In this document: positions 1 through 64,000 of the stretch, in pieces
How the letters are laid out: every line of letters starts with the position of its first letter
Numbering within the stretch: position 1 is the first letter of the stretch
Assembly: GCA_044225175.1 (NCBI GenBank)
Contig: JBGAJA010000002.1
Coordinates: forward strand, 82,917 to 146,916
Source: Candidatus Omnitrophota bacterium
GTDB taxonomy: Bacteria; Omnitrophota; Gorgyraeia; Zapsychrales; Fredricksoniimonadaceae
Direction: 5' to 3'
Length of the DNA: 64,000 bases
Notes under the pieces: generated by a model
What the model was told of the DNA's origin: nothing
What the model saw: the letters and a program-made list of their open reading frames with translations, nothing else
The model's database searches: none
Position numbers and translations under genes: made by a program

Positions 1-1152
1 AAATTTATTAGAAAATGCCATCAGAATATTTCCACGTATTCTTGCTTGGAGATTCTCTTCTGCGATATTGACAGCTAATGTTCTAAAGTGTTTTCTCAAT
101 ACGGTTAAATACACTTGATGAATGGCTTTGATTGGAATTTCTTTAAATTCAATACCAAGGTTACTAGCTATTATTCTTGCATCCTTCTTGGTTGCCTTGC
201 TGTTAAATCGAGAGGGCATGGAAATTGCAGTGACATTCTCAGCCCCTAGAGCATCAACCGCAATGAGAGCGACCAGAGCCGAATCAATCCCGCCGCTTAA
301 TCCCAAAGCAACCTTCATAAAACCATTCTTGGCTACATAATCTTTTGTTCCAAGCACAAGCGCCTGATAAATCTCTTCATTCTCATCTAATGCTTCAGCT
401 GAAGAAGCTGGCGTTCCATTTAAATCGCAAATAAGCAACTCTTCTTTGAATTGTTTGGCTTGAGCAATGATATTTCCCTGTACATTGACAACCATACTTG
501 CCCCATCAAAAACAAGCTCATCTTGTCCTCCAACCAAATTACAATAAACAACTGTAGTTTTTGTTTCTTTAGCCCTACGAACTAACAGGTCTTGGCGCTT
601 CTTTAACTTTCCTGCTTCAAAAGGTGAACAAGAAATATTAATAAGGACTTTGGCCCCTGCTTTGGCTTGTTTTAGATAGATACTATTGTTGATCCAAATG
701 TCTTCACAAATAGAAATTCCAACCTTACAGCCTTCGATGGTAACCACCCCATCATTAGAGGCAGGTTTTCCTGGAAAGAAGTATCTCTTTTCGTCAAAAA
801 CTCCGTAATTAGGAAGTTCTTTCTTATGATAAATGCTTGTGATCTTGCTTTCTTGAATAATGGCTGCGGCATTATAAATCTTACCCTGATTATCCATATC
901 GACAAATCCTACAATGGCTGTAATTCCCTGAATCTTTTTAGCCAAGGAAGAAATTGTTTTAAGGTTATTCTCAATGAAATGGATTTTTAAAAGGAGGTCC
1001 TCTGGGGGATAACCACAAATCGTCAGCTCCGGAAATACGACCACATGAGCTTTGGCTTTCTTAGCCCAATTGACATGATCAAGGATCAATGCCCCATTGC
1101 CTGAAAAATCTCCAACGGTTGTATTAATTTGAGCAATGGCAATTTTTAACAT
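1..1152 (-). CDS. nadE: Glutamine-dependent NAD+ synthetase (N-terminal nitrilase/CN-hydrolase domain followed by synthetase domain with SGGIDS P-loop). Partial: the C-terminus runs off the window start.
   Basis: Hand translation of the minus strand from the ATG at 1150-1152 gives MLKIAIAQINTTVGDFSGNGALILDHVNWAKKAKAHVVVFPELT..., then ...ALGLSGGIDSALVALIAVDALGAENVTAISMPS...ILMAFSNKF. The frame stays open to position 1. Confidence 0.85.
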   Translation of the reverse strand, partial: MLKIAIAQINTTVGDFSGNGALILDHVNWAKKAKAHVVVFPELTICGYPPEDLLLKIHFIENNLKTISSLAKKIQGITAIVGFVDMDNQGKIYNAAAIIQESKITSIYHKKELPNYGVFDEKRYFFPGKPASNDGVVTIEGCKVGISICEDIWINNSIYLKQAKAGAKVLINISCSPFEAGKLKKRQDLLVRRAKETKTTVVYCNLVGGQDELVFDGASMVVNVQGNIIAQAKQFKEELLICDLNGTPASSAEALDENEEIYQALVLGTKDYVAKNGFMKVALGLSGGIDSALVALIAVDALGAENVTAISMPSRFNSKATKKDARIIASNLGIEFKEIPIKAIHQVYLTVLRKHFRTLAVNIAEENLQARIRGNILMAFSNKF

Positions 1153-1155
1153 GGT

Positions 1156-1854
1156 TTATTTAATGATCCCCAAAAAATTCTCATAAAGACGGTTTGCTTG
1201 AGATCGAAATTGTTGTTCATAACGGACATAATCATTGAGCATGTTCTGAGCATGCTCTGGTCTTCCTGGAAGATCGTTTTGGCAATATTCATCACACCAT
1301 TCTTTAATGCTTTTATCTGTGACTTCGACGTGGAATTGCAAACCATAAGCATTTGCGCCCACTTTGATGGCTTGATGAGGACAACCTTGGGCCGTTGCTA
1401 ACAAATTACCCTCGGATGGTATCTCAAACATATCTCCATGCCAATGATAAATAGGTTCGTTTTCTTTAAAACCTTTAAATAACGGATCTTTCTGCCCTTC
1501 GGGAGTTAACTGGACATTGTACCAGCCAATTTCTTTGACGGGAGATTTGACGACCTTAGCACCTGCGGCTTTGGCTAAAAGCTGCGAGCCTAAACAAATC
1601 CCTAAGAAAGGAATTTGCTTCTTTAAAACTTCTTGAATAAAAATGTGCTCCTGAACTAAGAAGGGATACTGGTTTTCTTCGTAAACATTCATGGGTCCGC
1701 CAAGAACAACAACAGCACTAATGTCAGAGAAATCCTCAGGAAGAATTTCCCCTTCCCCTAAATCTATTATTCGATAAGGAATCTTTCTTTCATCCAGAAA
1801 TTCCCCCAATGTCCCAGGGCCTTCGATATCGATATGTTTGACGATTAAAATCAT
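1156..1854 (-). CDS. Class I glutamine amidotransferase (GMP-synthase-like GATase1, stand-alone)
   Basis: 232 aa with the catalytic GICLG Cys motif and an FHVE His-Glu pair. Its stop lies 4 nt from the nadE start, so they are probably co-transcribed. Confidence 0.7.
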   Translation of the reverse strand: MILIVKHIDIEGPGTLGEFLDERKIPYRIIDLGEGEILPEDFSDISAVVVLGGPMNVYEENQYPFLVQEHIFIQEVLKKQIPFLGICLGSQLLAKAAGAKVVKSPVKEIGWYNVQLTPEGQKDPLFKGFKENEPIYHWHGDMFEIPSEGNLLATAQGCPHQAIKVGANAYGLQFHVEVTDKSIKEWCDEYCQNDLPGRPEHAQNMLNDYVRYEQQFRSQANRLYENFLGIIK

Positions 1855-1961
1855 AGCAAGATATTACCATGAAATTCTAAAATCGCATTTTCGATTTTCA
1901 TGGTAATTAAAAAGGGGCGGATAAAATTTATCCACCCCTTTTTATGTTATCGATTCATTGA

Positions 1962-4106
1962 TTATGCATTCATCAAAAGCATTTCTGCATAAGAAGGAAC
2001 AGGCCAAATGGCTTGTGGCACATATGCTTCTAAGGCATCAATGGATTGACGCAATTTGCTCATGGCTGCATTGGTTTTAGCGGAATCGTGTTTGGCTATT
2101 CCAGCTTCCAAAGCATCACAGGTTGTAAGAGCATCATCAATCAAACCAGAGATTGTCTTTAAGATTTTCTTTTGAGCAATCATCTTACCTGCAGCACCGA
2201 CTGTTCTAACATTCTCTGCTAACTCTCTTTGATATTCAATTGCAGCTGGAATCAACTGTGTGCGAGCCATGGTTAAAGCACAGTTACCTTCCAAGGCAAT
2301 GACTGTATTGTAAGCATGGACGTTGATTTCGTAACGAGAAGCAACTTCTTTGGCAGAAAGAACACTGTGTTTAACCAACACATCAATATTCTTTTTAGCT
2401 TTAAGAACTTCTAAAGCTTCAGGAGTTGTTTTCATGTTAGGAAGTCCGCGTTTCTTTGCTTCTTTGTGCCAATCAGCGGTGTAACCATCGCCATTAAACA
2501 GCACGCGTTTATGTTTCTTGATGATCTCTTGTAAGATCTTTTGAAGGCTGGCATTGAATTCTTTACCAGCTTTTTTATCTGCTTCTAATTGATCGGCAAT
2601 CTCACTCATCGCTTGAGCGACAATGGTGTTTAACACAGTATTTGCTGCGGAAGGATTTTGATTTGAACCAACAGCGCGGAATTCAAACTTAGCACCCGTG
2701 AAAGCAAATGGTGAGGTGCGGTTACGATCTGTTGTGTCCTTAGCTAATGAAGGAAGTGAATCAACACCGACGTGGATACTGCCTCCTTCGCGTGAAGATT
2801 TAGCCCCACCTTTTTCAATTTGCTCAACGATATCAAATAATTGATCGCCTAAGAAAATGGAAACGATAGCTGGAGGAGCTTCGTTTGCACCTAAGCGGTG
2901 ATCATTACCAGCGGTTGCAACAGTCATACGAAGAAGATCTGCGTATGTATCAACGGCCTTAATAATGGCACAAAGGGTTGTTAAAAATTTAGCATTTTCA
3001 TGAGGAGTTTTTCCAGGATATAACCAATTTTTGCCATCAGGACCGACGACAGACCAGTTATTGTGTTTACCAGAACCATTGATGCCGGCAAATGGTTTTT
3101 CATGAAGCAAACATGTTAGCCCATGTTTATCAGCTAACTGTCTCATGATTTCCATGGCCATCATGTTGTGATCAACACCTGTGTTTAAATCTTCATAGAT
3201 TGGAGCCATTTCGTATTGAGCGGGAGCAACTTCATTGTGACGTGTCTTGGAAGGAATGCCTAAGCCCCATAGTGTACGGTCCAAATCTTCCATGAAAGCC
3301 ATTACTCGAGGTTTAATTGCCCCAAAATAATGATCTTCTTGTTGCTGGTGTTTAGCTGGTGTGCGTCCGAATAATGTTCGTCCGGTTTGAACCAAGTCTA
3401 AACGAGCTTGATAATGAGCTTTATCAATTAGGAAATATTCTTGTTCTGGTCCTAAGGTGCAGTAGGCACGTTTGCCTTTAACATCAATTCCAAAAAGGCT
3501 TGCTAAACGGCAGACTTGCTTGGATAAAGCATCCATAGAACGCAATAATGGGGTCTTTTTGTCTAAGGCTTCCCCATGATAACCAATGTAGAAGGTTGGA
3601 ATGCAAAGTGTAGCACCTTCTGGACCTTCTTTAATGAAGGCAGGAGAGGTTGGATCCCAGCCGGTATAACCACGAGCTTCGAATGTTGCACGTAAACCAC
3701 CTGAAGGAAAAGAGGATGCATCAGGTTCGCCTTGAATCAATTCTTTACCAGAGAAGGTTAAAGAAATACCGCCTTGATCGTTCCAGCTGATGAAAGAATC
3801 ATGTTTTTCAGCCGTTGTACCGGTCAGAGGCTGAAACCAATGTGTAAAGTGGGTTGCACCTTTGGAAATTGCCCAATTCTTCATGGCTTCGGCTACTTCA
3901 TCGGCAATTGTTGCATCTAACTTGCCGCCTTCTTTGATTGTTTTCTCAATCGAAGAATAAGCTTTGGGTGATAAAACTTCCTTCATCACCTTCAAATTGA
4001 ATACATTTTGACCGAAATTTGCTGGCAAATTGCTGGCGAACGTGCCATCACAGCAGCATCCTTCATCAGCACAAGCGTCTATTACTTCTTTACGTCCTTG
4101 ACTCAT
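1962..4106 (-). CDS. glnN: Glutamine synthetase type III (GSIII)
   Basis: 714 aa, the size of GSIII, with the characteristic N-terminus [16 protein letters not shown]...[14 protein letters not shown].... A GGGGGA Shine-Dalgarno sits 7 nt upstream. Confidence 0.9.
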
Positions 4107-4159
4107 AATGTAATCCCCCTGTTGTTAGGTTGAAGTTAAATATGTCCATAAAAGAAAAA

Positions 4160-4203
4160 GTCCCCCTTGAAATCTAACCAACTTTGGTATTTCAAGGAGG
4201 ACT
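4160..4203 (-). terminator. Leader intrinsic terminator between the glnN promoter and the glnN start (14-bp stem followed by U-run on the minus-strand RNA). It also lies downstream of glnK1.
   Basis: tcccccttgaaat...atttcaaggagga inverted repeat, followed on the minus strand by TTTTTCTTTT. Confidence 0.6.
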
Positions 4204-4230
4204 TCTTTGCCCTCTAAACTTAAGGCCTAA

Positions 4231-4259
4231 ATAATAATTAATACGCTTAAATCTGTCAA
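4231..4259 (-). promoter_or_regulatory. Sigma70-type promoter for glnN (TTGACA-17-TATTAT, read on the minus strand)
   Basis: Reverse complement of tgtcaa at 4254-4259 and ataata at 4231-4236, with a 17-nt spacer. Confidence 0.55.
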
Positions 4260-4290
4260 GAAAAAATTCCTTGAACGACCTAAAGGGCTG

Positions 4291-4632
4291 TTATCCAATG
4301 GCTTTTGAACCTTCTTCGCCGGTGCGGATGCGAATGGCACGAGGCAAATCAAGGACGAAAATCTTGCCGTCTCCGATTTTTCCTGTGCGCGCACCTTTGA
4401 TAATCGCCTTAATTGTAGGCTCCACGTAGTCGTCATTGACGGCTATTTCCACTTGGATTTTACGAAGAAGATTACCTGTTTCTTTGACCCCGCGATAAAA
4501 TTCATCAACACCAATTTGGCGGCCATGACCTAAGACTTCCAAGACAGTAATTAAACTCACTTGAGCTTCATATAATGCAGTTTTCACATCTTCGAGCCTG
4601 TGCGGCTGGATGATTGCGATGATTAATTTCAT
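4291..4632 (-). CDS. glnK: PII nitrogen regulatory protein (copy 1)
   Basis: 113 aa: [17 protein letters not shown]...[29 protein letters not shown]...[12 protein letters not shown]. The T-loop is conserved, a GGAGG Shine-Dalgarno is present, and it lies downstream of amt. Confidence 0.9.
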
Positions 4633-4652
4633 TTAAAATCCTCCGTATTATT

Positions 4653-4712
4653 CGTAGGGGCGACCCTTGCGGTCGCCTTATTATTGGGCAGGTGCTAGAC
4701 CTGCCCCTACGA
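4653..4712. repeat. Composite REP/BIME-like element (two hairpins, GTAGGGGCGACC..GGTCGCC and GGGCAGG..CCTGCCCCTAC) in the amt1-glnK1 spacer
   Basis: Direct reading. Outer arms CGTAGGGG / CCCCTACG, and internal hairpins gcgacc-cttgc-ggtcgc and gggcagg-tgctaga-cctgccc. Confidence 0.7.
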
Positions 4713-4716
4713 TTAT

Positions 4717-5955
4717 TTAATCCAAAATCGTATATGCACGTTCATGGTGTTGTGTTAAATCTAATCCCATGATTTCATCTTCGGCGCTCACGCGCATACG
4801 AATGATCTTATCGGTCACGAAGCAAATAATCCATGTCATCACGCCACAATACAAAACAGCAACGACGGCACATTTTAATTGGATAAAGAATTGCTGCGGA
4901 TTACCCAGAAACATGCCATCTGCTCCAGCAGGATTAACTGCTTTGGTGCCGATTAATCCAATGGCTAATACTCCCCAAAATCCACTCACTCCATGAACAC
5001 CAAAAGCATCTAGCGTGTCGTCGAATTTAAATTTCTGTTTAAATGAGCTGATTGCAAAGAAACTTAAAAGACTTGCTCCTGCACCAACAATCAAAGCTCC
5101 TTGAAAATCAACAAACCCGCAAGAAGGGGTGATTGCAACTAACCCTGCAACTGCTCCTGAAATGGATCCGTACATCGTTGGTTTTCCGGATAAAGCCCAT
5201 TCTAATATGGCCCACACCACAACAGCTGCACTCGCTGCAGCATTTGTTGTAATAAAAGCATTCACCGCAACGCCATTGGCTCCTAAAGCAGAGCCCGCAT
5301 TAAATCCTAACCATCCAAACCACAGCAAACATCCTCCCATGACAACCATAGGAATATTATGCAGACTTGGTTTTGAAACTCCAATTCTCTTGCCTAAGTA
5401 AATGGCTGTAATCAACCCTGCAACTCCACAATTGATTTCAATGACAGTTCCTCCCGCAAAATCCAAAAGGCCCCAGCCACGAAATAAACCGCCTGTCCCC
5501 CAAGCCATATGAGCCATAGGACAATACACAAAAGTAAGCCATAGCACTGTGAACAATAAGAATGCAGAGAATTTAACACGTTCCGCATAAGAACCCACAA
5601 TAATGGCAGGAGTAATAACCGCAAACATGCATTGGAAGATCATAAATGCACTATGTGGAATAGTTGCGGAATAATCGGGGTTGGCATCTGCTCCAACTCC
5701 TTTAAGCATTAACCAATCAAATCCTCCAAAGAGCCAATTGCCTGTTGAAAAAGCCAAACTATACCCATACATACCCCATATAATACTAATCACAGCCAAG
5801 CAGGCCATGCACTGCATCAAAATACCTAGAACGTTTTTACGACGAACCATTCCTCCATAAAAGAACCCTAACGCGGGCGTCATAAGTAACACCAAAGCAG
5901 CTGACACTAACACCCATGCCGTATCCCCGGCACTGATTTGATTGACTGAATCCAT
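4717..5955 (-). CDS. amt: Ammonium transporter (Amt family), copy 1
   Basis: 412 aa polytopic membrane protein: MDSVNQISAGDTAWVLVSAALVLLMTPALGFFYGGMVRRKN. Confidence 0.9.
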   Translation of the reverse strand: MDSVNQISAGDTAWVLVSAALVLLMTPALGFFYGGMVRRKNVLGILMQCMACLAVISIIWGMYGYSLAFSTGNWLFGGFDWLMLKGVGADANPDYSATIPHSAFMIFQCMFAVITPAIIVGSYAERVKFSAFLLFTVLWLTFVYCPMAHMAWGTGGLFRGWGLLDFAGGTVIEINCGVAGLITAIYLGKRIGVSKPSLHNIPMVVMGGCLLWFGWLGFNAGSALGANGVAVNAFITTNAAASAAVVVWAILEWALSGKPTMYGSISGAVAGLVAITPSCGFVDFQGALIVGAGASLLSFFAISSFKQKFKFDDTLDAFGVHGVSGFWGVLAIGLIGTKAVNPAGADGMFLGNPQQFFIQLKCAVVAVLYCGVMTWIICFVTDKIIRMRVSAEDEIMGLDLTQHHERAYTILD

Positions 5956-6041
5956 ATAGATACTTCTCCTTCATACCATTCTCCATTTGACCTAGTTCTC
6001 CGTCGGCGGATCCTGTGGCATCTATGCCTTATAAAAACAAA

Positions 6042-6084
6042 GAAGCTCAGAGATGTTCTCTTTGAAAGAACATCTCTGAGCTTC
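6042..6084 (-). terminator. Leader intrinsic terminator between the amt1 promoter and the amt1 start (perfect 17-bp stem followed by U-rich run on the minus strand)
   Basis: gaagctcagagatgttc-tctttgaaa-gaacatctctgagcttc, with an A-run on the + side at 6031-6041. Confidence 0.65.
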
Positions 6085-6134
6085 TTCGCTCTTATTAATT
6101 GAAGACCTCATTGCCCCCAATCCAATTGAGGGCA

Positions 6135-6163
6135 ATGATATCGTCAAAATTTTGAAATGTCAA
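6135..6163 (-). promoter_or_regulatory. Sigma70-type promoter for amt1-glnK1 (TTGACA-17-TATCAT, minus strand)
   Basis: Reverse complement of tgtcaa at 6158-6163 and atgata at 6135-6140, with a 17-nt spacer. Confidence 0.5.
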
Positions 6164-6191
6164 GTAAGGGCGTATTGCAATACGCCCTTAC
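6164..6191. repeat. 28-nt perfect palindrome GTAAGGGCGTATTGCAATACGCCCTTAC (REP-like, GTA...TAC ends), 3 nt after the glnK2 stop
   Basis: Direct reading. It has the same 28-nt length and GTA...TAC architecture as the in-frame palindromes at 10974 and 11130. Confidence 0.7.
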
Positions 6192-6193
6192 AA

Positions 6194-6535
6194 TTATCCG
6201 ATTGCTTTAGAACCTTCTTCACCAGTACGGATACGAATCGCACGAGGAAGATCCAAGATAAAGATCTTTCCATCGCCGATTTTTCCTGTACGAGCACCTT
6301 TGATAATGGCTTTGATCGTTGGTTCCACATAATCTTCGTTCACTGCAATTTCAATTTGGATCTTACGAAGAAGATTACCTGTTTCTTTGACTCCGCGATA
6401 AAATTCATCGACTCCAACTTGACGGCCATGGCCCAGAACTTCCATAACTGTAATTAAGTTTACATCTGCCGCGTATAGCTCTTTTTTAACATCTTCGAGT
6501 CTATGGGGCTGTATGATTGCAATCACTAATTTCAT
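6194..6535 (-). CDS. glnK: PII nitrogen regulatory protein (copy 2)
   Basis: 113 aa, about 85% identical to copy 1. Confidence 0.9.
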   Translation of the reverse strand: MKLVIAIIQPHRLEDVKKELYAADVNLITVMEVLGHGRQVGVDEFYRGVKETGNLLRKIQIEIAVNEDYVEPTIKAIIKGARTGKIGDGKIFILDLPRAIRIRTGEEGSKAIG

Positions 6536-6564
6536 TTAAAATCCTCCTTGATTTATATATTGAT

Positions 6565-6593
6565 GTACGGGCACCGCATGCCGTGCCCCTACG
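6565..6593. repeat. REP element GTACGGGCACCGCATGCCGTGCCCCTACG in the amt2-glnK2 spacer
   Basis: Palindrome gggcacggcatgccgtgccc flanked by GTAC/CTAC. It is the same family as the copy at 23398. Confidence 0.75.
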
Positions 6594-7844
6594 TTAATCT
6601 AAAATCGTATACGCACGTTCATGATGTTGTGTTAAATCAAGACCCATGACTTCATCTTCTTGAGATACACGAAGACCCATGACTTTATCAATTGCAAAAC
6701 AGATAATCCAAGTGGCGATTGCGGTGTAACCAATTGTGACTGAGCAAGCCACGAATTGATTCCACAATTGAGCCCCATTACCTAATAAAAGACCATCTGC
6801 ACCAGCACCATTGACTAACTTGGTTGCAAAGATACCTGTTGCCAAAGCACCCCATAACCCGCCGATACCATGGATACCGAAAGCATCGAGTGTGTCATCA
6901 TAACCAAACTTCGGTTTTACATAAGCAACCATGCAATAGCAGAAGATGCTAACTAAGAAACCAATCCATAAAGAACCACCGATGTCGACGAAACCGCAAG
7001 CAGGAGTAATTGCAACCAACCCTGCAACTGCACCGGAGACGACACCAACCATTGTTGGTTTTCCTGCAAAGATCCATTCCATCAAAGCCCAGCTAAGTGC
7101 AGCAGCAGCTGTGGCTGTGTTGGTTGTGACAAATGCATGAGCTGCTAAACCACTTGCACCTAAAGCAGAACCTGCATTGAAACCAAACCATCCAAACCAG
7201 AGTAAAGCAGCACCAATCACAATAAAAGGAACATTGTGCATACCTGGCTTTTCGGTATGACCAATACGCTTACCTAAATATAAGGCTGTAACCAAACCTG
7301 CAATACCTGCGTTGATATGAACAACAGTACCGCCAGCAAAGTCTAAGGCGCCTAAACCACGTAAGAACCCGCCAACACCCCAAACCATGTGTGCAATTGG
7401 GCAATAGACTAAAAGCAACCATAATGCGGTAAAAACTAAGAATGCAGAAAACTTCATACGTTCAGCAAAGGATCCAATAATGAGCGCTGGTGTAATGACC
7501 GCAAACATACATTGGAAGATCATAAAAGCCAAATGAGGAATGGTCGCTGCATAATCAGCGTTAGCATCTTGTCCAACACCTTTAAGCATAAACCAATCTA
7601 AACCACCCATAAAGGCGCTTCCCTTACCAAATGCTAAACTGTAACCTATTACCACCCATAAAATACTCACCAAAGCCAAGCACACAAAACATTGCATAAA
7701 AACACCTAAGATGTTCTTACGTCTAACCATACCTCCGTAAAATAAAGCGAGTGCTGGAACTGTCATCAACAAAACTAGTGCAGTTGATGCCAATACCCAT
7801 GCCGTGTCCCCGGCATTGATTGGATTTACTATTGTTGTATCCAT
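6594..7844 (-). CDS. amt: Ammonium transporter (Amt family), copy 2
   Basis: 416 aa, paralogous to amt1. Confidence 0.9.
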   Translation of the reverse strand: MDTTIVNPINAGDTAWVLASTALVLLMTVPALALFYGGMVRRKNILGVFMQCFVCLALVSILWVVIGYSLAFGKGSAFMGGLDWFMLKGVGQDANADYAATIPHLAFMIFQCMFAVITPALIIGSFAERMKFSAFLVFTALWLLLVYCPIAHMVWGVGGFLRGLGALDFAGGTVVHINAGIAGLVTALYLGKRIGHTEKPGMHNVPFIVIGAALLWFGWFGFNAGSALGASGLAAHAFVTTNTATAAAALSWALMEWIFAGKPTMVGVVSGAVAGLVAITPACGFVDIGGSLWIGFLVSIFCYCMVAYVKPKFGYDDTLDAFGIHGIGGLWGALATGIFATKLVNGAGADGLLLGNGAQLWNQFVACSVTIGYTAIATWIICFAIDKVMGLRVSQEDEVMGLDLTQHHERAYTILD

Positions 7845-7881
7845 TTACTTCCTCCTTGATTGTTTGTTAAACAATAAAAAA

Positions 7882-7917
7882 GCCCAATTCCCCGCAACCT
7901 TTTTGCGAAAAATTGGA
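7882..7917 (-). promoter_or_regulatory. Second terminator-like hairpin in the amt2 leader, directly before the start codon (stem GCCCAATT/AATTGGGC followed by U6)
   Basis: Minus strand reads cccaatt[tttcgcaaaaaggttgcgggg]aattgggcttttttatt. Confidence 0.45.
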
Positions 7918-7954
7918 CCTCTGTGTCCCGTAGGCATCATAGCCTAAATAAAAA

Positions 7955-7993
7955 ATCCTCTTAAAGGAGTTTCATTACTTCCTTAAAGAGGAC
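7955..7993 (-). terminator. Intrinsic terminator in the amt2 leader. It also lies downstream of the 1045-aa gene.
   Basis: tcctcttaaagga...tccttaaagagga stem with one mismatch, then TTTTTTATTT on the minus strand. Confidence 0.55.
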
Positions 7994-8059
7994 TATCTTT
8001 GCCCTTACTTCTTACTTCACGCCCAAAACATCTTTGCTTTGAGCTAAATAACTGGTGCA

Positions 8060-8088
8060 AATATATCTGATGCTTTTGGCTTTGTCAA
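8060..8088 (-). promoter_or_regulatory. Sigma70-type promoter for amt2-glnK2 (TTGACA-17-TATATT, minus strand)
   Basis: Reverse complement of tgtcaa at 8083-8088 and aatata at 8060-8065. Confidence 0.5.
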
Positions 8089-8097
8089 ATTGTTTTT

Positions 8098-11000
8098 TCA
8101 GATCTTAGCCAATTGCTCTTGTTCTCGTCCAGGATTTGTAGAATTATCCTTCAATCCTAACAGAGGTCTCATTTGCATAATGTTCAGCGGTGTTATCTGA
8201 ATGATCACAGGTTCAGCTGAGAATATGCCTTGAACTTTAATACGTGCAATCATGGCTGGATCGAAATTCACTTTAACCTCACCGTTAACATCTTTCATCA
8301 CACTCATGCCCATGTTGGCACTGTTTAAATCAATACCACCGGGAGAAGAACTGTGGGCTGAATCTGTGGTTAATCCTTTATTTATTGAGGCATCGGTGGA
8401 TCTAGCTCCTTGACCAGCAAAACTTTTGGACATGGCGAAATCGGAAAACCGTTCAACCATACTATCAATAGACTTACCATTCACATTTTTAATGGTATCT
8501 ATTTCATTTCGGAACCTATTGGCTAATTCGTAAGCTGTTAAATCAGTGGGGAAATTCCTTATATAACTTATTATTTTTCCATCCTCTTTTTTTTCTATAA
8601 TTAATTTTCTTTGATTACTTCCCAAATCTTCAGCTTTAACCATCCAACCTTTCTTAGAAAGCATATTTGCTGATACTCTAACTCTGACTACTTTTTTACT
8701 CCTAGCCCTCGCTGCATTAACAGCTGGCTTAGCTGCCATGGCGGAGTCATATGGTCGGGGGAAACGGTTGTTAACAAGATCACAAAGAGTAGTCACCGTC
8801 CATGGTTTATCAAAAATATTATCCCTCTCTTGATCTGAGAACTCCGTAATGGATAATTCTCTCTGTATTGTTGAAAACAACCCAAATTCTTTGTTATATC
8901 TATTTTTTCCTAAATTAACCGAAGGAGTATCGCTGTCCTTAAGGGAACCCTTTGCTAATCCAAATTGTCTTTCTATAATTTCAATAACTTTTTGTTTTCG
9001 TCCTTTGTTCTGAATGTCATATTTTATGAATCTAATCCATTTTCCTAGTTGATCTTGATTATACGATTGCACTCCAATACTATCTGTATTGTTTTCATCT
9101 GCCTTAAGTAGATGTCTTCCTTCAAAATATTCATTTTTTATTGCTTCATAAATTTCTTTGTCTTCTGGAAACAATCTTGACAAGACGAGAATTTCAACAA
9201 AATTAGTATTACGACTCGAATTTTCTAAAAAACTGCCATAAAACTCATCGATAAAACGGATAACACGATCATATTCAAATTCTTTCCCATTCTTAAACTT
9301 AATCTTCACCTCCATCGCTGCGTCGTTAGATGCGATGGCCGCATCGGAGAATTTCTTTGGCTGACTGGCTATCATGGCTAGATGAGGTAAGGCTGCTTTC
9401 ATATCATTAACTTTAGCGATCATTGCCTCGCTCACATCAGGTCTCCAGCGATCGTCTCTTGCAGTAGTATCAATATGATTAGGAAGAGAAGCGGCTAAAG
9501 CTGCCAATTTTGCAATTTCAAGCGGTGCAAATCTTTGGTCTATTCTCAAGGGAAGGTATCCTCTATCAGCACCAAAGCGCTCGGAGAAGTTTGATTCTAC
9601 AATCAACATCACCGTAGGGTTTTCATATGTATAAGCAAAAGGTTCCCATTGGTCTATTTCTTCTTTAAAACTGTCTGGCATAATTACAAAAAGAGTGGCT
9701 GGTTCATACGCAGATAAAGCCCGACGATAATAAAATCCTTTAGCAACGGTTTTTGTGATCGAGCCTCCTCTGACCGTCTGTTGTGCTGTTAATTGCAAAT
9801 TCAATTGATCTCTAAAAGAAACTGTTGCTTCTTGAGGTCCAAAAACTATTCTAAAGCCTCGTGGACTACCATCACTCCATATAAGATTCCCATGCTCATC
9901 TTGTGAATACCCTTGATTGGATTGGTTAAAATGCAACATCGCTGAGTCGGAAGATTTGACTGCTATGGCCCGTTGTGGATTAAAAGCACCATTAATATTT
10001 AAGGCTGTTGTGATACGTTGGAACGAAGAGCCTGTGGGGGTAGCCACAGTGGCTGCATCCATTAAATTGTGCGATACACTAAGCATTGCTTCATTAGGCC
10101 CTTGGTATCCCCCTGAGAAGTATTTTCGTGGAATTCTTTGACCCGTAAGCTTGCCCTGAGCGTCAGTCAAAGGGTCTTCTTTGATATAGTTGAATACACC
10201 CTTCTTATATGCCTGAAGATACTGCTGGTAGATTTGTTCTTTTACAGATGGATCAGAAAGGTTGACGCCTTTAATTGTATTTTTATTGGAATAGACCTGA
10301 TTAATAAGCGCTTCTTTAAGGTTCTTTTTGTACCATATAGCCAGAATCTGGGAATTGAAGATTTGGCGTAATGTGGCGAAGTTTTTGCCGGTGTTGACTT
10401 CTTTTTCGATTTCAGGAATGACGATGTCTCGAATGATTTGGCTGCTGATGACGTTGGGGGTATTTCCCTGGGTTGCTTTCACATTCAACGCTGTCTCGCT
10501 TGGCAACCTGCTTGGGGACACGTTCTGGTTGTTCTTGTTAGGAACATGTCCCCTGGTTGGCATTTGGTTTTTATCTCTGGCTAGATAATCTTCCTCCAAC
10601 ATCACCTTCAAATGCCCATCTACAACAAAGGCTGTTTGTCCATGTTCATATACACTGGCTTTATCGGCTAGAATCCACACCTTATTAAAGGTGTTAACTG
10701 GTATCTGAGCATTGGGACCGTAGATTGCTTGGGCTTTGGCATAGACTCTGTTCCAAAACTCTTTTCCTAGGTCTTTCTCTGGATAGATCAAAGATGCGGT
10801 TAACTGTTTGAGGATGTAGTCTTGGGCTAAAAGATCTCTGCCTAAGGCTGTTTGGCCTAAGGCTTCAGGAACTATACGGTCTTTTTCATAGGGGCTTAGG
10901 TTCACCCATAGGTCTTTCTCTGGAACGGTTAGGCAGGCGAAGAAATATTTAACCAAACGGTCGCCTTCTTGATGTAGAGACGCAAGATCTTGCGTCTCTA

Positions 11001-11235
11001 CAGATAGGCCGGAATTCCCGGTATCTACGATAAAATCAAATAAAAATGGATTATCTTTATGAACAGTTAAACCTTTGATTAAGGTTGGTTCAAAGGCTGG
11101 GCTTAAATTGACCATGGTTCCAGGAATAGGTAGAGACGCAAGATTTTGCGTCTCTACTGCATGTGATTTAGGAATAATAATTGATGTGCATGAAAAGGTA
11201 AGAATAACCAGGGAAGCAGTAACCTTCTTAAACAT
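8098..11235 (-). CDS. Giant secreted protein B (1045 aa), a paralog of the 1848-aa protein. It has a signal peptide. Its N-terminal domain of about 330 aa and a short C-terminal module (GGIDxxS...) are shared with A. Function unknown.
   Basis: Long ORF. N-terminus ...CLTVPEKDLWVNLSPYEKDRIVPE...NTFNKVWILADKASVYEHGQTAFVVDGHLKVMLEEDY aligns with protein A. Signal peptide MFKKVTASLVILTFSCTSIIIPKSHA. Confidence 0.75.
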   Translation of the reverse strand: MFKKVTASLVILTFSCTSIIIPKSHAVETQNLASLPIPGTMVNLSPAFEPTLIKGLTVHKDNPFLFDFIVDTGNSGLSVETQDLASLHQEGDRLVKYFFACLTVPEKDLWVNLSPYEKDRIVPEALGQTALGRDLLAQDYILKQLTASLIYPEKDLGKEFWNRVYAKAQAIYGPNAQIPVNTFNKVWILADKASVYEHGQTAFVVDGHLKVMLEEDYLARDKNQMPTRGHVPNKNNQNVSPSRLPSETALNVKATQGNTPNVISSQIIRDIVIPEIEKEVNTGKNFATLRQIFNSQILAIWYKKNLKEALINQVYSNKNTIKGVNLSDPSVKEQIYQQYLQAYKKGVFNYIKEDPLTDAQGKLTGQRIPRKYFSGGYQGPNEAMLSVSHNLMDAATVATPTGSSFQRITTALNINGAFNPQRAIAVKSSDSAMLHFNQSNQGYSQDEHGNLIWSDGSPRGFRIVFGPQEATVSFRDQLNLQLTAQQTVRGGSITKTVAKGFYYRRALSAYEPATLFVIMPDSFKEEIDQWEPFAYTYENPTVMLIVESNFSERFGADRGYLPLRIDQRFAPLEIAKLAALAASLPNHIDTTARDDRWRPDVSEAMIAKVNDMKAALPHLAMIASQPKKFSDAAIASNDAAMEVKIKFKNGKEFEYDRVIRFIDEFYGSFLENSSRNTNFVEILVLSRLFPEDKEIYEAIKNEYFEGRHLLKADENNTDSIGVQSYNQDQLGKWIRFIKYDIQNKGRKQKVIEIIERQFGLAKGSLKDSDTPSVNLGKNRYNKEFGLFSTIQRELSITEFSDQERDNIFDKPWTVTTLCDLVNNRFPRPYDSAMAAKPAVNAARARSKKVVRVRVSANMLSKKGWMVKAEDLGSNQRKLIIEKKEDGKIISYIRNFPTDLTAYELANRFRNEIDTIKNVNGKSIDSMVERFSDFAMSKSFAGQGARSTDASINKGLTTDSAHSSSPGGIDLNSANMGMSVMKDVNGEVKVNFDPAMIARIKVQGIFSAEPVIIQITPLNIMQMRPLLGLKDNSTNPGREQEQLAKI
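10974..11001. repeat. 28-nt perfect palindrome GTAGAGACGCAAGATCTTGCGTCTCTAC embedded in frame in gene B, encoding VETQDLASL
   Basis: Direct reading. Codons gta gag acg caa gat ctt gcg tct cta fall in the gene B frame. Confidence 0.8.
11130..11157. repeat. Second copy (27/28 identical) of the GTAGAGACGCAAGAT(T/C)TTGCGTCTCTAC palindrome, in frame in gene B. It encodes VETQNLASL at residues 27-35, immediately after the predicted signal-peptide cleavage site SHA.
   Basis: Direct reading. Residue V27 maps to 11155-11157. Confidence 0.8.
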
Positions 11236-11346
11236 GAAAACTCTCCAGATGATTCATTGAAATCCAACGATTATTAAGGGTAGCAGCTACGAGGCAAGGA
11301 TAACACACAAATCTTACTTGTCAAATTTAGCAATATGAAGGAAAAA

Positions 11347-11652
11347 TTACTCTGCTTTCTCAAATTCAAGCACAATTCCGCCTAAACGTGAGGCAATAAA
11401 GTTATAGAAGCCAGCAATCAAGCATCCTGTTAGGAAGCCTAATATTCCATTAATGATAGGCAACACTAGGATGGACCAAGCTCCCAGCCCCCACATTCCT
11501 GTCTCACCATTAACTAAAGATCCAAAAGTAACAATGATTCCAACCATTAAACCAACCAGTGTATGCAAAGCACTAAGGATGATCCCTAAGGATTTAAGGG
11601 AAATCTTCTTTAACTTGTAAATTATCGGTTCTCCTAAGACGGTATTCATCAT
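11347..11652 (-). CDS. Small membrane protein (101 aa, 2-3 predicted TM helices) between the two giant genes
   Basis: Hydrophobic ORF MMNTVLGEPIIYKLKKISLKSLGIILSALHTLVGLMVGIIVTFG.... It sits 19 nt after the stop of A and 111 nt before the start of B. Confidence 0.5.
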   Translation of the reverse strand: MMNTVLGEPIIYKLKKISLKSLGIILSALHTLVGLMVGIIVTFGSLVNGETGMWGLGAWSILVLPIINGILGFLTGCLIAGFYNFIASRLGGIVLEFEKAE

Positions 11653-11670
11653 TAATCTCCTTAAAATTAG

Positions 11671-14600
11671 CTATTCCGCCAATAATGTGTGGATCATGCT
11701 TTGAGAAACAGGTACAACCATTACAACTTCAGGCGTTATTCCATAGATGGATTGTATTGAAAAAGGCTCTATGCTAGGTTGATTAGTCCCTTGCTCTTGA
11801 AGATCTAATAAATGACTGTCCATATCAATGCCCCCTTTAATCTCAGAGAGGCCTTTAACAGGATTTGCGGTCATCATAGCCTGGTCTGAAGGAGATTTTC
11901 CAATCTCTTCAACCTTTGCAACCGTTTGAGGGTCAATCCCAATAGGTGAACGGGTAGTGTGAACGGAAATACTAGGATATGTCCAGGCCCGGTTCCAAAG
12001 GTGAATATCTTGAGGCTTAATACTCATCTTAAAAAGACCCAAATTGATCGTGAACTCAGGAAATATGGAAATGGTACTGGCCTTTTTATACATGGCATTA
12101 AACATCACCTTGTAAGCCATTAAACGGCCCAAAGGATCAAAAGCAAGGTTATTCATTTTCTTAATCACCTCACTATCCGTCGCATTTAATATCTGGCCTT
12201 GAATGTTGATGTGGTGATCTGTAATATTTTTATCTGAAAAATCCTCTCGGCCGATCGTAGTCACCTCTGCACCAGATACCAAACGATTGCCAAAAATACC
12301 ATTTCTAACCGCCTTAGCCTGTCTCAGAGTGACTTTAACAGCCTCTTTGGCCATTTGATCAACAGGAAGAGCACTAATAAGTTGTAGACCTCTGACAATG
12401 CGATGCGTAAATCTGGCTCCCAAATGATCTTCGGGGTTTCCTCCATGAACATTCATCGTCATGGAACCAGGCGCACGGGCCCCCATTTTGCTGACAAACG
12501 CAGTACTAATCTGATGCACAAAAGGAAGGTCTCCAATGACCATACTAGGAGGCCCCATTCTCGCCCATCGAGGCCTGCCGGTAAAGGTACGATAAATAAG
12601 TGTCGTAATTAAAAAAGGCGCCCACACCGCAACCATAAAGTCTGCTGTGGTTGCCCAAAAACCACTCATACTGCGAAGCGCAGGACCAGGGGGACATCCT
12701 AACGCATTCATGGCTAAATGAACTGGAGCTCCCATATAAAAAATACTAGCGACAAATGCTCTGAAGATAAAATTAACTTTAGGGGTTTCCAATAAATGTC
12801 CCCCGAGATACTGTCCATGATTAATTAGTTCTTGATGAACCTTGCTCTTAATGTCCCTGCCTTGCTCATCAACTCCTGTTATTCTTTTGGAATCTTTGAT
12901 CATTCCCTGAATCATGTCCTCGAGCCTTTTGAGATCGCTTTCTTGAACTTGTAAACCCCAAGGATTGTGATGAGGAAAAACTTCTCTTAATCGTTTAACC
13001 AAATGCCGTGTTAATAAAATCTGCTCTGCAAATAAAAGAATGTCTGAAGTAGGAGCTGCTTCTGCTGGATAGTAATCTCCCGTCGTAAAAATACGCCTTG
13101 TAAAAGGAGCATCCGGAGTTAATCTTTGCCCTAAAGCCATGTTGATCATGGCATCCAGACGAGAGGTCATCACAAATGTGTTGCCTTGAGTAATCTTATT
13201 TAAAAGTCCTGCTAAGGCCATGCTTGGAAATGTAGATCCGGAAAGAGATATGATTAAGCCGATTGTCCTATTGTTTATTTTAGATAGAGGGTCACGCAAT
13301 TTTTTATTAGAAGAGTTGGTTTCAATAGGCATTTTGGGCATAAAAATATGCAGTAATTGCTTAAAATTTTCACCTAACCACAAAGATTTTTCATAACCAC
13401 TAATATCTAAAACGGTGTTGTTGGAATCGTCCTTATTATTTAGTGTTTTTTGTTTTTGACGCAAACTTGAGATAGAACGATCAAAGTTAGCTATTAAATC
13501 ATCTAGAATTATTTTAATCTGAAGTTCGGTAAAAACCTGAAGCTCATGGTCCATTTGTTCAGCATGCTTTATAAGATCTTCATCTTTGATCTGTCTTGAT
13601 AGCAGCTTCTTATTTAAATCTTCTGCATAAGAAATAATGAAATTACTCGCCTGACTTTCAATGATGGCCACGATCAATGAGTTTTCCCAAGAAATGGAAT
13701 CTTGGTGCAAAAATTTCTTTTGATCTTCTGAACAAACCACTTGGCCTGATTCACAATCCTGTAAAAATTTGTGGATTCGCCTGACTACATCTGCACGCAA
13801 CAAAGAATACGTGAGGCTGTGTTTCTTTAAGAAATCTTCCACGTAACGAGAGGATGCCATTTCAGCAAAGGCTTCTGCAGATTGATAGTCAAAAGACCGT
13901 GGATTTTCCCAGTCCTTAACTTTGGTAGAGATGGCGTTGGATGTTCTTTCTAAATCTTCATCGATAATGTTTTGAGGATCTTTATATTCAATAGGGGGCT
14001 TGTAGTATGGATTATCTTCATTTAAAGAATAAAGCCGTTGTGAAATTTGTTCTGGGGTCAGATCTTTATTGCCGGAAGAACGCACCCTCACATAAAAGGC
14101 CTTTGTCTTTGAAAAACCAATGTCTGCAACCTCATCCTTTCTGGGATCTAACATAAATAACTTCTCTAAAGAACCTTTACTGCCAAATTTTCCCAATAAA
14201 ACCAAAGGGTCTGAGGCAAAGCTCAAAAACTTCTTCATTACATTAAAGCCAAACGCCATGCCTTGGGATTTTGAAAAAAGAGTCACTCCGTCATTTTGTA
14301 AAGAAGTCCTGACAACTAGCCCATAAGATCCTTCAGCTCTTTCTTTAAAATCCAAAGTGGCTTGAAAACGATTGCCAATAAAAAACCTTTCAACGGCCAT
14401 GTCCACAAATCGAATTCTAGTCTCTTGGCTTTGATTCCACCGACGTAAAATTTCTCCAGCTGGGGTTTGTTTTGAACCCTCTGCTTCTAAGCGTTTCACT
14501 AACTTTTCTTTAAACGCATTGATCTTGTGGTATTGAAACTTCAAATCCGGCCATTGATTAGCCATGTCTTTGCTTACCCACAAATCTTTAAATTCTTTAT

Positions 14601-17217
14601 TAGCCCCCAGATCAGGTCGCGAGAGCCCTGGGGCATCTTGGATAAAGATTTCTTCGAAGAGTTGCGCCATAGCATCTTCTTCTTCGATGTTTAGAATATC
14701 CCCCAAGGCTTCATCTGCTGTTTTATGATTGACCATGACATGGGCGTATCGAATCGATCCCCGCCAGCTGCCTTGAGTTAAATGAAAATGGATTTCTGGA
14801 GCCGTAGGTGGTGAGTCGCCCTCAGGCATATAGTCATAGCGCCCCTGGGTGCCCCTTTCTGGATCAGGAGGAATCCATACATCTTTCTTCATATGAACGA
14901 CTTTGCCAAAGAACTCTCGAATCTCTGTAAGATCAAGCATTCTGTCATGCAAATAATAATAATCATTGTCTCCGTTATGAGAGGTAGTGACCAAAACTTC
15001 TTTCTTATGGACCACCAGTTTTCCATCGCTAATTGCCCATTGAAGTCTTTCTTCTTTAGGACCTAAGAAAGGATGTGAGGCCCTTTTGCTGACAGCCCCT
15101 CCCGTGGCAAAACGCACATGACCATTGACTCCATGAACCATGACTTCACTATCAGCTGAATGCTTTGCTCCCTTGATGTCTTGTCTGAATTCACTGAGCA
15201 AGGAGCTTACTAAATCACTGCCTGCACCTCGTTTACTTTTAACGACCTTGGTCAAATAAACATTGGCTTCTCCATTAGAACCATCAATCATCACCTGTCC
15301 GGCCGACTGACCGCCTCTCACAATCAGACGCCTCATAAGCCCATCTACTCCCTCCTGCACCCATTGGGGATAAAGCCCTTGATTGGATTCATCAACCCAG
15401 AACACTCCATAATTGCCGCATTCGAATTTATCTGAATCAACAGGGAGTTTTTTAATGTCGGATTTCCATGAGGCCTTGATGGCATTCCATCCTGACACAC
15501 CGATAGGGCCTAAAAGAGGTAAAACCCAGGAATGTTCAAGCCCAAGAAAATAAGCGCTAATAGCTGTAGCGACTGTGGTAAGCCACGTTGCAGCGAATCC
15601 TGTATAATGGATGGTTTTTTTCCTCCAACCTTCACTGGAAAAAAGAACATAAGGGTTTTCTTTAGGTATTTGCCTCCAGGGTAATATTATTTGCAACCAT
15701 TGATTGAGACTGAAATTTGCTTTCAAATTATTAACACTTAAAGCTTCTTTCGATCGATGAGGATGGAATACGGCAGAGGACACAGCATGACCACCGACCT
15801 CATGAACCCCTATATTTAAGGCATATAATGCGCGTGTAATAAATGGCAAGGCAACCGCAGTCGTTATTAAACTCACTGGGTCCCATCCAACTGTACTAGT
15901 TGCTATGACCATGCCGCTACTCCAGCCTAAAAAATCCATCGATCTTGAGTATGTGGTCGCGGACTTTTGAGCAAAGTCTCTTTCTTTTCCTCCGACCAAA
16001 CGAGGAATAGAATTTCTAACTTCTCCTTCTATTAGCTTGAATGGATGCTTATTCGTCAAAGTTCTTTGATCAGGAAAACGCACAATGGAACCATGTTCAT
16101 CTGTAGCATTCAAATCGATAGTGGCCATGGCCAAATCACTGCCTAAGTCCATCCCTTGAGAATTCTCTATTTCACTGTAAACATGTTTGGTTTGAAGGCC
16201 GAATCCTATAAAATCCATCCCTCCTGATGCATATTTACGAGGAATAACTGTTTGATTTGAAGAATCATAATCTTCACGGATATAGTTATAAACCAGCTTT
16301 TTATATGCCTTCAGGTACTGTAAGAAAATCTTTTCTTTAATGTTCTTATCTTGAGCATCCACCCCTGTGATTTTATTTTTTCCAACATACTCTTGAGATA
16401 ACACGCTGCTTTTTAAATGTTTCTTGTACCATGTTGCTAAAATCATGGCATTGAAGACTTGGCGAACGACCGCAAAATTCTTTCCCTCATTGATTTCCCG
16501 CCTTAGTTCAGGAAGAATAATTTCTCGGACGATTTGGGCGTATTTTTCCGTAGGGGCAGGCCCCTGCCCGATATTTTTATCCATCGACACATAATCGTAT
16601 TCCAACATCACATCCAATTTGCTATCCACAACAAAAGCACTATCTCCCTTCACATAAACCTTGGCTGTTTTAGGGACGATCCAAACTTTATTAAAGGTAT
16701 TAATAGAAACATTGGTTGTGCCATAGATTTCTTGAGCCTTTAGATATATTTTTTGCCAAAACTTTCGGCCTAATTCATTTTCGGGGTAACTTAAAGAAGC
16801 CATGATTTGTTTAAGTAGATAGTCTTGTTCTAAAAGACTTTTCCCCATTTCCGTTCTACCAAAGTATTCAGGTGCAATGCGGTCCTTTTCATAGGGCGAA
16901 AGATTGACCCATAGATCACTTTCGGGAACTGTTAAGCAAGTAAGGAAATATTTGGTGAGTGTGGTAATTGCATCTTTTAAAGCTTGCCCTCTAAGGCCAG
17001 AAGCTCCTTCATCAATTAAGAAATCAAAACGCAAAGCATTATTCGTGTTGGTCTTAATCCCTTTTAATACCAAGGGTTTAAAAGAGGGGCTTGTAGAAAT
17101 CATCATCCCAGGAACAGGAAGATGAGGCATAGATTGAGCATGAGCATCCGGTAAAGGACCTAAGGAAGTAAGAAAAAATGCAAGAATGAGGATCTGAATA
17201 AGAATTTTCTTGATCAT
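11671..17217 (-). CDS. Giant protein A (about 1848 aa from ATG 17217; the ORF track uses an upstream TTG). It has a signal peptide, the shared N-terminal domain, several hydrophobic TM segments, an embedded class II (Ntn) glutamine-amidotransferase-like domain (residues about 604-760) and the shared C-terminal module. Function unknown.
   Basis: ...KFECGNYGVFWVDESNQG...RRLIVRGGQSAGQVMIDG...HGVNGHVRFATGGAVSKRASHPF...VTTSHNGDNDYYYLHDRM matches the GlmS/PurF/AsnB N-terminal motifs (CGIVG, RRLEYRGYDSAG, HTRWATHG..AHPH, VHNGIIENY). TM-like stretches include FIFRAFVASIFYMGAPVHLAMNALG and AVWAPFLITTLIY. Confidence 0.8.
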   Translation of the reverse strand: MIKKILIQILILAFFLTSLGPLPDAHAQSMPHLPVPGMMISTSPSFKPLVLKGIKTNTNNALRFDFLIDEGASGLRGQALKDAITTLTKYFLTCLTVPESDLWVNLSPYEKDRIAPEYFGRTEMGKSLLEQDYLLKQIMASLSYPENELGRKFWQKIYLKAQEIYGTTNVSINTFNKVWIVPKTAKVYVKGDSAFVVDSKLDVMLEYDYVSMDKNIGQGPAPTEKYAQIVREIILPELRREINEGKNFAVVRQVFNAMILATWYKKHLKSSVLSQEYVGKNKITGVDAQDKNIKEKIFLQYLKAYKKLVYNYIREDYDSSNQTVIPRKYASGGMDFIGFGLQTKHVYSEIENSQGMDLGSDLAMATIDLNATDEHGSIVRFPDQRTLTNKHPFKLIEGEVRNSIPRLVGGKERDFAQKSATTYSRSMDFLGWSSGMVIATSTVGWDPVSLITTAVALPFITRALYALNIGVHEVGGHAVSSAVFHPHRSKEALSVNNLKANFSLNQWLQIILPWRQIPKENPYVLFSSEGWRKKTIHYTGFAATWLTTVATAISAYFLGLEHSWVLPLLGPIGVSGWNAIKASWKSDIKKLPVDSDKFECGNYGVFWVDESNQGLYPQWVQEGVDGLMRRLIVRGGQSAGQVMIDGSNGEANVYLTKVVKSKRGAGSDLVSSLLSEFRQDIKGAKHSADSEVMVHGVNGHVRFATGGAVSKRASHPFLGPKEERLQWAISDGKLVVHKKEVLVTTSHNGDNDYYYLHDRMLDLTEIREFFGKVVHMKKDVWIPPDPERGTQGRYDYMPEGDSPPTAPEIHFHLTQGSWRGSIRYAHVMVNHKTADEALGDILNIEEEDAMAQLFEEIFIQDAPGLSRPDLGANKEFKDLWVSKDMANQWPDLKFQYHKINAFKEKLVKRLEAEGSKQTPAGEILRRWNQSQETRIRFVDMAVERFFIGNRFQATLDFKERAEGSYGLVVRTSLQNDGVTLFSKSQGMAFGFNVMKKFLSFASDPLVLLGKFGSKGSLEKLFMLDPRKDEVADIGFSKTKAFYVRVRSSGNKDLTPEQISQRLYSLNEDNPYYKPPIEYKDPQNIIDEDLERTSNAISTKVKDWENPRSFDYQSAEAFAEMASSRYVEDFLKKHSLTYSLLRADVVRRIHKFLQDCESGQVVCSEDQKKFLHQDSISWENSLIVAIIESQASNFIISYAEDLNKKLLSRQIKDEDLIKHAEQMDHELQVFTELQIKIILDDLIANFDRSISSLRQKQKTLNNKDDSNNTVLDISGYEKSLWLGENFKQLLHIFMPKMPIETNSSNKKLRDPLSKINNRTIGLIISLSGSTFPSMALAGLLNKITQGNTFVMTSRLDAMINMALGQRLTPDAPFTRRIFTTGDYYPAEAAPTSDILLFAEQILLTRHLVKRLREVFPHHNPWGLQVQESDLKRLEDMIQGMIKDSKRITGVDEQGRDIKSKVHQELINHGQYLGGHLLETPKVNFIFRAFVASIFYMGAPVHLAMNALGCPPGPALRSMSGFWATTADFMVAVWAPFLITTLIYRTFTGRPRWARMGPPSMVIGDLPFVHQISTAFVSKMGARAPGSMTMNVHGGNPEDHLGARFTHRIVRGLQLISALPVDQMAKEAVKVTLRQAKAVRNGIFGNRLVSGAEVTTIGREDFSDKNITDHHINIQGQILNATDSEVIKKMNNLAFDPLGRLMAYKVMFNAMYKKASTISIFPEFTINLGLFKMSIKPQDIHLWNRAWTYPSISVHTTRSPIGIDPQTVAKVEEIGKSPSDQAMMTANPVKGLSEIKGGIDMDSHLLDLQEQGTNQPSIEPFSIQSIYGITPEVVMVVPVSQSMIHTLLAE
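16548..16570. repeat. REP-family sequence (GGGCAGG-cc-CCTGCCCCTACGG on the coding strand) embedded in frame in gene A, encoding GQGPAPTE, in a region that differs from paralog B
   Basis: Direct reading. It has the same CCTGCCCCTAC half as the intergenic REP at 4690-4712. Confidence 0.6.
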
Positions 17218-17231
17218 AATGGCTTTCAAAT

Positions 17232-17248
17232 TCCGCCAAAGGCGGATC
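17232..17248. repeat. 17-nt hairpin motif TCCGCCAAAGGCGGATC about 15 nt upstream of the giant gene A start codon. An identical copy is at 37348-37364, upstream of nuoD.
   Basis: Exact 17/17 match between the two loci. Stem CCGCC/GGCGG with an AAA loop. Confidence 0.7.
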
Positions 17249-17266
17249 TGCCATAGGCAGAAAAAA

Positions 17267-17307
17267 AGCCCAACGCTCTTTTGATTTTCACCAAAAAGAA
17301 TTGGGCT
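17267..17307 (-). promoter_or_regulatory. Terminator-like hairpin 2 in the giant-operon leader (stem AGCCCAA/TTGGGCT, then U7 on the minus strand)
   Basis: Minus RNA reads ...agcccaattctttttggtgaaaatcaaaagagcgttgggctttttttct. Confidence 0.45.
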
Positions 17308-17324
17308 TCAACGCCAATAAAAAA

Positions 17325-17353
17325 CCCAATGTCCTCGTCTCGAGTCATTGGGC
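17325..17353 (-). promoter_or_regulatory. Terminator-like hairpin 1 in the giant-operon leader (CCCAATG...CATTGGG, then U6)
   Basis: Minus RNA reads cccaatgactcgagacgaggacattgggttttttatt. It lies downstream of a candidate promoter TTGACA(17457-17462)-16-TATGCT. Confidence 0.45.
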
Positions 17354-17478
17354 ATCAGTGTCCTTGTCCTACAAGCAGTTATACCGACTTCCTTGCCGAA
17401 CTGCTTTTATTAAAATCTTGTTAAGACCGTGTTAAGCATACTATCTTTTTTTGCTTTGTCAAGAATGCGGAGGAATGT

Positions 17479-18750
17479 TTACAAAGATTTTTGCAGATCA
17501 GCCATCAAAATAATGGATTCGGCAATGTCTTTCATGGAGCGGCAGGAGTCCATGCTTTTTTTGTGGATGAGTCGATAAGCGGCATCTTCTGAGATTGAGT
17601 TCATCTTCATAATAATCCCTTTGGCACGTTCCACAAGCTTGCGCGTTTCTAAGGCTTCTTTGGCTTTGAGGGCTTCTTCCATGAGCTTGGTGTTTTCAAC
17701 AGCAACGGCTGCTTGATTTGCTACCATTTGCAGAACGTTGACCTCTTCGTCGGAGAAACGGTGCTGTTCTTTGGTGTAGACATTGATAACCCCAATGGCC
17801 TTATCTTTAACTATCATGGGAACAGCTACCATAGATGTTAAACCTTCCTTAACAGCCAAATCTCGATAGGCATACATTTTGTCATTTCTAACATCATAGA
17901 CTGTGATTGGTTTTCGTGTTTTAAGAACTGTGCCGCTTAAGGAAGTCTCTACTTTAATATTAGGTTTCTTTTTATAATCTTCACTCAAAGACTGTGTGGC
18001 TTTAATGACAAGATCGCTTCCTTTATCATCTAAAAGCATGACAGAACAAATCTTGGAATTAAGCATTTCTGCCGTCACAACGACAATCAAATTTAGAATT
18101 TCATCGAGATAGTGTTCGGAAGTGATTGACTGGCTGACTTTAATAAGAGAATCAAATTGCAAAGCTTTCTTTTTGGTTTCATCAAAAAGCCTTGCATGCT
18201 CAATAATGCCTCCCACCTGTTTAGCAATCATTTCAATAAGATTGATGGTGGTCTGGGAATAATCTTGTTCACGTTTATGTTGGACATTGATAACGCCAGT
18301 TGCCTTACCCTTAAAAATAACAGGGACAGAAAGAAACGCTTCATAGCGATCTTCTGGAAGAACATCAAAACTCTTGAAGCGTTGATCTTTGTAGGCTAGT
18401 TTTGAGATGGCGACCGTCTTACTTTCACGAGCTACCCACCCTGTAATTCCTTCCCCGATTTCCAAGTGCACCTTCCCTAACTCTTTAGTGTGAACCGTTT
18501 TGGAAGCCATTAGCACCAAAAATTCTTTCTTATCATCAAAAAGATAGATAAAAACAGAATCTGCCTTAGTCATTTCGGTCACGATTTTAACAATTAATTG
18601 GAGAGTCAGGTGTAAGTCAAGTTCGGAAGAGGCTATATCAACGACTGATCGAAGAACTTTAAGCTCTTCGTTGGAAGAAATATTAAGTGTTTTCTGGGGT
18701 GCCTTATTTTTCATGGGGGTTATTATATCCATCGACTCAACTAGACACAA
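17479..18750 (-). CDS. GAF-GAF-ANTAR RNA-binding antitermination regulator
   Basis: 423 aa. It has two GAF-like domains (...LHLTLQLIVKIVTEMTKADSVFIYL..., ...LDEILNLIVVVTAEMLNSKICSVMLLDD...) and a C-terminal ANTAR helix bundle, ALETRKLVERAKGIIMKMNSISEDAAYRLIHKKSMDSCRSMKDIAESII. Confidence 0.8.
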   Translation of the reverse strand: MCLVESMDIITPMKNKAPQKTLNISSNEELKVLRSVVDIASSELDLHLTLQLIVKIVTEMTKADSVFIYLFDDKKEFLVLMASKTVHTKELGKVHLEIGEGITGWVARESKTVAISKLAYKDQRFKSFDVLPEDRYEAFLSVPVIFKGKATGVINVQHKREQDYSQTTINLIEMIAKQVGGIIEHARLFDETKKKALQFDSLIKVSQSITSEHYLDEILNLIVVVTAEMLNSKICSVMLLDDKGSDLVIKATQSLSEDYKKKPNIKVETSLSGTVLKTRKPITVYDVRNDKMYAYRDLAVKEGLTSMVAVPMIVKDKAIGVINVYTKEQHRFSDEEVNVLQMVANQAAVAVENTKLMEEALKAKEALETRKLVERAKGIIMKMNSISEDAAYRLIHKKSMDSCRSMKDIAESIILMADLQKSL

Positions 18751-18905
18751 CTAGTTTATTACATTGATTAAAAATGATTGCAAACCATTGAAATAAATCG
18801 ATTTATATAAATATTTCTCTTCCTTGACTTGACAATCAGGTGGTTTTTATGGCAGACTTTAAATAGGGATCGCTATAATAACTTTAAAAATTGAGGAGAT
18901 TATTT

Positions 18906-19103
18906 ATGACAAAACTAACTTTTTTACTGACAGCCTTTATTGTAGTAATGTTTAGTTCTCAAAGTTTTGCTGTTCCCCATGTTACTAAATTCTCAGGAAA
19001 GCCATCTCATTTAGGAAGCGCTAAGGCTAATGCAGCCAAGTCCGCTTCACAAGCGTCTAGGTCTTCAAACGCCTCACATATGAGAGCTTCTCCTCATCGT
19101 TAA
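18906..19103 (+). CDS. Small secreted protein (65 aa, signal peptide MTKLTFLLTAFIVVMFSSQSFA)
   Basis: Good ribosome-binding site ttGAGGAGattatttATG, and a downstream intrinsic terminator. Confidence 0.45.
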   Translation: MTKLTFLLTAFIVVMFSSQSFAVPHVTKFSGKPSHLGSAKANAAKSASQASRSSNASHMRASPHR

Positions 19104-19117
19104 GCTAAATTTTATAT

Positions 19118-19147
19118 AAACCCCATGGCATCTCCTGTCATGGGGTT
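19118..19147 (+). terminator. Intrinsic terminator (CCCCATG-gcatctcctgt-CATGGGG followed by TTTT)
   Basis: Direct reading. Confidence 0.6.
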
Positions 19148-19255
19148 TTGCTTTTAACAAATCCTACAATATTCTTGACACTCTTATCTTTGTTTATATA
19201 TTGGATATGTGTTTCAATACTGTGTTCGAATTTACCTTTAGAAAACGACATTTCA

Positions 19256-19783
19256 ATGAATATTCCTGATCTATCTTTTTACTTCTTTGCTGCGATTTTG
19301 GTGTTCGCTAGTTTGTCGGTAGTTGCGGCTCGCAATCCTCTATATAATGTTCTGTCCTTAGTACTTGCAATCTTTTGTCTTTCTTCTTTATTTATTCTCA
19401 TGGAAGCTTATTTCGTAGGCATGATTCTGATTTTGGTCTACGCGGGTGCGGTCTTAGTTTTCTTTTTATTCGTTGTTATGTGCTTAAATTTAAATGCCGC
19501 TGCTATCACATCAGCCAAACAAAACCGCCTTAGACTCTTAGGAAGCCTGGTAGGGGTTGCCTTTCTATTAGAATTTCTTTTAGCCACCAAAAGTTTTATG
19601 GCAGCCCAAAATTTTGGCCCTACTACAGTCCGTGGAACAATTGAGGTGATTGGCAGAATCCTTTTTACAGATTATCTTCTTCCTTTTGAATTAACTTCCC
19701 TTCTCTTATTGATTGCTGTCTTTGGAATTGTATCTTTGGCTCAAGGAGCCTTTAGTACGGGTAAAGAGGTCGAACAATCATGA
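19256..19783 (+). CDS. nuoJ: NADH-quinone oxidoreductase subunit J
   Basis: MNIPDLSFYFFAAILVFASLSVVAARNPLYNV... aligns with the NuoJ N-terminus. The ORF track start at 19148 lies inside the upstream terminator. Confidence 0.85.
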   Translation: MNIPDLSFYFFAAILVFASLSVVAARNPLYNVLSLVLAIFCLSSLFILMEAYFVGMILILVYAGAVLVFFLFVVMCLNLNAAAITSAKQNRLRLLGSLVGVAFLLEFLLATKSFMAAQNFGPTTVRGTIEVIGRILFTDYLLPFELTSLLLLIAVFGIVSLAQGAFSTGKEVEQS

Positions 19784-20082
19784 TCGATATTCAATCTTAC
19801 TTAGTTCTCAGTGGTATTATTTTTGCTATTGGCTTAGTTGGTATTATGACCAGCCGTAGCGTTCTCAAAGTTCTTCTCTCTCTAGAACTTCTTTTGGCTG
19901 CCTCCAATTTATTGTTCGTGGCTTTCTCAAGATTTAATGGCGACTATGCGGGACAGTTGATTGTGTTCTTTGTCATTTTGGTTGCCGCAGCCGAAGTGGC
20001 TATCGGTTTGGCCATCATTGTTTTGATGTATCGCCGTTTAAACACGATTCAAGCCGATGAATTAAAGGAAATGAAATGGTAA
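19780..20082 (+). CDS. nuoK: NADH-quinone oxidoreductase subunit K
   Basis: 100 aa, 3 TM: MIDIQSYLVLSGIIFAIGLVGIMTSR. Confidence 0.9.
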   Translation: MIDIQSYLVLSGIIFAIGLVGIMTSRSVLKVLLSLELLLAASNLLFVAFSRFNGDYAGQLIVFFVILVAAAEVAIGLAIIVLMYRRLNTIQADELKEMKW

Positions 20083-21920
20083 ATCCTTGTTTAGTTTGGA
20101 CCTCTTATTTTGCGCCCCTGGTTGCTTGCATTATCATCACTTTGTTTTTCCTGCGTAATAAAAATCTAAGCTCATTGACCGCCATTGCCGGAATCTTGAC
20201 ATCCTTTATTTGCACAGTTTTAACAGCCATTCAAATTTTTAGCAGTCATCCTGCTTTAGAAGTCCAGCAATCCTTCACATGGATTCAGTTTGATCAGTTA
20301 ACCATTAACTTTGGGTTCTTAGTCAATCCTTTGGCCATTATGATGATGATGGTTGTCACAGGGGTTGGCAGTGCGATTTTCATTTATTCCCGCGGATACA
20401 TGGCTGATGATGAAAGCATGCCTCGCTTCTTTGCTTTCTTGAGTCTCTTTGCCTTTTCCATGATCGGCATTGTCTTATCTAATAATCTTATTCAATTATT
20501 TATCTTCTGGGAATTGGTTGGGTTAAGCTCCTATTTACTTATTAGCTTCTGGTATCAAAAGCCTTCTGCCGCTGATGCGGGGGTCAAAGCTTTCATGGTC
20601 AATCGCTTGGCTGATTTTGGTTTCTTGTGCGGCATTCTTCTTCTTTGGAGTCTTTCAGGGGTAGGTGGTGCACCGCGCAGTTTTCAAATCACAGATTTAG
20701 CATCTTGTGTCTCTGGCATGGATCCACATTTGCTTGGCATTGCCGCTTTACTACTCTTTTGCGGGGTCATGGGTAAATCAGCCCAAGTGCCTTTGCATGT
20801 GTGGCTGGTGGATGCTATGGAAGGTCCGACACCTGTGAGCGCCTTAATCCATGCGGCAACGATGGTGGCCGCTGGCGTATACTTACTGGCCCGTACATTC
20901 TTTATCTTTGAACCTTTGCATGATGCCTTAACCGTGATTGCTTATGTGGGTGGTTTTACAGCTTTGATGGCAGCTACCTTAGCTGTGGCTGAAAATGATA
21001 TTAAAAGAATCTTGGCTTATTCAACGCTTAGCCAATTAGGGTTGATGGTCATGGCTTTAGGTTTAGCTGGTCCTGTGCAAGGGATGTTTCACTTAACAAC
21101 CCATGCCTTCTTTAAGGCTTTGTTGTTCTTAGGCGCAGGCAGCGTGATCTACGGGCTTCATCACGAACAAAATATTTGGAAGATGAAAGGCGTGCTTTCA
21201 ACCATGCCTATTACAGGGATTACCTTCTTAATTGGCACATTGGCTTTAGCGGGCATCTTTCCTTTAAGTGGTTTCTGGAGTAAAGATGAGATATTAGCCT
21301 TGGCCCGTGAACATAACACATTGCTTTATGGCATGGCCTCCTTAGCTTCATTCCTCACAGCCTTCTATATGGGCCGCTTGTTCTTTATCGCTTTCTGGGG
21401 TAAACCTGCCCCTCACGATCACACCCATGAATCACCTGCTGTGATGACTTTACCTTTGATTTTTTTAGCCATTCTGTCGGTCATTGGCGGTGTTATTGGT
21501 ATTCCTCATTACATTTTCCCGGATCATGAAGCAGAATCCTTAAACATGCAAGTGGCTATCGTCTCTTCTGTGATTGCTGTTCTTGGACTTGCCATTTCCT
21601 ATGCTTTGTATGGCAAACGTCCAAACGTGGATCCTTTGGAAAAAGGTCTGGGCGGATTTTATTTAGTCTTAAAGAACAAATATTATTTCGATACTGTCTA
21701 TGGATGGTACGTTGATTACGTGCAACAAGGATTTGCCCTGGCATTAGCTTGGTTTGAGAGAATATTCATTGTTCGCTTAGGCGTGCATGGTATGGAAACA
21801 TTAGCTAAGGCAAGCGGCAAAGCATTACGGTTCTTACAAACCGGATTTGTACAGTTTTATGCCTTAGTGTTTATCTTTGGTGTAGTGTATTTATTTTATG
21901 TGATGGTTAAAGGCTTATGA
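20076..21920 (+). CDS. nuoL: NADH-quinone oxidoreductase subunit L
   Basis: 614 aa antiporter-like subunit. Confidence 0.9.
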   Translation: MVNPCLVWTSYFAPLVACIIITLFFLRNKNLSSLTAIAGILTSFICTVLTAIQIFSSHPALEVQQSFTWIQFDQLTINFGFLVNPLAIMMMMVVTGVGSAIFIYSRGYMADDESMPRFFAFLSLFAFSMIGIVLSNNLIQLFIFWELVGLSSYLLISFWYQKPSAADAGVKAFMVNRLADFGFLCGILLLWSLSGVGGAPRSFQITDLASCVSGMDPHLLGIAALLLFCGVMGKSAQVPLHVWLVDAMEGPTPVSALIHAATMVAAGVYLLARTFFIFEPLHDALTVIAYVGGFTALMAATLAVAENDIKRILAYSTLSQLGLMVMALGLAGPVQGMFHLTTHAFFKALLFLGAGSVIYGLHHEQNIWKMKGVLSTMPITGITFLIGTLALAGIFPLSGFWSKDEILALAREHNTLLYGMASLASFLTAFYMGRLFFIAFWGKPAPHDHTHESPAVMTLPLIFLAILSVIGGVIGIPHYIFPDHEAESLNMQVAIVSSVIAVLGLAISYALYGKRPNVDPLEKGLGGFYLVLKNKYYFDTVYGWYVDYVQQGFALALAWFERIFIVRLGVHGMETLAKASGKALRFLQTGFVQFYALVFIFGVVYLFYVMVKGL

Positions 21921-23395
21921 TTCCAAACATTCTTTCCTTGATTCTCTTAACTCCCGTCGTGGGATTAGCTTTGCTTTTTTTAATTCCTTCCCAAAAGACG
22001 GATTTGATTCGTAAGGTGAGCTTTTGGGCTACATTTATTCCCTTTGCTTTATCTGTGTATGTCTTTGCTTCCTATAATCCCTACTTAGGCGGTTATCAAT
22101 TTATTGAGATGATTCCTTGGGTCACTCCGTTAGGAATCTCCTACCACCTGGGGGTAGATGGCATTAACTCTATGCTTTTAGTCCTCTTAGGTGTTGCTTC
22201 GTTTACCTCGGTCATGGTGAGTGGCAATATCAAGGATCGCATCAAAGAATATTTCATCATGCTTATGTTAATTGTGATTGGCACATATGGCGCCTTCTTA
22301 TCCGTCGATATGTTCTTCTTTTATTTCTTCCACGAAATTGCTGCCATTCCAGTATTCTTGATGATTGCTATCTATGGTTCCCAGCGCCGTGATTATGCTG
22401 CCATGAAGCTTACCCTCTATTTAACTGCTGGCGCATCTTTGGCCTTGATTGGTTTGATTGCTCTTTATCTAAAGGTAGGTATTGGAAGCTTTGATTTGAT
22501 CGCGATCCAAGAGCATTTGGTCAACAATCCTATTCCTATTGCTGTTCAGCATTGGATCTTTCCTTTAATTGTGATCGGATTTGGCATCACATTAACCTTG
22601 TTCCCCTTTCATACATGGGCTCCCGTCGGATATGCAGAAGCACCGACCGCTGTCAGTATGCTGCACGCAGGTGTCCTTAAGAAAATGGGCGCTTATGCCA
22701 TCATCCGTTTTGCCATTCAATTAATGCCGGAAGCGGCCCACACATGGATGCCCATTATTGCTGTCTTGGCTGTCGTTAACATACTCTTTTGCGGTTTGGT
22801 TGCCCTCACCCAGCGCGATATCAAATACATTTTAGGATATTCCAGCTGCAGCCATATGGGCTATATCTTGCTTGGGCTTGCTTGCTATAACGTGATTGGA
22901 CTCAATGGGGTCGTCTTTATGATGTTTGCCCACGGCATTATGGCTACCCTAGCCTTCGCCTTAACAGGATTTATTGAAAACCAAACCAAAACACGAAACT
23001 TAGATGAATTGGGTGGAATCGCCAAACGCCTTCCTTTTATTTCCACATGTTTCATTATGGTTGCCTTAGCATCCGCTGGCGTTCCTGGATTTGCGAATTT
23101 TGTTTCTGAACTTTTAGTGTTATTAGGCGCATGGGACCAATACCGTTGGTTAACGGTCCTTGGCGTTCTTGGGATTGTTCTGGGCGCCATCTACATGCTT
23201 AAGATTATTCGTTTAGCTTTGCAAGGACCGTTAGGCCCTGGCATGGACAAATTAGTGGATGCCAAAGGCTTAGTGGCCAAGTTTCCATATGTACTATTAC
23301 TAGGAATTTTAATTTGGGTAGGCTGCTTTCCCTCAACATTGATTAAACATATTGAGACAAGCACCAAACCTGTAGCAGTTATATTGCAGAAATAA
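21917..23395 (+). CDS. nuoM: NADH-quinone oxidoreductase subunit M
   Basis: 492 aa antiporter-like subunit. Confidence 0.9.
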   Translation: MIPNILSLILLTPVVGLALLFLIPSQKTDLIRKVSFWATFIPFALSVYVFASYNPYLGGYQFIEMIPWVTPLGISYHLGVDGINSMLLVLLGVASFTSVMVSGNIKDRIKEYFIMLMLIVIGTYGAFLSVDMFFFYFFHEIAAIPVFLMIAIYGSQRRDYAAMKLTLYLTAGASLALIGLIALYLKVGIGSFDLIAIQEHLVNNPIPIAVQHWIFPLIVIGFGITLTLFPFHTWAPVGYAEAPTAVSMLHAGVLKKMGAYAIIRFAIQLMPEAAHTWMPIIAVLAVVNILFCGLVALTQRDIKYILGYSSCSHMGYILLGLACYNVIGLNGVVFMMFAHGIMATLAFALTGFIENQTKTRNLDELGGIAKRLPFISTCFIMVALASAGVPGFANFVSELLVLLGAWDQYRWLTVLGVLGIVLGAIYMLKIIRLALQGPLGPGMDKLVDAKGLVAKFPYVLLLGILIWVGCFPSTLIKHIETSTKPVAVILQK

Positions 23396-23397
23396 TA

Positions 23398-23429
23398 CCC
23401 GTAGGGGGCACGGCATGCCGTGCCCGTAC
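23398..23429. repeat. REP element CCCGTAGGGGGCACGGCATGCCGTGCCCGTAC in the nuoM-nuoN spacer
   Basis: Same family as the copy at 6565, in the opposite orientation. Confidence 0.75.
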
Positions 23430-23447
23430 TGTACAGAAAGAATACAC

Positions 23448-24893
23448 ATGTTCCCCGTCATCGATTGGAATTTATTTTCTTTAGAAGCTTTAATCACAAG
23501 CATCCTTGTTGGCTTAGTGATTATTGAAATGTTCCTGCCTAAGGATGAACGCCAGGATGTCATTGGCATCTTAAGTGTGATCAGCACCGTCGGACTACTT
23601 GCCTTTTGGTTGACCCAACAAAATTTAGCTGGTATCACATTCAGCGGCATGTTTGTGATGGATTCATTGGCCTGGTTCTTTAAGGCTTTCTTCTTAGTTG
23701 CCATGATTTTTATCTTTGGCATGACACAGCATTTCTTTAAATCTTTAGATGGCAGACGCAATGAATTCTATTTGCTACTGTGGCTGGCTTTGCTGGGTAT
23801 GTGCTTGGTGGCCTCATCCGCAGACTTCCTGATGGTGTTTATCTCTATTGAGATTCTAACGATTTCTTTGTATGTCATGACTGCCTATTTGAAAAGCGAC
23901 AAGCTTTCGATTGAAGCTGGGATGAAATATTTGATTTTAGGTGCCCTTTCTTCAGGTTTTTTACTTTATGGTATTAGCTTCTTATACGGGGCAACCCAGT
24001 CAACCAACTTCCTTACCATCCTAAATTACGTTCAAACACATGCCATGAATCCCATGATGCTCTTTGGTTTAGTGCTTGTCTTTGCAGGGGTTGGTTTTAA
24101 GATTGCAGCGGTCCCCTTTCATATGTGGGCCCCCGATGTTTATCAAGGCGCTCCAGCTCCGGTTACTGCCTTATTGTCGGTGGGATCTAAAGCTGCAGGA
24201 TTTGTGATTTTGATTCGTTTATTCTTCGGTATCTTAGAGCCCTGGCATCCTCAATGGAGCATGGTCTTAGCTGTTTTAGCGGCTATCAGCATGACATACG
24301 GCAACCTGGTCGCCATGTTTCAAACCAATATCAAACGTGTCTTTGGTTATTCAAGTATTGCGCATGCCGGATATCTATTAATGGGTGCTGCGGCAGGAAG
24401 CGCGCTCGGTGCAACCGCCATGAATTACTATTTGCTGGGATATTTATTTACAAATCTTGCTGCATTTACCGTGATCGTTATATTCTTTGTGGCAACCAAA
24501 TCTGATGAAATTGATGACTATGCCGGACTTGCCAAACGCTCCGCCATCTTAGGAACAACACTACTTTTAGCACTCGTTTCTTTGGCTGGCATTCCACCCT
24601 TAGCAGGCTTCTTCGGTAAATTCACATTACTCATGGCAACTGTCCAAGCCGGTTTCGTCTGGTTAGCCCTAGTTGCCGCGGTCAATATCGTCATTTCCCT
24701 CTACTACTACATGACAATCGCCAAACGCATGTACGTCGATGCACCAAAAACTAACACCCCCATCATCGTCTCTCCCATGATGCGTATCCTATTAATCCTC
24801 GCCATGACCGGAATCATAGTCATCGGCATCTTCCAAGGCCCCTTCACCGACGCCGCCCTTACTGCAGTCCAAGGAATGTACCTGCACCCTTAA
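23448..24893 (+). CDS. nuoN: NADH-quinone oxidoreductase subunit N
   Basis: MFPVIDWNLFSLEALITSILVGLVIIEMF.... The ORF-track start at 23415 falls inside the REP. Confidence 0.85.
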   Translation: MFPVIDWNLFSLEALITSILVGLVIIEMFLPKDERQDVIGILSVISTVGLLAFWLTQQNLAGITFSGMFVMDSLAWFFKAFFLVAMIFIFGMTQHFFKSLDGRRNEFYLLLWLALLGMCLVASSADFLMVFISIEILTISLYVMTAYLKSDKLSIEAGMKYLILGALSSGFLLYGISFLYGATQSTNFLTILNYVQTHAMNPMMLFGLVLVFAGVGFKIAAVPFHMWAPDVYQGAPAPVTALLSVGSKAAGFVILIRLFFGILEPWHPQWSMVLAVLAAISMTYGNLVAMFQTNIKRVFGYSSIAHAGYLLMGAAAGSALGATAMNYYLLGYLFTNLAAFTVIVIFFVATKSDEIDDYAGLAKRSAILGTTLLLALVSLAGIPPLAGFFGKFTLLMATVQAGFVWLALVAAVNIVISLYYYMTIAKRMYVDAPKTNTPIIVSPMMRILLILAMTGIIVIGIFQGPFTDAALTAVQGMYLHP

Positions 24894-24910
24894 AAATCAA
24901 TATTTCCTAT

Positions 24911-24942
24911 TTGGGTTTGATGAATCAAACCCCTACGGATTT
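24911..24942. repeat. Hairpin GGGTTTGA-TGAA-TCAAACCC plus CTACGGATTT that overlaps the stop codon of the RAYT gene. A 30/32 copy lies inside the RAYT CDS at 25197-25228.
   Basis: Direct reading. The last codons of the RAYT gene (aat ccg tag) are part of the element. Confidence 0.7.
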
Positions 24943-25466
24943 ACATTATTTGGATCTGTTTCCCACATTTGAGGATTATTAATAATGTATTGCCGTATCT
25001 GCATTAATTCTTTTTCATGACGAATGATATGTTCATAATAATTACGTTGCCATGCAAATGTGCTATTTTTAGCGTGAATTAATTTTGTGGTTTTCGCCTT
25101 AAAATGTCTAATAATTTTCCCTAACGAAACATCGTGTTGTTGCATCAATCGCCATGATTCCGTAGGGGCATGATTTATCATGCCCTTATGAATGTCTTGG
25201 GTTTGATGAATCAAAACTCTACGGATTTCAATAATTCCATGAATATGATTTGGCATAACTACAAACGTATCCATATAAATTGGATAATGTTTTGGTAATT
25301 GATCCCAAACTGATTGCACCATTTGGCCGGAATCATTTAAAATCATGCGCTCATTAATAATCTGACCAAATAAATGCATCCGGTAATTTACACATATGGT
25401 CAAAAAATAATAACCCGCAGATGAATAATCATATCCTTTCAAGCGTAATGAACTTCTTTTGGGCAT
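24933..25466 (-). mobile_element. REP-associated tyrosine transposase (RAYT; IS200/IS605 TnpA-like HuH Y1 transposase), single copy
   Basis: 177 aa with the HuH motif MPNHIHGII and the catalytic Tyr motif QRNYYEHIIR. REP-like palindromes with GTAG/CTAC ends are scattered through the window. Confidence 0.8.
25162..25185. repeat. REP-like palindrome GTAGGGGCATGA-tttat-CATGCCC inside the RAYT CDS, in frame, encoding ...GMINHAPTE...
   Basis: Direct reading. Together with the copy at 25197-25228 (encoding EIRRVLIHQTQ), it accounts for an insertion of about 20 aa between the HuH and Tyr motifs relative to typical RAYTs. Confidence 0.6.
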
Positions 25467-25516
25467 AACGATATCTCTTTCTTATCAATGGAATAGTTGT
25501 ACACACATTGTGGAAG

Positions 25517-25541
25517 ATTTGTGACGCACTGCGTCACAAAT
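25517..25541. promoter_or_regulatory. Perfect palindrome ATTTGTGACGC-act-GCGTCACAAAT in the RAYT 5' leader (candidate operator or RNA hairpin)
   Basis: 11-bp arms, located between a candidate promoter and the RAYT ATG. Confidence 0.5.
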
Positions 25542-25582
25542 TGACAAATAATACTTTCTATTATGTCTTAAAGGGGATTTTG

Positions 25583-25650
25583 GAAACTACTTCCGATGGG
25601 GAATCGGATGAAACAAAGAAATCTTAATCTCACTTAATTAGAATGTCAAG
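25583..25650 (-). promoter_or_regulatory. Repeat copy A of a module about 65 bp long (TTGACA-17-TAAGAT promoter plus hairpin TCCGnTGGGGAAnCCGGA) upstream of the RAYT gene. Copy B is at 27145-27215, upstream of the DUF1016 gene.
   Basis: Aligned by eye. Shared blocks are ttccg(a/g)t(t)ggggaa(t/a)ccggatgaa, aatcttaatct and aatgtcaaga. Confidence 0.55.
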
Positions 25651-25664
25651 ACCATTAGAAACGC

Positions 25665-26438
25665 CTATTTGCTATAGTCCTGCCAAATAAGCTCTAGGGT
25701 TTCGGCGGATTTTTGGGGGATTTGGATGTTGACTTGGTTGCTGATGATGGTTGGGACGGGGTTGATTTCGATGGTGAGGGAGTTGTCGGCTTGGGCGATT
25801 TGTAGGGGTTGTTGGATGTAGGGGAAGACAGCGGTTGTGCCGATCCATAGATAGACGTCGAAGCCTTGGCGTAGTTGTTGTTGGTAGAGCATGAGTTCGT
25901 GGGTGGGAAGCATTTCTCCAAAGAAGACTACATCTGGCCTGGCTATGCGGGCACAATCCTTGCAGGTAGGGGGGATTGAGATTTCTTCGAAGCTTTCAAT
26001 GGTAGTTCTCCAGCCGCATACAGGGCAGCGCAGTCTGTGCATGTTGCCGTGAATTTCAATCACATTCTTAGAACCTGCTTTGGTGTGAAATCCATCGATG
26101 TTTTGAGTCAAAATCCAAAAACGCTCAAAGCGTTGTTCCATAAGGGCCAGGATTTCATGGCCGCGATTAAAGGACACTTTACGGCAATTGTTTTCAATTT
26201 GGGACAAATATTTCCAGGTAAGCTTTGGATTGCTGTGAATCATCTGGCCCGAAAGCACCATTTCAATTGGAATGCCATCTTCGGTTTGGCTGTCTTGATA
26301 AAGCCCTCCTAAACCTCGATAAGTAGGAAGCCCTGAATCCGCCGACATCCCAGCGCCTGTGATGCACAAAACACTCTTTGCATCTTTAAGACTATTAACA
26401 ACATTCTTTAGCCATGGAAGAGATGGATTTGCATTCAT
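25665..26438 (-). CDS. cobB: NAD-dependent protein deacylase (Sir2/CobB family sirtuin)
   Basis: 257 aa: GAGMSADSGLPTYRG...QNIDGFHTKAGS...CPVCGW...CKDC Zn ribbon. Confidence 0.8.
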   Translation of the reverse strand: MNANPSLPWLKNVVNSLKDAKSVLCITGAGMSADSGLPTYRGLGGLYQDSQTEDGIPIEMVLSGQMIHSNPKLTWKYLSQIENNCRKVSFNRGHEILALMEQRFERFWILTQNIDGFHTKAGSKNVIEIHGNMHRLRCPVCGWRTTIESFEEISIPPTCKDCARIARPDVVFFGEMLPTHELMLYQQQLRQGFDVYLWIGTTAVFPYIQQPLQIAQADNSLTIEINPVPTIISNQVNIQIPQKSAETLELIWQDYSK

Positions 26439-26555
26439 GATCTCAAAATCTCATATATGCTCTACATTGTCAAATTAACCGCTGCATTTCTTTTTTAAGT
26501 TCTTCTTCACTTGGCAGATATAGTTTATAACGCGAAGCAAAAATCTGTTTGTTCT

Positions 26556-27110
26556 TCACAGACCTGTAAACTCTAGAACATACGGATCTTTGATCATATC
26601 TTGATAGGTATTTAATTCGTGTCCCTTCTGAGCCAATTTCATAATCCCTTTCTTATCTCTACTTAATGCAAGACGTTCAAAAAGAGAAGATCCTTTTTGG
26701 CGTTCTAGTTCCCGAGATGACCAATTATTCTTAATGCATTCAATCTCATAAAATGAACGTGCCTCTGGTCTATCAATGCACATAAGAATGCGATGATGAG
26801 TCCATGTCAATTCGAGACGCAGTGCGTCTCGAATTGGATAAATTAAATAGAATTGTCGAATCTTCCTTAAATTTGTTTCATCATACCCTTCTCCAAAGTC
26901 AATCTTCAAACGCATAGCTAACTTTTCGAGAAGATTCTTTCCATATTCTGCCCTGCCTTTTCCTTTCTGCTCTTCTTCAACAATCTCCTTCCCAATTTGC
27001 CAATAAGTTTGAACCATCTCACTATTCACCGAAAGCATGATGTTTGCGCGCGCATGTTCAATAATGTTGTGGATTCGATTATAAATATTCTTAGAAGCTG
27101 TTTTAGACAT
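26556..27110 (-). CDS. YhcG/DUF1016 family protein with the N-terminal domain only (184 aa; the PDDEXK nuclease half is missing, so possibly a truncated remnant)
   Basis: ...TYWQIGKEIVEEEQKGKGRAEYGKNLLEKLA...LTWTHHRILMCIDRPEARSFYEIECIKNNWSSRELERQKGSSLFERLALS...IKDPYVLEFTGL stops where full-length YhcG continues into the nuclease domain. Confidence 0.5.
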   Translation of the reverse strand: MSKTASKNIYNRIHNIIEHARANIMLSVNSEMVQTYWQIGKEIVEEEQKGKGRAEYGKNLLEKLAMRLKIDFGEGYDETNLRKIRQFYLIYPIRDALRLELTWTHHRILMCIDRPEARSFYEIECIKNNWSSRELERQKGSSLFERLALSRDKKGIMKLAQKGHELNTYQDMIKDPYVLEFTGL

Positions 27111-27144
27111 GAATTCCCCCTGTGGTAAATGATTAGTAATAAAC

Positions 27145-27215
27145 TTAAACTGTTGGGGAGTTAATAATAAATTCCGGTTGGGGAAACCGGATGAATCTGA
27201 AGCTGATTAATCTTA
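27145..27215 (-). promoter_or_regulatory. Repeat copy B of the promoter-plus-hairpin module (TTGACA-17-TAAGAT plus TCCGGTTGGGGAAACCGGA)
   Basis: See copy A at 25583-25650. Confidence 0.55.
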
Positions 27216-27260
27216 ATCTATGGTCTTAAAATGTCAAGATCGTTCAAAGCTTGCCTGTGT

Positions 27261-27289
27261 TGACTGACGTCATCTTCCTCTTTATAATC
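27261..27289 (+). promoter_or_regulatory. Near-consensus sigma70 promoter TTGACT-17-TATAAT, ending 7 nt before the sixA-like ATG (leaderless or very short leader)
   Basis: ttgact gacgtcatcttcctctt tataat cacctct ATG. Confidence 0.55.
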
Positions 27290-27295
27290 ACCTCT

Positions 27296-27799
27296 ATGAA
27301 TATCTACATTTTACGGCATGCCATTGCTGTCGAGCGCGGGACTAAGGGGTTTGAGGATGATAATAAGCGACCTTTGACAGTCGATGGTATTGCTAAGATG
27401 AAAGAAAATGCTCGTGGACTTAAATGTTTAAAGCTTTCTTTTGATGTGATCTTTTCAAGTCCTTACCTTCGAGCCAAACATACGGCAGAAATTGTCGTTC
27501 AAACATTCAAAACTAAGCAAACCATTATTCTGACTAAGAATCTCACTCCTGATGTGCCTTTTAAAGACCTTCTTTTAGAAATCAACGCCAAGGCTAAGAA
27601 CCAGTCGAATGTCCTCTTAGTGGGGCATGAACCACATTTAGGCGGATTGATTTCTTTTCTATTAGATGGTCAAGAGGATTTGTCCTTGATCCTCAAAAAA
27701 GGCGGGTTTTGCCACTTGATTGCAGAATATCCAATTAAGCCGGGGTCAGCGAGTTTAAGTTCTCTTTTAACCCCGGCCCAACTTCGTTTAATTCACTAA
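27296..27799 (+). CDS. Histidine phosphatase superfamily protein (SixA-like phosphohistidine phosphatase)
   Basis: MNIYILRHAIAVERG...the R-H-A/G catalytic motif, about 167 aa. Confidence 0.6.
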   Translation: MNIYILRHAIAVERGTKGFEDDNKRPLTVDGIAKMKENARGLKCLKLSFDVIFSSPYLRAKHTAEIVVQTFKTKQTIILTKNLTPDVPFKDLLLEINAKAKNQSNVLLVGHEPHLGGLISFLLDGQEDLSLILKKGGFCHLIAEYPIKPGSASLSSLLTPAQLRLIH

Positions 27800-28213
27800 C
27801 TGAGCATTCATCGTAATTTTGGCATTCAATAATCTTGAAATAGGACATCCCGCTTTAGCATCATTAGCTGCTTTTTCAAAGGCTGCTTGATCTGCGCCAG
27901 GAATTTTGGCCTTTACATCCAAATGAACAGCTGTCACCGTCCATCCTTGGTCTAACTTATCCATAGTGACTGTAGCTGCAGTTTCAATTTTATCCGCCTT
28001 TAGATTGGCATTGCCCAATTGAGCAGAAAGTGCCATGGAGAAACATCCAGCGTGGGCCGCCCCAATTAATTCTTCAGGATTCGTTCCAGGACCATTTTCA
28101 AAACGTGCCGTAAAACCATAAGGAGCATTCGATAATACCCCTGTCTCCGTCGAAATACTTCCCTTGCCTGTTTTCAAATCTCCTATCCATATTGCTGAAG
28201 CTTTCTTTTGCAT
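27788..28213 (-). CDS. osmC: OsmC/Ohr family peroxiredoxin
   Basis: 141 aa with the two conserved Cys ([16 protein letters not shown]). Confidence 0.8.
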
Positions 28214-28239
28214 AACGTTCTCCTTAATAATTACTATTA

Positions 28240-28722
28240 TTAATTTAATTCCCTCATCAAACTATCAAAGTCTAACGCATTAGTATACATCGTAAGCTCT
28301 CCCTTATCTGTCCTAGGCCATTGGTCTTTTGGACGATCGACATAGATTTCAATGCCATTACTATCTGGATCAGAAAAGTAAACTGCTTCACTTACACCAT
28401 GATCAGCTGCACCTTCAATAGGCCAATCATGTTCTTGAAGACGTCTAACTGTTTGAGCTAGAGATTTTCGATCTGGCAAAAGAATCGCAAAGTGGTATAA
28501 GCCAGTATGCCCGCGTTTAGGAGCAGATCCACCCTTACTTTCCCAGGTATTAAGACCAATGTGGTGGTGATAGCCACCCGCAGAGAGAAACGCCGCAGTA
28601 TTCCCCATCCGTGTTGTGACGTCAAATCCAAGGACTTGAGTGTAAAACTGAATCGAGCGCTCCAAATCAGATACCTTCAAATGCACATGGCCAATTCTTG
28701 TTTGAGGGGCGATAGAATCCAT
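28240..28722 (-). CDS. VOC (glyoxalase/bleomycin resistance/dioxygenase) family protein
   Basis: 160 aa: IGHVHLKVSDLERSIQFYTQVLGF. Confidence 0.7.
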   Translation of the reverse strand: MDSIAPQTRIGHVHLKVSDLERSIQFYTQVLGFDVTTRMGNTAAFLSAGGYHHHIGLNTWESKGGSAPKRGHTGLYHFAILLPDRKSLAQTVRRLQEHDWPIEGAADHGVSEAVYFSDPDSNGIEIYVDRPKDQWPRTDKGELTMYTNALDFDSLMRELN

Positions 28723-28733
28723 AAAATTTCTTC

Positions 28734-29240
28734 TTATGCTTTTCCTAAATAATCTTTCTTCCCCAAATCAACACCATTGTGTCTTAAAATCGCATATGTC
28801 ATGGAGGAATGAAAATACAAATTAGGCAGGACAAAATGCAATAGATACACTTGACCTGGAAATACCATTTCATTGCCGCCTACTTTCAACTTAATGTTAC
28901 GTTCCTCACTACCGTCGATTTGGTTGGCTTTAAAGCTCTTAACAAAATCAATTGTCTTAGCAATACGGGCTTGAAGCTCTGCAAATGTCTTCTCGGTGTC
29001 AGGATAACTTGGCACCTCTGCCCCTGCTAAACGGGCTGCTCCCCCTTTGACCATATCCGCTGCTATCTGGACTTGACGCGAGAGTGGAAACATATTCAAG
29101 GCAAGGCGGGCATTCAAAATGACATCTGGTTCAATTTTCTTTTCTTGGGCGTGACTTTCTGCTTTTTTCAAAATTTCGGATAATACGCTAAGGTGGTGAA
29201 CAAAAACGGGGATGGATGCTTGATACATGGATAAAGACAT
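28734..29240 (-). CDS. DUF1993-like protein
   Basis: 168 aa: MSLSMYQASIPVFVHHL... This is family-level recognition only. Confidence 0.45.
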   Translation of the reverse strand: MSLSMYQASIPVFVHHLSVLSEILKKAESHAQEKKIEPDVILNARLALNMFPLSRQVQIAADMVKGGAARLAGAEVPSYPDTEKTFAELQARIAKTIDFVKSFKANQIDGSEERNIKLKVGGNEMVFPGQVYLLHFVLPNLYFHSSMTYAILRHNGVDLGKKDYLGKA

Positions 29241-29316
29241 ATAAGACTCCTTGTTGATCGTTAAACAACATTTAATGTTACTATCATAGTAACATATTGT
29301 TCTTTTGCAATCATTA

Positions 29317-30078
29317 TTAGTTCTTCAGGCGATAGCCCGTCTTAAACATCCATCTGACTAACACAATGCAGGATACAAGGAAGACAAAAATCATAAAAAG
29401 GCTTAAAGATAAACTAACATCGGCAGATTCATAGAAACTCCACCTAAAACCGCTGATCAAATACACAACAGGATTAAGAAGTGAAACTTTATACCAAAAT
29501 GGCGGAAGCATATTGATCGAGTAGAAACTTCCACCCAAGAATGTCAAGGGGGTCACAATCAACATGGGAATGATTTGCAGCTTCTCAAATCCATCTGCCC
29601 AAATCCCTATAATGAAACCAAAAAGACTAAATGTCACAGATGTTAAAACTAAAAAGAAGAACATCATAAAAGGATGTTTGATTTGAAAAGGCACGAAGAA
29701 TTGCGCGGTAATTAAAATCAATATCCCTAAGATAATAGATTTAGTTGCAGCAGCTCCCACATAGCCTAGAAGAATTTCAACATAGGCAATTGGCGCCGAT
29801 AGGATTTCGTAAATGGTCCCAGTAAATTTAGGGAAGTAAATACCAAAAGATGCGTTCGAAATGCTTTCTGTCAAAATCGAAAGCATCACAAGTCCAGGAA
29901 CTATAAAAGCTCCATAGTTAATACCATCGATATCTGTGATGCGAGAGCCTATGGCTGAACCAAAAACGACAAAGTACAACGTTGTTGAAATAACCGGAGA
30001 GGCTATGCTTTGACCGATCGTCCGCCACCAGCGCGACATTTCAAAATAATAAATAGAGTAAACCGCATGCAAGTTCAT
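29317..30078 (-). CDS. ABC-2 type transporter permease
   Basis: 253 aa with 6 TM segments. It overlaps the stop of the ATPase gene upstream. Confidence 0.8.
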
Positions 30079-30995
30079 TAGGCTTTCACCAATTCAATAA
30101 AGATCTCTTCTAGAGAACTTGTCTTACTATGAATATCCACATAAGGAACTTTGGCTAAAGATAACGCATCCATGAGTCTAGAAATGTTTCCATCCTTAGT
30201 TGAATCATACGCATAACTCAATTGGCTGCCTTCTGGATTAAGAGAAAGGCCCCAAGAAGACAGTTCTAAGGGAATGGCTTTTAACGGAGTCTTTAGATCA
30301 AACATAAGTTGTTTGCGGCCAAGCTTTTTCATCAATTCTTTCTTATTTTCAGTAACTATAATCTCACCCTTATTAATCACACCGATGCGATCTGCCATTT
30401 CTTCAGCTTCATCAATATAGTGGGTAGTTAATATAATCGTTACTCCCATTGCTTTGAGGGCCCACACTTGGTCCCACATGTCTTTGCGTAAATTAACATC
30501 GACCCCAGCTGTTGGCTCGTCGAGAAATAAAATCCTAGGCTCATGGGAAAGCGCCTTGGCAATCATGACACGCCTTTTCATCCCACCTGAAAGAGTCATG
30601 ATCTTGCTGTCTTTTTTGTCCCACAATGATAGTTGCTTGATGATTTTTTCAGTGAAGGCATGATCTGGGGCTTTACCAAATAAACCACGGCTAAAATTGA
30701 CCGTATGCCACACAGATTCAAATGCATCGGTTGCAAGTTCCTGGGGAACCAGTCCGATTAAGGAACGAGTTAGACGAAATTCCTTAATAATGTCGTGTCC
30801 ATCGACTAGAATTTCTCCGCTGGTTGGGTTGATAATGCCGCAAATGGCATTAATGAGGGTTGTCTTGCCAGCTCCATTAGGCCCAAGCAAGGCAAAGATT
30901 TCACCTTTAGAGATATCTAGATTGATATCTTTAAGGGCCTGAAAGCCACTGGAATAAATCTTATTTAGATTTTTAATGGAAAGAATGGAAGACAT
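30078..30995 (-). CDS. ABC transporter ATP-binding protein
   Basis: Walker [10 protein letters not shown], signature LSGGMKRR, Walker B ILFLDEPT. Confidence 0.85.
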
Positions 30996-31020
30996 AATGG
31001 GAAATTATCGGGACTACCTT

Positions 31021-31623
31021 TTAGCCATCCATCAAACGCTTTTTATTGTAGATCATGCTACCACGGGAGTATTCAGCGGTATCGAGCTTTCCAGTGTCCA
31101 TGCGAATAGCATCTTCTGGGCAAACTTCTACACAAAAACCGCAATAAACGCATTTGCCTAAATCCAGGACGAATTCGGCAGGATACTTCTCAATATTAGG
31201 ATCTGGGTGTTCTGCAGCTGTAATTTCAATACAACGAGCTGGACAAACGGTTTCACACATCATACAAGCTACACATCGTGGAGAACCATCTTCTCTTTTC
31301 ATCAAACGATGACGAGTTCTGGTACGTTTGGCCAAAGGTCTCTTTTGTTCTGGGTATTGATATGTGACCGCAGCCGGAACGTCTTTATAAAGACCAAACA
31401 CATGCAGAATATGTAAGCTTAAGTTTCGGAAGAAATGTTTGGAAGTAAGATAAAGCCCGCTAAAAAGCATAGGGAAATAAGTATTCTCCCACCATGTCAG
31501 TTCTCGACGGTCCTTTTGTTGCCAGGCTCGTTTCATTTGAGAAACACGTAACAACGCAAATGGGCTTTTGGCATCAAAATACTTCTCAAGTTCTGCTCGA
31601 CGTTTTTCGTTTGGATTTTCCAT
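31021..31623 (-). CDS. nuoI: NADH-quinone oxidoreductase subunit I (2x[4Fe-4S])
   Basis: CVACMMCETVCP and CVYCGFCVEVCP motifs. Confidence 0.9.
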   Translation of the reverse strand: MENPNEKRRAELEKYFDAKSPFALLRVSQMKRAWQQKDRRELTWWENTYFPMLFSGLYLTSKHFFRNLSLHILHVFGLYKDVPAAVTYQYPEQKRPLAKRTRTRHRLMKREDGSPRCVACMMCETVCPARCIEITAAEHPDPNIEKYPAEFVLDLGKCVYCGFCVEVCPEDAIRMDTGKLDTAEYSRGSMIYNKKRLMDG

Positions 31624-31630
31624 AATTTAC

Positions 31631-32716
31631 CTAATTTAAAAGCGTTATGACAATAGCTGTGATAGCAATATTAAATAACGATGCTGGAAGTAAAATCTGC
31701 CAGCCTAAGCGCATCAGTTGATCGTAGCGGAATCTTGGTAATGTCCAGCGAATGGCCATCAGTACCCATATAAAAAAACCAACCTTGGTAAAGAAAGCTC
31801 CTACACCTAAAAGAGTGACGGCCAAATTGCTAAGAAGGATTTGTCCACCCCAGGGAAAGAAAAACCCATCATGAAAAAGATAAGGAATTTGCCATCCACC
31901 AAAGAACAAAGTTGTCATTAATGCGGCGACAAGCACTGTTTCAATCAAATCTGCTAAAAAGAACATGCCAAACTTCATACCGCTATATTCAACGAAATAT
32001 CCAATGATTTCGCTTTCTCCTTCAGGAAGATCGAATGGTGTGCGTTTGGTCTCAGCCGTGGCTGCCGTTAAAAACAAAAAGAAGGCTAAAGGCTGAACAA
32101 AAACTCCCCATTTAGGAAGCCATCCGGAAAACATATAGTCTCCCTGGGCTCGTACAAGCATTTGAAGATCAAGCGTGTTAAAGACCATGATGACACCCAT
32201 AATGGCAGCACCCATGGTGATTTCATAAGCAATCATCTGGGCGGCCCCACGCATGCCCCCTAGAAATGCATAATTATTATTGGAAGAAAATCCAGCTAAA
32301 ACAACACCGTAAACCCCCATAGACATCATGGCAAAAACAAAAAGCAAGGCTACGTTAATATTGGCAGCCTGTAGTTCAATCACACGGTCTCCGATGATCA
32401 ATTGATTACCAATCGGAATGGCGGCAAATCCAACGAGAGCAAAGACAACGGACAGATAAGGAGCCAAATTAAATAAGAATTTATTCGCCCCTTGAGGCAT
32501 AAATTCTTCTTTGCTTAACATCTTTAGCACATCTGCAATCGCATGGAATAAACCTAAAGCTTTGAATCCAAAAATGGACGCACGGTTAGCTCCAATACGG
32601 TCTTGCATAACAGCACTTTGCTTGCGTTCAACCCAAGTCAAAAGACCAGCAATATTAAACATGATAAATATCGTGCCGGATGCTAGTGCAAATTTAATTA
32701 AAATGTCGATCCACAT
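31631..32716 (-). CDS. nuoH: NADH-quinone oxidoreductase subunit H
   Basis: 361 aa polytopic membrane subunit. Confidence 0.9.
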   Translation of the reverse strand: MWIDILIKFALASGTIFIMFNIAGLLTWVERKQSAVMQDRIGANRASIFGFKALGLFHAIADVLKMLSKEEFMPQGANKFLFNLAPYLSVVFALVGFAAIPIGNQLIIGDRVIELQAANINVALLFVFAMMSMGVYGVVLAGFSSNNNYAFLGGMRGAAQMIAYEITMGAAIMGVIMVFNTLDLQMLVRAQGDYMFSGWLPKWGVFVQPLAFFLFLTAATAETKRTPFDLPEGESEIIGYFVEYSGMKFGMFFLADLIETVLVAALMTTLFFGGWQIPYLFHDGFFFPWGGQILLSNLAVTLLGVGAFFTKVGFFIWVLMAIRWTLPRFRYDQLMRLGWQILLPASLFNIAITAIVITLLN

Positions 32717-32719
32717 AGT

Positions 32720-34285
32720 TTATTTTTTTAAAACCATTCCTTGATCACCGATTGCCTCATATGACATTCCAGAAAAGGGCGCCACGCTTGCGGCAATGTC
32801 TTCAAAGATATCTTGAGACTTTTTATGATGAAATGCTGTTCCTAGCTTTTCACTTAATAATCTTACAATTTCCCAGTCGCCCTTTGACTCTCCTTTTGCC
32901 ATGAATGCAGGCCAGATTCTTTGCACGCGGCCTTGGCAATTGGTAAATGTTCCGTCTTTCTCGGCGTAAACAGCGCTTGGAAGGATCATATGCGCATAAG
33001 AAGCTGTTTCGTTGATATTGCTGCCTTGATAAACGAAAAGCTTGACCTTTTTAGCAACTTCTTCGACGGTCTGCTTGCCAAATAATTTAACTAAATCATG
33101 TCCAAAGACGTAAAGCACCTCAATTTTTCCTTCTTTGGCTTGTTGAATAATGTCTTTGGAATCACTGTCTCCTAAAATTGTCACTGCCCCTGCTGTATTA
33201 GGGTTACGGTCTGATTTTAAGAGAAAATCATCACTCTTACCTGGTTGCTCAGGAACTTTGAAGGCCACTTGTGCTTTCAGGCTGTCCTTAAATAATTTAC
33301 GAATAACAAAAAGGTCTTCATTGGTCAGTTGGGCAGATGCAATGACGCCCACTTTGTTTCCTGCTGCCTTAATGCTTTTGGCTAAAGTATCCATGGCTTG
33401 TTCCCAAGAAACAAGATCATTTTTGATTTGCGGGGTTGTGATTCTTTTTTCATCAATAAAACGATAGTTATAGCGACCCACATCACAAATCCAATAATCA
33501 TTCACATCTGGATTAAGCCTGGGTTTTAGACGCATAACCCGCTCTGGTTTATCTGCATGAGGCCGTGACTTGTCCCAATCAATGTTGATATTGCATCCCA
33601 TGCTGCAGCCGGGACACACAGACTTTGTGTGGTCCAAATACCAGACGCGGCATTTGAAACGAAAATCTTTATCTGTTAATGCACCCACAGGACAAATATC
33701 AACGACATTTCCTGAATAATTATTATCTAATTCTTTCCCGGGATACACATCAACCTGGGAGTGGTCGCCTCTTTCAAAAACACCTAATTCATGAGTCTTG
33801 CTAATATTGTCTGTAAAGCGAACACAGCGCGTACAAAGAATGCAGCGCTCTTGATCGAGCATAACGTTCGGTCCAATAGAAAAAGCCTTCTTTTCCTTTT
33901 TGACCTTCACATCATCGAGCCGGCTATTGTACTTACCATGATCCATATAGTAGTCTTGAAGCTTACATTCACCAGCTTGATCACAAACTGGACAATCGAG
34001 CGGATGATTAACAAGTAAGAATTCCAAAACCGTTTTACGTACTTCTAAAACTTTAGGCGAGTTGGTCTTTACAATCATTCCATCAGCGACGGGGGTATAG
34101 CAGGCAATTTGCAGTTTAGGCTGTTTTTCAACTTCCACCATGCAAATGCGGCAGTTTCCAGACACAGGCAATGACTCATGATAGCAGTAGCGTGGAATAT
34201 CAATTCCTAACTTGGCTGCTGCTTGAATGATCGTTGTTCCTGCAGCTACTTCAATTTCTTTTCCATCAATCGTTAATTTTGGCAT
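32720..34285 (-). CDS. nuoG: NADH-quinone oxidoreductase subunit G (short form)
   Basis: N-terminal 2Fe-2S cluster (CYHESLPVSGNCRIC) and 4Fe-4S motifs; 521 aa. Confidence 0.85.
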   Translation of the reverse strand: MPKLTIDGKEIEVAAGTTIIQAAAKLGIDIPRYCYHESLPVSGNCRICMVEVEKQPKLQIACYTPVADGMIVKTNSPKVLEVRKTVLEFLLVNHPLDCPVCDQAGECKLQDYYMDHGKYNSRLDDVKVKKEKKAFSIGPNVMLDQERCILCTRCVRFTDNISKTHELGVFERGDHSQVDVYPGKELDNNYSGNVVDICPVGALTDKDFRFKCRVWYLDHTKSVCPGCSMGCNINIDWDKSRPHADKPERVMRLKPRLNPDVNDYWICDVGRYNYRFIDEKRITTPQIKNDLVSWEQAMDTLAKSIKAAGNKVGVIASAQLTNEDLFVIRKLFKDSLKAQVAFKVPEQPGKSDDFLLKSDRNPNTAGAVTILGDSDSKDIIQQAKEGKIEVLYVFGHDLVKLFGKQTVEEVAKKVKLFVYQGSNINETASYAHMILPSAVYAEKDGTFTNCQGRVQRIWPAFMAKGESKGDWEIVRLLSEKLGTAFHHKKSQDIFEDIAASVAPFSGMSYEAIGDQGMVLKK

Positions 34286-35562
34286 ACATGCTCACATTTC
34301 TTATGATTCACATGGTCTTCAAATTCACCTCTAAATTTCGAAACATAGCTTCCCACAGACATGGTCACTGCATCTCCAAAAGCGCAAATGGTGTTTCCAC
34401 CGATATTATTCACGATGCCTGGCAAATTCTTAAGATCATGGGGCTGACCTTCCCCATGATAAATTCTTTTCACATTGCGATACACCCAGCCAGAACCTTC
34501 ACGGCAAGGAGAACATTGTCCGCAGCTTTCATGGGCAAAGAACCTGGCGGCAATGAGCGCTGCTCGAACCATACATGTGGTGTCATCCATGACAATGACT
34601 CCTCCGGATCCCGCCATAGAACCAATTGCCTTTAGAGAATCAAAATCCATTTTTACATCCAACTGGTCCGGCGTTAAGATCGGCGCAGAAATCCCTCCAG
34701 GGATAACAGCTTTAAGTTTTCGGCCATTAGGAATTCCACCGGCATGATCATAAATGATTTCGCGAAGGGTAGTTCCATTAGGCAACTCGTAGACTCCTGG
34801 TTTGACCACATGACCGCTCACACAAAACAAACGATTTCCCCCGTTTTTCTCACATCCTAATTTTGCAAACCATTCACTCCCATTTAAAAGGATAGGAGGC
34901 ACACAAGCTAATGTCTCGACGTTATTAATGACTGTAGGGCATCCAAATAAACCAATGACAGCGGGAAATGGGGGCTTAAGTCTTGGGAAACCTTTTTTAC
35001 CTTCCAATGATTCCAACAGAGCTGTTTCTTCACCACAGATATACGCCCCTGCTCCTTGGTGGACAACCACATCCAAATCAAAGGTTGTTCCCATGATTCC
35101 TTTTCCTAAAAATCCTTTTTTGTACGCCTCATCAATGGCCCCCTGCAATCTTGCAATAGGAATTAAATACTCTCCTCGGATATAGACATAGGCTTTGTGA
35201 GAACCAATCGCATAACACGTGATAATAACGCCTTCTAAAAACGCATGAGGATCAAGTTCAAGAATATATTTATCTTTAAATGTGCCTGGTTCACCTTCAT
35301 CGCCATTGACTACTAAATATTTAGGTTTTGGACTAGCAGGATTAATAAAGCCCCACTTGGTACCCGTCGGAAAACCAGCACCACCAAGGCCTCGAAGATT
35401 AGATTTCTTGACCTCTTCAATGACAGCAACTGGTGTCATGCCCGTTAATGCTTTGCGAGCGGCTTCATATCCTTTATTGGCCACATAAGTATCCAGGCGA
35501 TAGGAATTAGCTTTATCAAAATTTCTAGTGACGATCTTTTCCATACTATTTATTTTTCTCAA
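34273..35562 (-). CDS. nuoF: NADH-quinone oxidoreductase subunit F
   Basis: FMN/NADH-binding GAGAYICGEETALLESLEG, and a 4Fe-4S CGQCSPCREG motif. Confidence 0.9.
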   Translation of the reverse strand: MRKINSMEKIVTRNFDKANSYRLDTYVANKGYEAARKALTGMTPVAVIEEVKKSNLRGLGGAGFPTGTKWGFINPASPKPKYLVVNGDEGEPGTFKDKYILELDPHAFLEGVIITCYAIGSHKAYVYIRGEYLIPIARLQGAIDEAYKKGFLGKGIMGTTFDLDVVVHQGAGAYICGEETALLESLEGKKGFPRLKPPFPAVIGLFGCPTVINNVETLACVPPILLNGSEWFAKLGCEKNGGNRLFCVSGHVVKPGVYELPNGTTLREIIYDHAGGIPNGRKLKAVIPGGISAPILTPDQLDVKMDFDSLKAIGSMAGSGGVIVMDDTTCMVRAALIAARFFAHESCGQCSPCREGSGWVYRNVKRIYHGEGQPHDLKNLPGIVNNIGGNTICAFGDAVTMSVGSYVSKFRGEFEDHVNHKKCEHVCQN

Positions 35563-36007
35563 TCATTTCGTCGATCTTTTTCTTGTTTAAAAGCCCCACA
35601 TAATCTTTATTGCATTGCATGACTGGCGCATGCTCACAGGCGCCTAAACATTCAACAACCGTTAAACTGAATTTACCATCTTTGGTTGTCTCACCATGTT
35701 TAATCCCTAAACGATTTTCAATATGTCCAATGACATCTTCCCCGCCTAACAGAGCGCATGCCGTTGTCTGACACACGGAAAAATGGCACTTCCCTTTTTT
35801 CTCTCGATGAAACAGATGATAAAAGGAAACAACTTCATGCACATGGACAACAGGTATGCCTAAGCGGTCTGCTGCTTTTTGCTCTGATTCAGGAGAAATA
35901 AAACCTTCTTTCTCTTGAAGGAAATGCAACACAGGCAAAAGCGCTGCTTTTTTATCTTCGTAAAGGTTTACTATTTTATCGATGTCTTGTGAATAATCTT
36001 GGGCCAT
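35546..36007 (-). CDS. nuoE: NADH-quinone oxidoreductase subunit E
   Basis: 153 aa thioredoxin-like protein with 2Fe-2S cysteines. Confidence 0.9.
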   Translation of the reverse strand: MAQDYSQDIDKIVNLYEDKKAALLPVLHFLQEKEGFISPESEQKAADRLGIPVVHVHEVVSFYHLFHREKKGKCHFSVCQTTACALLGGEDVIGHIENRLGIKHGETTKDGKFSLTVVECLGACEHAPVMQCNKDYVGLLNKKKIDEMIEKNK

Positions 36008-36011
36008 ATGA

Positions 36012-37337
36012 TTATCGATCTAATTCTCCAGCAATCATGTTGACTGATCCAAATGTGGGGACCAAATCTGCCATGGAGTCTCCAATTAATAGTTTAGGTA
36101 ATGCGGCCATGATGGGAAAACATGGCGGGTGAACACGAACGCGCCAGGGATGGTCGCGGCCATCAGAGACAATATAAAAGCCTAACTCTCCATTAGCTCC
36201 CTCGACGGGACAGTAGACTTCCCCCACTGGAGGACGAATCCCATGTCCATACATGACTAACTTAAAATGGTTCATCAGACCTTCGATGTTGCCATATGTT
36301 TCTTCTTTAGCTGGCAGCACAACACCTTTTTGGTCTGAATTAATCGCATCACGGTATCTCTTAGTACTTCCTTGTAAGGTAGGGTCCAAATCAACTTCAA
36401 ACTCTTTTAAACCTTCTGTTTCTCCCATCTTGGCATGATCCACCATTTGAGCAGCACTCATTACCTCTCCTGTTAATTCCCCGGAGATAGGTCCATCAGG
36501 AATAAGCTGAAAACATTGTTCAATCATTCTCAAAGATTGTTCCATCTCCGCCATACGAACAAAATAACGGTCCAAATTGTCTCCCTTAGTGCCTACGGGA
36601 ACTTCAAAATCTAATTTATCATAGATCAAATATGGGTTTGCCTTACGCACATCGTAAGCCACCCCTGTTGATCTTAAAAATGGTCCTGTGATTCCAAAGG
36701 CAACAGCATCTTTAGCAGAGAGCTTGCCAATGTCTTTCATGCGATCAAAGAAAATTCGATTACGGGTTAAGAGCTCATCGCCTTCAATTAAAACCTTACG
36801 GACCTCAGCTATTTTCTTAAAACATGTGTCAGCAAAATTTGGTGTTAAGTCAGCCTTCACTCCGCCAATACGCACATAAGAAATTGTCAAACGTGCACCG
36901 GTAATTTCTTCGACGATCTCATAAAGCATATCGCGGGCTTTGATCATATAAAGAAACACCGACATGGCGCCTAATTCCATGGCGGATGCACCAATACATG
37001 TCAAATGATCAGTGACACGGGAAATTTCACTCATGATCACACGGATATATTGGGCACGTTCTGGGACTTGAATGTCTAAGAGTTTCTCAACAGTCATTGC
37101 AAAGCCAACATTATTAATCAAAGGAGAAACATAATTAAGGCGGTCGGTATAAGGAAAGCATTGGGCATACATGACGGTTTCGCACATTTTTTCGAAAGCG
37201 CGATGAAGATAACCTATTTCCACATCCACATTTCTGATCTTCTCCCCTTCAACTTCCAGGACAAGACGAATGACCCCATGCATAGCTGGATGGGAAGGGC
37301 CTACATTTAAAAGCATTGTACGTGATTGAGTAGCCAT
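36012..37337 (-). CDS. nuoD: NADH-quinone oxidoreductase subunit D
   Basis: 441 aa; separate from nuoC (not fused). Confidence 0.9.
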   Translation of the reverse strand: MATQSRTMLLNVGPSHPAMHGVIRLVLEVEGEKIRNVDVEIGYLHRAFEKMCETVMYAQCFPYTDRLNYVSPLINNVGFAMTVEKLLDIQVPERAQYIRVIMSEISRVTDHLTCIGASAMELGAMSVFLYMIKARDMLYEIVEEITGARLTISYVRIGGVKADLTPNFADTCFKKIAEVRKVLIEGDELLTRNRIFFDRMKDIGKLSAKDAVAFGITGPFLRSTGVAYDVRKANPYLIYDKLDFEVPVGTKGDNLDRYFVRMAEMEQSLRMIEQCFQLIPDGPISGELTGEVMSAAQMVDHAKMGETEGLKEFEVDLDPTLQGSTKRYRDAINSDQKGVVLPAKEETYGNIEGLMNHFKLVMYGHGIRPPVGEVYCPVEGANGELGFYIVSDGRDHPWRVRVHPPCFPIMAALPKLLIGDSMADLVPTFGSVNMIAGELDR

Positions 37338-37347
37338 TTAAGTCTTC

Positions 37348-37364
37348 TCCGCCAAAGGCGGATC
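37348..37364. repeat. Second copy of the 17-nt hairpin TCCGCCAAAGGCGGATC, about 11 nt upstream of the nuoD start codon
   Basis: Exact match to 17232-17248. Confidence 0.7.
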
Positions 37365-37367
37365 AGT

Positions 37368-37862
37368 CTAAGACTGAGGTCCTATTAAAGGTTGACGTTT
37401 ATTAAAGCTATAGTCCTTGCGCAACGCATGACCTTGAAATTCTTCATACATCAAAATACGTTTCAAATTTGGGTGTCCGGTAAAACGAATCCCAAACATA
37501 TCCCAAACTTCTCGTTCATACCAATTCGCAGAAGGCCATAAATCACTTAACGTATTCACTTCTGGGGTACTCTCAGCTACAGGAACTTTAATACGGATAC
37601 GATGATTGTGTTTTAGTGAATAAAAATGAATAACAACTTCAAAGCGATAATCTTTTTGAATGCGTCCACCTGCAAAGAACAGATAATCCACGGCAGTCAA
37701 ATCCATCAGATAATCAAAAGCAAGTTCCGGAGTATCCTTTAAAAATAACGCAACGGCCCTTAAGGCTTGTGGTTTAATTAAGACAGTATCATCTCCTCGA
37801 AATGAATGACTTTCGATGATCTCTGAAGCAAATTTTTCTTGGACTTTTTCTAAGGGTGTCAT
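37368..37862 (-). CDS. nuoC: NADH-quinone oxidoreductase subunit C
   Basis: 164 aa. Confidence 0.9.
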   Translation of the reverse strand: MTPLEKVQEKFASEIIESHSFRGDDTVLIKPQALRAVALFLKDTPELAFDYLMDLTAVDYLFFAGGRIQKDYRFEVVIHFYSLKHNHRIRIKVPVAESTPEVNTLSDLWPSANWYEREVWDMFGIRFTGHPNLKRILMYEEFQGHALRKDYSFNKRQPLIGPQS

Positions 37863-38425
37863 GATTGTGATTCTATATGTTTAATGTGTTGTTCAACGCT
37901 GTAACCTTGGGATAAATCGGAAGGTCTGCCAACCTTGGTTCGTGGATCATAGAGTGTGCGTGATTGCTCTCCTTTTTGAATCTTTTCCTGCAATTTAATC
38001 AAACCATCAATAACATTTTCAGGACGAGGAGGGCAGCCGGGGATATAAATATCGACCGGTATAATAGTGTCAATCCCCTGAACGGTCGCATAATTATCGT
38101 AGAACCCACCAGTGCATGTGCAAACTCCAAAGGCTACAACCCATTTTGGTTCACACATTTGATCATACACCGTCTTTAAAACGGGTGCCATCTTATGACT
38201 GATTGTTCCTACCACAAAAAGTACATCTGATTGTCGAGGAGAAAATCTTGGGAAACCTGCTCCAAAACGATCCACATCATAATGAGATGCCGCCGTGGCC
38301 ATGTATTCCATGCCGCAGCAAGCTGTTACGAAAGGATACTGAAAAATAGAATATTTACGGGCCCAGCCTAAAGCATCATTTAACTTAGCAGTAAAAAAAT
38401 TTGTTGGTGAACTCATAAATGACAT
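37859..38425 (-). CDS. nuoB: NADH-quinone oxidoreductase subunit B
   Basis: CCGMEYM...GCPP motifs. Confidence 0.9.
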   Translation of the reverse strand: MSFMSSPTNFFTAKLNDALGWARKYSIFQYPFVTACCGMEYMATAASHYDVDRFGAGFPRFSPRQSDVLFVVGTISHKMAPVLKTVYDQMCEPKWVVAFGVCTCTGGFYDNYATVQGIDTIIPVDIYIPGCPPRPENVIDGLIKLQEKIQKGEQSRTLYDPRTKVGRPSDLSQGYSVEQHIKHIESQS

Positions 38426-38437
38426 ACGCTTAACTCC

Positions 38438-38791
38438 TTATGACCACTCTAGGGCTTTCTTTTTCCAAACATAAACAAAGCCTAAAACGACAAAACCCAT
38501 AAAAACACCCATTTCAATCAACCCAAACATCCCTAACTCACGAAAAAGAACTGCCCAAGGGAAAAAGAACACCATCTCAACGTCAAAAATAATAAAAAGC
38601 ATAGCTACGATATAAAAATGCACCGGCATTTGCCCAATGGGAAGCGAGAAAGCTTCCTTACCGCATTCAAAAGGTCTTGATTTAATTTCACTGGGATTTT
38701 TAGGGGCAAGGATTTTAGGCAGCACAAGCAAAAGCATGGCTACCGCGATTGAAAACAGAAAAGCAAATATGATTGCAATGTATTCGAGCAT
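38438..38791 (-). CDS. nuoA: NADH-quinone oxidoreductase subunit A
   Basis: 117 aa, 3 TM. Confidence 0.85.
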   Translation of the reverse strand: MLEYIAIIFAFLFSIAVAMLLLVLPKILAPKNPSEIKSRPFECGKEAFSLPIGQMPVHFYIVAMLFIIFDVEMVFFFPWAVLFRELGMFGLIEMGVFMGFVVLGFVYVWKKKALEWS

Positions 38792-38908
38792 TTGAGGATA
38801 TGACGTAATTTGTAATATAAATAATAAGACAGAACAATTTTAGTGAATCTAAACAAATAGGCAAGAATTTATTGGGAAATCATTTCAAAAATAGTCCGGT
38901 GTCCGTCT

Positions 38909-39949
38909 TTACTTCATGGATTGAAACATTGTGTATGGATAAATACCTGAGGCGTGGCCATCACTCCATGTGATACTCAACGCATAGTTACCTAAGGGTA
39001 AAATTTCTTTGGGGGTGATGTCTGCTGGGATTTTGGATGGATCAAGTGTTCTTTTGCCGGTGATCTCAGAGACACACAGAGCACAAGGACAGTTGATACG
39101 AAGGTCATAAGCTTTAGCCATCAATTTACGTTCATCGCTAAAGCGCAGTACGATGTTTCCGTCGAGGAATTGGGCGTCTTCAAGGCTGTCTTGAGAATCG
39201 AGCACGGCGTCCACGGATTTTAGCAGTTCATCGGCTGCTTTTTGAATATAGGAATTGGCTTGGTATTGTCCGAAGCCTTGGGTCAACTCAGATACCAAAG
39301 GAACCTCAGCCAATGTTTTAATACCAAAGCGTTTAGACAAAGCTCCTGCTTTTTGCTCACCAAAGATATAATACTTAGCTTTTGTATCTGGAGCTACAAA
39401 ATAGGACATGTTTTCAATCACACCTAAGATGGGGACGTTGACCTTTTCAAACATCAGAATCCCACGCGCCACATCGACCAAAGACAGCGTATGGTGAGTT
39501 GTTACAATGACCGCTCCGGTCAATTTGACTGACTGTGTGATGGTCAATTGAATATCTCCGGTTCCAGGAGGCATGTCTAAAATCAGATAATCAAGCTGCC
39601 CCCACTCGGTTTGCAACAAGAGCTGTTGAATATAGCGCGTTACAATTGGCCCACGCATCACAGCTGGTGCATCGCCTAGAACGAAACCAAATGACATGAG
39701 CTTCAAACCTTGATGTTCCAAAGGAATGAGCATTTTGAATTCGTTGGATTGAAGTTTGACGGATGGTAAGCCAAATAATGCTGGCAAAGAAGGTCCATAA
39801 ATATCCGCATCCATAAGCCCCACCTTGAGCCCTCGTTGCAACAATTCCCAAGCCAAGGCCGCTGCAATCGTGGACTTCCCCACCCCCCCTTTGCAGGAAG
39901 AAACAGCAATAATATTCTTAACGTTAGTGAGTCCAAATGAATTTGACAT
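38909..39949 (-). CDS. apbC: Fe-S cluster carrier ATPase Mrp/ApbC with a C-terminal DUF971-like domain
   Basis: Walker A SCKGGVGKST, CxxC, and a C-terminal ...ITWSDGHASGIYPYTMF. Confidence 0.85.
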   Translation of the reverse strand: MSNSFGLTNVKNIIAVSSCKGGVGKSTIAAALAWELLQRGLKVGLMDADIYGPSLPALFGLPSVKLQSNEFKMLIPLEHQGLKLMSFGFVLGDAPAVMRGPIVTRYIQQLLLQTEWGQLDYLILDMPPGTGDIQLTITQSVKLTGAVIVTTHHTLSLVDVARGILMFEKVNVPILGVIENMSYFVAPDTKAKYYIFGEQKAGALSKRFGIKTLAEVPLVSELTQGFGQYQANSYIQKAADELLKSVDAVLDSQDSLEDAQFLDGNIVLRFSDERKLMAKAYDLRINCPCALCVSEITGKRTLDPSKIPADITPKEILPLGNYALSITWSDGHASGIYPYTMFQSMK

Positions 39950-39966
39950 GAGTGAGATGCATTATA

Positions 39967-41019
39967 CTATTTTTTTAAAAGTTTTATCACAATCCCTACA
40001 AAAATTCCTGTTAGGACAAGATTAAAGGCTAGACTCAACATGGCAAGGGTTGTGACATAGCCTCCAAAGCCATAGCCTAAAGCAATGAGTAAGACAGCAG
40101 CTCCTACTTCCCCTCGGGGAAACATGGCAATACTTAAGGCTAAGCGTTCTCTGAGAGGCACTTCTTTGCGGTAACACAGTAAAGGAAAACATTTGCCTAG
40201 ATTGGCCAATACAGTCAGGAAAAAGACATGGCCGATCGTTGTCCCCAAAGAGATCCCACCTAAGGAAATCTTAGGGAAAGAAAGCCCCACGAGAAGCATA
40301 AACAGTCCCTTAATGGAGACATCTAACAACTTTCCTCCATTGGTATTTTGATTATGTTTAGAATGACGAATGAGGCATCCCAGCGTGAAAGCTGGAATCA
40401 AAACTTCTAAATGAATATTAGTCTTGTGTTTAATCAACAGGATACTTCCTGTTAGCACGAATGCATAGAACAAGAGTGCTGGTTTTTCAATCGGCCATTC
40501 TAGTGAGTTCTTCCATCGAAAAGAAATAAATAAAAATCCTGTAACTAAAACCACCAAAATGATCGCCTGCGGTTCAAAACCATAAAGAATGATTTGAAGG
40601 GGAGTCAATAATAAAAGAACAACCAAATCATCCAAAACTGCCAAAGTCTGAGCTTTCTTGTAAACCCATGTGCCACTTAATCCTGCTGCCATCAGCATTG
40701 CAAAAAGAACACCCGCGGAAGTTGGAGCACTCGAAAGACCTGAAAGTACCCCTGACTGCCAAGGACTTTGTAGAATCTCTGTGAAATAAATAAACCAAAA
40801 TACAGCTGGGAGAAAAGCAGCCAAAAAGGCAACAACAAAGTCCCATCTATAGCTTTTGATGGAACGCTGAGCTGAAGAAAACTCAAGCCCCACTTCAATC
40901 ATGATGTAAGACAGACAAGTTGATGTAATAAGGGTAAGTCCCCCTCTAAAAGAAGAGACATCCATCAGTTGTCCACCAACAATCCCGGCAATTAAAAGTA
41001 CACAAAAAGCAATAACCAT
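39967..41019 (-). CDS. Polytopic membrane protein, possibly a cation/proton antiporter family member
   Basis: 350 aa with 10 or more TM segments; a PRGEVG motif near the C-terminus. Confidence 0.45.
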   Translation of the reverse strand: MVIAFCVLLIAGIVGGQLMDVSSFRGGLTLITSTCLSYIMIEVGLEFSSAQRSIKSYRWDFVVAFLAAFLPAVFWFIYFTEILQSPWQSGVLSGLSSAPTSAGVLFAMLMAAGLSGTWVYKKAQTLAVLDDLVVLLLLTPLQIILYGFEPQAIILVVLVTGFLFISFRWKNSLEWPIEKPALLFYAFVLTGSILLIKHKTNIHLEVLIPAFTLGCLIRHSKHNQNTNGGKLLDVSIKGLFMLLVGLSFPKISLGGISLGTTIGHVFFLTVLANLGKCFPLLCYRKEVPLRERLALSIAMFPRGEVGAAVLLIALGYGFGGYVTTLAMLSLAFNLVLTGIFVGIVIKLLKK

Positions 41020-41100
41020 AAGACTATCCTAAAGATTTTTTAATACTGACTTCACATTAATTTAATCTTTGAAAGATTAAAATTTATTTATAAAGAAAGG

Positions 41101-41436
41101 ATGATCATGAAAAAAACAAACCCTAGGAATAAAAAACCATCTGATAACTTGAGTGCAAGAAGCAAAGGCCGCTCATTGAAGAAAAACCAAGATGATTCTC
41201 AAGAAAACATTATTGATACAATCGCTCTTAATCAAGGTCTTGCTGAAGAATTTCGAGAACCCGAAGTTAGCAATTTGGATGATTCAGAACTCAAAACATC
41301 CTCGTGGGATGAGACCCAAGACCGTGGAGAAGATTTAGCCGACAACAGAGACCCCTTGATTCAAGAGGAGGATTTTGATGATGAAAACTTGGCTGATCGA
41401 TTTGATAAAGAACGTAGAAATAGTAAAGATATGTAG
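41101..41436 (+). CDS. Acidic low-complexity hypothetical protein
   Basis: ORF only; D/E-rich. Confidence 0.35.
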   Translation: MIMKKTNPRNKKPSDNLSARSKGRSLKKNQDDSQENIIDTIALNQGLAEEFREPEVSNLDDSELKTSSWDETQDRGEDLADNRDPLIQEEDFDDENLADRFDKERRNSKDM

Positions 41437-41447
41437 CTGCTGAGCTT

Positions 41448-42545
41448 CTACAAATTTTCTAAGATCATGTCCATATCAACATAATTCTTAAAGAGTCTGT
41501 GGGCTTCGCGAATTTTGTCTTTATCTGTCTTTTGAATTTTGCATGTGAGATTTTCAACAGCAGCTGCAATTGTGTATGTATCCGCATCAGAATAAAGAAC
41601 GGGGATGCGACTGTCTTTTAAAAGACCAGCGATCTTAGGGCCTGGAAGCAATCCTCCTGTTAAAATGAGTCCCGCAACTTTTACACTTTTCCCTTCTTTT
41701 AAAAGATAGGATGAGACGGCAACTAAAATATTGTCCACTCGATCTCCAGATGTAATAACCAAAGCACCGTCACGCAGATGACCAATCATATTATAAGGTT
41801 CCATTGCAGCCACAATGGCATCTTTGACATATGTTTGTAAGTTTTCTTCTCCAGAAAAGATTTTCAAATCCAATCGTTCTTGGATTTGTTGAACAGTCGG
41901 AGCGCTTAACATTTCTGTTTCTGGAATTGCCCCTAAAAGCCTAATGCCTTTGCGTTCTAGACCTTTTCCCACAATCTTTTTAATTTTGTCTAACTTATCA
42001 GGAATGATCTTATTAACAATAACACCTAAAACCTCTACATTGCATTGATCGAAGAGTGCTTTATTAAGCATAATCTCATCGATCGCCCGGCCAATTCCAC
42101 CCTGAGAAATGATAATGACTTTAGAACCAAGCAATGATGCTACATCTGCATTGGAGCAATCAATGACAGCACCCACCCCTGCATGACCTGTACCTTCGAC
42201 GATGATTGCGCTTTTACCCTTAACAAGCTTATTGAATGATTTTTTAATTTTCTGCTGTAGAAATTCTTTCTGAGGATCAAGGATATATTGTTCTGTGTAT
42301 CCTTTCCCAACAGTCACAGGAGACATGTCACTAATATGCTTATTACAGTGGTACACTTGGCCTATCAAATAAGTGTCTTTGTCGATGGGGTGTTCACCAT
42401 ACCTGACGGTTTCTTGACCCACCGGCTTCATAAATGCGGTTCTAATTTTTCTTTCTTGGAAACTTTTAAAAAGACCTAGAGAGATCGTGGTTTTACCCGC
42501 GTTCTGATGAATGGCAGAAATAAAAATGTTTTTTAATTTTTTCAT
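41448..42545 (-). CDS. Phosphotransacetylase N-terminal-like protein (AAA/CobQ-type P-loop plus DRTGG domain) lacking the PTA catalytic domain
   Basis: P-loop NAGKTT...DRVDNILVAV (DRTGG-like). Confidence 0.55.
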   Translation of the reverse strand: MKKLKNIFISAIHQNAGKTTISLGLFKSFQERKIRTAFMKPVGQETVRYGEHPIDKDTYLIGQVYHCNKHISDMSPVTVGKGYTEQYILDPQKEFLQQKIKKSFNKLVKGKSAIIVEGTGHAGVGAVIDCSNADVASLLGSKVIIISQGGIGRAIDEIMLNKALFDQCNVEVLGVIVNKIIPDKLDKIKKIVGKGLERKGIRLLGAIPETEMLSAPTVQQIQERLDLKIFSGEENLQTYVKDAIVAAMEPYNMIGHLRDGALVITSGDRVDNILVAVSSYLLKEGKSVKVAGLILTGGLLPGPKIAGLLKDSRIPVLYSDADTYTIAAAVENLTCKIQKTDKDKIREAHRLFKNYVDMDMILENL

Positions 42546-42587
42546 ATGGGTTAACAAAGATTGTAAAGACGAAGCAGTGCCGCGTCT

Positions 42588-43457
42588 CTACTTTAGCCTT
42601 TGAGCTAAGGCTTGAGGAATTTCATCAGGAAAGTCAATCACATGAACACCGGCATCTCGTAAGATTTGCATTTTAGCTTCTGCAGTTGAATCTCCAGAGG
42701 AAATGATAGCACCCGCATGACCCATACGTTTTCCCGCAGGAGCGGTACGGCCGGCAATAAAAGAAACAACAGGTTTTTTAACATAGCTTTTAATGAAATC
42801 CGCGGCAAGCTGTTCATCTCCCCCACCGATTTCACCAACCATGACAATACCTTGTGTTTCAGGATCATCTTGAAACATTTTTAAAATATCAACAAAGCGA
42901 GTTCCAATAATGGGGTCACCACCTAAACCAACGCAAGAACTTTGACCCATGTGATTAAGAGTCAAATTATAAACCACTTCATAGGTTAAAGTTCCTGAAC
43001 GAGAGACAACACCAATCCCGCCTGGCTTATGAATATGGCCTGGCATAATACCTATTTTAGATTTTCCCGGTGATATTAATCCTGGGCAATTAGGACCTAT
43101 CAAACGGCATTTGCTGGCATTCAATGCTTTTTTAACTTCAACCATGTCAATGACAGGAACACCTTCGGTAATACAAACAATCAACTCAAGACCATTGGCA
43201 ATATCTTCAAGCATGGCATCTTTGGCAAACTTAGCTGGTACATAAATAACAGCCGCTGTTGCTCCAGTTGCATCTTTGGCTTCTTTAACCGAGTTAAAAA
43301 CTGGGATTCCTTCAAGACTTTGTCCGCCTTTGCCAGGAGTTACACCGCCGACAACGTTTGTGCCATATTCCTTCATTTGCTTAGCATGAAATGAACCGTC
43401 GCGTCCAGTAATCCCTTGAACAATAACTTTTGTGTTTTGATCGATCAGTATACTCAT
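42588..43457 (-). CDS. sucD: Succinyl-CoA synthetase alpha subunit
   Basis: 289 aa: SRSGTLTYE... Confidence 0.9.
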
Positions 43458-43458
43458 A

Positions 43459-44592
43459 TTATTTATTCACCACTTTAACAGCTTCAGTGACTGCCTGACG
43501 CATGGAAGAAAATGTTGTAAGACCAGCTTTTGTGAGCATTTCTTTAGCAATGGCTTCATTGGTCCCAGTTAAACGAATGACAAGAGGAACAGGCATTTTG
43601 ATTTGTTCTAGGGCCTTTAAAATACCGCTGGCAATGTCATCACAGCGGGTGATTCCACCAAAAATATTAATCAAAATGACTTTGATATCAGGATTTCTTA
43701 AAATAATTTTAAGAGCATTTAAAACTTTTTCAGGATTTGAGCTTCCACCCACATCTAAGAAGTTTGCGGGTTTACCTCCCAGAAGATTGACGGCATCCAT
43801 AGTACCCATGGCTAGACCTGCTCCATTAACAATGCAACCAACGTTTCCATCTAATTTCACAAAGCTCAAACCTTTTTCTTTAGCTTCAAGTTCATCGGCA
43901 TCTTCATATTTCATATCCATCATCTTGCCGACAGCCTCTTGACGATAAAGGGCATTATCATCAATGATGACCTTGGCATCAGCAGCAATCAAATTACCTT
44001 CGCCATTGATAACAAATGGATTAATTTCAGCCAAAGAACAATCTTTCTCAAAGAATAACTTCACAAGTTTAGAAATAATTGCGGTCGCACTCTTTTGAAG
44101 ACGTATATCGGTAAATAATTGGGCAACGACAGGGGCCCAGCGAGCTTCATCCAAAGTTTTTTGACCTTGCATGTAGAATTTAAGGATTTTCTCAGGATTT
44201 GTTTTGGCAGTTTCTTCAATCTCCACACCACCTTCAGCGGATGCGATAATAACCACATCGCCTTTGATGTTATCGATTGTTACTGCGACATAAATTTCTT
44301 TCTTAATATCGATGGCTTTAGCAACGAGGATACGTTCAACGCTATAGCCTTTTATGGTAAGTTTTTTGATACGGTCAAATTCACTGATTAAATCAGTTTC
44401 ATTATTTACGACTTTAACACCACCTGCTTTGCCTCGTCCACCTACTAGGACCTGGGCTTTGATAACTACAGGAAGGCCAAATTTTCTAACGAGATTGACA
44501 GCCTCAGAGGAAGTTTCAGCAACGCCTCCTTGAGCGATGGGAATTTCATATTGGGCAAATAAGTCTCTGGCTTGATATTCATGAATCTTCAT
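43459..44592 (-). CDS. sucC: Succinyl-CoA synthetase beta subunit
   Basis: 377 aa: [18 protein letters not shown]... Confidence 0.9.
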
Positions 44593-44645
44593 ATGGTCAG
44601 AATCTTATCATAGATTTTTAAATGTCCTAGGGAATTAAAAGAAAT

Positions 44646-45422
44646 TTATTTAAAGATTTCTTTGAAGAACGCTTGCATTCTGTTCCAGGATTTTAGATCC
44701 GCACTTTTATTATATTTAGCACCCTTCATCTCGCCGGTATTAGCTGGATTTGTAAATCCATGTACAGCGCCAGGATATTTGACCAATTGATAATTCACGT
44801 TTGCATCTTTCATTTCTTTTTCAAAATCGGCAACTTCGGAAGGTGGAACAAATGGATCATCGGCCCCATGAAGAGCAAGAACTCCTCCTTTGATATTATT
44901 TGCATCCTCTGGTGTAGGAGAACTTAATCCTCCATGAAAACTCACAACACCTTTAACATCTGCTCCTGCCCTGGCTAATTCTAAGACGGTGGTTCCACCA
45001 AAACAATATCCGATTGCAGCAAGCTTTGTTTGATCAACATTAGGTTGAGCTTTTAATTGATCTAATCCAGCAATCACTCTTTCCCTAAGCAAAGAACGAT
45101 TTCCTTTATACAATCCTGAAACCTTGCCCGCTTCTTCCACGGATTGAGGACGGATATCTTTGCCGTAAATGTCAGCCGCAAAAGCCACATAACCTAATTT
45201 AGCCAACATATCGGCACGCATCTTTGCATAATCATTAAGGCCCTTCCATTCATGCACTACCAAAACGCCTGGCCGTTGACCTGTAAATTTTGTGTCGTAG
45301 GATAAATAGCCTTGGAGAGTGACATCGCCTTGCTTATATTCCACCATTTGGGTCTTAAGGTCAGCATAAGCTTGAGTTATCAAACCGAAAGACAAAAGAA
45401 ACATTATGATAAAAGCACGCAT
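44646..45422 (-). CDS. Dienelactone hydrolase family protein (secreted)
   Basis: Signal peptide, nucleophile elbow GYCFGG. Confidence 0.75.
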   Translation of the reverse strand: MRAFIIMFLLSFGLITQAYADLKTQMVEYKQGDVTLQGYLSYDTKFTGQRPGVLVVHEWKGLNDYAKMRADMLAKLGYVAFAADIYGKDIRPQSVEEAGKVSGLYKGNRSLLRERVIAGLDQLKAQPNVDQTKLAAIGYCFGGTTVLELARAGADVKGVVSFHGGLSSPTPEDANNIKGGVLALHGADDPFVPPSEVADFEKEMKDANVNYQLVKYPGAVHGFTNPANTGEMKGAKYNKSADLKSWNRMQAFFKEIFK

Positions 45423-45863
45423 ATCTTAGACTCCCTATTTTAAAAATGTTATTAAAAAGGCCCCGCTTTTTATAGCGGGGCTATTTTAACAATGAATCCT
45501 GCCTTATGAAATCATTATTTAACTTGCAGAAGCATGTAGCGCCTTTGTTTCCAACTTATCTGGATGACCTTTCATCCCCTTATGGTGCTTATGTACTCGG
45601 TGCATTTTCTTCTCTGATTTTTCGACTTTCTTGACTTCCGATTTAACTTCTACGGCTGTTGGTGCTGCAACTGTACTAGTTGACCTTATGTTTTTGCTCG
45701 GGAGTCATTTGGTAGTTTCTTTCCATAATGACATTAAAAGCTCCTTGATCTCCGCTTTTAAATGCCATCATCAAAACTACGTCAGGATCTTCTAAATAAG
45801 GGTTTGGTTTGGCAGAAAAAAATAACATGTTTGGTTTGCTTTTCAATTAAAGGCACTTATTAT

Positions 45864-46508
45864 ATGGGTCATATGGAACACATTAAAGACATCCTTGATG
45901 TTTTTCTTCACCTAGACCATCATATCAGCAATTTACAAGCCATGTGCGGTTCCTGGACGTATGTGGTTTTATTTCTCATTATTTTTTGTGAAACCGGCCT
46001 TGTCATTATTCCTTTTCTTCCAGGAGATTCATTGCTTTTTGTCTTAGGTGCTCTTTGTGCCTCTGGAACTTTCAATATCTTAATCCTCGGGCCCTTATTG
46101 CTGGTCGCAGCTGTATTAGGCAACACCATCAATTATTTAATTGGGACAAAAATGGCTCATATCATTGAGAATAAAGAACAAAAGCTGATTGATCCTAAAC
46201 ATTTGCAAAGCACCCACCAATTCTTTGAAAAATATGGAAGCAAAGCTATTGTGCTGACCCGTTTCTTACCTATTTTAAGAACCATTGCCCCGTTCTTAGC
46301 AGGGGTTGGAAAAATGGATTACCGCAAATTTACCTTTTATAATTTTATTGGCGGGTTCTTATGGGTAACAATCGGTCTTGGGGCTGGATGGTTGTTTGGA
46401 CAATTGCCTTGGGTTAAAGAAAATTTCTCTTTAGTAGTACTTGCAATTGTAGTGATCTCTCTTATCCCTGCTGGTATTGAATTCTGGAAGCACAAAAAGC
46501 AAATTTAA
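45864..46508 (+). CDS. dedA: DedA/VTT-domain membrane protein
   Basis: ...FCETGLVIIPFLPGDSLLF.... Confidence 0.75.
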   Translation: MGHMEHIKDILDVFLHLDHHISNLQAMCGSWTYVVLFLIIFCETGLVIIPFLPGDSLLFVLGALCASGTFNILILGPLLLVAAVLGNTINYLIGTKMAHIIENKEQKLIDPKHLQSTHQFFEKYGSKAIVLTRFLPILRTIAPFLAGVGKMDYRKFTFYNFIGGFLWVTIGLGAGWLFGQLPWVKENFSLVVLAIVVISLIPAGIEFWKHKKQI

Positions 46509-47941
46509 ATCTCTGTAATAATGGTATCTGCTTTAGGAAAATCTTGATCTTCTTCTTTAAGTATCAAAAGAAAAGTATCCACAACATCGGGATGGAATTG
46601 GGTTCCTCTATTATTGACTAGTTGCTCAATTGCCTTTTCTTTGCTCAAAGCATATCGATACGCCCGACTGGAAATCATCGCATCATAGCTGTCGGCCACA
46701 GTTACAATGGCCACCATTAAAGGAATATTATCTTTAGCTAATCCATCCGGATATCCCTTACCGTCGAAACGTTCATGGTGGTTTCGAACAATAGATAAAA
46801 GTTGAGGATCATTGACCATAGGACGCAAGATTTGTTCTCCTAAAACAGGGTGTGTCTTAATAATGTCCCATTCAGAAGAAGTTAAGTCACCTGGTTTAAG
46901 TAAAATGCTGTCTCTTACACCAACTTTTCCGATGTCATGAAGAAGAACTATTCTTTTAAAATTCTCAACTAGCTGCGGATTGAGTCCCATGCGAAGGGCT
47001 ATTTTTTCTGAATAGTATGCAACTGCTTCAGAATGACCCAAAGTATAGTGATCTTTGGCTTCCAAAAGCATCATCAGTGATTTTACGGAATCATAAAAAT
47101 AACTGTTCAGCTTTTTTTGTGATTCGTGCAGCCCCCTTGCCATTTCATTAAAAGCTTTTGCCAATTGAGAAATTTCGTCATTCCCCTTCACTCTGACCTG
47201 ATAATGTAAGTTTCCTTCGTTAATATAGTTAATCCCTCTCGTAAGCTGGGTAATAGGTCCTACAACTCGCCGTGAAATAAAGAATCCTAAAACCATTGCA
47301 AAGAGAGCTCCTACTGCTAATAAAAGCAAAGACGTGTTACGAATTTGGTTTTCCATGATATAGATATTGCTAGCATCCATATCAACTCCTAAAACAGCTA
47401 TAGGTCTGCCTAGGCCATCTCTAATGGGAGCATAACCCGAAAGCGTTGTTCCCCATTCATCTTTCTCTAACTTTAAATCTGCTCCTGAAACATCAAAACC
47501 TTTGACCATTTCTGAAAATCTATTTGCATCATAGGCTTCTCCCGGAGTAGATCCTTTTTGAAGAACACCATTTTCTCCCTCTTCGTCCAAATCCACTAAA
47601 AATTTCCAAACCTTTCCGCTGTCCGATTTTGTTAAAATATAAATGTATTTAATTTGTGGGTTGGCTACCTTAATATTCTTAAGCTGCTGGCTAATGATTT
47701 GATACCCCTGAGTATTGACACCTTCTTTAGTCAAAGGTATTTGGGCCAAGTATTCCGAATTGATGGTCATGGCTGCTGTACGAGCCAGAGTTTTTAGATA
47801 GGTGCGGCGACTTTCGAATTGTGTTTTGACGGTAAATTGATAAATGATCACGTCACCTAAAGAGACAAGGATGACCATGGAGCTTATTATTGCGAGGGTA
47901 ACACGAAAACCAAATGATCCTATAGACTTTTTGATATACAC
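46505..47941 (-). CDS. Membrane sensor with periplasmic domain, HAMP and HD-GYP c-di-GMP phosphodiesterase domains
   Basis: LLHDIGK...HHERFDGKGYPDGL. Confidence 0.8.
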   Translation of the reverse strand: MYIKKSIGSFGFRVTLAIISSMVILVSLGDVIIYQFTVKTQFESRRTYLKTLARTAAMTINSEYLAQIPLTKEGVNTQGYQIISQQLKNIKVANPQIKYIYILTKSDSGKVWKFLVDLDEEGENGVLQKGSTPGEAYDANRFSEMVKGFDVSGADLKLEKDEWGTTLSGYAPIRDGLGRPIAVLGVDMDASNIYIMENQIRNTSLLLLAVGALFAMVLGFFISRRVVGPITQLTRGINYINEGNLHYQVRVKGNDEISQLAKAFNEMARGLHESQKKLNSYFYDSVKSLMMLLEAKDHYTLGHSEAVAYYSEKIALRMGLNPQLVENFKRIVLLHDIGKVGVRDSILLKPGDLTSSEWDIIKTHPVLGEQILRPMVNDPQLLSIVRNHHERFDGKGYPDGLAKDNIPLMVAIVTVADSYDAMISSRAYRYALSKEKAIEQLVNNRGTQFHPDVVDTFLLILKEEDQDFPKADTIITEI

Positions 47942-48027
47942 TCTCTTTCTTTAACCTTTCAAGATCTAAAGCTCCTCTATTAAGTATATCCGTCTATATT
48001 TTAAAATCCAAATTTTGAATTCTCCAT

Positions 48028-48432
48028 CTAGAATATAATTCCTTCATTATCACCTGCTTGCAGATAGCGAGTCAAAATGGTGGTATTCCCAACATCCGCC
48101 AATTTTGAGAAACTTTCTTCCATCCACTTAACCCATTTTATATTTGAAGCATCATCCGAATTGAATCTGATGCCGCACAAATAATGAGCTTTGTTTTCTC
48201 CCACCTTCCTAAACCACACCAGCTTTCCTTTCTGAGGAAGCGTCGGTGTTTCTTCACATTTTAATGAAAGAGTCATTCCATGTTCTGGGGAAAAAAGACG
48301 GTCGGTCTCAAAAAGCATACCTGTTTTACTGACATTAAATGCAGTGCCTTTTCCTTCGGTTTTCTGATCTGTGACTGACCAATCTAAATCTATTTGTTGA
48401 CGTAAACGAAAACTCTGACGATTTTCTATCAT
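48028..48432 (-). CDS. PilZ domain protein
   Basis: RQSFR (RxxxR) and NVSKTG (D/NxSxxG) motifs. Confidence 0.6.
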   Translation of the reverse strand: MIENRQSFRLRQQIDLDWSVTDQKTEGKGTAFNVSKTGMLFETDRLFSPEHGMTLSLKCEETPTLPQKGKLVWFRKVGENKAHYLCGIRFNSDDASNIKWVKWMEESFSKLADVGNTTILTRYLQAGDNEGIIF

Positions 48433-48562
48433 AGTATCCTCCTCGTAGTAAATTTCATTCTACCCAAAATGAAACCCCTTTGCAAAATAATTATCCATGA
48501 GAAATATTACATCTTATTGATGTGCTATGATGGTTTAATGACCTGTCCTAAGTGAGGATAAC

Positions 48563-49675
48563 TTGAAGAAAAACATTTTTTATACTATTGCCTTCATTAT
48601 TTTACTTTCCAATGGATTTTACTTATCTTCTCAAAAACCCTTGTGGAGCGATGAAATTCTCTCTCAAACACTTACCATTAATCAAAGCTATTCTGATCTC
48701 TTGCTTAAAAAAAATCCTCAAGAAGGAAACGTGTCTCCTCTGTTTTATATTCTTCAGAAATCCTTTTGTGATCTCTTTGGATTTCGGACTCCTACTCCTT
48801 GGTTAAATGGGCACTGGGAATACCGAGATATGGCTGCAAATATTTTCTTAAGAATTCTTCCGGTTGTTTGGATGTCCTTGTCCTTCTTGCTTTTTCTCAT
48901 CTACTTTTCAAAACGTTTTAATCTTTGGGTAGGAATCTTTAGTTTATCTCTAGCGCTTTCTTCCTCCATGTTATGGTCATATTGGGCAGAGGCGCGACCC
49001 TATGGTCTTTGGATTCTTCTAACTGTCTGTCAAATGATTATATTTTGTGAATTATTTCAAAAACAGCCTTTCCAGCTTAAAAAGTGGGTTTTATTATCCT
49101 TGGTTCATCTAGCCTTGAGTCTTACTTGTGCCCTAAGCTTTGTTCAAATTAGCGTTATTTATTTTCTCTTATTCTTAAAAGAACGCCGATGGATTCAATG
49201 CATCTTTCTCTTACTGCTTCCTCTTTGTTTTATTTATTTCTACAAGCCTATTTCTTCATTTAACAATGTTCTTGTAATAGCTCCAGTTAACGAACTAATT
49301 TTTAATACTATTCCTAAAGAAAAACTCTGGGTGCTGTGTCTTTATCCTTTAATGCTCACATTAGTTCTTCTGTATAAAAGATTTTCTGAAACTTATGGGC
49401 CTGAGAGTGAGACGTTCAAAAAATGTTTGCCTTTGTTTACAGCGATTTACTTAATGATTTTGTCGGTTGTTCTTTTTCTTGCTTATTTAAAATCTCATTC
49501 GACAGGATCATCTCAAATGATCCTGTCGAGACATGTGATATTCTTGGTTCCTTTAGGTGTGTTTGGAATTTCTTATTTGGTAGGTACTCTATGGGAGACA
49601 GTTAAGCAGCCTTGGTGGCTTAACTTGTTCATCTTTATTCTTATTACGTTACTCTTAATTCCAACCTATCGATAA
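48563..49675 (+). CDS. Polytopic membrane protein (possibly a GT-C-like glycosyltransferase); TTG start after a GAGGA Shine-Dalgarno
   Basis: 370 aa with about 10 TM segments. Confidence 0.45.
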   Translation: MKKNIFYTIAFIILLSNGFYLSSQKPLWSDEILSQTLTINQSYSDLLLKKNPQEGNVSPLFYILQKSFCDLFGFRTPTPWLNGHWEYRDMAANIFLRILPVVWMSLSFLLFLIYFSKRFNLWVGIFSLSLALSSSMLWSYWAEARPYGLWILLTVCQMIIFCELFQKQPFQLKKWVLLSLVHLALSLTCALSFVQISVIYFLLFLKERRWIQCIFLLLLPLCFIYFYKPISSFNNVLVIAPVNELIFNTIPKEKLWVLCLYPLMLTLVLLYKRFSETYGPESETFKKCLPLFTAIYLMILSVVLFLAYLKSHSTGSSQMILSRHVIFLVPLGVFGISYLVGTLWETVKQPWWLNLFIFILITLLLIPTYR

Positions 49676-49683
49676 ATTCAAAT

Positions 49684-50457
49684 TTATTTGCCTTGTTCCT
49701 GAAATAGTGCCACTGTCGCATCTAATATCTCTGAAGGTTTAGCATATTCGCACATAAGTTTTACACCCGTCTTATGAGCAAAATGTTCCATGACGGCTTT
49801 ATCATGTTTATAATTTTTTCGAATATATAAAATGTATTTTGTTTCTTTTCTTTTCATGAGCTGTTGAAGCCTAAGTATCACAAGATCTCCTGACAGATCA
49901 TTTAAACCTAAGCTAATAACGGCCAAATCAGGAGGATTATTCATGACCTTCTCAATACCAGCAAGTCCGCTGGTTGCAATCTCACTTTTATATCCCACAT
50001 GGGCCAAAATGCAGCTGATCTTTTGCGCCGATTCCAAATTATCATCTACAATTACAATCCTTCTAGCTGTACCATCTGTTTTTCTCCAATATTGCTTATT
50101 TAAAATAGCTTCTATTTTACTGAGCAATTCGTTTCCACCAAATGGCTTCATAATAAATCCATCTACATACAAATCTTTAAATAGTTCGGTCAAATTTGAA
50201 CGACCCGTCAAAACTAATATCGGATACCTGGGTCTTTCTTCCTGACCACATAGATTCTGATAAAATTCAATCCCATTCATTTTTGGCATTCCTAAATCTA
50301 GTAGAATCAAATCAGGTTTCATTTTCTTAAGCTTTTCAAGGCCCTCTTTACCATTGGTTGCAATTTCTGTACCATATCCATCTGCTTCAATACATTCCGC
50401 ATACAATTCGGCTAGTTCTGGATCATCTTCAAGAATCAGGATTTTTTTATCCATCAT
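49684..50457 (-). CDS. Tandem receiver (REC-REC) response regulator without an output domain
   Basis: Two CheY-like domains (ILLDLGMPKMNG and VISLGLNDLSG). Confidence 0.75.
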   Translation of the reverse strand: MMDKKILILEDDPELAELYAECIEADGYGTEIATNGKEGLEKLKKMKPDLILLDLGMPKMNGIEFYQNLCGQEERPRYPILVLTGRSNLTELFKDLYVDGFIMKPFGGNELLSKIEAILNKQYWRKTDGTARRIVIVDDNLESAQKISCILAHVGYKSEIATSGLAGIEKVMNNPPDLAVISLGLNDLSGDLVILRLQQLMKRKETKYILYIRKNYKHDKAVMEHFAHKTGVKLMCEYAKPSEILDATVALFQEQGK

Positions 50458-50660
50458 TATTCACCTGCCTCTCTAATTCAAGTATGACATGCCACGATGC
50501 TATAACAACCGGTTTTCAGCCTTTGTAAGAAAACGTTTTCTTAAATAAAAATACTTTCCCCTTCTGGGGAAAGCGTGGTGTGACTTTTCTGATTACCTGC
50601 TTAAAGCAGGCGGTTCATGCGGGATACTTAGGCGGTCGGTCATGCAGATTATGCTGAAGT

Positions 50661-50930
50661 TTATTGAACCGTTTTTCTAATAGAGTCCGCAGCCTCACGA
50701 CCCATAGTCTTAAGGTCGTTTCCTGCGTCTTGAACAGTTGCTTTAATATCATTTCCGTTGCTTCTAAAAAGAGGTCGGCCTTCTGCTAAAACCCAAATAA
50801 CTAAAACAACTAAAACCAAAGTGAGCACCCCTGTTGGGGCATATCCCCAAGAAGAACTATAAGACCAGGTTGGAAGAGCTCCTAAAACCAAAATTAAAAG
50901 GATTAATAGCAAAACTGTTTCATTGGTCAT
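50661..50930 (-). CDS. DUF3309-like small membrane protein
   Basis: LLILLILVLGALPTWSYSSSWGYAPTG. Confidence 0.5.
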   Translation of the reverse strand: MTNETVLLLILLILVLGALPTWSYSSSWGYAPTGVLTLVLVVLVIWVLAEGRPLFRSNGNDIKATVQDAGNDLKTMGREAADSIRKTVQ

Positions 50931-50945
50931 TACATTTCTCCATTA

Positions 50946-51398
50946 TTATTTTGCTAAAGCAAGGCGATTTTCTTGCATTTGTGATGAAACTTCTGCAAAC
51001 TGAGTAAGCATTTCATTTTTAGAATTCAAACGAGTAATTTTAATATTGCCTTGGGTTAATTTAACAGTTCGCCCAGTCTCCTCTTTAATGATGGCTTCAA
51101 TTTGAGCAATACTTGTTGTCTTTGGGTCAAATTTAACTTGTCTTAAATCTTTATTGTTTGAGACCGATAGAGCTGGTAAATAAATCGTTCCATTGCTAAA
51201 GTCAACGGCAAAGGCAATAATACCTGGAATTAAGAAAAATAATAACCCGATAGCATCAAGAATCACAACTCCTGCATCCAAATGTCCAGATTTTTGTCCA
51301 CGGCGTTCAGGATAAAGAAGTGTTCCACATCCTACTAATTGAAAACTCAAAACTGCAACAATAACACTTTTAAAAATTTTATTGATGGTTATTTCCAT
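50946..51398 (-). CDS. Hypothetical membrane or lipoprotein
   Basis: ORF with hydrophobic segments. Confidence 0.4.
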   Translation of the reverse strand: MEITINKIFKSVIVAVLSFQLVGCGTLLYPERRGQKSGHLDAGVVILDAIGLLFFLIPGIIAFAVDFSNGTIYLPALSVSNNKDLRQVKFDPKTTSIAQIEAIIKEETGRTVKLTQGNIKITRLNSKNEMLTQFAEVSSQMQENRLALAK

Positions 51399-51400
51399 AA

Positions 51401-52108
51401 TTAATCTCCTAGGATAGTGACTGGTTCCTCTTTCCCTTGTTTAAGGGCATCAAGGTGGCTATAAATTTTTTGAGATTTATAGACAAGTATGCATAAGGCA
51501 GCAAATGATACTGCCACAAAAAAGGGAAAGATTTGAACAAGCAAATTTTTCCCTGTAAAAAGTAGCACTGTATTAAAAATAATAAGTGTCCAGCGCAATT
51601 CCGATACACCAAAATAATTGCAGCTAATTTTAAAGTTATTAGTAATCGCAAAATCCATAAGAGTGTGTACCATGAATCCGGCAGTAAAACCTAGACAGAG
51701 TAAAGTCAAAAGGCTGTAGGATGGAGGCAGTAAAAAGGAGTACCCTACCACAATAGAGGCTAGAAACACATAATCTAGAAAATGGTCCATGTAAAAACCC
51801 CATTTAATCAAACCTGTATTACGAAGCCGTCCAACCGCTCCATCTAGCATATCCGTTATATATTGAGCAAAAATACAAAAACTAAACACCCCAAGCCAAC
51901 GAATATCTTCCTGGGCTAGATATCCCGATAGTACAATGACGCTAGACCAAATGATCGTCATCAAGGTAAGATGCGCTGTACCGATTGGTTTAGGCACATG
52001 AGGAACCGCCCAATCCAAGAACTTCTTTTCATAAGGAACAAGAAAGTGGATCAGATTCTTTTTATCGCCGGCAAATTCTTCTTTAGTTGTAGTTACGATC
52101 GTATTCAT
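51401..52108 (-). CDS. CDP-alcohol phosphatidyltransferase family protein
   Basis: DMLDGAVGRLRNTGLIKWGFYMDHFLD matches Dx2DGx2ARx8Gx3Dx3D. The start is trimmed to ATG 52108 so that it does not overlap the tRNA. Confidence 0.6.
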   Translation of the reverse strand: MNTIVTTTKEEFAGDKKNLIHFLVPYEKKFLDWAVPHVPKPIGTAHLTLMTIIWSSVIVLSGYLAQEDIRWLGVFSFCIFAQYITDMLDGAVGRLRNTGLIKWGFYMDHFLDYVFLASIVVGYSFLLPPSYSLLTLLCLGFTAGFMVHTLMDFAITNNFKISCNYFGVSELRWTLIIFNTVLLFTGKNLLVQIFPFFVAVSFAALCILVYKSQKIYSHLDALKQGKEEPVTILGD

Positions 52109-52187
52109 GATGGAAGTATATCTTGATGGAGATGAAGGCAGGATGAAGAGAAGATTAAATATAATTAATAGTTGGTTTAGACTATCA

Positions 52188-52259
52188 TTGCCTCGTCTGG
52201 ACTCGAACCAGAATACTGAGATCCAGAATCTCATGTCCTACCAATTAGACGACAAGGCA
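52188..52259 (-). tRNA. tRNA-Gln (anticodon CUG)
   Basis: Hand-folded cloverleaf. Acceptor TGCCTTG/CGAGGCA (U1-A72), D-stem GTCT/GGAC, anticodon stem TGAGA/TCTCA with loop TTCTGGA, T-stem TCTGG/CCAGA, T-loop TTCGAGT. Confidence 0.8.
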
Positions 52260-52319
52260 TAAAATAAGAAACCGCCGTCCCACTATAGTGAGACAGCGGT
52301 TTTTAAAATCATAAGTTAT

Positions 52320-52508
52320 TTACCACAGATGTTTCTTGATCCAGTCATCTGCATTGGCTAGCATATTATCTTCGTGTGGTTGATCTTCCTTTAATAGCTG
52401 ATTAGGCTCATTGGTTTCTGAAAAAGGTTGGGTAATGGCGTATTTTAAGGATTCGCATCCTGTTAAGAAAGCCGTCATCACTAGAAGTATTAAGAATTTT
52501 TTCATCAT
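52320..52508 (-). CDS. Small lipoprotein (lipobox LTGC)
   Basis: Signal peptide plus Cys. Confidence 0.4.
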   Translation of the reverse strand: MMKKFLILLVMTAFLTGCESLKYAITQPFSETNEPNQLLKEDQPHEDNMLANADDWIKKHLW

Positions 52509-52519
52509 ATTTTCCTCAA

Positions 52520-53797
52520 TTAATTGTTCACCATTGCTTTTAAACGTTCTACGGTTTTGGATTGCCCAAGAACTGCCATTGTTTCAAACAAACCAGGCCC
52601 TACAGCTCTGCCTGTCAACGCCACTCGAACGGGATGAACTAAATCTCCCGCCTTTATGCCCAACTGCTCAACCACTGATCGAAAAGCCTCTTCAGCTGTT
52701 TTTGCATTAAATTCTGTAAGCTTTGATTCAGATTCAGCCAAAAGAGCAAACTCCTTGGATCGGTCTTCAGAAAGATGTTTTTCTTTAGCTTCTGGATCAA
52801 AATTGACTGCATCGCTAAAAATAAAATCTGTCCACTCCAAAAAGTCCTTCAAAGTCGACATCCGACCTTTGAATAAGTTTACAATACTTTCCATGGCTTT
52901 GCCATCCGGGATTGGTTTATCCTGGTATTTCTCTTTAAGAAAAGGAATGAGCAATTCCGTTAGTTTCGCTACATCCATATTCTTTATATACTCACCATTG
53001 AGCCATTTAAGCTTATCTAAAGAGAAAACTGCTCCAGCTTTATTAATCTTCTTGATGGAGAAATTTTTAACCGCTGTTGCAAGCGTCACTTTTTCCTGAT
53101 TATTACCAGGAGACCATCCTAAAAGCATCAAATAATTGATGACAGCTTCTGACAAAAATCCTTCGCGGCGATATTCAGTAACAGCAACTGCGCCCGCTCT
53201 TTTAGACATACGAGCCCTCTCATCATCTAATATCAAAGGCAAATGAGCAAATTTAGGAGGTTTAAAACCTAACGCTTCGTAAATAACAATCTGCTTTGGA
53301 GTATTCGAAATATGATCTTCCCCTCGAATGACACAAGAAATTTCCATGAGCGCATCATCGATAACACAAGCAAAACTATACGTGGGTGATCCATCCGACT
53401 TCATGAGTACTTGGTCTTTAATTTCTTTTGAATCCACAACAATTTCATCACGAATAAGATCATACAGTTTAATGACCTTTTCTGGCATCTTCAAAATGAC
53501 TGCTTCACCATCTTTATAAGCTTTACCCTCATCTAAAAGTTTTTGGGCATATTGACGATAAATATCAAAACGATCGCTTTGCTTATAAAATTCATCCCAT
53601 GACAGCCCCAGCCACTGCATGCTGTCCATAATCTCATCTAAATACTCCTGTTTAGAACGCAGCTGGTCTGTGTCTTCAATACGGAGGATAAACTTTCCAC
53701 CTTGTGCTTTAGCATACATCCAGTTAAATAATGCTGTGCGTGCACCGCCTATATGAAGAAAACCGGTTGGTGAAGGAGCAAATCGAACTCTAGTCAT
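52520..53797 (-). CDS. gltX: Glutamyl-tRNA synthetase (short form)
   Basis: RFAPSPTGFLHIGGARTALFNW...KMSKR-like MSKR motif. Confidence 0.85.
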   Translation of the reverse strand: MTRVRFAPSPTGFLHIGGARTALFNWMYAKAQGGKFILRIEDTDQLRSKQEYLDEIMDSMQWLGLSWDEFYKQSDRFDIYRQYAQKLLDEGKAYKDGEAVILKMPEKVIKLYDLIRDEIVVDSKEIKDQVLMKSDGSPTYSFACVIDDALMEISCVIRGEDHISNTPKQIVIYEALGFKPPKFAHLPLILDDERARMSKRAGAVAVTEYRREGFLSEAVINYLMLLGWSPGNNQEKVTLATAVKNFSIKKINKAGAVFSLDKLKWLNGEYIKNMDVAKLTELLIPFLKEKYQDKPIPDGKAMESIVNLFKGRMSTLKDFLEWTDFIFSDAVNFDPEAKEKHLSEDRSKEFALLAESESKLTEFNAKTAEEAFRSVVEQLGIKAGDLVHPVRVALTGRAVGPGLFETMAVLGQSKTVERLKAMVNN

Positions 53798-53802
53798 AAT
53801 CC

Positions 53803-54165
53803 TTATAAACCATTCTGTTGTGTCGATATTTTTTCGACTAATTCTTTAATAAATTTTTTTTGAGCCTCATTTAAATCTTCAAATGTTATTCCAACTGAAA
53901 AATTGGCCTTTAAATCGTTTGGGATATTGACAAATTGTCTGCAGCGAAGAATCCTTCCTGAACATTCAAAAAGAATATTGTCAACAAACTCCATTCTGAT
54001 GTCTACTTTAGCCCCCACCATAAGCCCATGATCAATATTAACTAAAATCCCGCCCGCTCCAATATTAACTGTATTTGTCAGTATCGTATTAAACCCGTTT
54101 TTTTCCCATAGGGTGATTGAGCACTTGCATGTAACTCTTGGGAATTTGCGATTTTCGTAGGACAT
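53803..54165 (-). CDS. PilZ domain protein
   Basis: RKFPRV, NIGAGG. Confidence 0.6.
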   Translation of the reverse strand: MSYENRKFPRVTCKCSITLWEKNGFNTILTNTVNIGAGGILVNIDHGLMVGAKVDIRMEFVDNILFECSGRILRCRQFVNIPNDLKANFSVGITFEDLNEAQKKFIKELVEKISTQQNGL

Positions 54166-54167
54166 AA

Positions 54168-54560
54168 TTAATACGTCATTTTTAAAACAGTAGCTCCATT
54201 TTTAACCACACGATCAATCGTATCTTTAAGATGCTCTTTTTGTTTAGCTGGTAGAGAGACAAATTCAATACCGACATCATAAAAGAGAGGCTTGACTGAT
54301 TCATCTGATTTTCTTCTGACCACCCAAACCACTTTTCCAATTGTTTTAATATGGTCTTGGGCGTCTAATAAGTCGATTTCCAACTCAACATCTGTAAATA
54401 ATTTGACTTCTTTTTTGACAGTGACAGAAACTCCGCCAATTCCTATGTTTTCTGTGTGTGTCAAAAAGGTGGGAACATCTTTTTGTTTACTGACAAGCTT
54501 GATCATACAAGGATAAAGTACTCGTGGAAATTTGCGACGATTTTCACCTTCCCAACTCAT
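54168..54560 (-). CDS. PilZ domain protein
   Basis: RRKFPRV, NIGIGG. Confidence 0.6.
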   Translation of the reverse strand: MSWEGENRRKFPRVLYPCMIKLVSKQKDVPTFLTHTENIGIGGVSVTVKKEVKLFTDVELEIDLLDAQDHIKTIGKVVWVVRRKSDESVKPLFYDVGIEFVSLPAKQKEHLKDTIDRVVKNGATVLKMTY

Positions 54561-54563
54561 AGA

Positions 54564-55364
54564 TTATCCCCCTTGGCTGTTTGGTTCAGGCCTTTGAAGG
54601 CGAACAATTGTGTTTGCCTTGCCTGTTTGTTCGTCAATATTAATGAGAACACCACTAATAGTTGCCTCGCTTTGGGCAACTTCAAATTTCTGAGGAAGAC
54701 TTGTTAAAAAACGTTTGATGATACGATCTTTGTCTTGGCCGATCACGGAATCGTAGGGTCCGCTCATTCCAAGATCTGTAATATAAGCTGTGCCGTTGGA
54801 GAGAATCTTTTCATCAGCTGTTTGAATGTGTGTGTGTGTTCCAACTACGCCTGAGACTCTGCCATTCGCATAATGTCCCATTGCCACCTTCTCACTTGTT
54901 GTTTCAGCATGCATATCAAGAATGATAATATTAGTTTGGGATGCTAAATCTTTAATAGCCTCGTCTAAGCAACGAAAAGGACAATTGACATTATAACGCA
55001 TAAAAGAACGGCCTAACAAATTAATTACACCGACCTTGCGTCCATTGGCAGCTGTGACAACGCTCCAGCCTCGCCCTGGGGCTCCGTCGGGAAAATTACC
55101 CGGACGAACAATATTATCATTGTCCTGAAGATAGGGCTGAATCTCTGGTTTGTCCCATACATGATCACCCAGCGTGATTGCATCTGCTCCGCTGGCAAAA
55201 ATCTCTTGGGCATGCTTAGGTAAAATCCCGCTTCCACCAGCAGAATTTTCTCCATTAACGATTGTAAAATCAACAGCCAATTCTGTCTTGATCAAAGGCA
55301 GGTATTTAGCTAAAGCTTCTCTCCCTGGACGTCCTACAATGTCGCCAATACATAAAATATTCAT
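54564..55364 (-). CDS. ymdB: YmdB-family metallophosphoesterase (2',3'-cyclic-nucleotide phosphodiesterase)
   Basis: MNILCIGDIVGRPGR...GNHVWD. It lies immediately downstream of rny, as in Bacillus. Confidence 0.85.
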   Translation of the reverse strand: MNILCIGDIVGRPGREALAKYLPLIKTELAVDFTIVNGENSAGGSGILPKHAQEIFASGADAITLGDHVWDKPEIQPYLQDNDNIVRPGNFPDGAPGRGWSVVTAANGRKVGVINLLGRSFMRYNVNCPFRCLDEAIKDLASQTNIIILDMHAETTSEKVAMGHYANGRVSGVVGTHTHIQTADEKILSNGTAYITDLGMSGPYDSVIGQDKDRIIKRFLTSLPQKFEVAQSEATISGVLINIDEQTGKANTIVRLQRPEPNSQGG

Positions 55365-55372
55365 ATTTTTCT

Positions 55373-56977
55373 CTACTTAGCGACTTCAATGGCCCTAGTT
55401 TCACGAACAACCATGACTTTGATGTGGCCAGGATATTCCATTTCTTCTTCAATTCTTTTTCTAATATCCCGAGCCATGACCACAGCTTCATCATCATTGA
55501 CTTTTTCAGGCATGACAACAACACGAATTTCTCGTCCAGCTTGTAGAGCGTATGACTTCTCAACACCTTTAAAGGAGTTAGAAATCTTCTCTAAATTCTC
55601 CAGACGTTTGATGTATGTTTCCATGCTTTCAGCACGAGCCCCTGGACGAGCAGCGGAAATAGCATCTGCTGCTGAAACTAGGATCCCATAGAGGGTGTTC
55701 ATTTCAACTTCACCATGATGACTTTCCACAGCATAAGCGACATCTTCTGTTTCACCATATTTGCGGCAAAGACGAGCGCCTACAATCGCATGCGTGCCTT
55801 CTTCTACGTCGGAAGAGACAACTTTTCCAATGTCATGTAAAAGACCCGCACGCTTAGCGGTTTTTACATCAATTCCTAGCTGATGAGCCATAATGCCCAT
55901 CAATTTAGCAACTTCGATTGAGTGATTTAAACCGTTTTGACCAAAGGATGTTCGGTAGCGAAGCTTTCCCACCAGCTTAATGATTTCAGGATGCATTCCA
56001 TGAATTCCAAGTTCAATAGTAGCACGATCGCCTTCTTCTTTGATCTTTCTATCTATTTCATCTTTGGCTTTTTGGACCACTTCTTCAATACGTCCTGGAT
56101 GAATACGACCATCACCTATTAATTGCTCAATGGCTAAACGTGCAATTTCTCGACGCATCATATCGAAACCTGAGATGGTGACTGCTTCGGGAGTATCATC
56201 AATAATAATATCAACTCCTGTTGCCTGTTCCAAAGCACGGATGTTGCGTCCTTCACGGCCAATAATACGGCCTTTCATTTCATCGGAAGGAAGAGGAACA
56301 ACGGAAACAGTGGTTTCCGCGGTATGATCAGAAGCGCAACGTTGGATGGCAATCGTGATAAGTTCTCTGGCTTTTTTATCTGCAGAATCTTTAATTTCTT
56401 CGTTGTTGTGGCGGATACGCTGGGCTTTTTCTGTGGCTAATTCATCTTCAACGCGAACTAATAAAATCTTCTTGGCTTCTTCTGTAGAAAGATTAGCAAC
56501 AGTTTGTAATCTTTGCTTTTCTTCAGCCAATGCTTTACTTAACTCTTCTGTCTTTTCTTTAATACTTATTTCACCTTCTCGCAAGGCTTCCAGACGGCTA
56601 GTTAAGTCTTTTTCTTTTTTCTCGAGCAAATCAACCCGCTTCTCTAAATTCTCTTCCCTGGATAAAATACGTTTTTCAGACGCTGTTAGTTCATCTCTCT
56701 TTTCTTTTGTCTGAACTTCAAATTCTTGTCGCATCTTGAGTAAAATGTCTTTGGCTTGTAACTCGGCTTCCTTGCGAATAGTTTCTGCTTCTCTTTGGGC
56801 CAATTGACGAATATCCGCGGCTCCTGCCTGTGCTTCTTTTGTTCTCTTAGAACTCAAAAAACTATTTAAGAAAAACCCGGCAATAATGCACCCAAGGCCG
56901 ACAAAAATAACAATAAACATGCTTCCTATGTTTTCCATAGTAAAACCCCTTTCATTCCATCTATTCTGCTTCGCCAA
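55373..56977 (-). CDS. rny: Ribonuclease Y
   Basis: N-terminal TM, coiled coil, KH and HD domains (GLLHDIGK). Confidence 0.9.
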
Positions 56978-57072
56978 AGTGCTTTTGCCTTTGGCTTCGC
57001 AGCAATAATTCCTTCAGAGCACACAAACGAAAGTTTTGGTGCGAAGAAGAATATGTTAATGCAGGGAAGTTT

Positions 57073-57624
57073 TTAGTTTGAGATGATTGAAGATAAAGGA
57101 ACGTCGTGTTCCTCAATCGGAAGGTTTTCGGTGAGCTGAACATCAAAGGCCAGACCAATTGTGGTCACGGATTTTGGCAGACGACAAAGAAATCGGTCAT
57201 AGTAACCTACTCCGCGTCCTAATCGATTATTGGATTTATCGAAAGCAACCCCTGGGACAATTACCATGTCTAATTCTTCCAGTGGAACCTGTAAAGAAGA
57301 ATCCATACGTGGTTCAAGGATGCCATAGGATCCTTTTTCTAAATCTGCCAATGTATTAATGAGTGTTGGAATCATTTGCCTTTGATCACGCACCATAACT
57401 GGAACACAGATGCGTTTGTTCATTTCGAAAGCCTTAATAATCATCTCAAAAGTATTTACTTCACCTGGCAGGGAAACATAAAACAGGATTGTTTTAGCCT
57501 TTTTGAAGGCCTCCAAAGAGAAAAGCTTCTTCTGAATTTGGCGGCTTTTGGCTTCTGTTTCTGTGTTTTCCTGCTTTTTAAGTAGCTCCAGAAATTGTTG
57601 TCTTAAAGAGCCTTTATCCTTCAT
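57073..57624 (-). CDS. 5-formyltetrahydrofolate cyclo-ligase
   Basis: ...GRGVGYYDRFL.... The start is placed at the internal ATG, downstream of a TTGTGC-17-TAATAT promoter. Confidence 0.75.
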   Translation of the reverse strand: MKDKGSLRQQFLELLKKQENTETEAKSRQIQKKLFSLEAFKKAKTILFYVSLPGEVNTFEMIIKAFEMNKRICVPVMVRDQRQMIPTLINTLADLEKGSYGILEPRMDSSLQVPLEELDMVIVPGVAFDKSNNRLGRGVGYYDRFLCRLPKSVTTIGLAFDVQLTENLPIEEHDVPLSSIISN

Positions 57625-57678
57625 GTTGGGCGGTATATTACCATTTTTTAAAACAAAGCACAATAGTTGATTCTTTCC

Positions 57679-58989
57679 TTATTTATCTTCTTTGAGCTTT
57701 TTAAATCGTTCTTTAATTTTAGCTTCATAGCCTTGATTGGTGGGCTCATAGAAAGTAGCTTGAATTGGCATATACTCTTGGAAAACATAGTGGTTAGGAT
57801 AATCATGAGCATATTTGTATCCCTCTCCATGTCCCAATTTATGGGCCCCTTTATAATGAGCATCTTTCAAATGTTTGGGTACAGAAGCTATTTTTTTAGT
57901 CTTAACTTCATCTAAAGCTTTATCAATTCCTAAGTAGACTGCATTGGATTTAGGCGCACAAGCAACATATACCGCTGCTTGAGCTAAGATGATTCTAGCC
58001 TCTGGAAGTCCAACAAATTCAGTAGCTTGCATCGCTGATGTAGCAAGAACCAGGGCTTGGGGATCAGCATTACCCACATCTTCACTGGCGCAAATAACAA
58101 TTCTTCGAGATATAAATCGTGGGTCTTCCCCGGCATAGATCATCTTGGCCATCCAATACAATGTGGCATCTGGGTCAGATCCTCGCATGGATTTAATGAA
58201 AGCTGAGATGGTGTCATAGTGTTCATCGCCAGAGGCATCATACTGCACTTGTTTTTTTTGTATGCTTTCTTCTATTGTTTGAATATTTAAAACTATTTGT
58301 CCTTTGGCGTTCTTTGGAGTTGTAAGTGCAGCAATCTCAAGGGTATTCAGAGCTTTTCTGGCATCTCCATCACAAATATTGGCCAGAAACTCAAGCGCAT
58401 CCTCTTTAGCGTCAATATTTAAAAATCCGATGCCTTTTTCCTTATCTATAAGAGCTCTATGCAACACCGTAAGAATGTCTTCTTTCGTCAAAGCTTCAAG
58501 TTCAAAGACCAGTGAACGAGAAAGGAGCGGAGAGACAAGGGCAAAGAAGGGATTAAAAACTGTGGCACCAATAAGAATAATGTTTCCCTCTTCAATATCT
58601 GGCATGAGCACATCTTGTTGGGCTTTATTGAAACGATGGATTTCATCGATAAACAATAGTGTCTTTCTTCCACTCATGCTCCGTCGCTGCTGGGCGCCTG
58701 CAATGATCTTTCTCATTTCATCCACATTGGAAGAAACTGCATTAATTCTCTCGAAATGTGACTGGGTTTTCTGAGAAATACATAAAGCAAGGGTCGTTTT
58801 ACCTGAACCTGGAGGGCCGTAGAGAATGATTGAAGAGACACGGTCTGATCCTATCGCCCGCGTTAAAAGTTTTCCTTCTCCTAAGATATGTTTTTGCCCA
58901 ACATACTCTTCTAAAGTTTGTGGACGCATACGAGCTGCTAAAGGAGAGTCTTTGATTAAATTTTCTGAGGAAGTAAAAAGGTCTGACAT
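57679..58989 (-). CDS. rarA: Replication-associated recombination protein A (AAA+ ATPase)
   Basis: GPPGSGKTTLA, sensor motifs; 436 aa. Confidence 0.85.
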   Translation of the reverse strand: MSDLFTSSENLIKDSPLAARMRPQTLEEYVGQKHILGEGKLLTRAIGSDRVSSIILYGPPGSGKTTLALCISQKTQSHFERINAVSSNVDEMRKIIAGAQQRRSMSGRKTLLFIDEIHRFNKAQQDVLMPDIEEGNIILIGATVFNPFFALVSPLLSRSLVFELEALTKEDILTVLHRALIDKEKGIGFLNIDAKEDALEFLANICDGDARKALNTLEIAALTTPKNAKGQIVLNIQTIEESIQKKQVQYDASGDEHYDTISAFIKSMRGSDPDATLYWMAKMIYAGEDPRFISRRIVICASEDVGNADPQALVLATSAMQATEFVGLPEARIILAQAAVYVACAPKSNAVYLGIDKALDEVKTKKIASVPKHLKDAHYKGAHKLGHGEGYKYAHDYPNHYVFQEYMPIQATFYEPTNQGYEAKIKERFKKLKEDK

Positions 58990-59223
58990 GTAAGAACCTG
59001 CCTTAGGTGGAGTTCTAATAACTTAGGCATCCTTGGGATAAGGATGCCTAAGATTTTACAACTTAAAATCCCGCCTCTGCCGTTGGATTGGTGTATGAGA
59101 AACCATCTTTCTCAAGGGGGCATCAGTGTGTCCTGCCAAAGGCACGGAATCAAGAACCAACGCCCTATGTATTATTTGTGGTTAAATACATCCAACCCTG
59201 ACGCACAGCGCAGGATAAAAATA

Positions 59224-59487
59224 TTAATCACATACGGTGTTGTTGTTATTGTTGTTGCCATTTCCCCAGAAACAACCAAGCCCTAGAGGATTAGGACCTG
59301 GATTCAAATCTTTCCATGTCCATTTTGGAGTACCATCATCATTCGCTGGTGCTTTTTTTTCTACATCTGGTTTTTTACTTTTTTTGCATGGGCCGCCTTT
59401 ACTGCCGACACACGCCATTGAGGAGGAAGGAAAAACTAAAGCAATACTGACTGCAGCAACAAAAAACAAACTTAGTACTTTTCTCAT
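59224..59487 (-). CDS. Small secreted cysteine-containing protein with a poly-Asn tract
   Basis: Strong Shine-Dalgarno AGGAGA 5 nt upstream, signal peptide, 4 Cys, and a 13-bp-stem terminator downstream (59013-59043). Confidence 0.55.
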   Translation of the reverse strand: MRKVLSLFFVAAVSIALVFPSSSMACVGSKGGPCKKSKKPDVEKKAPANDDGTPKWTWKDLNPGPNPLGLGCFWGNGNNNNNNTVCD

Positions 59488-59655
59488 TTTGTTCTCCTTG
59501 GGGTTGTCCTTATCGCTAAACGAAAAAGGAATCCTTCATTACTACGGTGGGATAACTCAAAAACATCCAGCTATTCTAGTCAGACTTTGCTACCTTATAA
59601 GTTTAGTTTTTCTTTGTCAAGAAATTTTAGTTTTGAGGTGTTTTTAGTAAAATTT

Positions 59656-61680
59656 TTAACGACGGGTTGCTTTTAAATCTTTAATGAGAGCTTGAATAAT
59701 GCGCTCATAGCTGGAAGATACTTCCTCTTCTCGCAGGGTTTGTTTGTGACTTTGGTAAATCAAAGAGAAAACCAAAGATTTTTGATCAGGAGAAATTTTA
59801 TCACCCGTGTATTGCTCAATGAATTGAATACTTCTAAGAATATCTCCACCATTTTGACGACAAATAGTTTCAATCTCTTTGTATGATGTTTCTTTTCCAA
59901 TCGCTAAGGATACGTCACGCGTAACTGCGGGGAACTCAACTAACGGTTCATATTTAGTAGTCGTCTTAGGTAAACAGAGAATTTCTTCCAAATGAATACT
60001 GGCAAAATAGACGTCTTGATTCTTGATCTCCCAATTAGTCAGAATTTGTTTGTTCACTTTTCCCAAAAATCCGATTTCTTTTCCTTTAAAAAAAACACTG
60101 GATGAACAGGACTCTTCTAAAATATGTGATTGATTTGGCTTGATTTCGACATTCACATTTAAAGAACGACATACATTTTCAAGGACGCCCTTTAAATCGA
60201 AAATCTCTACATTTTCTTTTCGAGAAATACGCCAGTCTTCGCTTCGTCGACCGGTCATAATAATTGCCAGAGTTTCTTTCTCGCCATTTTTTGAGTATCT
60301 TTTACCTATTTCAAAAATCTTAAGATCCCTTTGTCCTCGGTTAAAATTAGTTAGAGTTACGTTTAAAAGCGAAGGCAAAAGGGATGGTCGTTTGAATTCT
60401 TGTTCCGTCGTCAGAGGATTGTAAACTCGAAGGGCCTTCACATCTTGGTACATGCATTTCTCAATGTCTTTTGCACTTAGCATAGATAAAGTCACCGCTT
60501 CATTTAAACCTGATGCCAGAAGTATTTGTCGAATTAGTTTCTTTAGCTTAATGGGCCTGTCGCTAATTGTGACGTTTTTTGCCTTAATATGAGGGAGGCT
60601 CGTGGGAAGACGATCAAACCCTATAATACGGGCAACTTCTTCAATCAAATCAACCGTTTCTTTGACATCTCCTCGGAAACTTGGAGGTGTGACCATCAAC
60701 ACATTTTTAGAAGAAGAAATCTTAAATTCTAGATTAACCAAAATCGTTTTAATTTGTGCTAAAGAAACTTTGTGACCCAAGAGACTTTCCACATCTTGGG
60801 ATGTTATTTTGATCGATTTAGAAGTACGCTTAGCACCATATGCTGCATCTGTGCGAAAAGCCAGATGACCATGGGTTAAATCCAACAATAGATCTGTAGC
60901 ACGGTTGGCTCCCATTAAAACGCCATCAAAATCCACATTACGTTCAAATCGATAAGAAGAATCGCTTCGAAGCCCTAATTTTCGAGAGGCACGTCGAATA
61001 AGAGTCATGTCAAAATGTGCACTTTCAAGAAGGATGTTCTTGGTAAGCTCTGTTACTTCTGTTTCTTTTCCTCCCATGAGCCCTGCAATCGCAATTGGTT
61101 TTCTTACATCTGCTATCACTAAAATCGTTGGATCTAATGTTCTTTCAATTCCATCAATCGTAATAATCTTCTCTCCTTGCTTGGCTCGACGCACGATGAC
61201 CCTTCCGCCTTCGATCTTATCGTAATCAAATACATGCAAAGGTTGACCCGTTTCCATCAACACAAAATTGGTAATATCGACAGCATTGCTGATGGATGTA
61301 ATTCCCAAAGCATTGATGCGTTCTTGAATAGGTTGAGGTGAGTATGTGATGTTAGTATTAGTAATTAGTGTTGCGATATAACGACTGCAGTCTTTCTTAT
61401 CTTCAATGGAGATAGAAATCTTATTCTTAGTTGGCTTATGTGCTTTAATCTTTGGGGAGTTCACCTTGCGTGAACTAATTGCACCTATCTCACGAGCAAG
61501 TCCTAAAATATTTAAACAGTCGGGTCTATTAGGGGTAATTTCAAGTTCAAAGACAGTGTCTTTTCCATGAAGTTCCACACCCTCAACTTCCCATCCTGCC
61601 ATGACGAGACGAGTAGTTAAATCGTCTGTCGATAGCTTTGGGTCAATATAATCTTTTAACCAATTGAGGGATAATTTCAT
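59656..61680 (-). CDS. pheT: Phenylalanyl-tRNA synthetase beta subunit
   Basis: MKLSLNWLKDYID.... The ORF-track start at 61704 lies inside a REP. Confidence 0.85.
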   Translation of the reverse strand: MKLSLNWLKDYIDPKLSTDDLTTRLVMAGWEVEGVELHGKDTVFELEITPNRPDCLNILGLAREIGAISSRKVNSPKIKAHKPTKNKISISIEDKKDCSRYIATLITNTNITYSPQPIQERINALGITSISNAVDITNFVLMETGQPLHVFDYDKIEGGRVIVRRAKQGEKIITIDGIERTLDPTILVIADVRKPIAIAGLMGGKETEVTELTKNILLESAHFDMTLIRRASRKLGLRSDSSYRFERNVDFDGVLMGANRATDLLLDLTHGHLAFRTDAAYGAKRTSKSIKITSQDVESLLGHKVSLAQIKTILVNLEFKISSSKNVLMVTPPSFRGDVKETVDLIEEVARIIGFDRLPTSLPHIKAKNVTISDRPIKLKKLIRQILLASGLNEAVTLSMLSAKDIEKCMYQDVKALRVYNPLTTEQEFKRPSLLPSLLNVTLTNFNRGQRDLKIFEIGKRYSKNGEKETLAIIMTGRRSEDWRISRKENVEIFDLKGVLENVCRSLNVNVEIKPNQSHILEESCSSSVFFKGKEIGFLGKVNKQILTNWEIKNQDVYFASIHLEEILCLPKTTTKYEPLVEFPAVTRDVSLAIGKETSYKEIETICRQNGGDILRSIQFIEQYTGDKISPDQKSLVFSLIYQSHKQTLREEEVSSSYERIIQALIKDLKATRR

Positions 61681-61690
61681 ATAAATTATT

Positions 61691-61720
61691 GTAGAGGCGG
61701 ACACATAGGTCCTCCCCTAC
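61691..61720. repeat. Imperfect REP (GTAGAGGCGGAC-acat-AGGTCCTCCCCTAC) in the pheS-pheT spacer
   Basis: Direct reading; 10/12 arm matches. Confidence 0.6.
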
Positions 61721-61722
61721 GA

Positions 61723-62733
61723 TTAAAATTGTTTCAAAAACCTCACATCGTTCTCATAAAACAAACGAATGTCATTAATGCCATATTTGAGCATAGCCAT
61801 GCGTTCAATACCCATACCAAAAGCAAATCCAGTATATTTGCCCTTAGGATAACCTACTGATTCAAAAACCTTTGGATGAATCATTCCACATCCTAGGATT
61901 TCTAACCACTTTTTTTTGCCAATTCCAAGGGTCTCTGCAGAGATATCCACTTCGGCTGAAGGTTCGGTAAAAGGAAAAAAGTGAGGGCGAAAACGCATTT
62001 TCACATCTGGGCCAAAAAAACGACGACAGAATTCTGTGAGAAGGCCTTTTAAATCTGCAAATTGAATTTTTTCATCAACTAAAAATCCTTCCAGTTGATG
62101 AAACATAAAGGAGTGACTTGCATCCACAGCATCTGGTCGATACACACGACCAGGAACAATAACGGCCATGGGTGGTTTATGTTCCTTCATAATCCGAATC
62201 TGACCAGGAGATGTGTGACTTCGAAGCAAGAGCCTTCGTCCCTTTGCTGTTGGATCTTCTTGATCAACATAAAATGTATCAAAAGAATCTCGAGAAGGAT
62301 GATCTAAAGGAATATTAAGTCCGGTGAAATTATGAAATTCTGTTTCAATTTCTGGCGTATCGACAATTGCAAAACCAAGTTTTTCAAATACATCTGAAAT
62401 TTCATCAATGGTTTGAGTCAAAAGATGTTGATGACCAAGCGGTAGGGCTGTGCCAGGAAGAGAAATATCGATATAATCTTTTTTGCTAGTTATTGTTGCT
62501 GCGACATTAGACTTTTCTTCAATTAGACGTGTGACAAGAGCCCGCAAATCATTGGCTCCTTTTCCAATAGCCCCCTTATCTTGAGGAGCCGCTGTTGAAA
62601 GTGAAGCAAAAATTTCTGCGACAACTCCTTTTTTTCCTAAATATTTAAGACGGAAAGCTTCTAAACTCTTAGCATCAGAAATGCTTTGGGCTTCTTGTGT
62701 CGCTTGTTGTTGGATTTGATTGAAATCGTGCAT
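61723..62733 (-). CDS. pheS: Phenylalanyl-tRNA synthetase alpha subunit
   Basis: 336 aa class II aaRS motifs. Confidence 0.9.
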   Translation of the reverse strand: MHDFNQIQQQATQEAQSISDAKSLEAFRLKYLGKKGVVAEIFASLSTAAPQDKGAIGKGANDLRALVTRLIEEKSNVAATITSKKDYIDISLPGTALPLGHQHLLTQTIDEISDVFEKLGFAIVDTPEIETEFHNFTGLNIPLDHPSRDSFDTFYVDQEDPTAKGRRLLLRSHTSPGQIRIMKEHKPPMAVIVPGRVYRPDAVDASHSFMFHQLEGFLVDEKIQFADLKGLLTEFCRRFFGPDVKMRFRPHFFPFTEPSAEVDISAETLGIGKKKWLEILGCGMIHPKVFESVGYPKGKYTGFAFGMGIERMAMLKYGINDIRLFYENDVRFLKQF

Positions 62734-62738
62734 AAATT

Positions 62739-62764
62739 AAAAAGCCCCGCGCCAAGGCGGGGCT
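62739..62764 (-). terminator. Intrinsic terminator/attenuator between rplT and pheS (GCCCCGC-cttggc-GCGGGGC followed by TTTTT)
   Basis: Direct reading. Confidence 0.6.
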
Positions 62765-62781
62765 TTAAATTGACTCTTAAA

Positions 62782-63246
62782 CTAAGCCTTGGCTTTCGCT
62801 GTCTTCTTAGTTGTTTTTACTGTGACATTACCTTTGTTATTTGTTGTTGCTGATTTTGGTCTTTTTGCAACCTTAACTTCTTTTTTAGCTGCGGCCGGTG
62901 CATTTTTCGCTGTTTCAACGATTTGGTTGAATGCTTCTGGTGCGCTAATTGCTAATTCGGATAAGACTCTACGATCAAGTTCAATATTGGATCTTTTTAA
63001 ACCGCTGATAAAACGGCTGTATGAAATACCTGCTTCGCGGCAAGCCGCATTTAAACGGATGATCCAAAGAGCACGAAATTCGCCCTTTTTCTTTCTACGA
63101 TCATAAAATGAGTATTGACGTGAGCTCATCAAAGACTTGATGGCTTCTTTATATCTTTTAGAACGATCGCCCCACTGACCGCGGGCTTCCTTCATAATCT
63201 TCTTTTTTCTCTTATGAGAATAAACGTTTGTTTTAATTCGTACCAT
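62782..63246 (-). CDS. rplT: 50S ribosomal protein L20 with a Lys/Ala-rich C-terminal extension of about 35 aa
   Basis: Core RAREQW-like L20 sequence, then ...AKNAPAAAKKEVKVAKRPKSATTNNKGNVTVKTTKKTAKAKA. Confidence 0.9.
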   Translation of the reverse strand: MVRIKTNVYSHKRKKKIMKEARGQWGDRSKRYKEAIKSLMSSRQYSFYDRRKKKGEFRALWIIRLNAACREAGISYSRFISGLKRSNIELDRRVLSELAISAPEAFNQIVETAKNAPAAAKKEVKVAKRPKSATTNNKGNVTVKTTKKTAKAKA

Positions 63247-63451
63247 ATGGCAACAACCTCCTCATACGCTTTGAATCAGCAGGTGAAAGATATCCATCTT
63301 TTCGCAACTGACGCTTATGCTTGCGTGTTTTTTTAGTAAGAATGTGCTGACGACCTGCACTGCGTTTTTTCAAAAGACCTGTTTTGGTCATACGCAAACG
63401 CTTCGCCGCGCTTTTGTTTGTTTTTAATTTTCCTTTTCTACCGATTGCCAT
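63233..63451 (-). CDS. rpmI: 50S ribosomal protein L35
   Basis: Basic 72 aa with HILTKK. Confidence 0.8.
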   Translation of the reverse strand: MAIGRKGKLKTNKSAAKRLRMTKTGLLKKRSAGRQHILTKKTRKHKRQLRKDGYLSPADSKRMRRLLPYGTN

Positions 63452-63487
63452 ACTTGACCGTCCTTTTGTTGGAACGACGTTTTAACG

Positions 63488-64000
63488 TCATTTTTCTGAT
63501 GCTTTTGGAGCCAATACCATCCAAACAATGCGTCCTTCAGCTGAAGGCTCTTTTTCAATGATAGAATGCTCTGCTGTCTTTGCAATAACTTTATCCAGAA
63601 CAGCTTTCCATTGATCTCTGAATGACATTTCTCTTCCTTGAAACACTAAATTAATCTTAACCTTGTCCTTCTTGCTTAAAAAGCTAATGGCCTGTTTCAT
63701 TTTAGTATCCAGGTCATGATCATCAATGTGCGGTTTGATACGAATCTGTTTTAAATGAGTGACATGCTGATTCTTCTTAACTTTACGTTCTTTTTTCTCT
63801 TGATCATATTTATATTTACTGAAGTCAATGATTCTGCAAACTGGTGGTGCTGCCGTTGGTGCAACTTCCACTAAGTCTAATTCATATTCATTGGCAAGTT
63901 CTAAAGCTCTTTGAATGGTGACGACGCCCAATTGTTCTGAGTTAGGGCCAATCACCCGTAATTCTTTGGAACGAATCTGATTATTAATACGGATATTCTT
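63488..64000 (-). CDS. infC: Translation initiation factor IF-3. Partial: the N-terminus and start codon lie at or beyond the window end.
   Basis: ...KNIRINNQIRSKELRVIGPNSEQLGVVTIQRALELANEYELDLVEVAP... Confidence 0.8.
   Translation of the reverse strand, partial: KNIRINNQIRSKELRVIGPNSEQLGVVTIQRALELANEYELDLVEVAPTAAPPVCRIIDFSKYKYDQEKKERKVKKNQHVTHLKQIRIKPHIDDHDLDTKMKQAISFLSKKDKVKINLVFQGREMSFRDQWKAVLDKVIAKTAEHSIIEKEPSAEGRIVWMVLAPKASEK

Follow-up and report, generated by a model that had tools for sequence, protein, structure and literature searches.

A GAF-GAF-ANTAR protein as the probable nitrogen-responsive antiterminator of amt-glnK and glnN leaders in an Omnitrophota bacterium

We propose, with reasonable confidence, that a 411-residue GAF-GAF-ANTAR protein encoded in a 64,000-nucleotide stretch of a Candidatus Omnitrophota contig (the window) is a one-component, nitrogen-status-responsive transcription antiterminator of the amt1-glnK, amt2-glnK and glnN units and, probably, of the gene adjoining its own, giant A. 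What we observe is the domain architecture of the protein, the RNA elements in these leaders and the way they overlap intrinsic terminators, the conservation of these elements, and their occurrence beside the regulator gene across phyla. According to the proposed mechanism, transcription of each target unit would start at a strong sigma-70-type promoter and enter a leader ending in one or two intrinsic terminators. A small hairpin (P2) would form just upstream of each terminator, its 3' arm being the first 4–6 nucleotides of the terminator 5' arm, and because this hairpin alone is far weaker than the terminator, transcription would stop by default. An ANTAR dimer bound to the loop would hold the hairpin, so that the terminator could not form and RNA polymerase would read through; an upstream hexaloop hairpin (P1) may sometimes recruit the dimer first, and tandem modules would act as serial checkpoints. 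We infer RNA binding, ligand and polarity of the regulator: the two GAF domains would control how active the ANTAR domain is, and the protein would be active under nitrogen limitation.

The regulator gene lies where the preliminary description placed it, in an open reading frame at 17479–18750 (minus strand). Translation probably starts at the ATG at 18714, giving 411 residues, the same length as nearly all homologues. Pfam profiles identify two GAF domains (PF13185, 142 bits) and, at residues 351–402, an ANTAR domain (PF03861, 72.2 bits against a cut-off of 27.3). The domain layout is visible in an AF2 model (pLDDT 77), whose predicted C-terminal helices, residues 322–372, 376–390 and 394–410 (pLDDT 79–90), have the form of an ANTAR output module, with a long, putatively dimerizing helix leading into a three-helix bundle. 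The ANTAR part matches those of EutV (6wsh), Rv1626 (1s8n) and NasR (4akk).

The first GAF domain (GAF-A) resembles the GAF domain of PtsP (EI-Ntr) in both sequence and fold, with an E-value of 3.5e-26 to 3ci6, Foldseek TM values of 0.87–0.90 at 33–34% identity, and an E-value of 9.5e-40 to positions 2–161 of PRK11061; overall, identity to the PtsP GAF is about 34–38%. For GAF-B, the top NCBIfam match is the N-terminal GAF domain of NifA (E 5.7e-29); the PtsP and NifA family scores are far under the full-length cut-offs because the GAF part alone matches. Both GAF relatives come from nitrogen-status sensors, although the output here is predicted to be RNA binding rather than phosphotransfer (PtsP) or sigma-54 activation (NifA). 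For Azotobacter NifA the metabolite sensed is 2-oxoglutarate. The GAF domain of PtsP binds glutamine (PMC4848567). Domain similarity and regulon content point to glutamine and/or 2-oxoglutarate as candidate ligands, and the regulator probably reads nitrogen status through its two GAF domains.

GAF domains bind many things, and likeness alone cannot fix the ligand. A regulator that works as proposed while its GAF domains sense a cyclic nucleotide or c-di-GMP, nitrate, nitrite or NO, redox state, or a partner protein (PII, for instance) is a reading that we do not favor but take seriously. The whole tandem-GAF fold is nearest to the cNMP-binding GAF pairs of PDE and CyaB, but identity to the PDE domains is 13–19%, and the top sequence matches are to PtsP (GAF-A) and NifA (GAF-B). 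GAF-B also has a weak match to the nitrate sensor NreA, whereas the regulon is one of general ammonium assimilation and is not nitrate-specific. NasT, an ANTAR protein, is reported to bind c-di-GMP (PMC10783516), and the regulon itself holds two glnK genes, whose PII products could be such partners.

On the RNA side, the recurring element is a hexaloop hairpin, GGRC-ANNGRN-GUCC, with A as the first loop nucleotide and G as the fourth (A1/G4), whose 3' arm is the start of the terminator 5' arm. The three terminator-containing nitrogen leaders noted previously are present (amt1, amt2 and glnN; Table 1). The preliminary description could not find canonical ANTAR hexaloops by eye and held that their absence from local leaders would speak against antitermination; such hairpins do occur, in all three nitrogen leaders. 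Loops with A1/G4 in the window are AAAGAA (glnN), ACAGAG (amt1), AAUGAG (amt2 P1), AAGGAA (giant P1) and ACUGAU (giant P2). The exceptions are amt1 module 1, with a 7-nt loop, and amt2 P2 and giant module 2, with G at position 1; the amt2 P2 orthologue in locus L083 reads GAGC-ACAGAA-GCUC. At all window sites P2 and the terminator 5' arm have nucleotides in common, and the fold energies of the P2 hairpins (-0.3 to -7.9 kcal/mol) compare with -15 to -45 kcal/mol for the terminators. P1 is seen in the amt1, amt2 and giant A leaders; in amt1 module 1 its stem has a compensatory change in the orthologues of L001, L081 and L083, and the glnN leader lacks P1 and has no space for one.

Table 1. Features of the regulator locus and the associated leaders (all on the minus strand; domain limits in residues).
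Feature	Position	Description
Regulator gene	17479–18714	411 aa; two GAF domains and ANTAR
Regulator domains		GAF-A (~14–176), linker helix, GAF-B (~200–340), predicted long helix and three-helix ANTAR (~322–410)
Giant A leader	17218–17478	261 nt, between regulator and giant A
Giant A leader promoter	17435–17462	TTGACA-16-TATGCT
Giant A P1	17375–17404	CGGC-AAGGAA-GUCG (17398–17385), extended by GCAG/CUGC
Giant A candidate P2	17350–17363	GGAC-ACUGAU-GCCC; 3' arm within terminator 1 5' arm; A.C mismatch
Giant A terminator 1	17316–17353	GCCCAAUG...CAUUGGGU + U6; -15.3 kcal/mol
Giant A module-2 mini-hairpin	17304–17315	GGC-GUUGAA-GCC; overlaps 5' arm of terminator 2; loop starts with G
Giant A terminator 2	17261–17307	U7; -17.8 kcal/mol
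Two small GC hairpins, giant A leader	17260–17248; 17245–17233	
Giant A	11671–17217	1848 aa; signal-peptide-like start
Small ORF 3' of giant A	11347–11652	101 aa
Giant B	8098–11235	1045 aa; own promoter-like site 11324–11297
amt1 leader promoter	8060–8088	TTGACA-17-TATATT, 11/12
amt1 module 1 P1	8021–8044	GCUCAAAGC-AAAGAU-GUUUUGGGC
amt1 module 1 P2	7989–8005	AGGGC-AAAGAUA-GUCCU; 7-nt loop; runs into terminator 1
amt1 terminator 1	7946–7994	
amt1 module 2 P1	7932–7945	AGGC-UAUGAU-GCCU; aligns with orthologues
amt1 module 2 P2	7915–7928	GGAC-ACAGAG-GUCC; overlaps terminator 2; 15.4 bits (covariance model)
amt1 terminator 2	7872–7921	
amt1 and PII/glnK	6194–7844	amt1 6594–7844, PII/glnK 6194–6535; Pfam Ammonium_transp, P-II
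amt2 leader promoter	6135–6163	TTGACA-17-TATCAT
amt2 P1	6097–6122	GAUUGGGGGC-AAUGAG-GUCUUCAAUU; 15.7 bits (covariance model)
amt2 P2	6078–6091	GAGC-GAAGAA-GCUC; within terminator 5' arm; G at loop position 1
amt2 terminator	6031–6095	31-bp near-perfect hairpin + U-run
amt2 and PII/glnK	4291–5955	amt2 4717–5955, PII/glnK 4291–4632; Pfam
glnN leader promoter	4231–4259	TTGACA-17-TATTAT
glnN P2	4197–4214	GAGGGC-AAAGAA-GUCCUC
glnN leader terminator	4150–4207	
glnN	1962–4106	Type III glutamine synthetase; Pfam

A first, loose scan, for A..G.. loops on stems of 4 bp or more with any T-run, returned matches in the hundreds and was uninformative; it was replaced by a core pattern combined with a folded terminator, a covariance model and a terminator-first test. 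The pattern GRCANNGNNGYC has eight matches in the window, six of them on the coding strand within the four leaders (~936 nt), where ~0.025 would be expected (3.37 expected per 128,000 strand-positions). The covariance model was built from other genomes only, with no seed from the window, and its four best window matches comprise one in the glnN leader, two in the tandem modules of the amt1 leader and one in the amt2 leader, led by glnN P2 (24.6 bits, E 4e-4) and amt1 module 1 P2 (18.8 bits, E 0.012). Its seeds were chosen by a regular expression demanding core and terminator, which makes scores for the core circular in part; no such circularity touches the biases of the matches in strand, position and gene content.

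In the comparison of related loci, the terminator-first test found an A1/G4 hexaloop hairpin at the start of 43 of 66 terminators (65%) upstream of amt, glnN or nadE, compared with 42 of 643 other terminators (6.5%). Across loci, A1 is present in 43/49 loops and G4 in 47/49. The P2 stem is GGRC/GUCC at 36 of 43 sites; since it is kept mostly as sequence, covariation support for the hairpin is thin. P1 was found at 17 of 43 sites (~40%; 6.8 expected), with a P1–P2 linker of mostly 13–27 nt. The Rfam scan that the preliminary description suggested gave no match to the ANTAR-target family, the glutamine riboswitch or any other relevant family at the leaders: at gathering thresholds one tRNA alone passes in the window, and at E ≤ 10 the leaders draw miRNA and sRNA models on the long terminator hairpins, which are chance matches.

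The giant A leader shows every feature previously described for it: the promoter, both hairpin-plus-U-run elements and the two small GC hairpins. The promoter ranks in the top five sigma-70-like sites of positions 1–19200 and is kept in the two relatives with giant A orthologues, L085 and L086, as TTGACAAAC...TATACT. The fold of the leader beats 200/200 shuffles (z = -4.7). It is collinear with the amt leaders and is a diverged copy of an amt leader. L085 and L086 retain P1, P2 and the two terminators, with compensatory changes. The P1 stem is invariant and its A1 and G4 are kept (AAAGAA in L085, AAGGUU in L086); two base pairs of terminator 1 change in a compensatory way across the three genomes; and the module-2 mini-hairpin corresponds to GGAC-AAUGUG-GCCC in L085. 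Giant A itself has no Pfam family. In L085 and L086 the corresponding slot is taken by orthologues with 50–54% identity to it, followed at the same position by small ORF counterparts of 99 and 90 residues, respectively; in most relatives giant A is missing from this slot. Giant B has no terminator in its leader.

The preliminary description suggested a sensor-gated ANTAR circuit on the giant operon and/or the glnN and amt leaders. For glnN and amt the comparative support is strong; for the giant operon it is moderate only, as its amt-like leader is conserved but its P2 scores 8.8 bits and contains an A.C mismatch, and most relatives lack the giant gene in this slot. That the regulator controls nitrogen genes only, with the two hairpins serving as its own tandem 3' terminators or as a decaying amt-leader copy and giant A expressed by leak or on another signal, seems to us rather unlikely. 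In the window, giant A P2 is weak (rank 10; window-wide E 4.1, not significant) and unstable alone (-0.3 kcal/mol), and the second mini-hairpin loop begins with G in place of A; yet A1 and G4 of P2 are kept in L085 (11.2 bits) and L086, where the hairpin is clean (GGC-AAUGAG-GCC, 17.0 bits), as are the promoter, P1 and both terminators, despite the divergence of giant A. The closest relatives, L083 and L081, lack giant A or have different genes in the slot, and the giant homologues of L019, L020 and L005 have no motif upstream. However, any giant A transcript must cross both terminators, because the near-consensus promoter lies upstream of both and 43 nt separate terminator 2 from the ATG. A role of the hairpins purely as 3' terminators of the regulator gene is unlikely given the conserved promoter upstream and the absence of space for a promoter downstream. 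A one-off insertion of the giant operon, hinted at by L083, L081 and most other loci, was dropped in view of the conserved leader and orthologues in L085 and L086. Giant A is a possible recruited member of the regulon. A fold search with the giant N-terminal module gave no significant PDB match; the best, to ClyA-family toxins (E 0.16, TM 0.15), is not evidence.

Outside the window, the regulator and the motif travel together. Across 87 related loci, the same hairpin and terminator stand between the regulator gene and amt-glnK-glnN (Omnitrophota) or nadE (Nitrospirota). In Omnitrophota amt-PII-glnN or glnN comes directly after the regulator, and the motif lies within a few hundred nucleotides of the regulator gene; in Nitrospirota the order is regulator, motif, terminator, nadE, with the motif ~100–300 nt after the regulator gene in roughly 20 loci. 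The genes behind the motif include those for NadE (17), Amt (12) and GS (8), as well as cyanase, GlnD and PtsP. We assign to the regulon amt, glnK, glnN or glnA, nadE, urea-type transport, cyanase, GlnD and PtsP. It is improbable that the hairpin answers to something else, whether a different ANTAR regulator (a REC-ANTAR protein of the GnfR kind, for example), a PII-type protein or a small molecule acting on a riboswitch, and that the GAF-GAF-ANTAR gene is a mere neighbor: a REC-ANTAR protein binds a site of the same shape in Geobacter (PMC2995071), and our view of this genome covers 64 kb, so that another ANTAR gene elsewhere could be the true partner, but the motif closely follows the regulator in both phyla though downstream genes differ, 87 of 90 covariance-model matches share its strand, the leaders match no Rfam riboswitch or other family, and the element is too small to form a ligand pocket.

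Antitermination of nitrogen genes by ANTAR proteins is already established, and the RNA side here closely matches, by analogy, the tested GnfR site of Geobacter sulfurreducens. That site, CAGGCAANGGCGCC, is a hairpin shown by experiment to be bound, and it overlaps terminators that precede glnK, amtB and nif genes (PMC2995071); like the sites here, it is a hexaloop, GGC-AANGGC-GCC, upstream of and overlapping an intrinsic terminator, and in its loop it is nearly the same as the consensus found in Nitrospirota (AAAGGC, AAUGGC, AAGGGC), whereas the stem here is GGRC/GUCC. The GnfK/GnfR system shares with ours the ANTAR output domain, a nitrogen regulon and a single conserved hairpin. GnfR is, however, activated through phosphorylation by a histidine kinase and its expression needs a second two-component system, whereas the protein described here has two GAF domains and no receiver domain, and its regulon has no nif genes but includes nadE, glnN (GSIII) and perhaps the gene of a large secreted protein.

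The A1/G4 rule and the overlap of P2 with the terminator have been described for ANTAR targets (PMC3369931), and a structural study of 2022 gives a single hexaloop as the minimal binding unit (PMC8934654). EutV/EutW of Enterococcus faecalis is alike in its A1/G4 hexaloops, in P2 sharing terminator 5' arm nucleotides (PMC3369931, PMC8934654), in the control of several terminators within one locus, and in its dimeric coiled-coil and three-helix ANTAR domain, here predicted. EutV needs both hairpins and a short, length-sensitive linker, a 20-nt longer linker abolishing function (PMC8934654), whereas here P1 is missing at ~60% of sites, linkers are mostly 13–27 nt and some loops have 7 nt; its signals, ethanolamine and phosphorylation, also differ. 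Klebsiella NasR (NIT-ANTAR; PMC7496416) is likewise a one-component nitrogen-assimilation antiterminator with an A1/G4 leader hairpin, but uses a NIT domain binding nitrate/nitrite, serves a single operon and has no GAF domains.

The characterized ANTAR regulators covered by reviews up to late 2025 are all driven by receiver or pseudo-receiver, NIT or LOV/PAS modules; in these reviews GAF-ANTAR appears as an architecture only, and no ANTAR regulator carrying such a GAF pair is known to have been studied. The present analysis gives this architecture a regulon, a precise RNA site and a ligand hypothesis, and the tandem attenuators would offer a compact natural case of serial termination checkpoints. 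More speculatively, and we hold this extended version to be doubtful as a whole, the protein might be a PII-independent one-component integrator, with glutamine bound at the PtsP-like GAF-A and 2-oxoglutarate at the NifA-like GAF-B, that acts directly on nascent RNA as the principal regulator of nitrogen assimilation in Omnitrophota and Nitrospirota, nitrite-oxidizing Nitrospira among them. On this version one Omnitrophota lineage would also have recruited a large secreted protein, which would tie nitrogen starvation to a function at the cell surface or directed at a host. The regulator–motif pair is conserved from Omnitrophota to Nitrospirota, and in the searchable literature we found no account of how nitrogen is regulated in Nitrospira, a group of key nitrifiers. 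The hypothesis is directly testable because the cultured Nitrospira sp. KM1 carries both the regulator and a canonical dual-hairpin leader; in this organism the motif precedes a urea/amino-acid-type ABC transporter operon.

The genes considered here, from the regulator (a 411-aa protein) through the GATase gene, are all encoded on the minus strand, and the top five sigma-70-like sites of the first 19.2 kb, all on this strand, precede giant A, giant B (the large genes between the regulator and amt1), amt1, amt2 and glnN. Intrinsic terminators are present in four of these five leaders (giant A, amt1, amt2 and glnN); the giant B leader is without one, though it has a promoter-like site of its own. 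Pfam identifies two GAF domains and one ANTAR domain in the regulator. The preliminary description was right, by domains, promoter and hairpin coordinates, to place a GAF-GAF-ANTAR gene beside terminator-bearing leaders. It also gives correct positions for the giant A promoter, the pair of terminator hairpins and the two small GC hairpins.

Small hairpins with 6-nt loops, A at position 1 (A1) and G at position 4 (G4), are found on the minus strand in the glnN, amt1, amt2 and giant A leaders, which overturns the earlier impression, gained by eye, that canonical ANTAR hexaloops were missing. The 3' arm of the hexaloop hairpin is the start of the terminator 5' arm. The loose pattern GRCANNGNNGYC matches eight times in the window (3.4 expected), and six of the eight lie on the coding strand of these leaders, against an expectation there of about 0.025. 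Folding energies are -0.3 to -7.9 kcal/mol for the hexaloop hairpins versus -15 to -45 kcal/mol for the terminators, and a weak hairpin combined with a strong terminator is the arrangement required by a protein-stabilised antiterminator.

Genes and leader hairpins in the window, all on the minus strand.
Feature	Position	Detail
Regulator	17479-18714	two GAF + ANTAR
Giant A leader	17218-17478	261 nt
Giant A first hairpin (P1, upstream)	17398-17385	CGGC-AAGGAA-GUCG
Giant A second hairpin (P2, terminator-overlapping)	17363-17350	GGAC-ACUGAU-GCCC
Giant A third hairpin	17315-17304	GGC-GUUGAA-GCC
Giant A	11671-17217	1848 aa
ORF	11347-11652	101 aa
Giant B	8098-11235	1045 aa
amt1 module 1, first hairpin		GCUCAAAGC-AAAGAU-GUUUUGGGC
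amt1 module 1, second hairpin	8005-7989	AGGGC-AAAGAUA-GUCCU
amt1 module 2 hairpin	7928-7915	GGAC-ACAGAG-GUCC; AGGC-UAUGAU-GCCU ahead of it
amt1	6594-7844	
PII (behind amt1)	6194-6535	
amt2 first hairpin		GAUUGGGGGC-AAUGAG-GUCUUCAAUU
amt2 second hairpin	6091-6078	GAGC-GAAGAA-GCUC
amt2	4717-5955	
PII (behind amt2)	4291-4632	
glnN hairpin	4214-4197	GAGGGC-AAAGAA-GUCCUC
glnN	1962-4106	GSIII
GATase	1156-1854	

The amt2 terminator (6031-6095) is a near-perfect 31-bp palindrome (-44.7 kcal/mol) that attracts spurious Rfam matches to several microRNA precursor models. Past it lies a further hexaloop hairpin, GGC-AUAGAU-GCC (6017-6028, minus strand), followed within the next ~20 nt by UCC-GCCGAC-GGA; both are kept in the related locus L083, and together they look like module 2 of the amt1 leader stripped of its terminator.

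Relatives of the regulator with identical domain architecture and about 411 aa number in the thousands, the closest being from Candidatus Omnitrophota MAGs (70-100% identity). A scan with one genome per species gave more than 579 loci, of which 80 were fetched. Omnitrophota contributed 30 of these; the other 50 belong mainly to Nitrospirota and in part to Acidobacteria and Elusimicrobia (47-55% identity). In Omnitrophota the next genes on the regulator's strand are amt-PII-(amt-PII)-glnN-GATase, or else glnN comes immediately after it. Hairpin-plus-terminator modules of the same kind recur in the amt and glnN leaders of these genomes, frequently as tandem sets of two or three. Of the two closest relatives, L083 (87% identity) is without the giant genes and in L081 (90%) their slot is taken by a toxin-antitoxin pair and a different protein of 1606 aa. 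Several relatives have a short ORF that follows the last terminator of the leader and precedes amt (L004, ~11880-12000; L007, ~11450-11550; L013, ~2340-2480; L001, ~2780-2860), encoding a hydrophobic peptide of ~30-45 aa (MVDKAYVMAGVIILSEVILAIGLFWAVETHLV in L007); it is absent from the amt1 leader of the window.

A covariance model was built from 52 sites in other genomes, excluding the window sequence, and run on the window with filters off. The first four ranks were taken by glnN (24.6 bits, E 4e-4), amt1 module 1 (18.8 bits), amt2 (15.7 bits) and amt1 module 2 (15.4 bits); giant A P2 ranked tenth (8.8 bits). Model matches lie on the regulator's strand in 46/48 cases in Omnitrophota and 41/42 in other phyla, where many are within about 300 nt past the regulator stop codon. 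Because the model seeds had been picked by pattern, we added a second test that begins at terminators and leaves the hairpin sequence unspecified, counting A1/G4 hexaloop hairpins of at least 3 bp that begin no more than 3 nt from the terminator stem. Of 66 terminators lying no more than 420 nt ahead of amt, glnN or nadE, 43 have such a hairpin, against 42 of 643 other terminator-like sites, and many of these 42 are clearly the same element ahead of different genes. Both results argue strongly for the antitermination circuit proposed in the preliminary description, as far as the nitrogen leaders are concerned. Loops at the leader sites have A1 in 43/49, G4 in 47/49, A at position 2 in 35/49 and a purine at position 5 in 44/49. 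Covariation support is limited, since the P2 stem is conserved chiefly as sequence (GGRC/GUCC in 36/43 sites) with occasional variants (GGC/GCC, GAGC/GCUC, AGAC/GUCU, UGGC/GCCA). P1 is found at 17/43 sites (6.8 expected), usually 13-27 nt upstream.

We tallied the first gene behind each of 53 motif-plus-terminator sites. Glutamine-dependent NAD synthetase (NadE) accounts for 17, all in Nitrospirota-type loci directly behind the regulator, ammonium transporters for 12 and glutamine synthetase for eight; cyanate lyase, GlnD, PtsP, porins and the regulator itself account for one or two each. In Nitrospirota (L045-L075), the hairpin and terminator lie ~100-300 nt past the regulator stop and are followed by nadE (CN_hydrolase + NAD_synthase, ~592-597 aa), often with no obvious promoter of its own; regulator and nadE may form one operon divided by a conditional terminator. 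In L030 the same element stands ahead of a PtsP (EI-Ntr) gene (14668-16995) and in L025 ahead of the regulator's own gene (75-1460), which hints at PTS-Ntr cross-talk and autoregulation in some lineages. The cultured Nitrospira sp. KM1 encodes the regulator, annotated as 'conserved protein of unknown function', and has a canonical dual-hairpin leader ahead of an operon that encodes a periplasmic binding protein and a permease of urea/branched-chain amino acid type.

The preliminary description envisaged a small metabolite as the GAF signal. GAF-B, the second GAF domain (~186-367), best matches the NifA N-terminal GAF (TIGR01817 positions 3-183, E 5.7e-29), and the Azotobacter NifA GAF binds 2-oxoglutarate. 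GAF-A, the first (~14-176), is nearest to the PtsP/EI-Ntr GAF (3ci6, E 3.5e-26; PRK11061 positions 2-161, E 9.5e-40; Foldseek TM 0.87-0.90), which binds glutamine in PtsP (PMC4848567). As the regulon consists of genes usually induced by nitrogen limitation, we infer that the regulator would be an active antiterminator at low glutamine and/or high 2-oxoglutarate. This clear, testable ligand hypothesis and the phylogenetic reach into Nitrospira add to the significance of the system.

On the RNA side the mechanism is that already known for ANTAR proteins (PMC3369931, PMC8934654), and among tested systems Geobacter GnfK/GnfR comes closest: the site bound there, CAGGCAANGGCGCC, forms a GGC-AANGGC-GCC hairpin that overlaps terminators ahead of glnK, amtB and nif genes (PMC2995071). 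The Nitrospirota loops (AAAGGC, AAUGGC, AAGGGC) are nearly identical to the GnfR loop. Set against the known systems, ours differs in that: (i) the regulator has a one-component, tandem-GAF sensor in place of a receiver domain, (ii) P1 is often missing and the linker is long, (iii) some loops have 7 nt and (iv) up to three attenuators stand in series. We found no characterised GAF-ANTAR protein in the literature examined, and no link between ANTAR and Nitrospira in the literature searched.

The giant A leader is collinear with the amt leaders (same TTGACAAAGC promoter, P1, P2, terminator 1 and second module) and, judged from this alignment, looks like a diverged duplicate of an amt leader. In two further genomes, L085 and L086, the same slot is occupied by a giant A orthologue (50-54% identity) with a small ORF behind it; per column, the leaders of these orthologues share 72% identity with that of the window, and they retain the promoter, P1 (stem invariant, A1/G4 kept), P2 and both terminators, with three compensatory pair changes in the terminator stems across the three leaders. 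The P2 loops are ACUGAU (window), AUUGAA (L085) and AAUGAG (L086); P2 is clean in L086 (GGC-AAUGAG-GCC, 17 bits) and has an A.C mismatch in L085 (11.2 bits) and in the window. With the conserved promoter upstream of both terminators and only 43 nt between terminator 2 and the ATG, giant A can be expressed only by read-through. The suggestion that the circuit controls a "giant operon" is moderately favored for giant A by the kept leader and the need for read-through, and is weakened by the poor window P2. Giant A is probably a recruited regulon member in this sub-lineage, with weaker support than the nitrogen genes.

A 13-nt GC hairpin, CCGCCTTTGGCGG, which lies shortly before the giant A start codon (17233-17245), has a second copy at 37349-37361 (minus strand) and is not kept in the L085 and L086 leaders. 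Giant A and giant B share an N-terminal module of ~335-376 aa (16090-17217 and 10108-11235, both minus strand; 47% identity), opening with a signal-peptide-like segment, and otherwise only a short C-terminal GGID...PVII..IQP motif. The module recurs in more than 2700 Omnitrophota proteins (50-64% identity) with widely differing middle regions: Ser/Thr kinase plus PP2C, transketolase, transaldolase, TIM, isocitrate lyase/malate synthase, Glu dehydrogenase, adenylate kinase, PGI, peptidase M3, REC and HEAT. It has no family in Pfam or NCBIfam, its AF2 model (pLDDT 70) gives no significant match in the PDB, and it resembles a conserved module for targeting or anchoring whose cargo is polymorphic.

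Divergent from the regulator, nuoJ-K-L-M-N-type genes (19148-24893, plus strand; Oxidored_q3, Oxidored_q2 and three Proton_antipo_M) were assigned by synteny with L081, L083 and L086, in which the regulator/nuo junction is kept. The sole above-gathering Rfam match in the whole window is a tRNA gene at 52188-52259 (minus strand).

Follow-up and report, generated by a model that had tools for sequence, protein, structure and literature searches.

RAYTs in general (Nunvar 2010; Bertels 2017) are encoded by genes present in a single copy per genome, do not mobilise themselves and are accompanied by cognate REPs that are both dispersed and abundant. The closest described relatives of the gene considered here belong to TnpA_REP subclass 2.4. 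In the study of Quentin, Siguier, Chandler and Fichant (2018, BMC Genomics 19:475; PMC6006769), proteins of this subclass are characterised by the motifs NH[IFV]H, WQ and YIxNNP and by medians of 194 aa for length and 88 aa for the distance from HuH to Tyr, and are associated with "double foot" REPs and with "long" ones, in which the base of the stem has three G-C pairs. The same study describes, as a "unique feature" of the subclass, frame-preserving REPs inside tnpA_REP, in the interval between HuH and Y, and models the insert as a peripheral extension of the loop between strand beta3 and helix alphaC. Subclass 2.4 corresponds to RAYT group 4 of Bertels, Gallie and Rainey (2017) and is common in Cyanobacteria, Chlorobia and Caldilineae. 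In-frame intragenic REPs of the GTAG/CGTC type have been reported in many genes (Di Nocera, De Gregorio and Rocco 2013, BMC Genomics 14:522; PMC3733652).

The gene of interest lies within a 64,000-nt stretch of DNA, referred to here as the window, and is very probably a RAYT (TnpA_REP) of subclass 2.4 with its own, presumably cognate, REP dimer in a disordered loop of the protein. The reading frame is intact and codes for 177 aa followed by a stop codon, and the product is by sequence an enzyme of the HuH/Tyr (Y1) type. Pfam identified Y1_Tnp (E 1.9e-7) in the N-terminal half only. The NCBIfam model REP_Tyr_transpos matched the protein in two stretches with 61.8 bits against a cut-off of 80, the low score probably being due to the insert, which splits the match. 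In the RAYT, the sequence NHIH occupies residues 73–76 (HIH 74–76), WQR residues 139–141, YYEH residues 143–146 and YIINNP residues 160–165, with a spacing of 86 aa between H74 and Y160. Only 12 residues follow YIINNP, i.e., there is no C-terminal extension. In an alignment of 34 homologues, W139, Q140, R141, Y160, I161 and N164 were invariant, as were the two histidines of the HuH motif (Table 1).

An AlphaFold2 (AF2) model built from the 34 homologues had a mean pLDDT of 80, with values above 90 in the core. In this model, the strand that bears HuH (residues 74–81) was separated from a helix (residues 115–131) by coil (residues 82–114), within which pLDDT fell below 50 at residues 84–91 and 94–111. 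A first-pass annotation of the DNA had asked whether the insert forms a surface loop; in this model the segment is low-confidence coil. The top PDB match of the model was 4er8_A, the E. coli TnpA_REP with a REP hairpin (Foldseek E 3.9e-7, TM 0.58/0.61); transposases of IS608 and ISDra2 ranked lower. The residues of 4ER8 that contact GTAG are given in PMC6006769 as W94, Q95, E100, H101 and R104, and the catalytic residue as Y115. In a phmmer alignment these corresponded to W139, Q140, E145, H146 and R149, and to Y160, respectively. Therefore, YYEH belongs to the segment predicted to recognise the foot. The identification as a RAYT, which had been made from the letters alone, is thereby upheld by family matches, structure and aligned residues, and both motifs named at the time (HIH and YYEH) are present; the second was mistaken for the tyrosine motif, the predicted catalytic tyrosine being Y160 of YIINNP.

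The possibility that the gene belongs instead to an active insertion sequence, as an ordinary IS200/IS605 transposase with the hairpins as subterminal ends of the element, appears very unlikely. It draws on the generic nature of the Pfam match and on the only moderate abundance (14 occurrences) of flanking 16-mers in group 4 of Bertels et al. Against it, the NCBIfam equivalog transpos_IS200 (NF033573) scored only 16.8 bits on the protein compared with a cut-off of 55, and the best structural counterpart was TnpA_REP rather than TnpA of IS608 or ISDra2. In addition, a tblastn search found one copy of the gene in the window, in agreement with the single copy claimed previously, and the flanking ORFs were NuoN and a Sir2-family gene, with no tnpB. 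The hairpins themselves have GTAG feet and are dispersed without the gene. Moreover, two homologous loci (L086 and L211) share an IMPDH/GMP-synthase locus, which suggests vertical inheritance.

Table 1. Positions in the window of the RAYT gene, its motifs and the associated hairpins.
Feature	Position	Strand	Basis and remarks
RAYT / TnpA_REP gene	24933..25466	-	ORF, Pfam, NCBIfam, AF2 and PDB match; subclass 2.4 signatures NHIH, WQ and YIINNP
HuH motif codons H74-I75-H76	25239..25247	-	H74 and H76 invariant in alignment of 34 homologues
WQRNYYEHIIR, residues 139-149	25020..25052	-	Predicted GTAG-foot recognition segment, includes YYEH; alignment to 4er8
YIINNP, residues 160-165	24972..24989	-	Y160 predicted catalytic Tyr; phmmer alignment places Y160 on Y115 of 4er8
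Internal inverted REP dimer (REPIN-like, "double foot" plus spacer), RRVLIHQTQDIHKGMINHAPT	25159..25225	-	Codons 82-102; inverted repeat and ssDNA fold (-14 kcal/mol, z -4.7)
Left internal REP, GTAGAGTTTTGATTCATCAAACCC	25199..25222	-	Foot and stem base degraded, two substitutions relative to GTAGGGG consensus; fold -1.7 kcal/mol, z -1.0
Right internal REP, GTAGGGGCATGATTTATCATGCCC	25162..25185	+	Intact; coding strand reads GMINHAPT(E); fold -8.5 kcal/mol, z -5.1
3' flanking REP, GTAGGGGTTTGATTCATCAAACCC	24913..24936	-	GTAG foot gives TAG stop (24933-24935); fold -7.3 kcal/mol, z -3.9
Perfect 12+12 palindrome, ATTTGTGACGCAcTGCGTCACAAAT	25517..25541	.	51-75 nt upstream of start codon; no GTAG foot; fold -11.5 kcal/mol, z -5.9

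The REPs in and at the gene have the architecture of a GT[AG]G foot on a hairpin with a 3-bp G-C clamp. The three palindromic elements that had been noticed earlier were recovered, each at or near the place first reported for it. At the 3' end of the gene, GGGTTTGATGAATCAAACCC occupies positions 24913–24932 and CCCCTAC positions 24930–24936, and the latter overlaps the trinucleotide that reads CTA on the plus strand and TAG on the minus strand. Therefore the stop codon of the RAYT is the TAG of a GTAG foot, as the earlier description of a hairpin overlapping the stop had implied. This REP was the one canonical REP within 1000 nt on either side of the gene.

The sequence at 25197–25228 was confirmed as a copy of 24911–24942 identical at 30 of 32 positions, and the similarity extends to 35 of 40 positions when 25197–25236 and 24911–24950 are compared. 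Together with the right internal REP, likewise confirmed along with the peptide assigned to it, this copy forms a dimer with a 13-nt spacer, an outer inverted repeat (TCCGTAG...CTACGGA) and feet that point outward. The two REPs differ in the stability of their predicted single-stranded folds (Table 1). The weak fold of the left REP, which had been described as having a disrupted stem, is due to a foot and stem base that read GTAGAGT instead of GTAGGGG, so that two of three basal G-C pairs are lost. Judging from its sequence, the left REP is probably a poor substrate now.

In the window as a whole, the 20-mer of the 3' hairpin had three matches with up to three mismatches compared with 0.02 expected, CCGTAGGGG had four compared with 0.08 expected and GTAGGGG had 12 compared with 2.9 expected. 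On the 5' side of the RAYT no canonical GTAG-footed REP was found, the footless palindrome being the only element there. This palindrome belongs to a family of four GACGCA..TGCGTC copies in the window (0.01 expected) and is possibly a degenerate 5' REP or an operator. A scan for promoters and terminators around the RAYT gave nothing beyond the expectation from shuffled sequence.

Decay of the left internal REP, the lack of a canonical 5' REP and the NCBIfam score below cut-off are features that could also be expected of an inactive remnant, i.e., a RAYT disrupted by REP insertion and now decaying. Such a state is improbable for this gene, given that its ORF is intact, every catalytic and GTAG-contacting residue is kept, the core is confidently folded in the AF2 model and the in-frame architecture is preserved across thousands of homologues. 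The reading to be preferred as the most likely is that of an intact RAYT with a disordered loop colonised by its own REP dimer.

The relatives found by protein search numbered in the thousands and were 168–251 aa long. In the alignment of 34 homologues, the segment from HIHGII to LGKIIRxFKA was highly variable in length, and this variation, together with the spacing given above, agrees with the insertion of about 20 aa between HuH and Tyr that had been proposed from the sequence of this gene. The loop peptides of different homologues contained a limited set of words, such as RRGLIHQT...GMINHAPT, VGAQFIAPN...GAINRAPT, VGAIHESPLQ, VGANNHSPLQ and GLINQTPT. The DNA that encodes the loop was surveyed for GT[AG]G-footed hairpins at 75 listed homologous loci from species-representative genomes, the best of which was 47% identical to the window RAYT. 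Among these loci, the density of footed hairpins was 13.0/kb in the beta3/alphaC loop compared with 0.32/kb in the rest of the RAYT gene, 2.64/kb in 300-nt flanks and 0.38/kb farther away. At least one footed hairpin was present in the loop at 61 of the 75 loci (about 14 were without a detectable one), and the 117 loop hairpins found comprised 76 distinct sequences. Footed hairpins within the gene are a class-wide feature. The first-pass annotation had considered that relatives might carry the extra segment without any palindromic DNA; they were found to carry the segment and the palindromic signature together.

The frames in which these feet are translated were restricted. Feet on the coding strand were read only as GTA-GGG (VG) or xGT-AGG ([RC]RG) and never as G-TAG, the absent third frame being the one in which a foot would read as a TAG stop. 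Opposite-strand feet were read as CCC-CTA (PL) or CC-CCT-AC (APT), which explains the "nearly invariant" proline of the loop. The loop sequences also recurred nearby. Thus, 12-mers from the loop were found 1293 times outside the gene at their own locus (49 loci), compared with 31 and 313 matches for control segments of the same genes and 85 matches for loop 12-mers compared with a different locus. The type of REP followed the RAYT subclade, and the eight closest homologues bore the two hairpins of the window RAYT. Hairpins like those of the window gene were also present in a RAYT homologue from an Omnitrophota MAG (P0006). Since REP type follows RAYT subclade, GTAGGGGTTTGATTCATCAAACCC and GTAGGGGCATGATTTATCATGCCC are presumably the cognate REPs of this RAYT.

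The level at which the hairpins are constrained was evident when the window gene and the eight close homologues were compared in their coding sequences, a set of nine genes with proteins only about 50% identical. The left hairpin, GTAGGGGTTTGATTCATCAAACCC, was present in seven of the eight homologues (in L211 with a C-to-T change in the loop), L212 having, in addition, one stem mismatch; the right hairpin, GGC[A/G]TGAT..ATCA[T/C]GCCCCTAC, was present in all eight; the stretch between the two differed in length from locus to locus. Codons of the hairpins were 90.7% identical (87.6% at third positions) compared with 62.2% (47.1% at third positions) for the rest of the gene. Where two genes encoded the same residue, the codon was identical in 90.9% of pairs within the hairpins compared with 55.1% elsewhere. 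A compensatory change from A:T to G:C at one base pair was noted in L208 and L212, and the degraded left foot was confined to the window copy (one of nine). The constraint in the hairpins acts on DNA. Selection on the hairpins and homogenisation against dispersed REPs would each account for both the synonymous conservation and the compensatory change.

Dispersal of the REP was evident from exact matches to the 24-mer GTAGGGGTTTGATTCATCAAACCC, which numbered at least 136 in at least 120 metagenome stretches; among the matches listed, 134 of 136 were in loci without a RAYT gene. Some of the dispersed copies stood alone, whereas others were arrayed in tandem beside close variants or paired with a REP of different stem in an inverted dimer. 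The internal sequences are genuine REPs.

These results bear directly on the notion that the palindromes are a by-product of selection on the peptide RRGLIHQT...GMINHAPT rather than REP DNA. The peptide words are indeed conserved in the eight closest homologues and P101 is nearly invariant. This explanation is, however, already contradicted and is extremely improbable, since synonymous sites are conserved too, the same DNA is found between genes at hundreds of sites and disorder is predicted for the segment. Furthermore, the proline arises from CCCC in two frames (APT and SPL), and residue pairs change as reverse-complement codons. Thus, the change from M..H to V..H, verified in the DNA, is one from ATG/CAT to GTG/CAC, and further pairs (A..R and L..Q) appear from the peptides to behave in the same manner.

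The remaining REPs of the window, located with a foot-plus-stem finder, were of other kinds. Matching with mismatches allowed revealed no copy of the RAYT's own two hairpins elsewhere in the 64-kb window. Copies of the GGGCACGGCATGCCGTGCCC type were found at 6569–6592 and 23401–23425, and an intergenic dimer at 4652–4712 (GCGACC...GGTCGC plus GGGCAGG...CCTGCCC) had the same architecture as the internal dimer of the RAYT. GTAG-footed REPs with stems unlike those of the RAYT were noted at 4654–4710, 6569–6592, 16550–16569, 23401–23425, 10974–11001, 11130–11157 and 61690–61720, and other REP species occupied about 8–9 sites in total. The pattern GTAGGGG N4-34 CCCCTAC had no exact match in the window, the double-foot REPs located there by the finder being imperfect or longer. 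The REP variants that had been grouped on their GTAGGGG…CCCCTAC ends are therefore present as described, while their stems differ and mark them as separate REP species. In-frame REPs were also seen within unrelated genes of the window (16548–16570, 10974–11001 and 11130–11157). Several of the window stems recur inside RAYT genes of other phyla, the GGGCACGGCATGCCGTGCCC core, for example, in those of three Chloroflexi loci (L022, L048 and L058). From this pattern, the REP species of the window that are not of the RAYT's type probably depend on further RAYT genes located outside the window, and the abundance of the GGGCACGGCATGCCGTGCCC REP here would predict a second RAYT with this REP in its loop. 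Two ORFs beside REPs (412 aa and 416 aa) were considered as candidates for TnpB-like proteins and rejected, as they encode paralogous ammonium transporters. A PheT gene is located in the same window at 59656–61704; its product has homologues with 55–64% identity, and those among them that bear a name are all Candidatus Omnitrophota, which makes this phylum the probable host.

By analogy with the enzymes of E. coli and group 3, the RAYT would act as a single-domain HuH/Y1 endonuclease that binds folded REP hairpins on ssDNA, with the 5' GTAG foot read by W139, Q140, E145, H146 and R149. The same analogy suggests that DNA would be cut and rejoined via a covalent intermediate at Tyr160, with a metal ion held by H74 and H76. 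The REP dimer is translated as 21 residues within the predicted disordered loop that joins strand beta3, which bears HuH, to helix alphaC. The REPs may have arrived by insertion into this loop, which would tolerate any sequence and would adjoin the place where the enzyme is synthesised, and the choice of site would be explained by this proximity together with the tolerance of the loop. Since then, the REPs within the gene may have been held identical to dispersed REPs by selection on the hairpins or by concerted evolution.

A refinement of this explanation, which we regard as possible though less probable than not, is that the internal REPs are selected cis-elements. In one form of it the enzyme would bind hairpins in the ssDNA or mRNA of its own gene and so limit its expression; in another, the gene would hold a protected master copy of the substrate that links REP and enzyme specificity. 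The difference in third-position identity between hairpins and the rest of the gene, the one compensatory base pair and the covariation of REP type with RAYT subclade are all consistent with selection of this kind, as is the constancy of position across phyla while the REP sequence changes. The same pattern would, however, result from concerted evolution (i.e., gene conversion or re-insertion) with dispersed REPs, and the homologues without a detectable footed hairpin in the loop, together with the degraded left REP of the window gene, speak against it. In-frame REPs are found, in addition, in unrelated genes of the window and are known from other genomes (PMC3733652).

Apart from its mechanism, the locus apparently adds an Omnitrophota member to TnpA_REP subclass 2.4. 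The conservation of synonymous sites and the base-pair compensation, seen among proteins only about half identical, and the limitation of frames by TAG may perhaps add to what the available part of the 2018 paper describes. That the REP dimer of subclass 2.4 RAYT genes is kept by selection on nucleic-acid hairpins, either as a cis-element by which the enzyme senses or limits its own gene or as a protected master copy, is put forward only tentatively. If hairpin conservation does reflect function rather than concerted evolution, these genes would be rare examples of transposase genes in which the enzyme's substrate is carried along for regulation or as a template, and would offer a handle on how the specificities of RAYT and REP stay linked.

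Compared with the described systems, the window RAYT with its colonised loop is closest to subclass 2.4. All of the features of the subclass that were examined were found, including the NHIH, WQ and YIINNP motifs, enlarged beta3/alphaC spacing, in-frame REPs, a nearby REP and the lack of a C-terminal extension. Therefore the observation of REPs within the coding sequence is correct but concerns a published feature of the class: in-frame REPs in RAYTs of subclass 2.4 were reported in 2018 (PMC6006769), and the window gene is an additional member. In addition to the motifs and the C-terminus, the likeness to the subclass as described there extends to a spacing of about 88 aa, a variable insert of in-frame REPs, REPs of the long and double-foot kinds and a scattered distribution among phyla. 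The window RAYT differs in that its host is probably an Omnitrophota bacterium, of a phylum not named in that source (which names Cyanobacteria, Bacteroidetes and "various phyla"), in that it is short (177 aa compared with the median of 194) and in that a canonical flanking REP is present on the 3' side only and one internal REP is degraded.

The E. coli TnpA_REP (YafM, 4ER8; subclass 2.2, RAYT group 2) resembles the window RAYT in fold (TM about 0.6), in the alignment of HuH, catalytic Tyr and GTAG contacts and in its association with GTAG-footed REPs. In contrast, the two proteins are only 23% identical, the E. coli enzyme has about 28–30 fewer residues between HuH and Tyr, its coding sequence contains no REP and its own REPs have bulged stems. 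The intragenic REPs of Di Nocera et al. are similar to the present ones in that they are in-frame monomers or dimers, the dimers coding for 20–30 aa that are presumed to form loops or linkers; they are, however, sporadic and lie in unrelated genes (PMC3733652), whereas the REPs considered here lie in the gene of their own transposase, at a site occupied throughout the subclass. Finally, the REPIN-RAYT systems of Pseudomonas and Enterobacteria (Bertels and Rainey 2011) also have an inverted REP doublet with spacer as their unit, with a single-copy RAYT and cognate REPs in its flanks. The arms of the REPINs described are copies of one REP and lie outside the RAYT, whereas the window dimer is located within the gene and its two arms differ in stem.

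In homologues of the RAYT gene from two different metagenome assemblies, L086 (10001-10666) and L211 (3001-3621), the internal hairpins were the same, and in both assemblies the gene lay at one genomic position, with IMPDH and GMP synthase upstream of it. This shared position suggests vertical inheritance of the RAYT gene in the L086/L211 lineage. A RAYT protein identical to that of the window was encoded on two Logan contigs, L001 (SRR28480381) and L002 (SRR28480388), which were only 1.1-1.3 kb in length and extended just 116-130 nt ahead of its start codon. The assemblies may have broken here because of repeated sequence close to the palindrome upstream of the gene.

Similarity between the 3' REP of the RAYT gene, which supplies its stop codon, and the left internal REP ran approximately 14 nt past the GTAG foot (24937-24950 compared with 25223-25236), with 11 of 14 positions matching in the shared stretch before GTAG (AAT.AT..AAATCC). 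In L086, the 3' copy and the internal copy instead shared the spacer-side flank (CGAAATAAC). The shared flanks hint that the 3' REP originated when a portion of the internal element was copied along with the adjoining flank.

A second palindrome family in the window was defined by the core GACGCA..TGCGTC, with four copies as opposed to 0.01 expected. The copy that precedes the RAYT start by 51-75 nt was a perfect 12+12 palindrome, another was contained in a DUF1016 gene (26556-27110), and GTAG feet were present on two of the four.

Palindromic elements at other sites in the window
Feature	Position	Location
Two-hairpin REP dimer	4654-4710	flank of ammonium-transporter gene 4717-5955
Single GGGCACCGCATGCCGTGCCC palindrome	6569-6592	flank of ammonium-transporter gene 6594-7844
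Double-foot palindrome GTAGAGACGCAAGATCTTGCGTCTCTAC, two copies	10974-11001, 11130-11157	inside 1045-aa ORF 8098..11235, minus strand
GTAG-footed REP CCGTAGGGGCAGGCCCCTGCCC	16548-16570	inside 1852-aa ORF 11671..17229, minus strand
REP CCGTAGGGGGCACGGCATGCCGTGCCCGTAC	23399-23430	overlaps first ATG of NuoN-like ORF 23415..24893
GACGCA..TGCGTC copies	25523-25535, 26816-26828, 10979-10996, 11135-11152	

The two ammonium-transporter genes are paralogues with near-identical 3' flanks (4600-4800 compared with 6480-6680), and the REPs at the equivalent intergenic spot differed between them, which illustrates how REPs turn over naturally at a single site. At the NuoN-like ORF, the N-terminus read from the first ATG (MPCPYCTE) was encoded by the REP, and the true start is probably downstream of that ATG.

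Palindromes were also read in frame within two neighbouring large ORFs. The two GTAGAGACGCAAGATCTTGCGTCTCTAC copies, translated as VETQDLASL and VETQNLASL, were located in the N-terminal region of the 1045-aa ORF, and the paralogous N-terminal region of the 1852-aa ORF contained neither copy; both look like 27-nt in-frame REP insertions. The 1852-aa ORF, which has a signal-peptide-like N-terminus, carried its own REP approximately 220 codons from the start, with an in-frame translation that included NIGQGPAPTEKY. Peptide words of the same kind are encoded by REPs in the loops of RAYT proteins.
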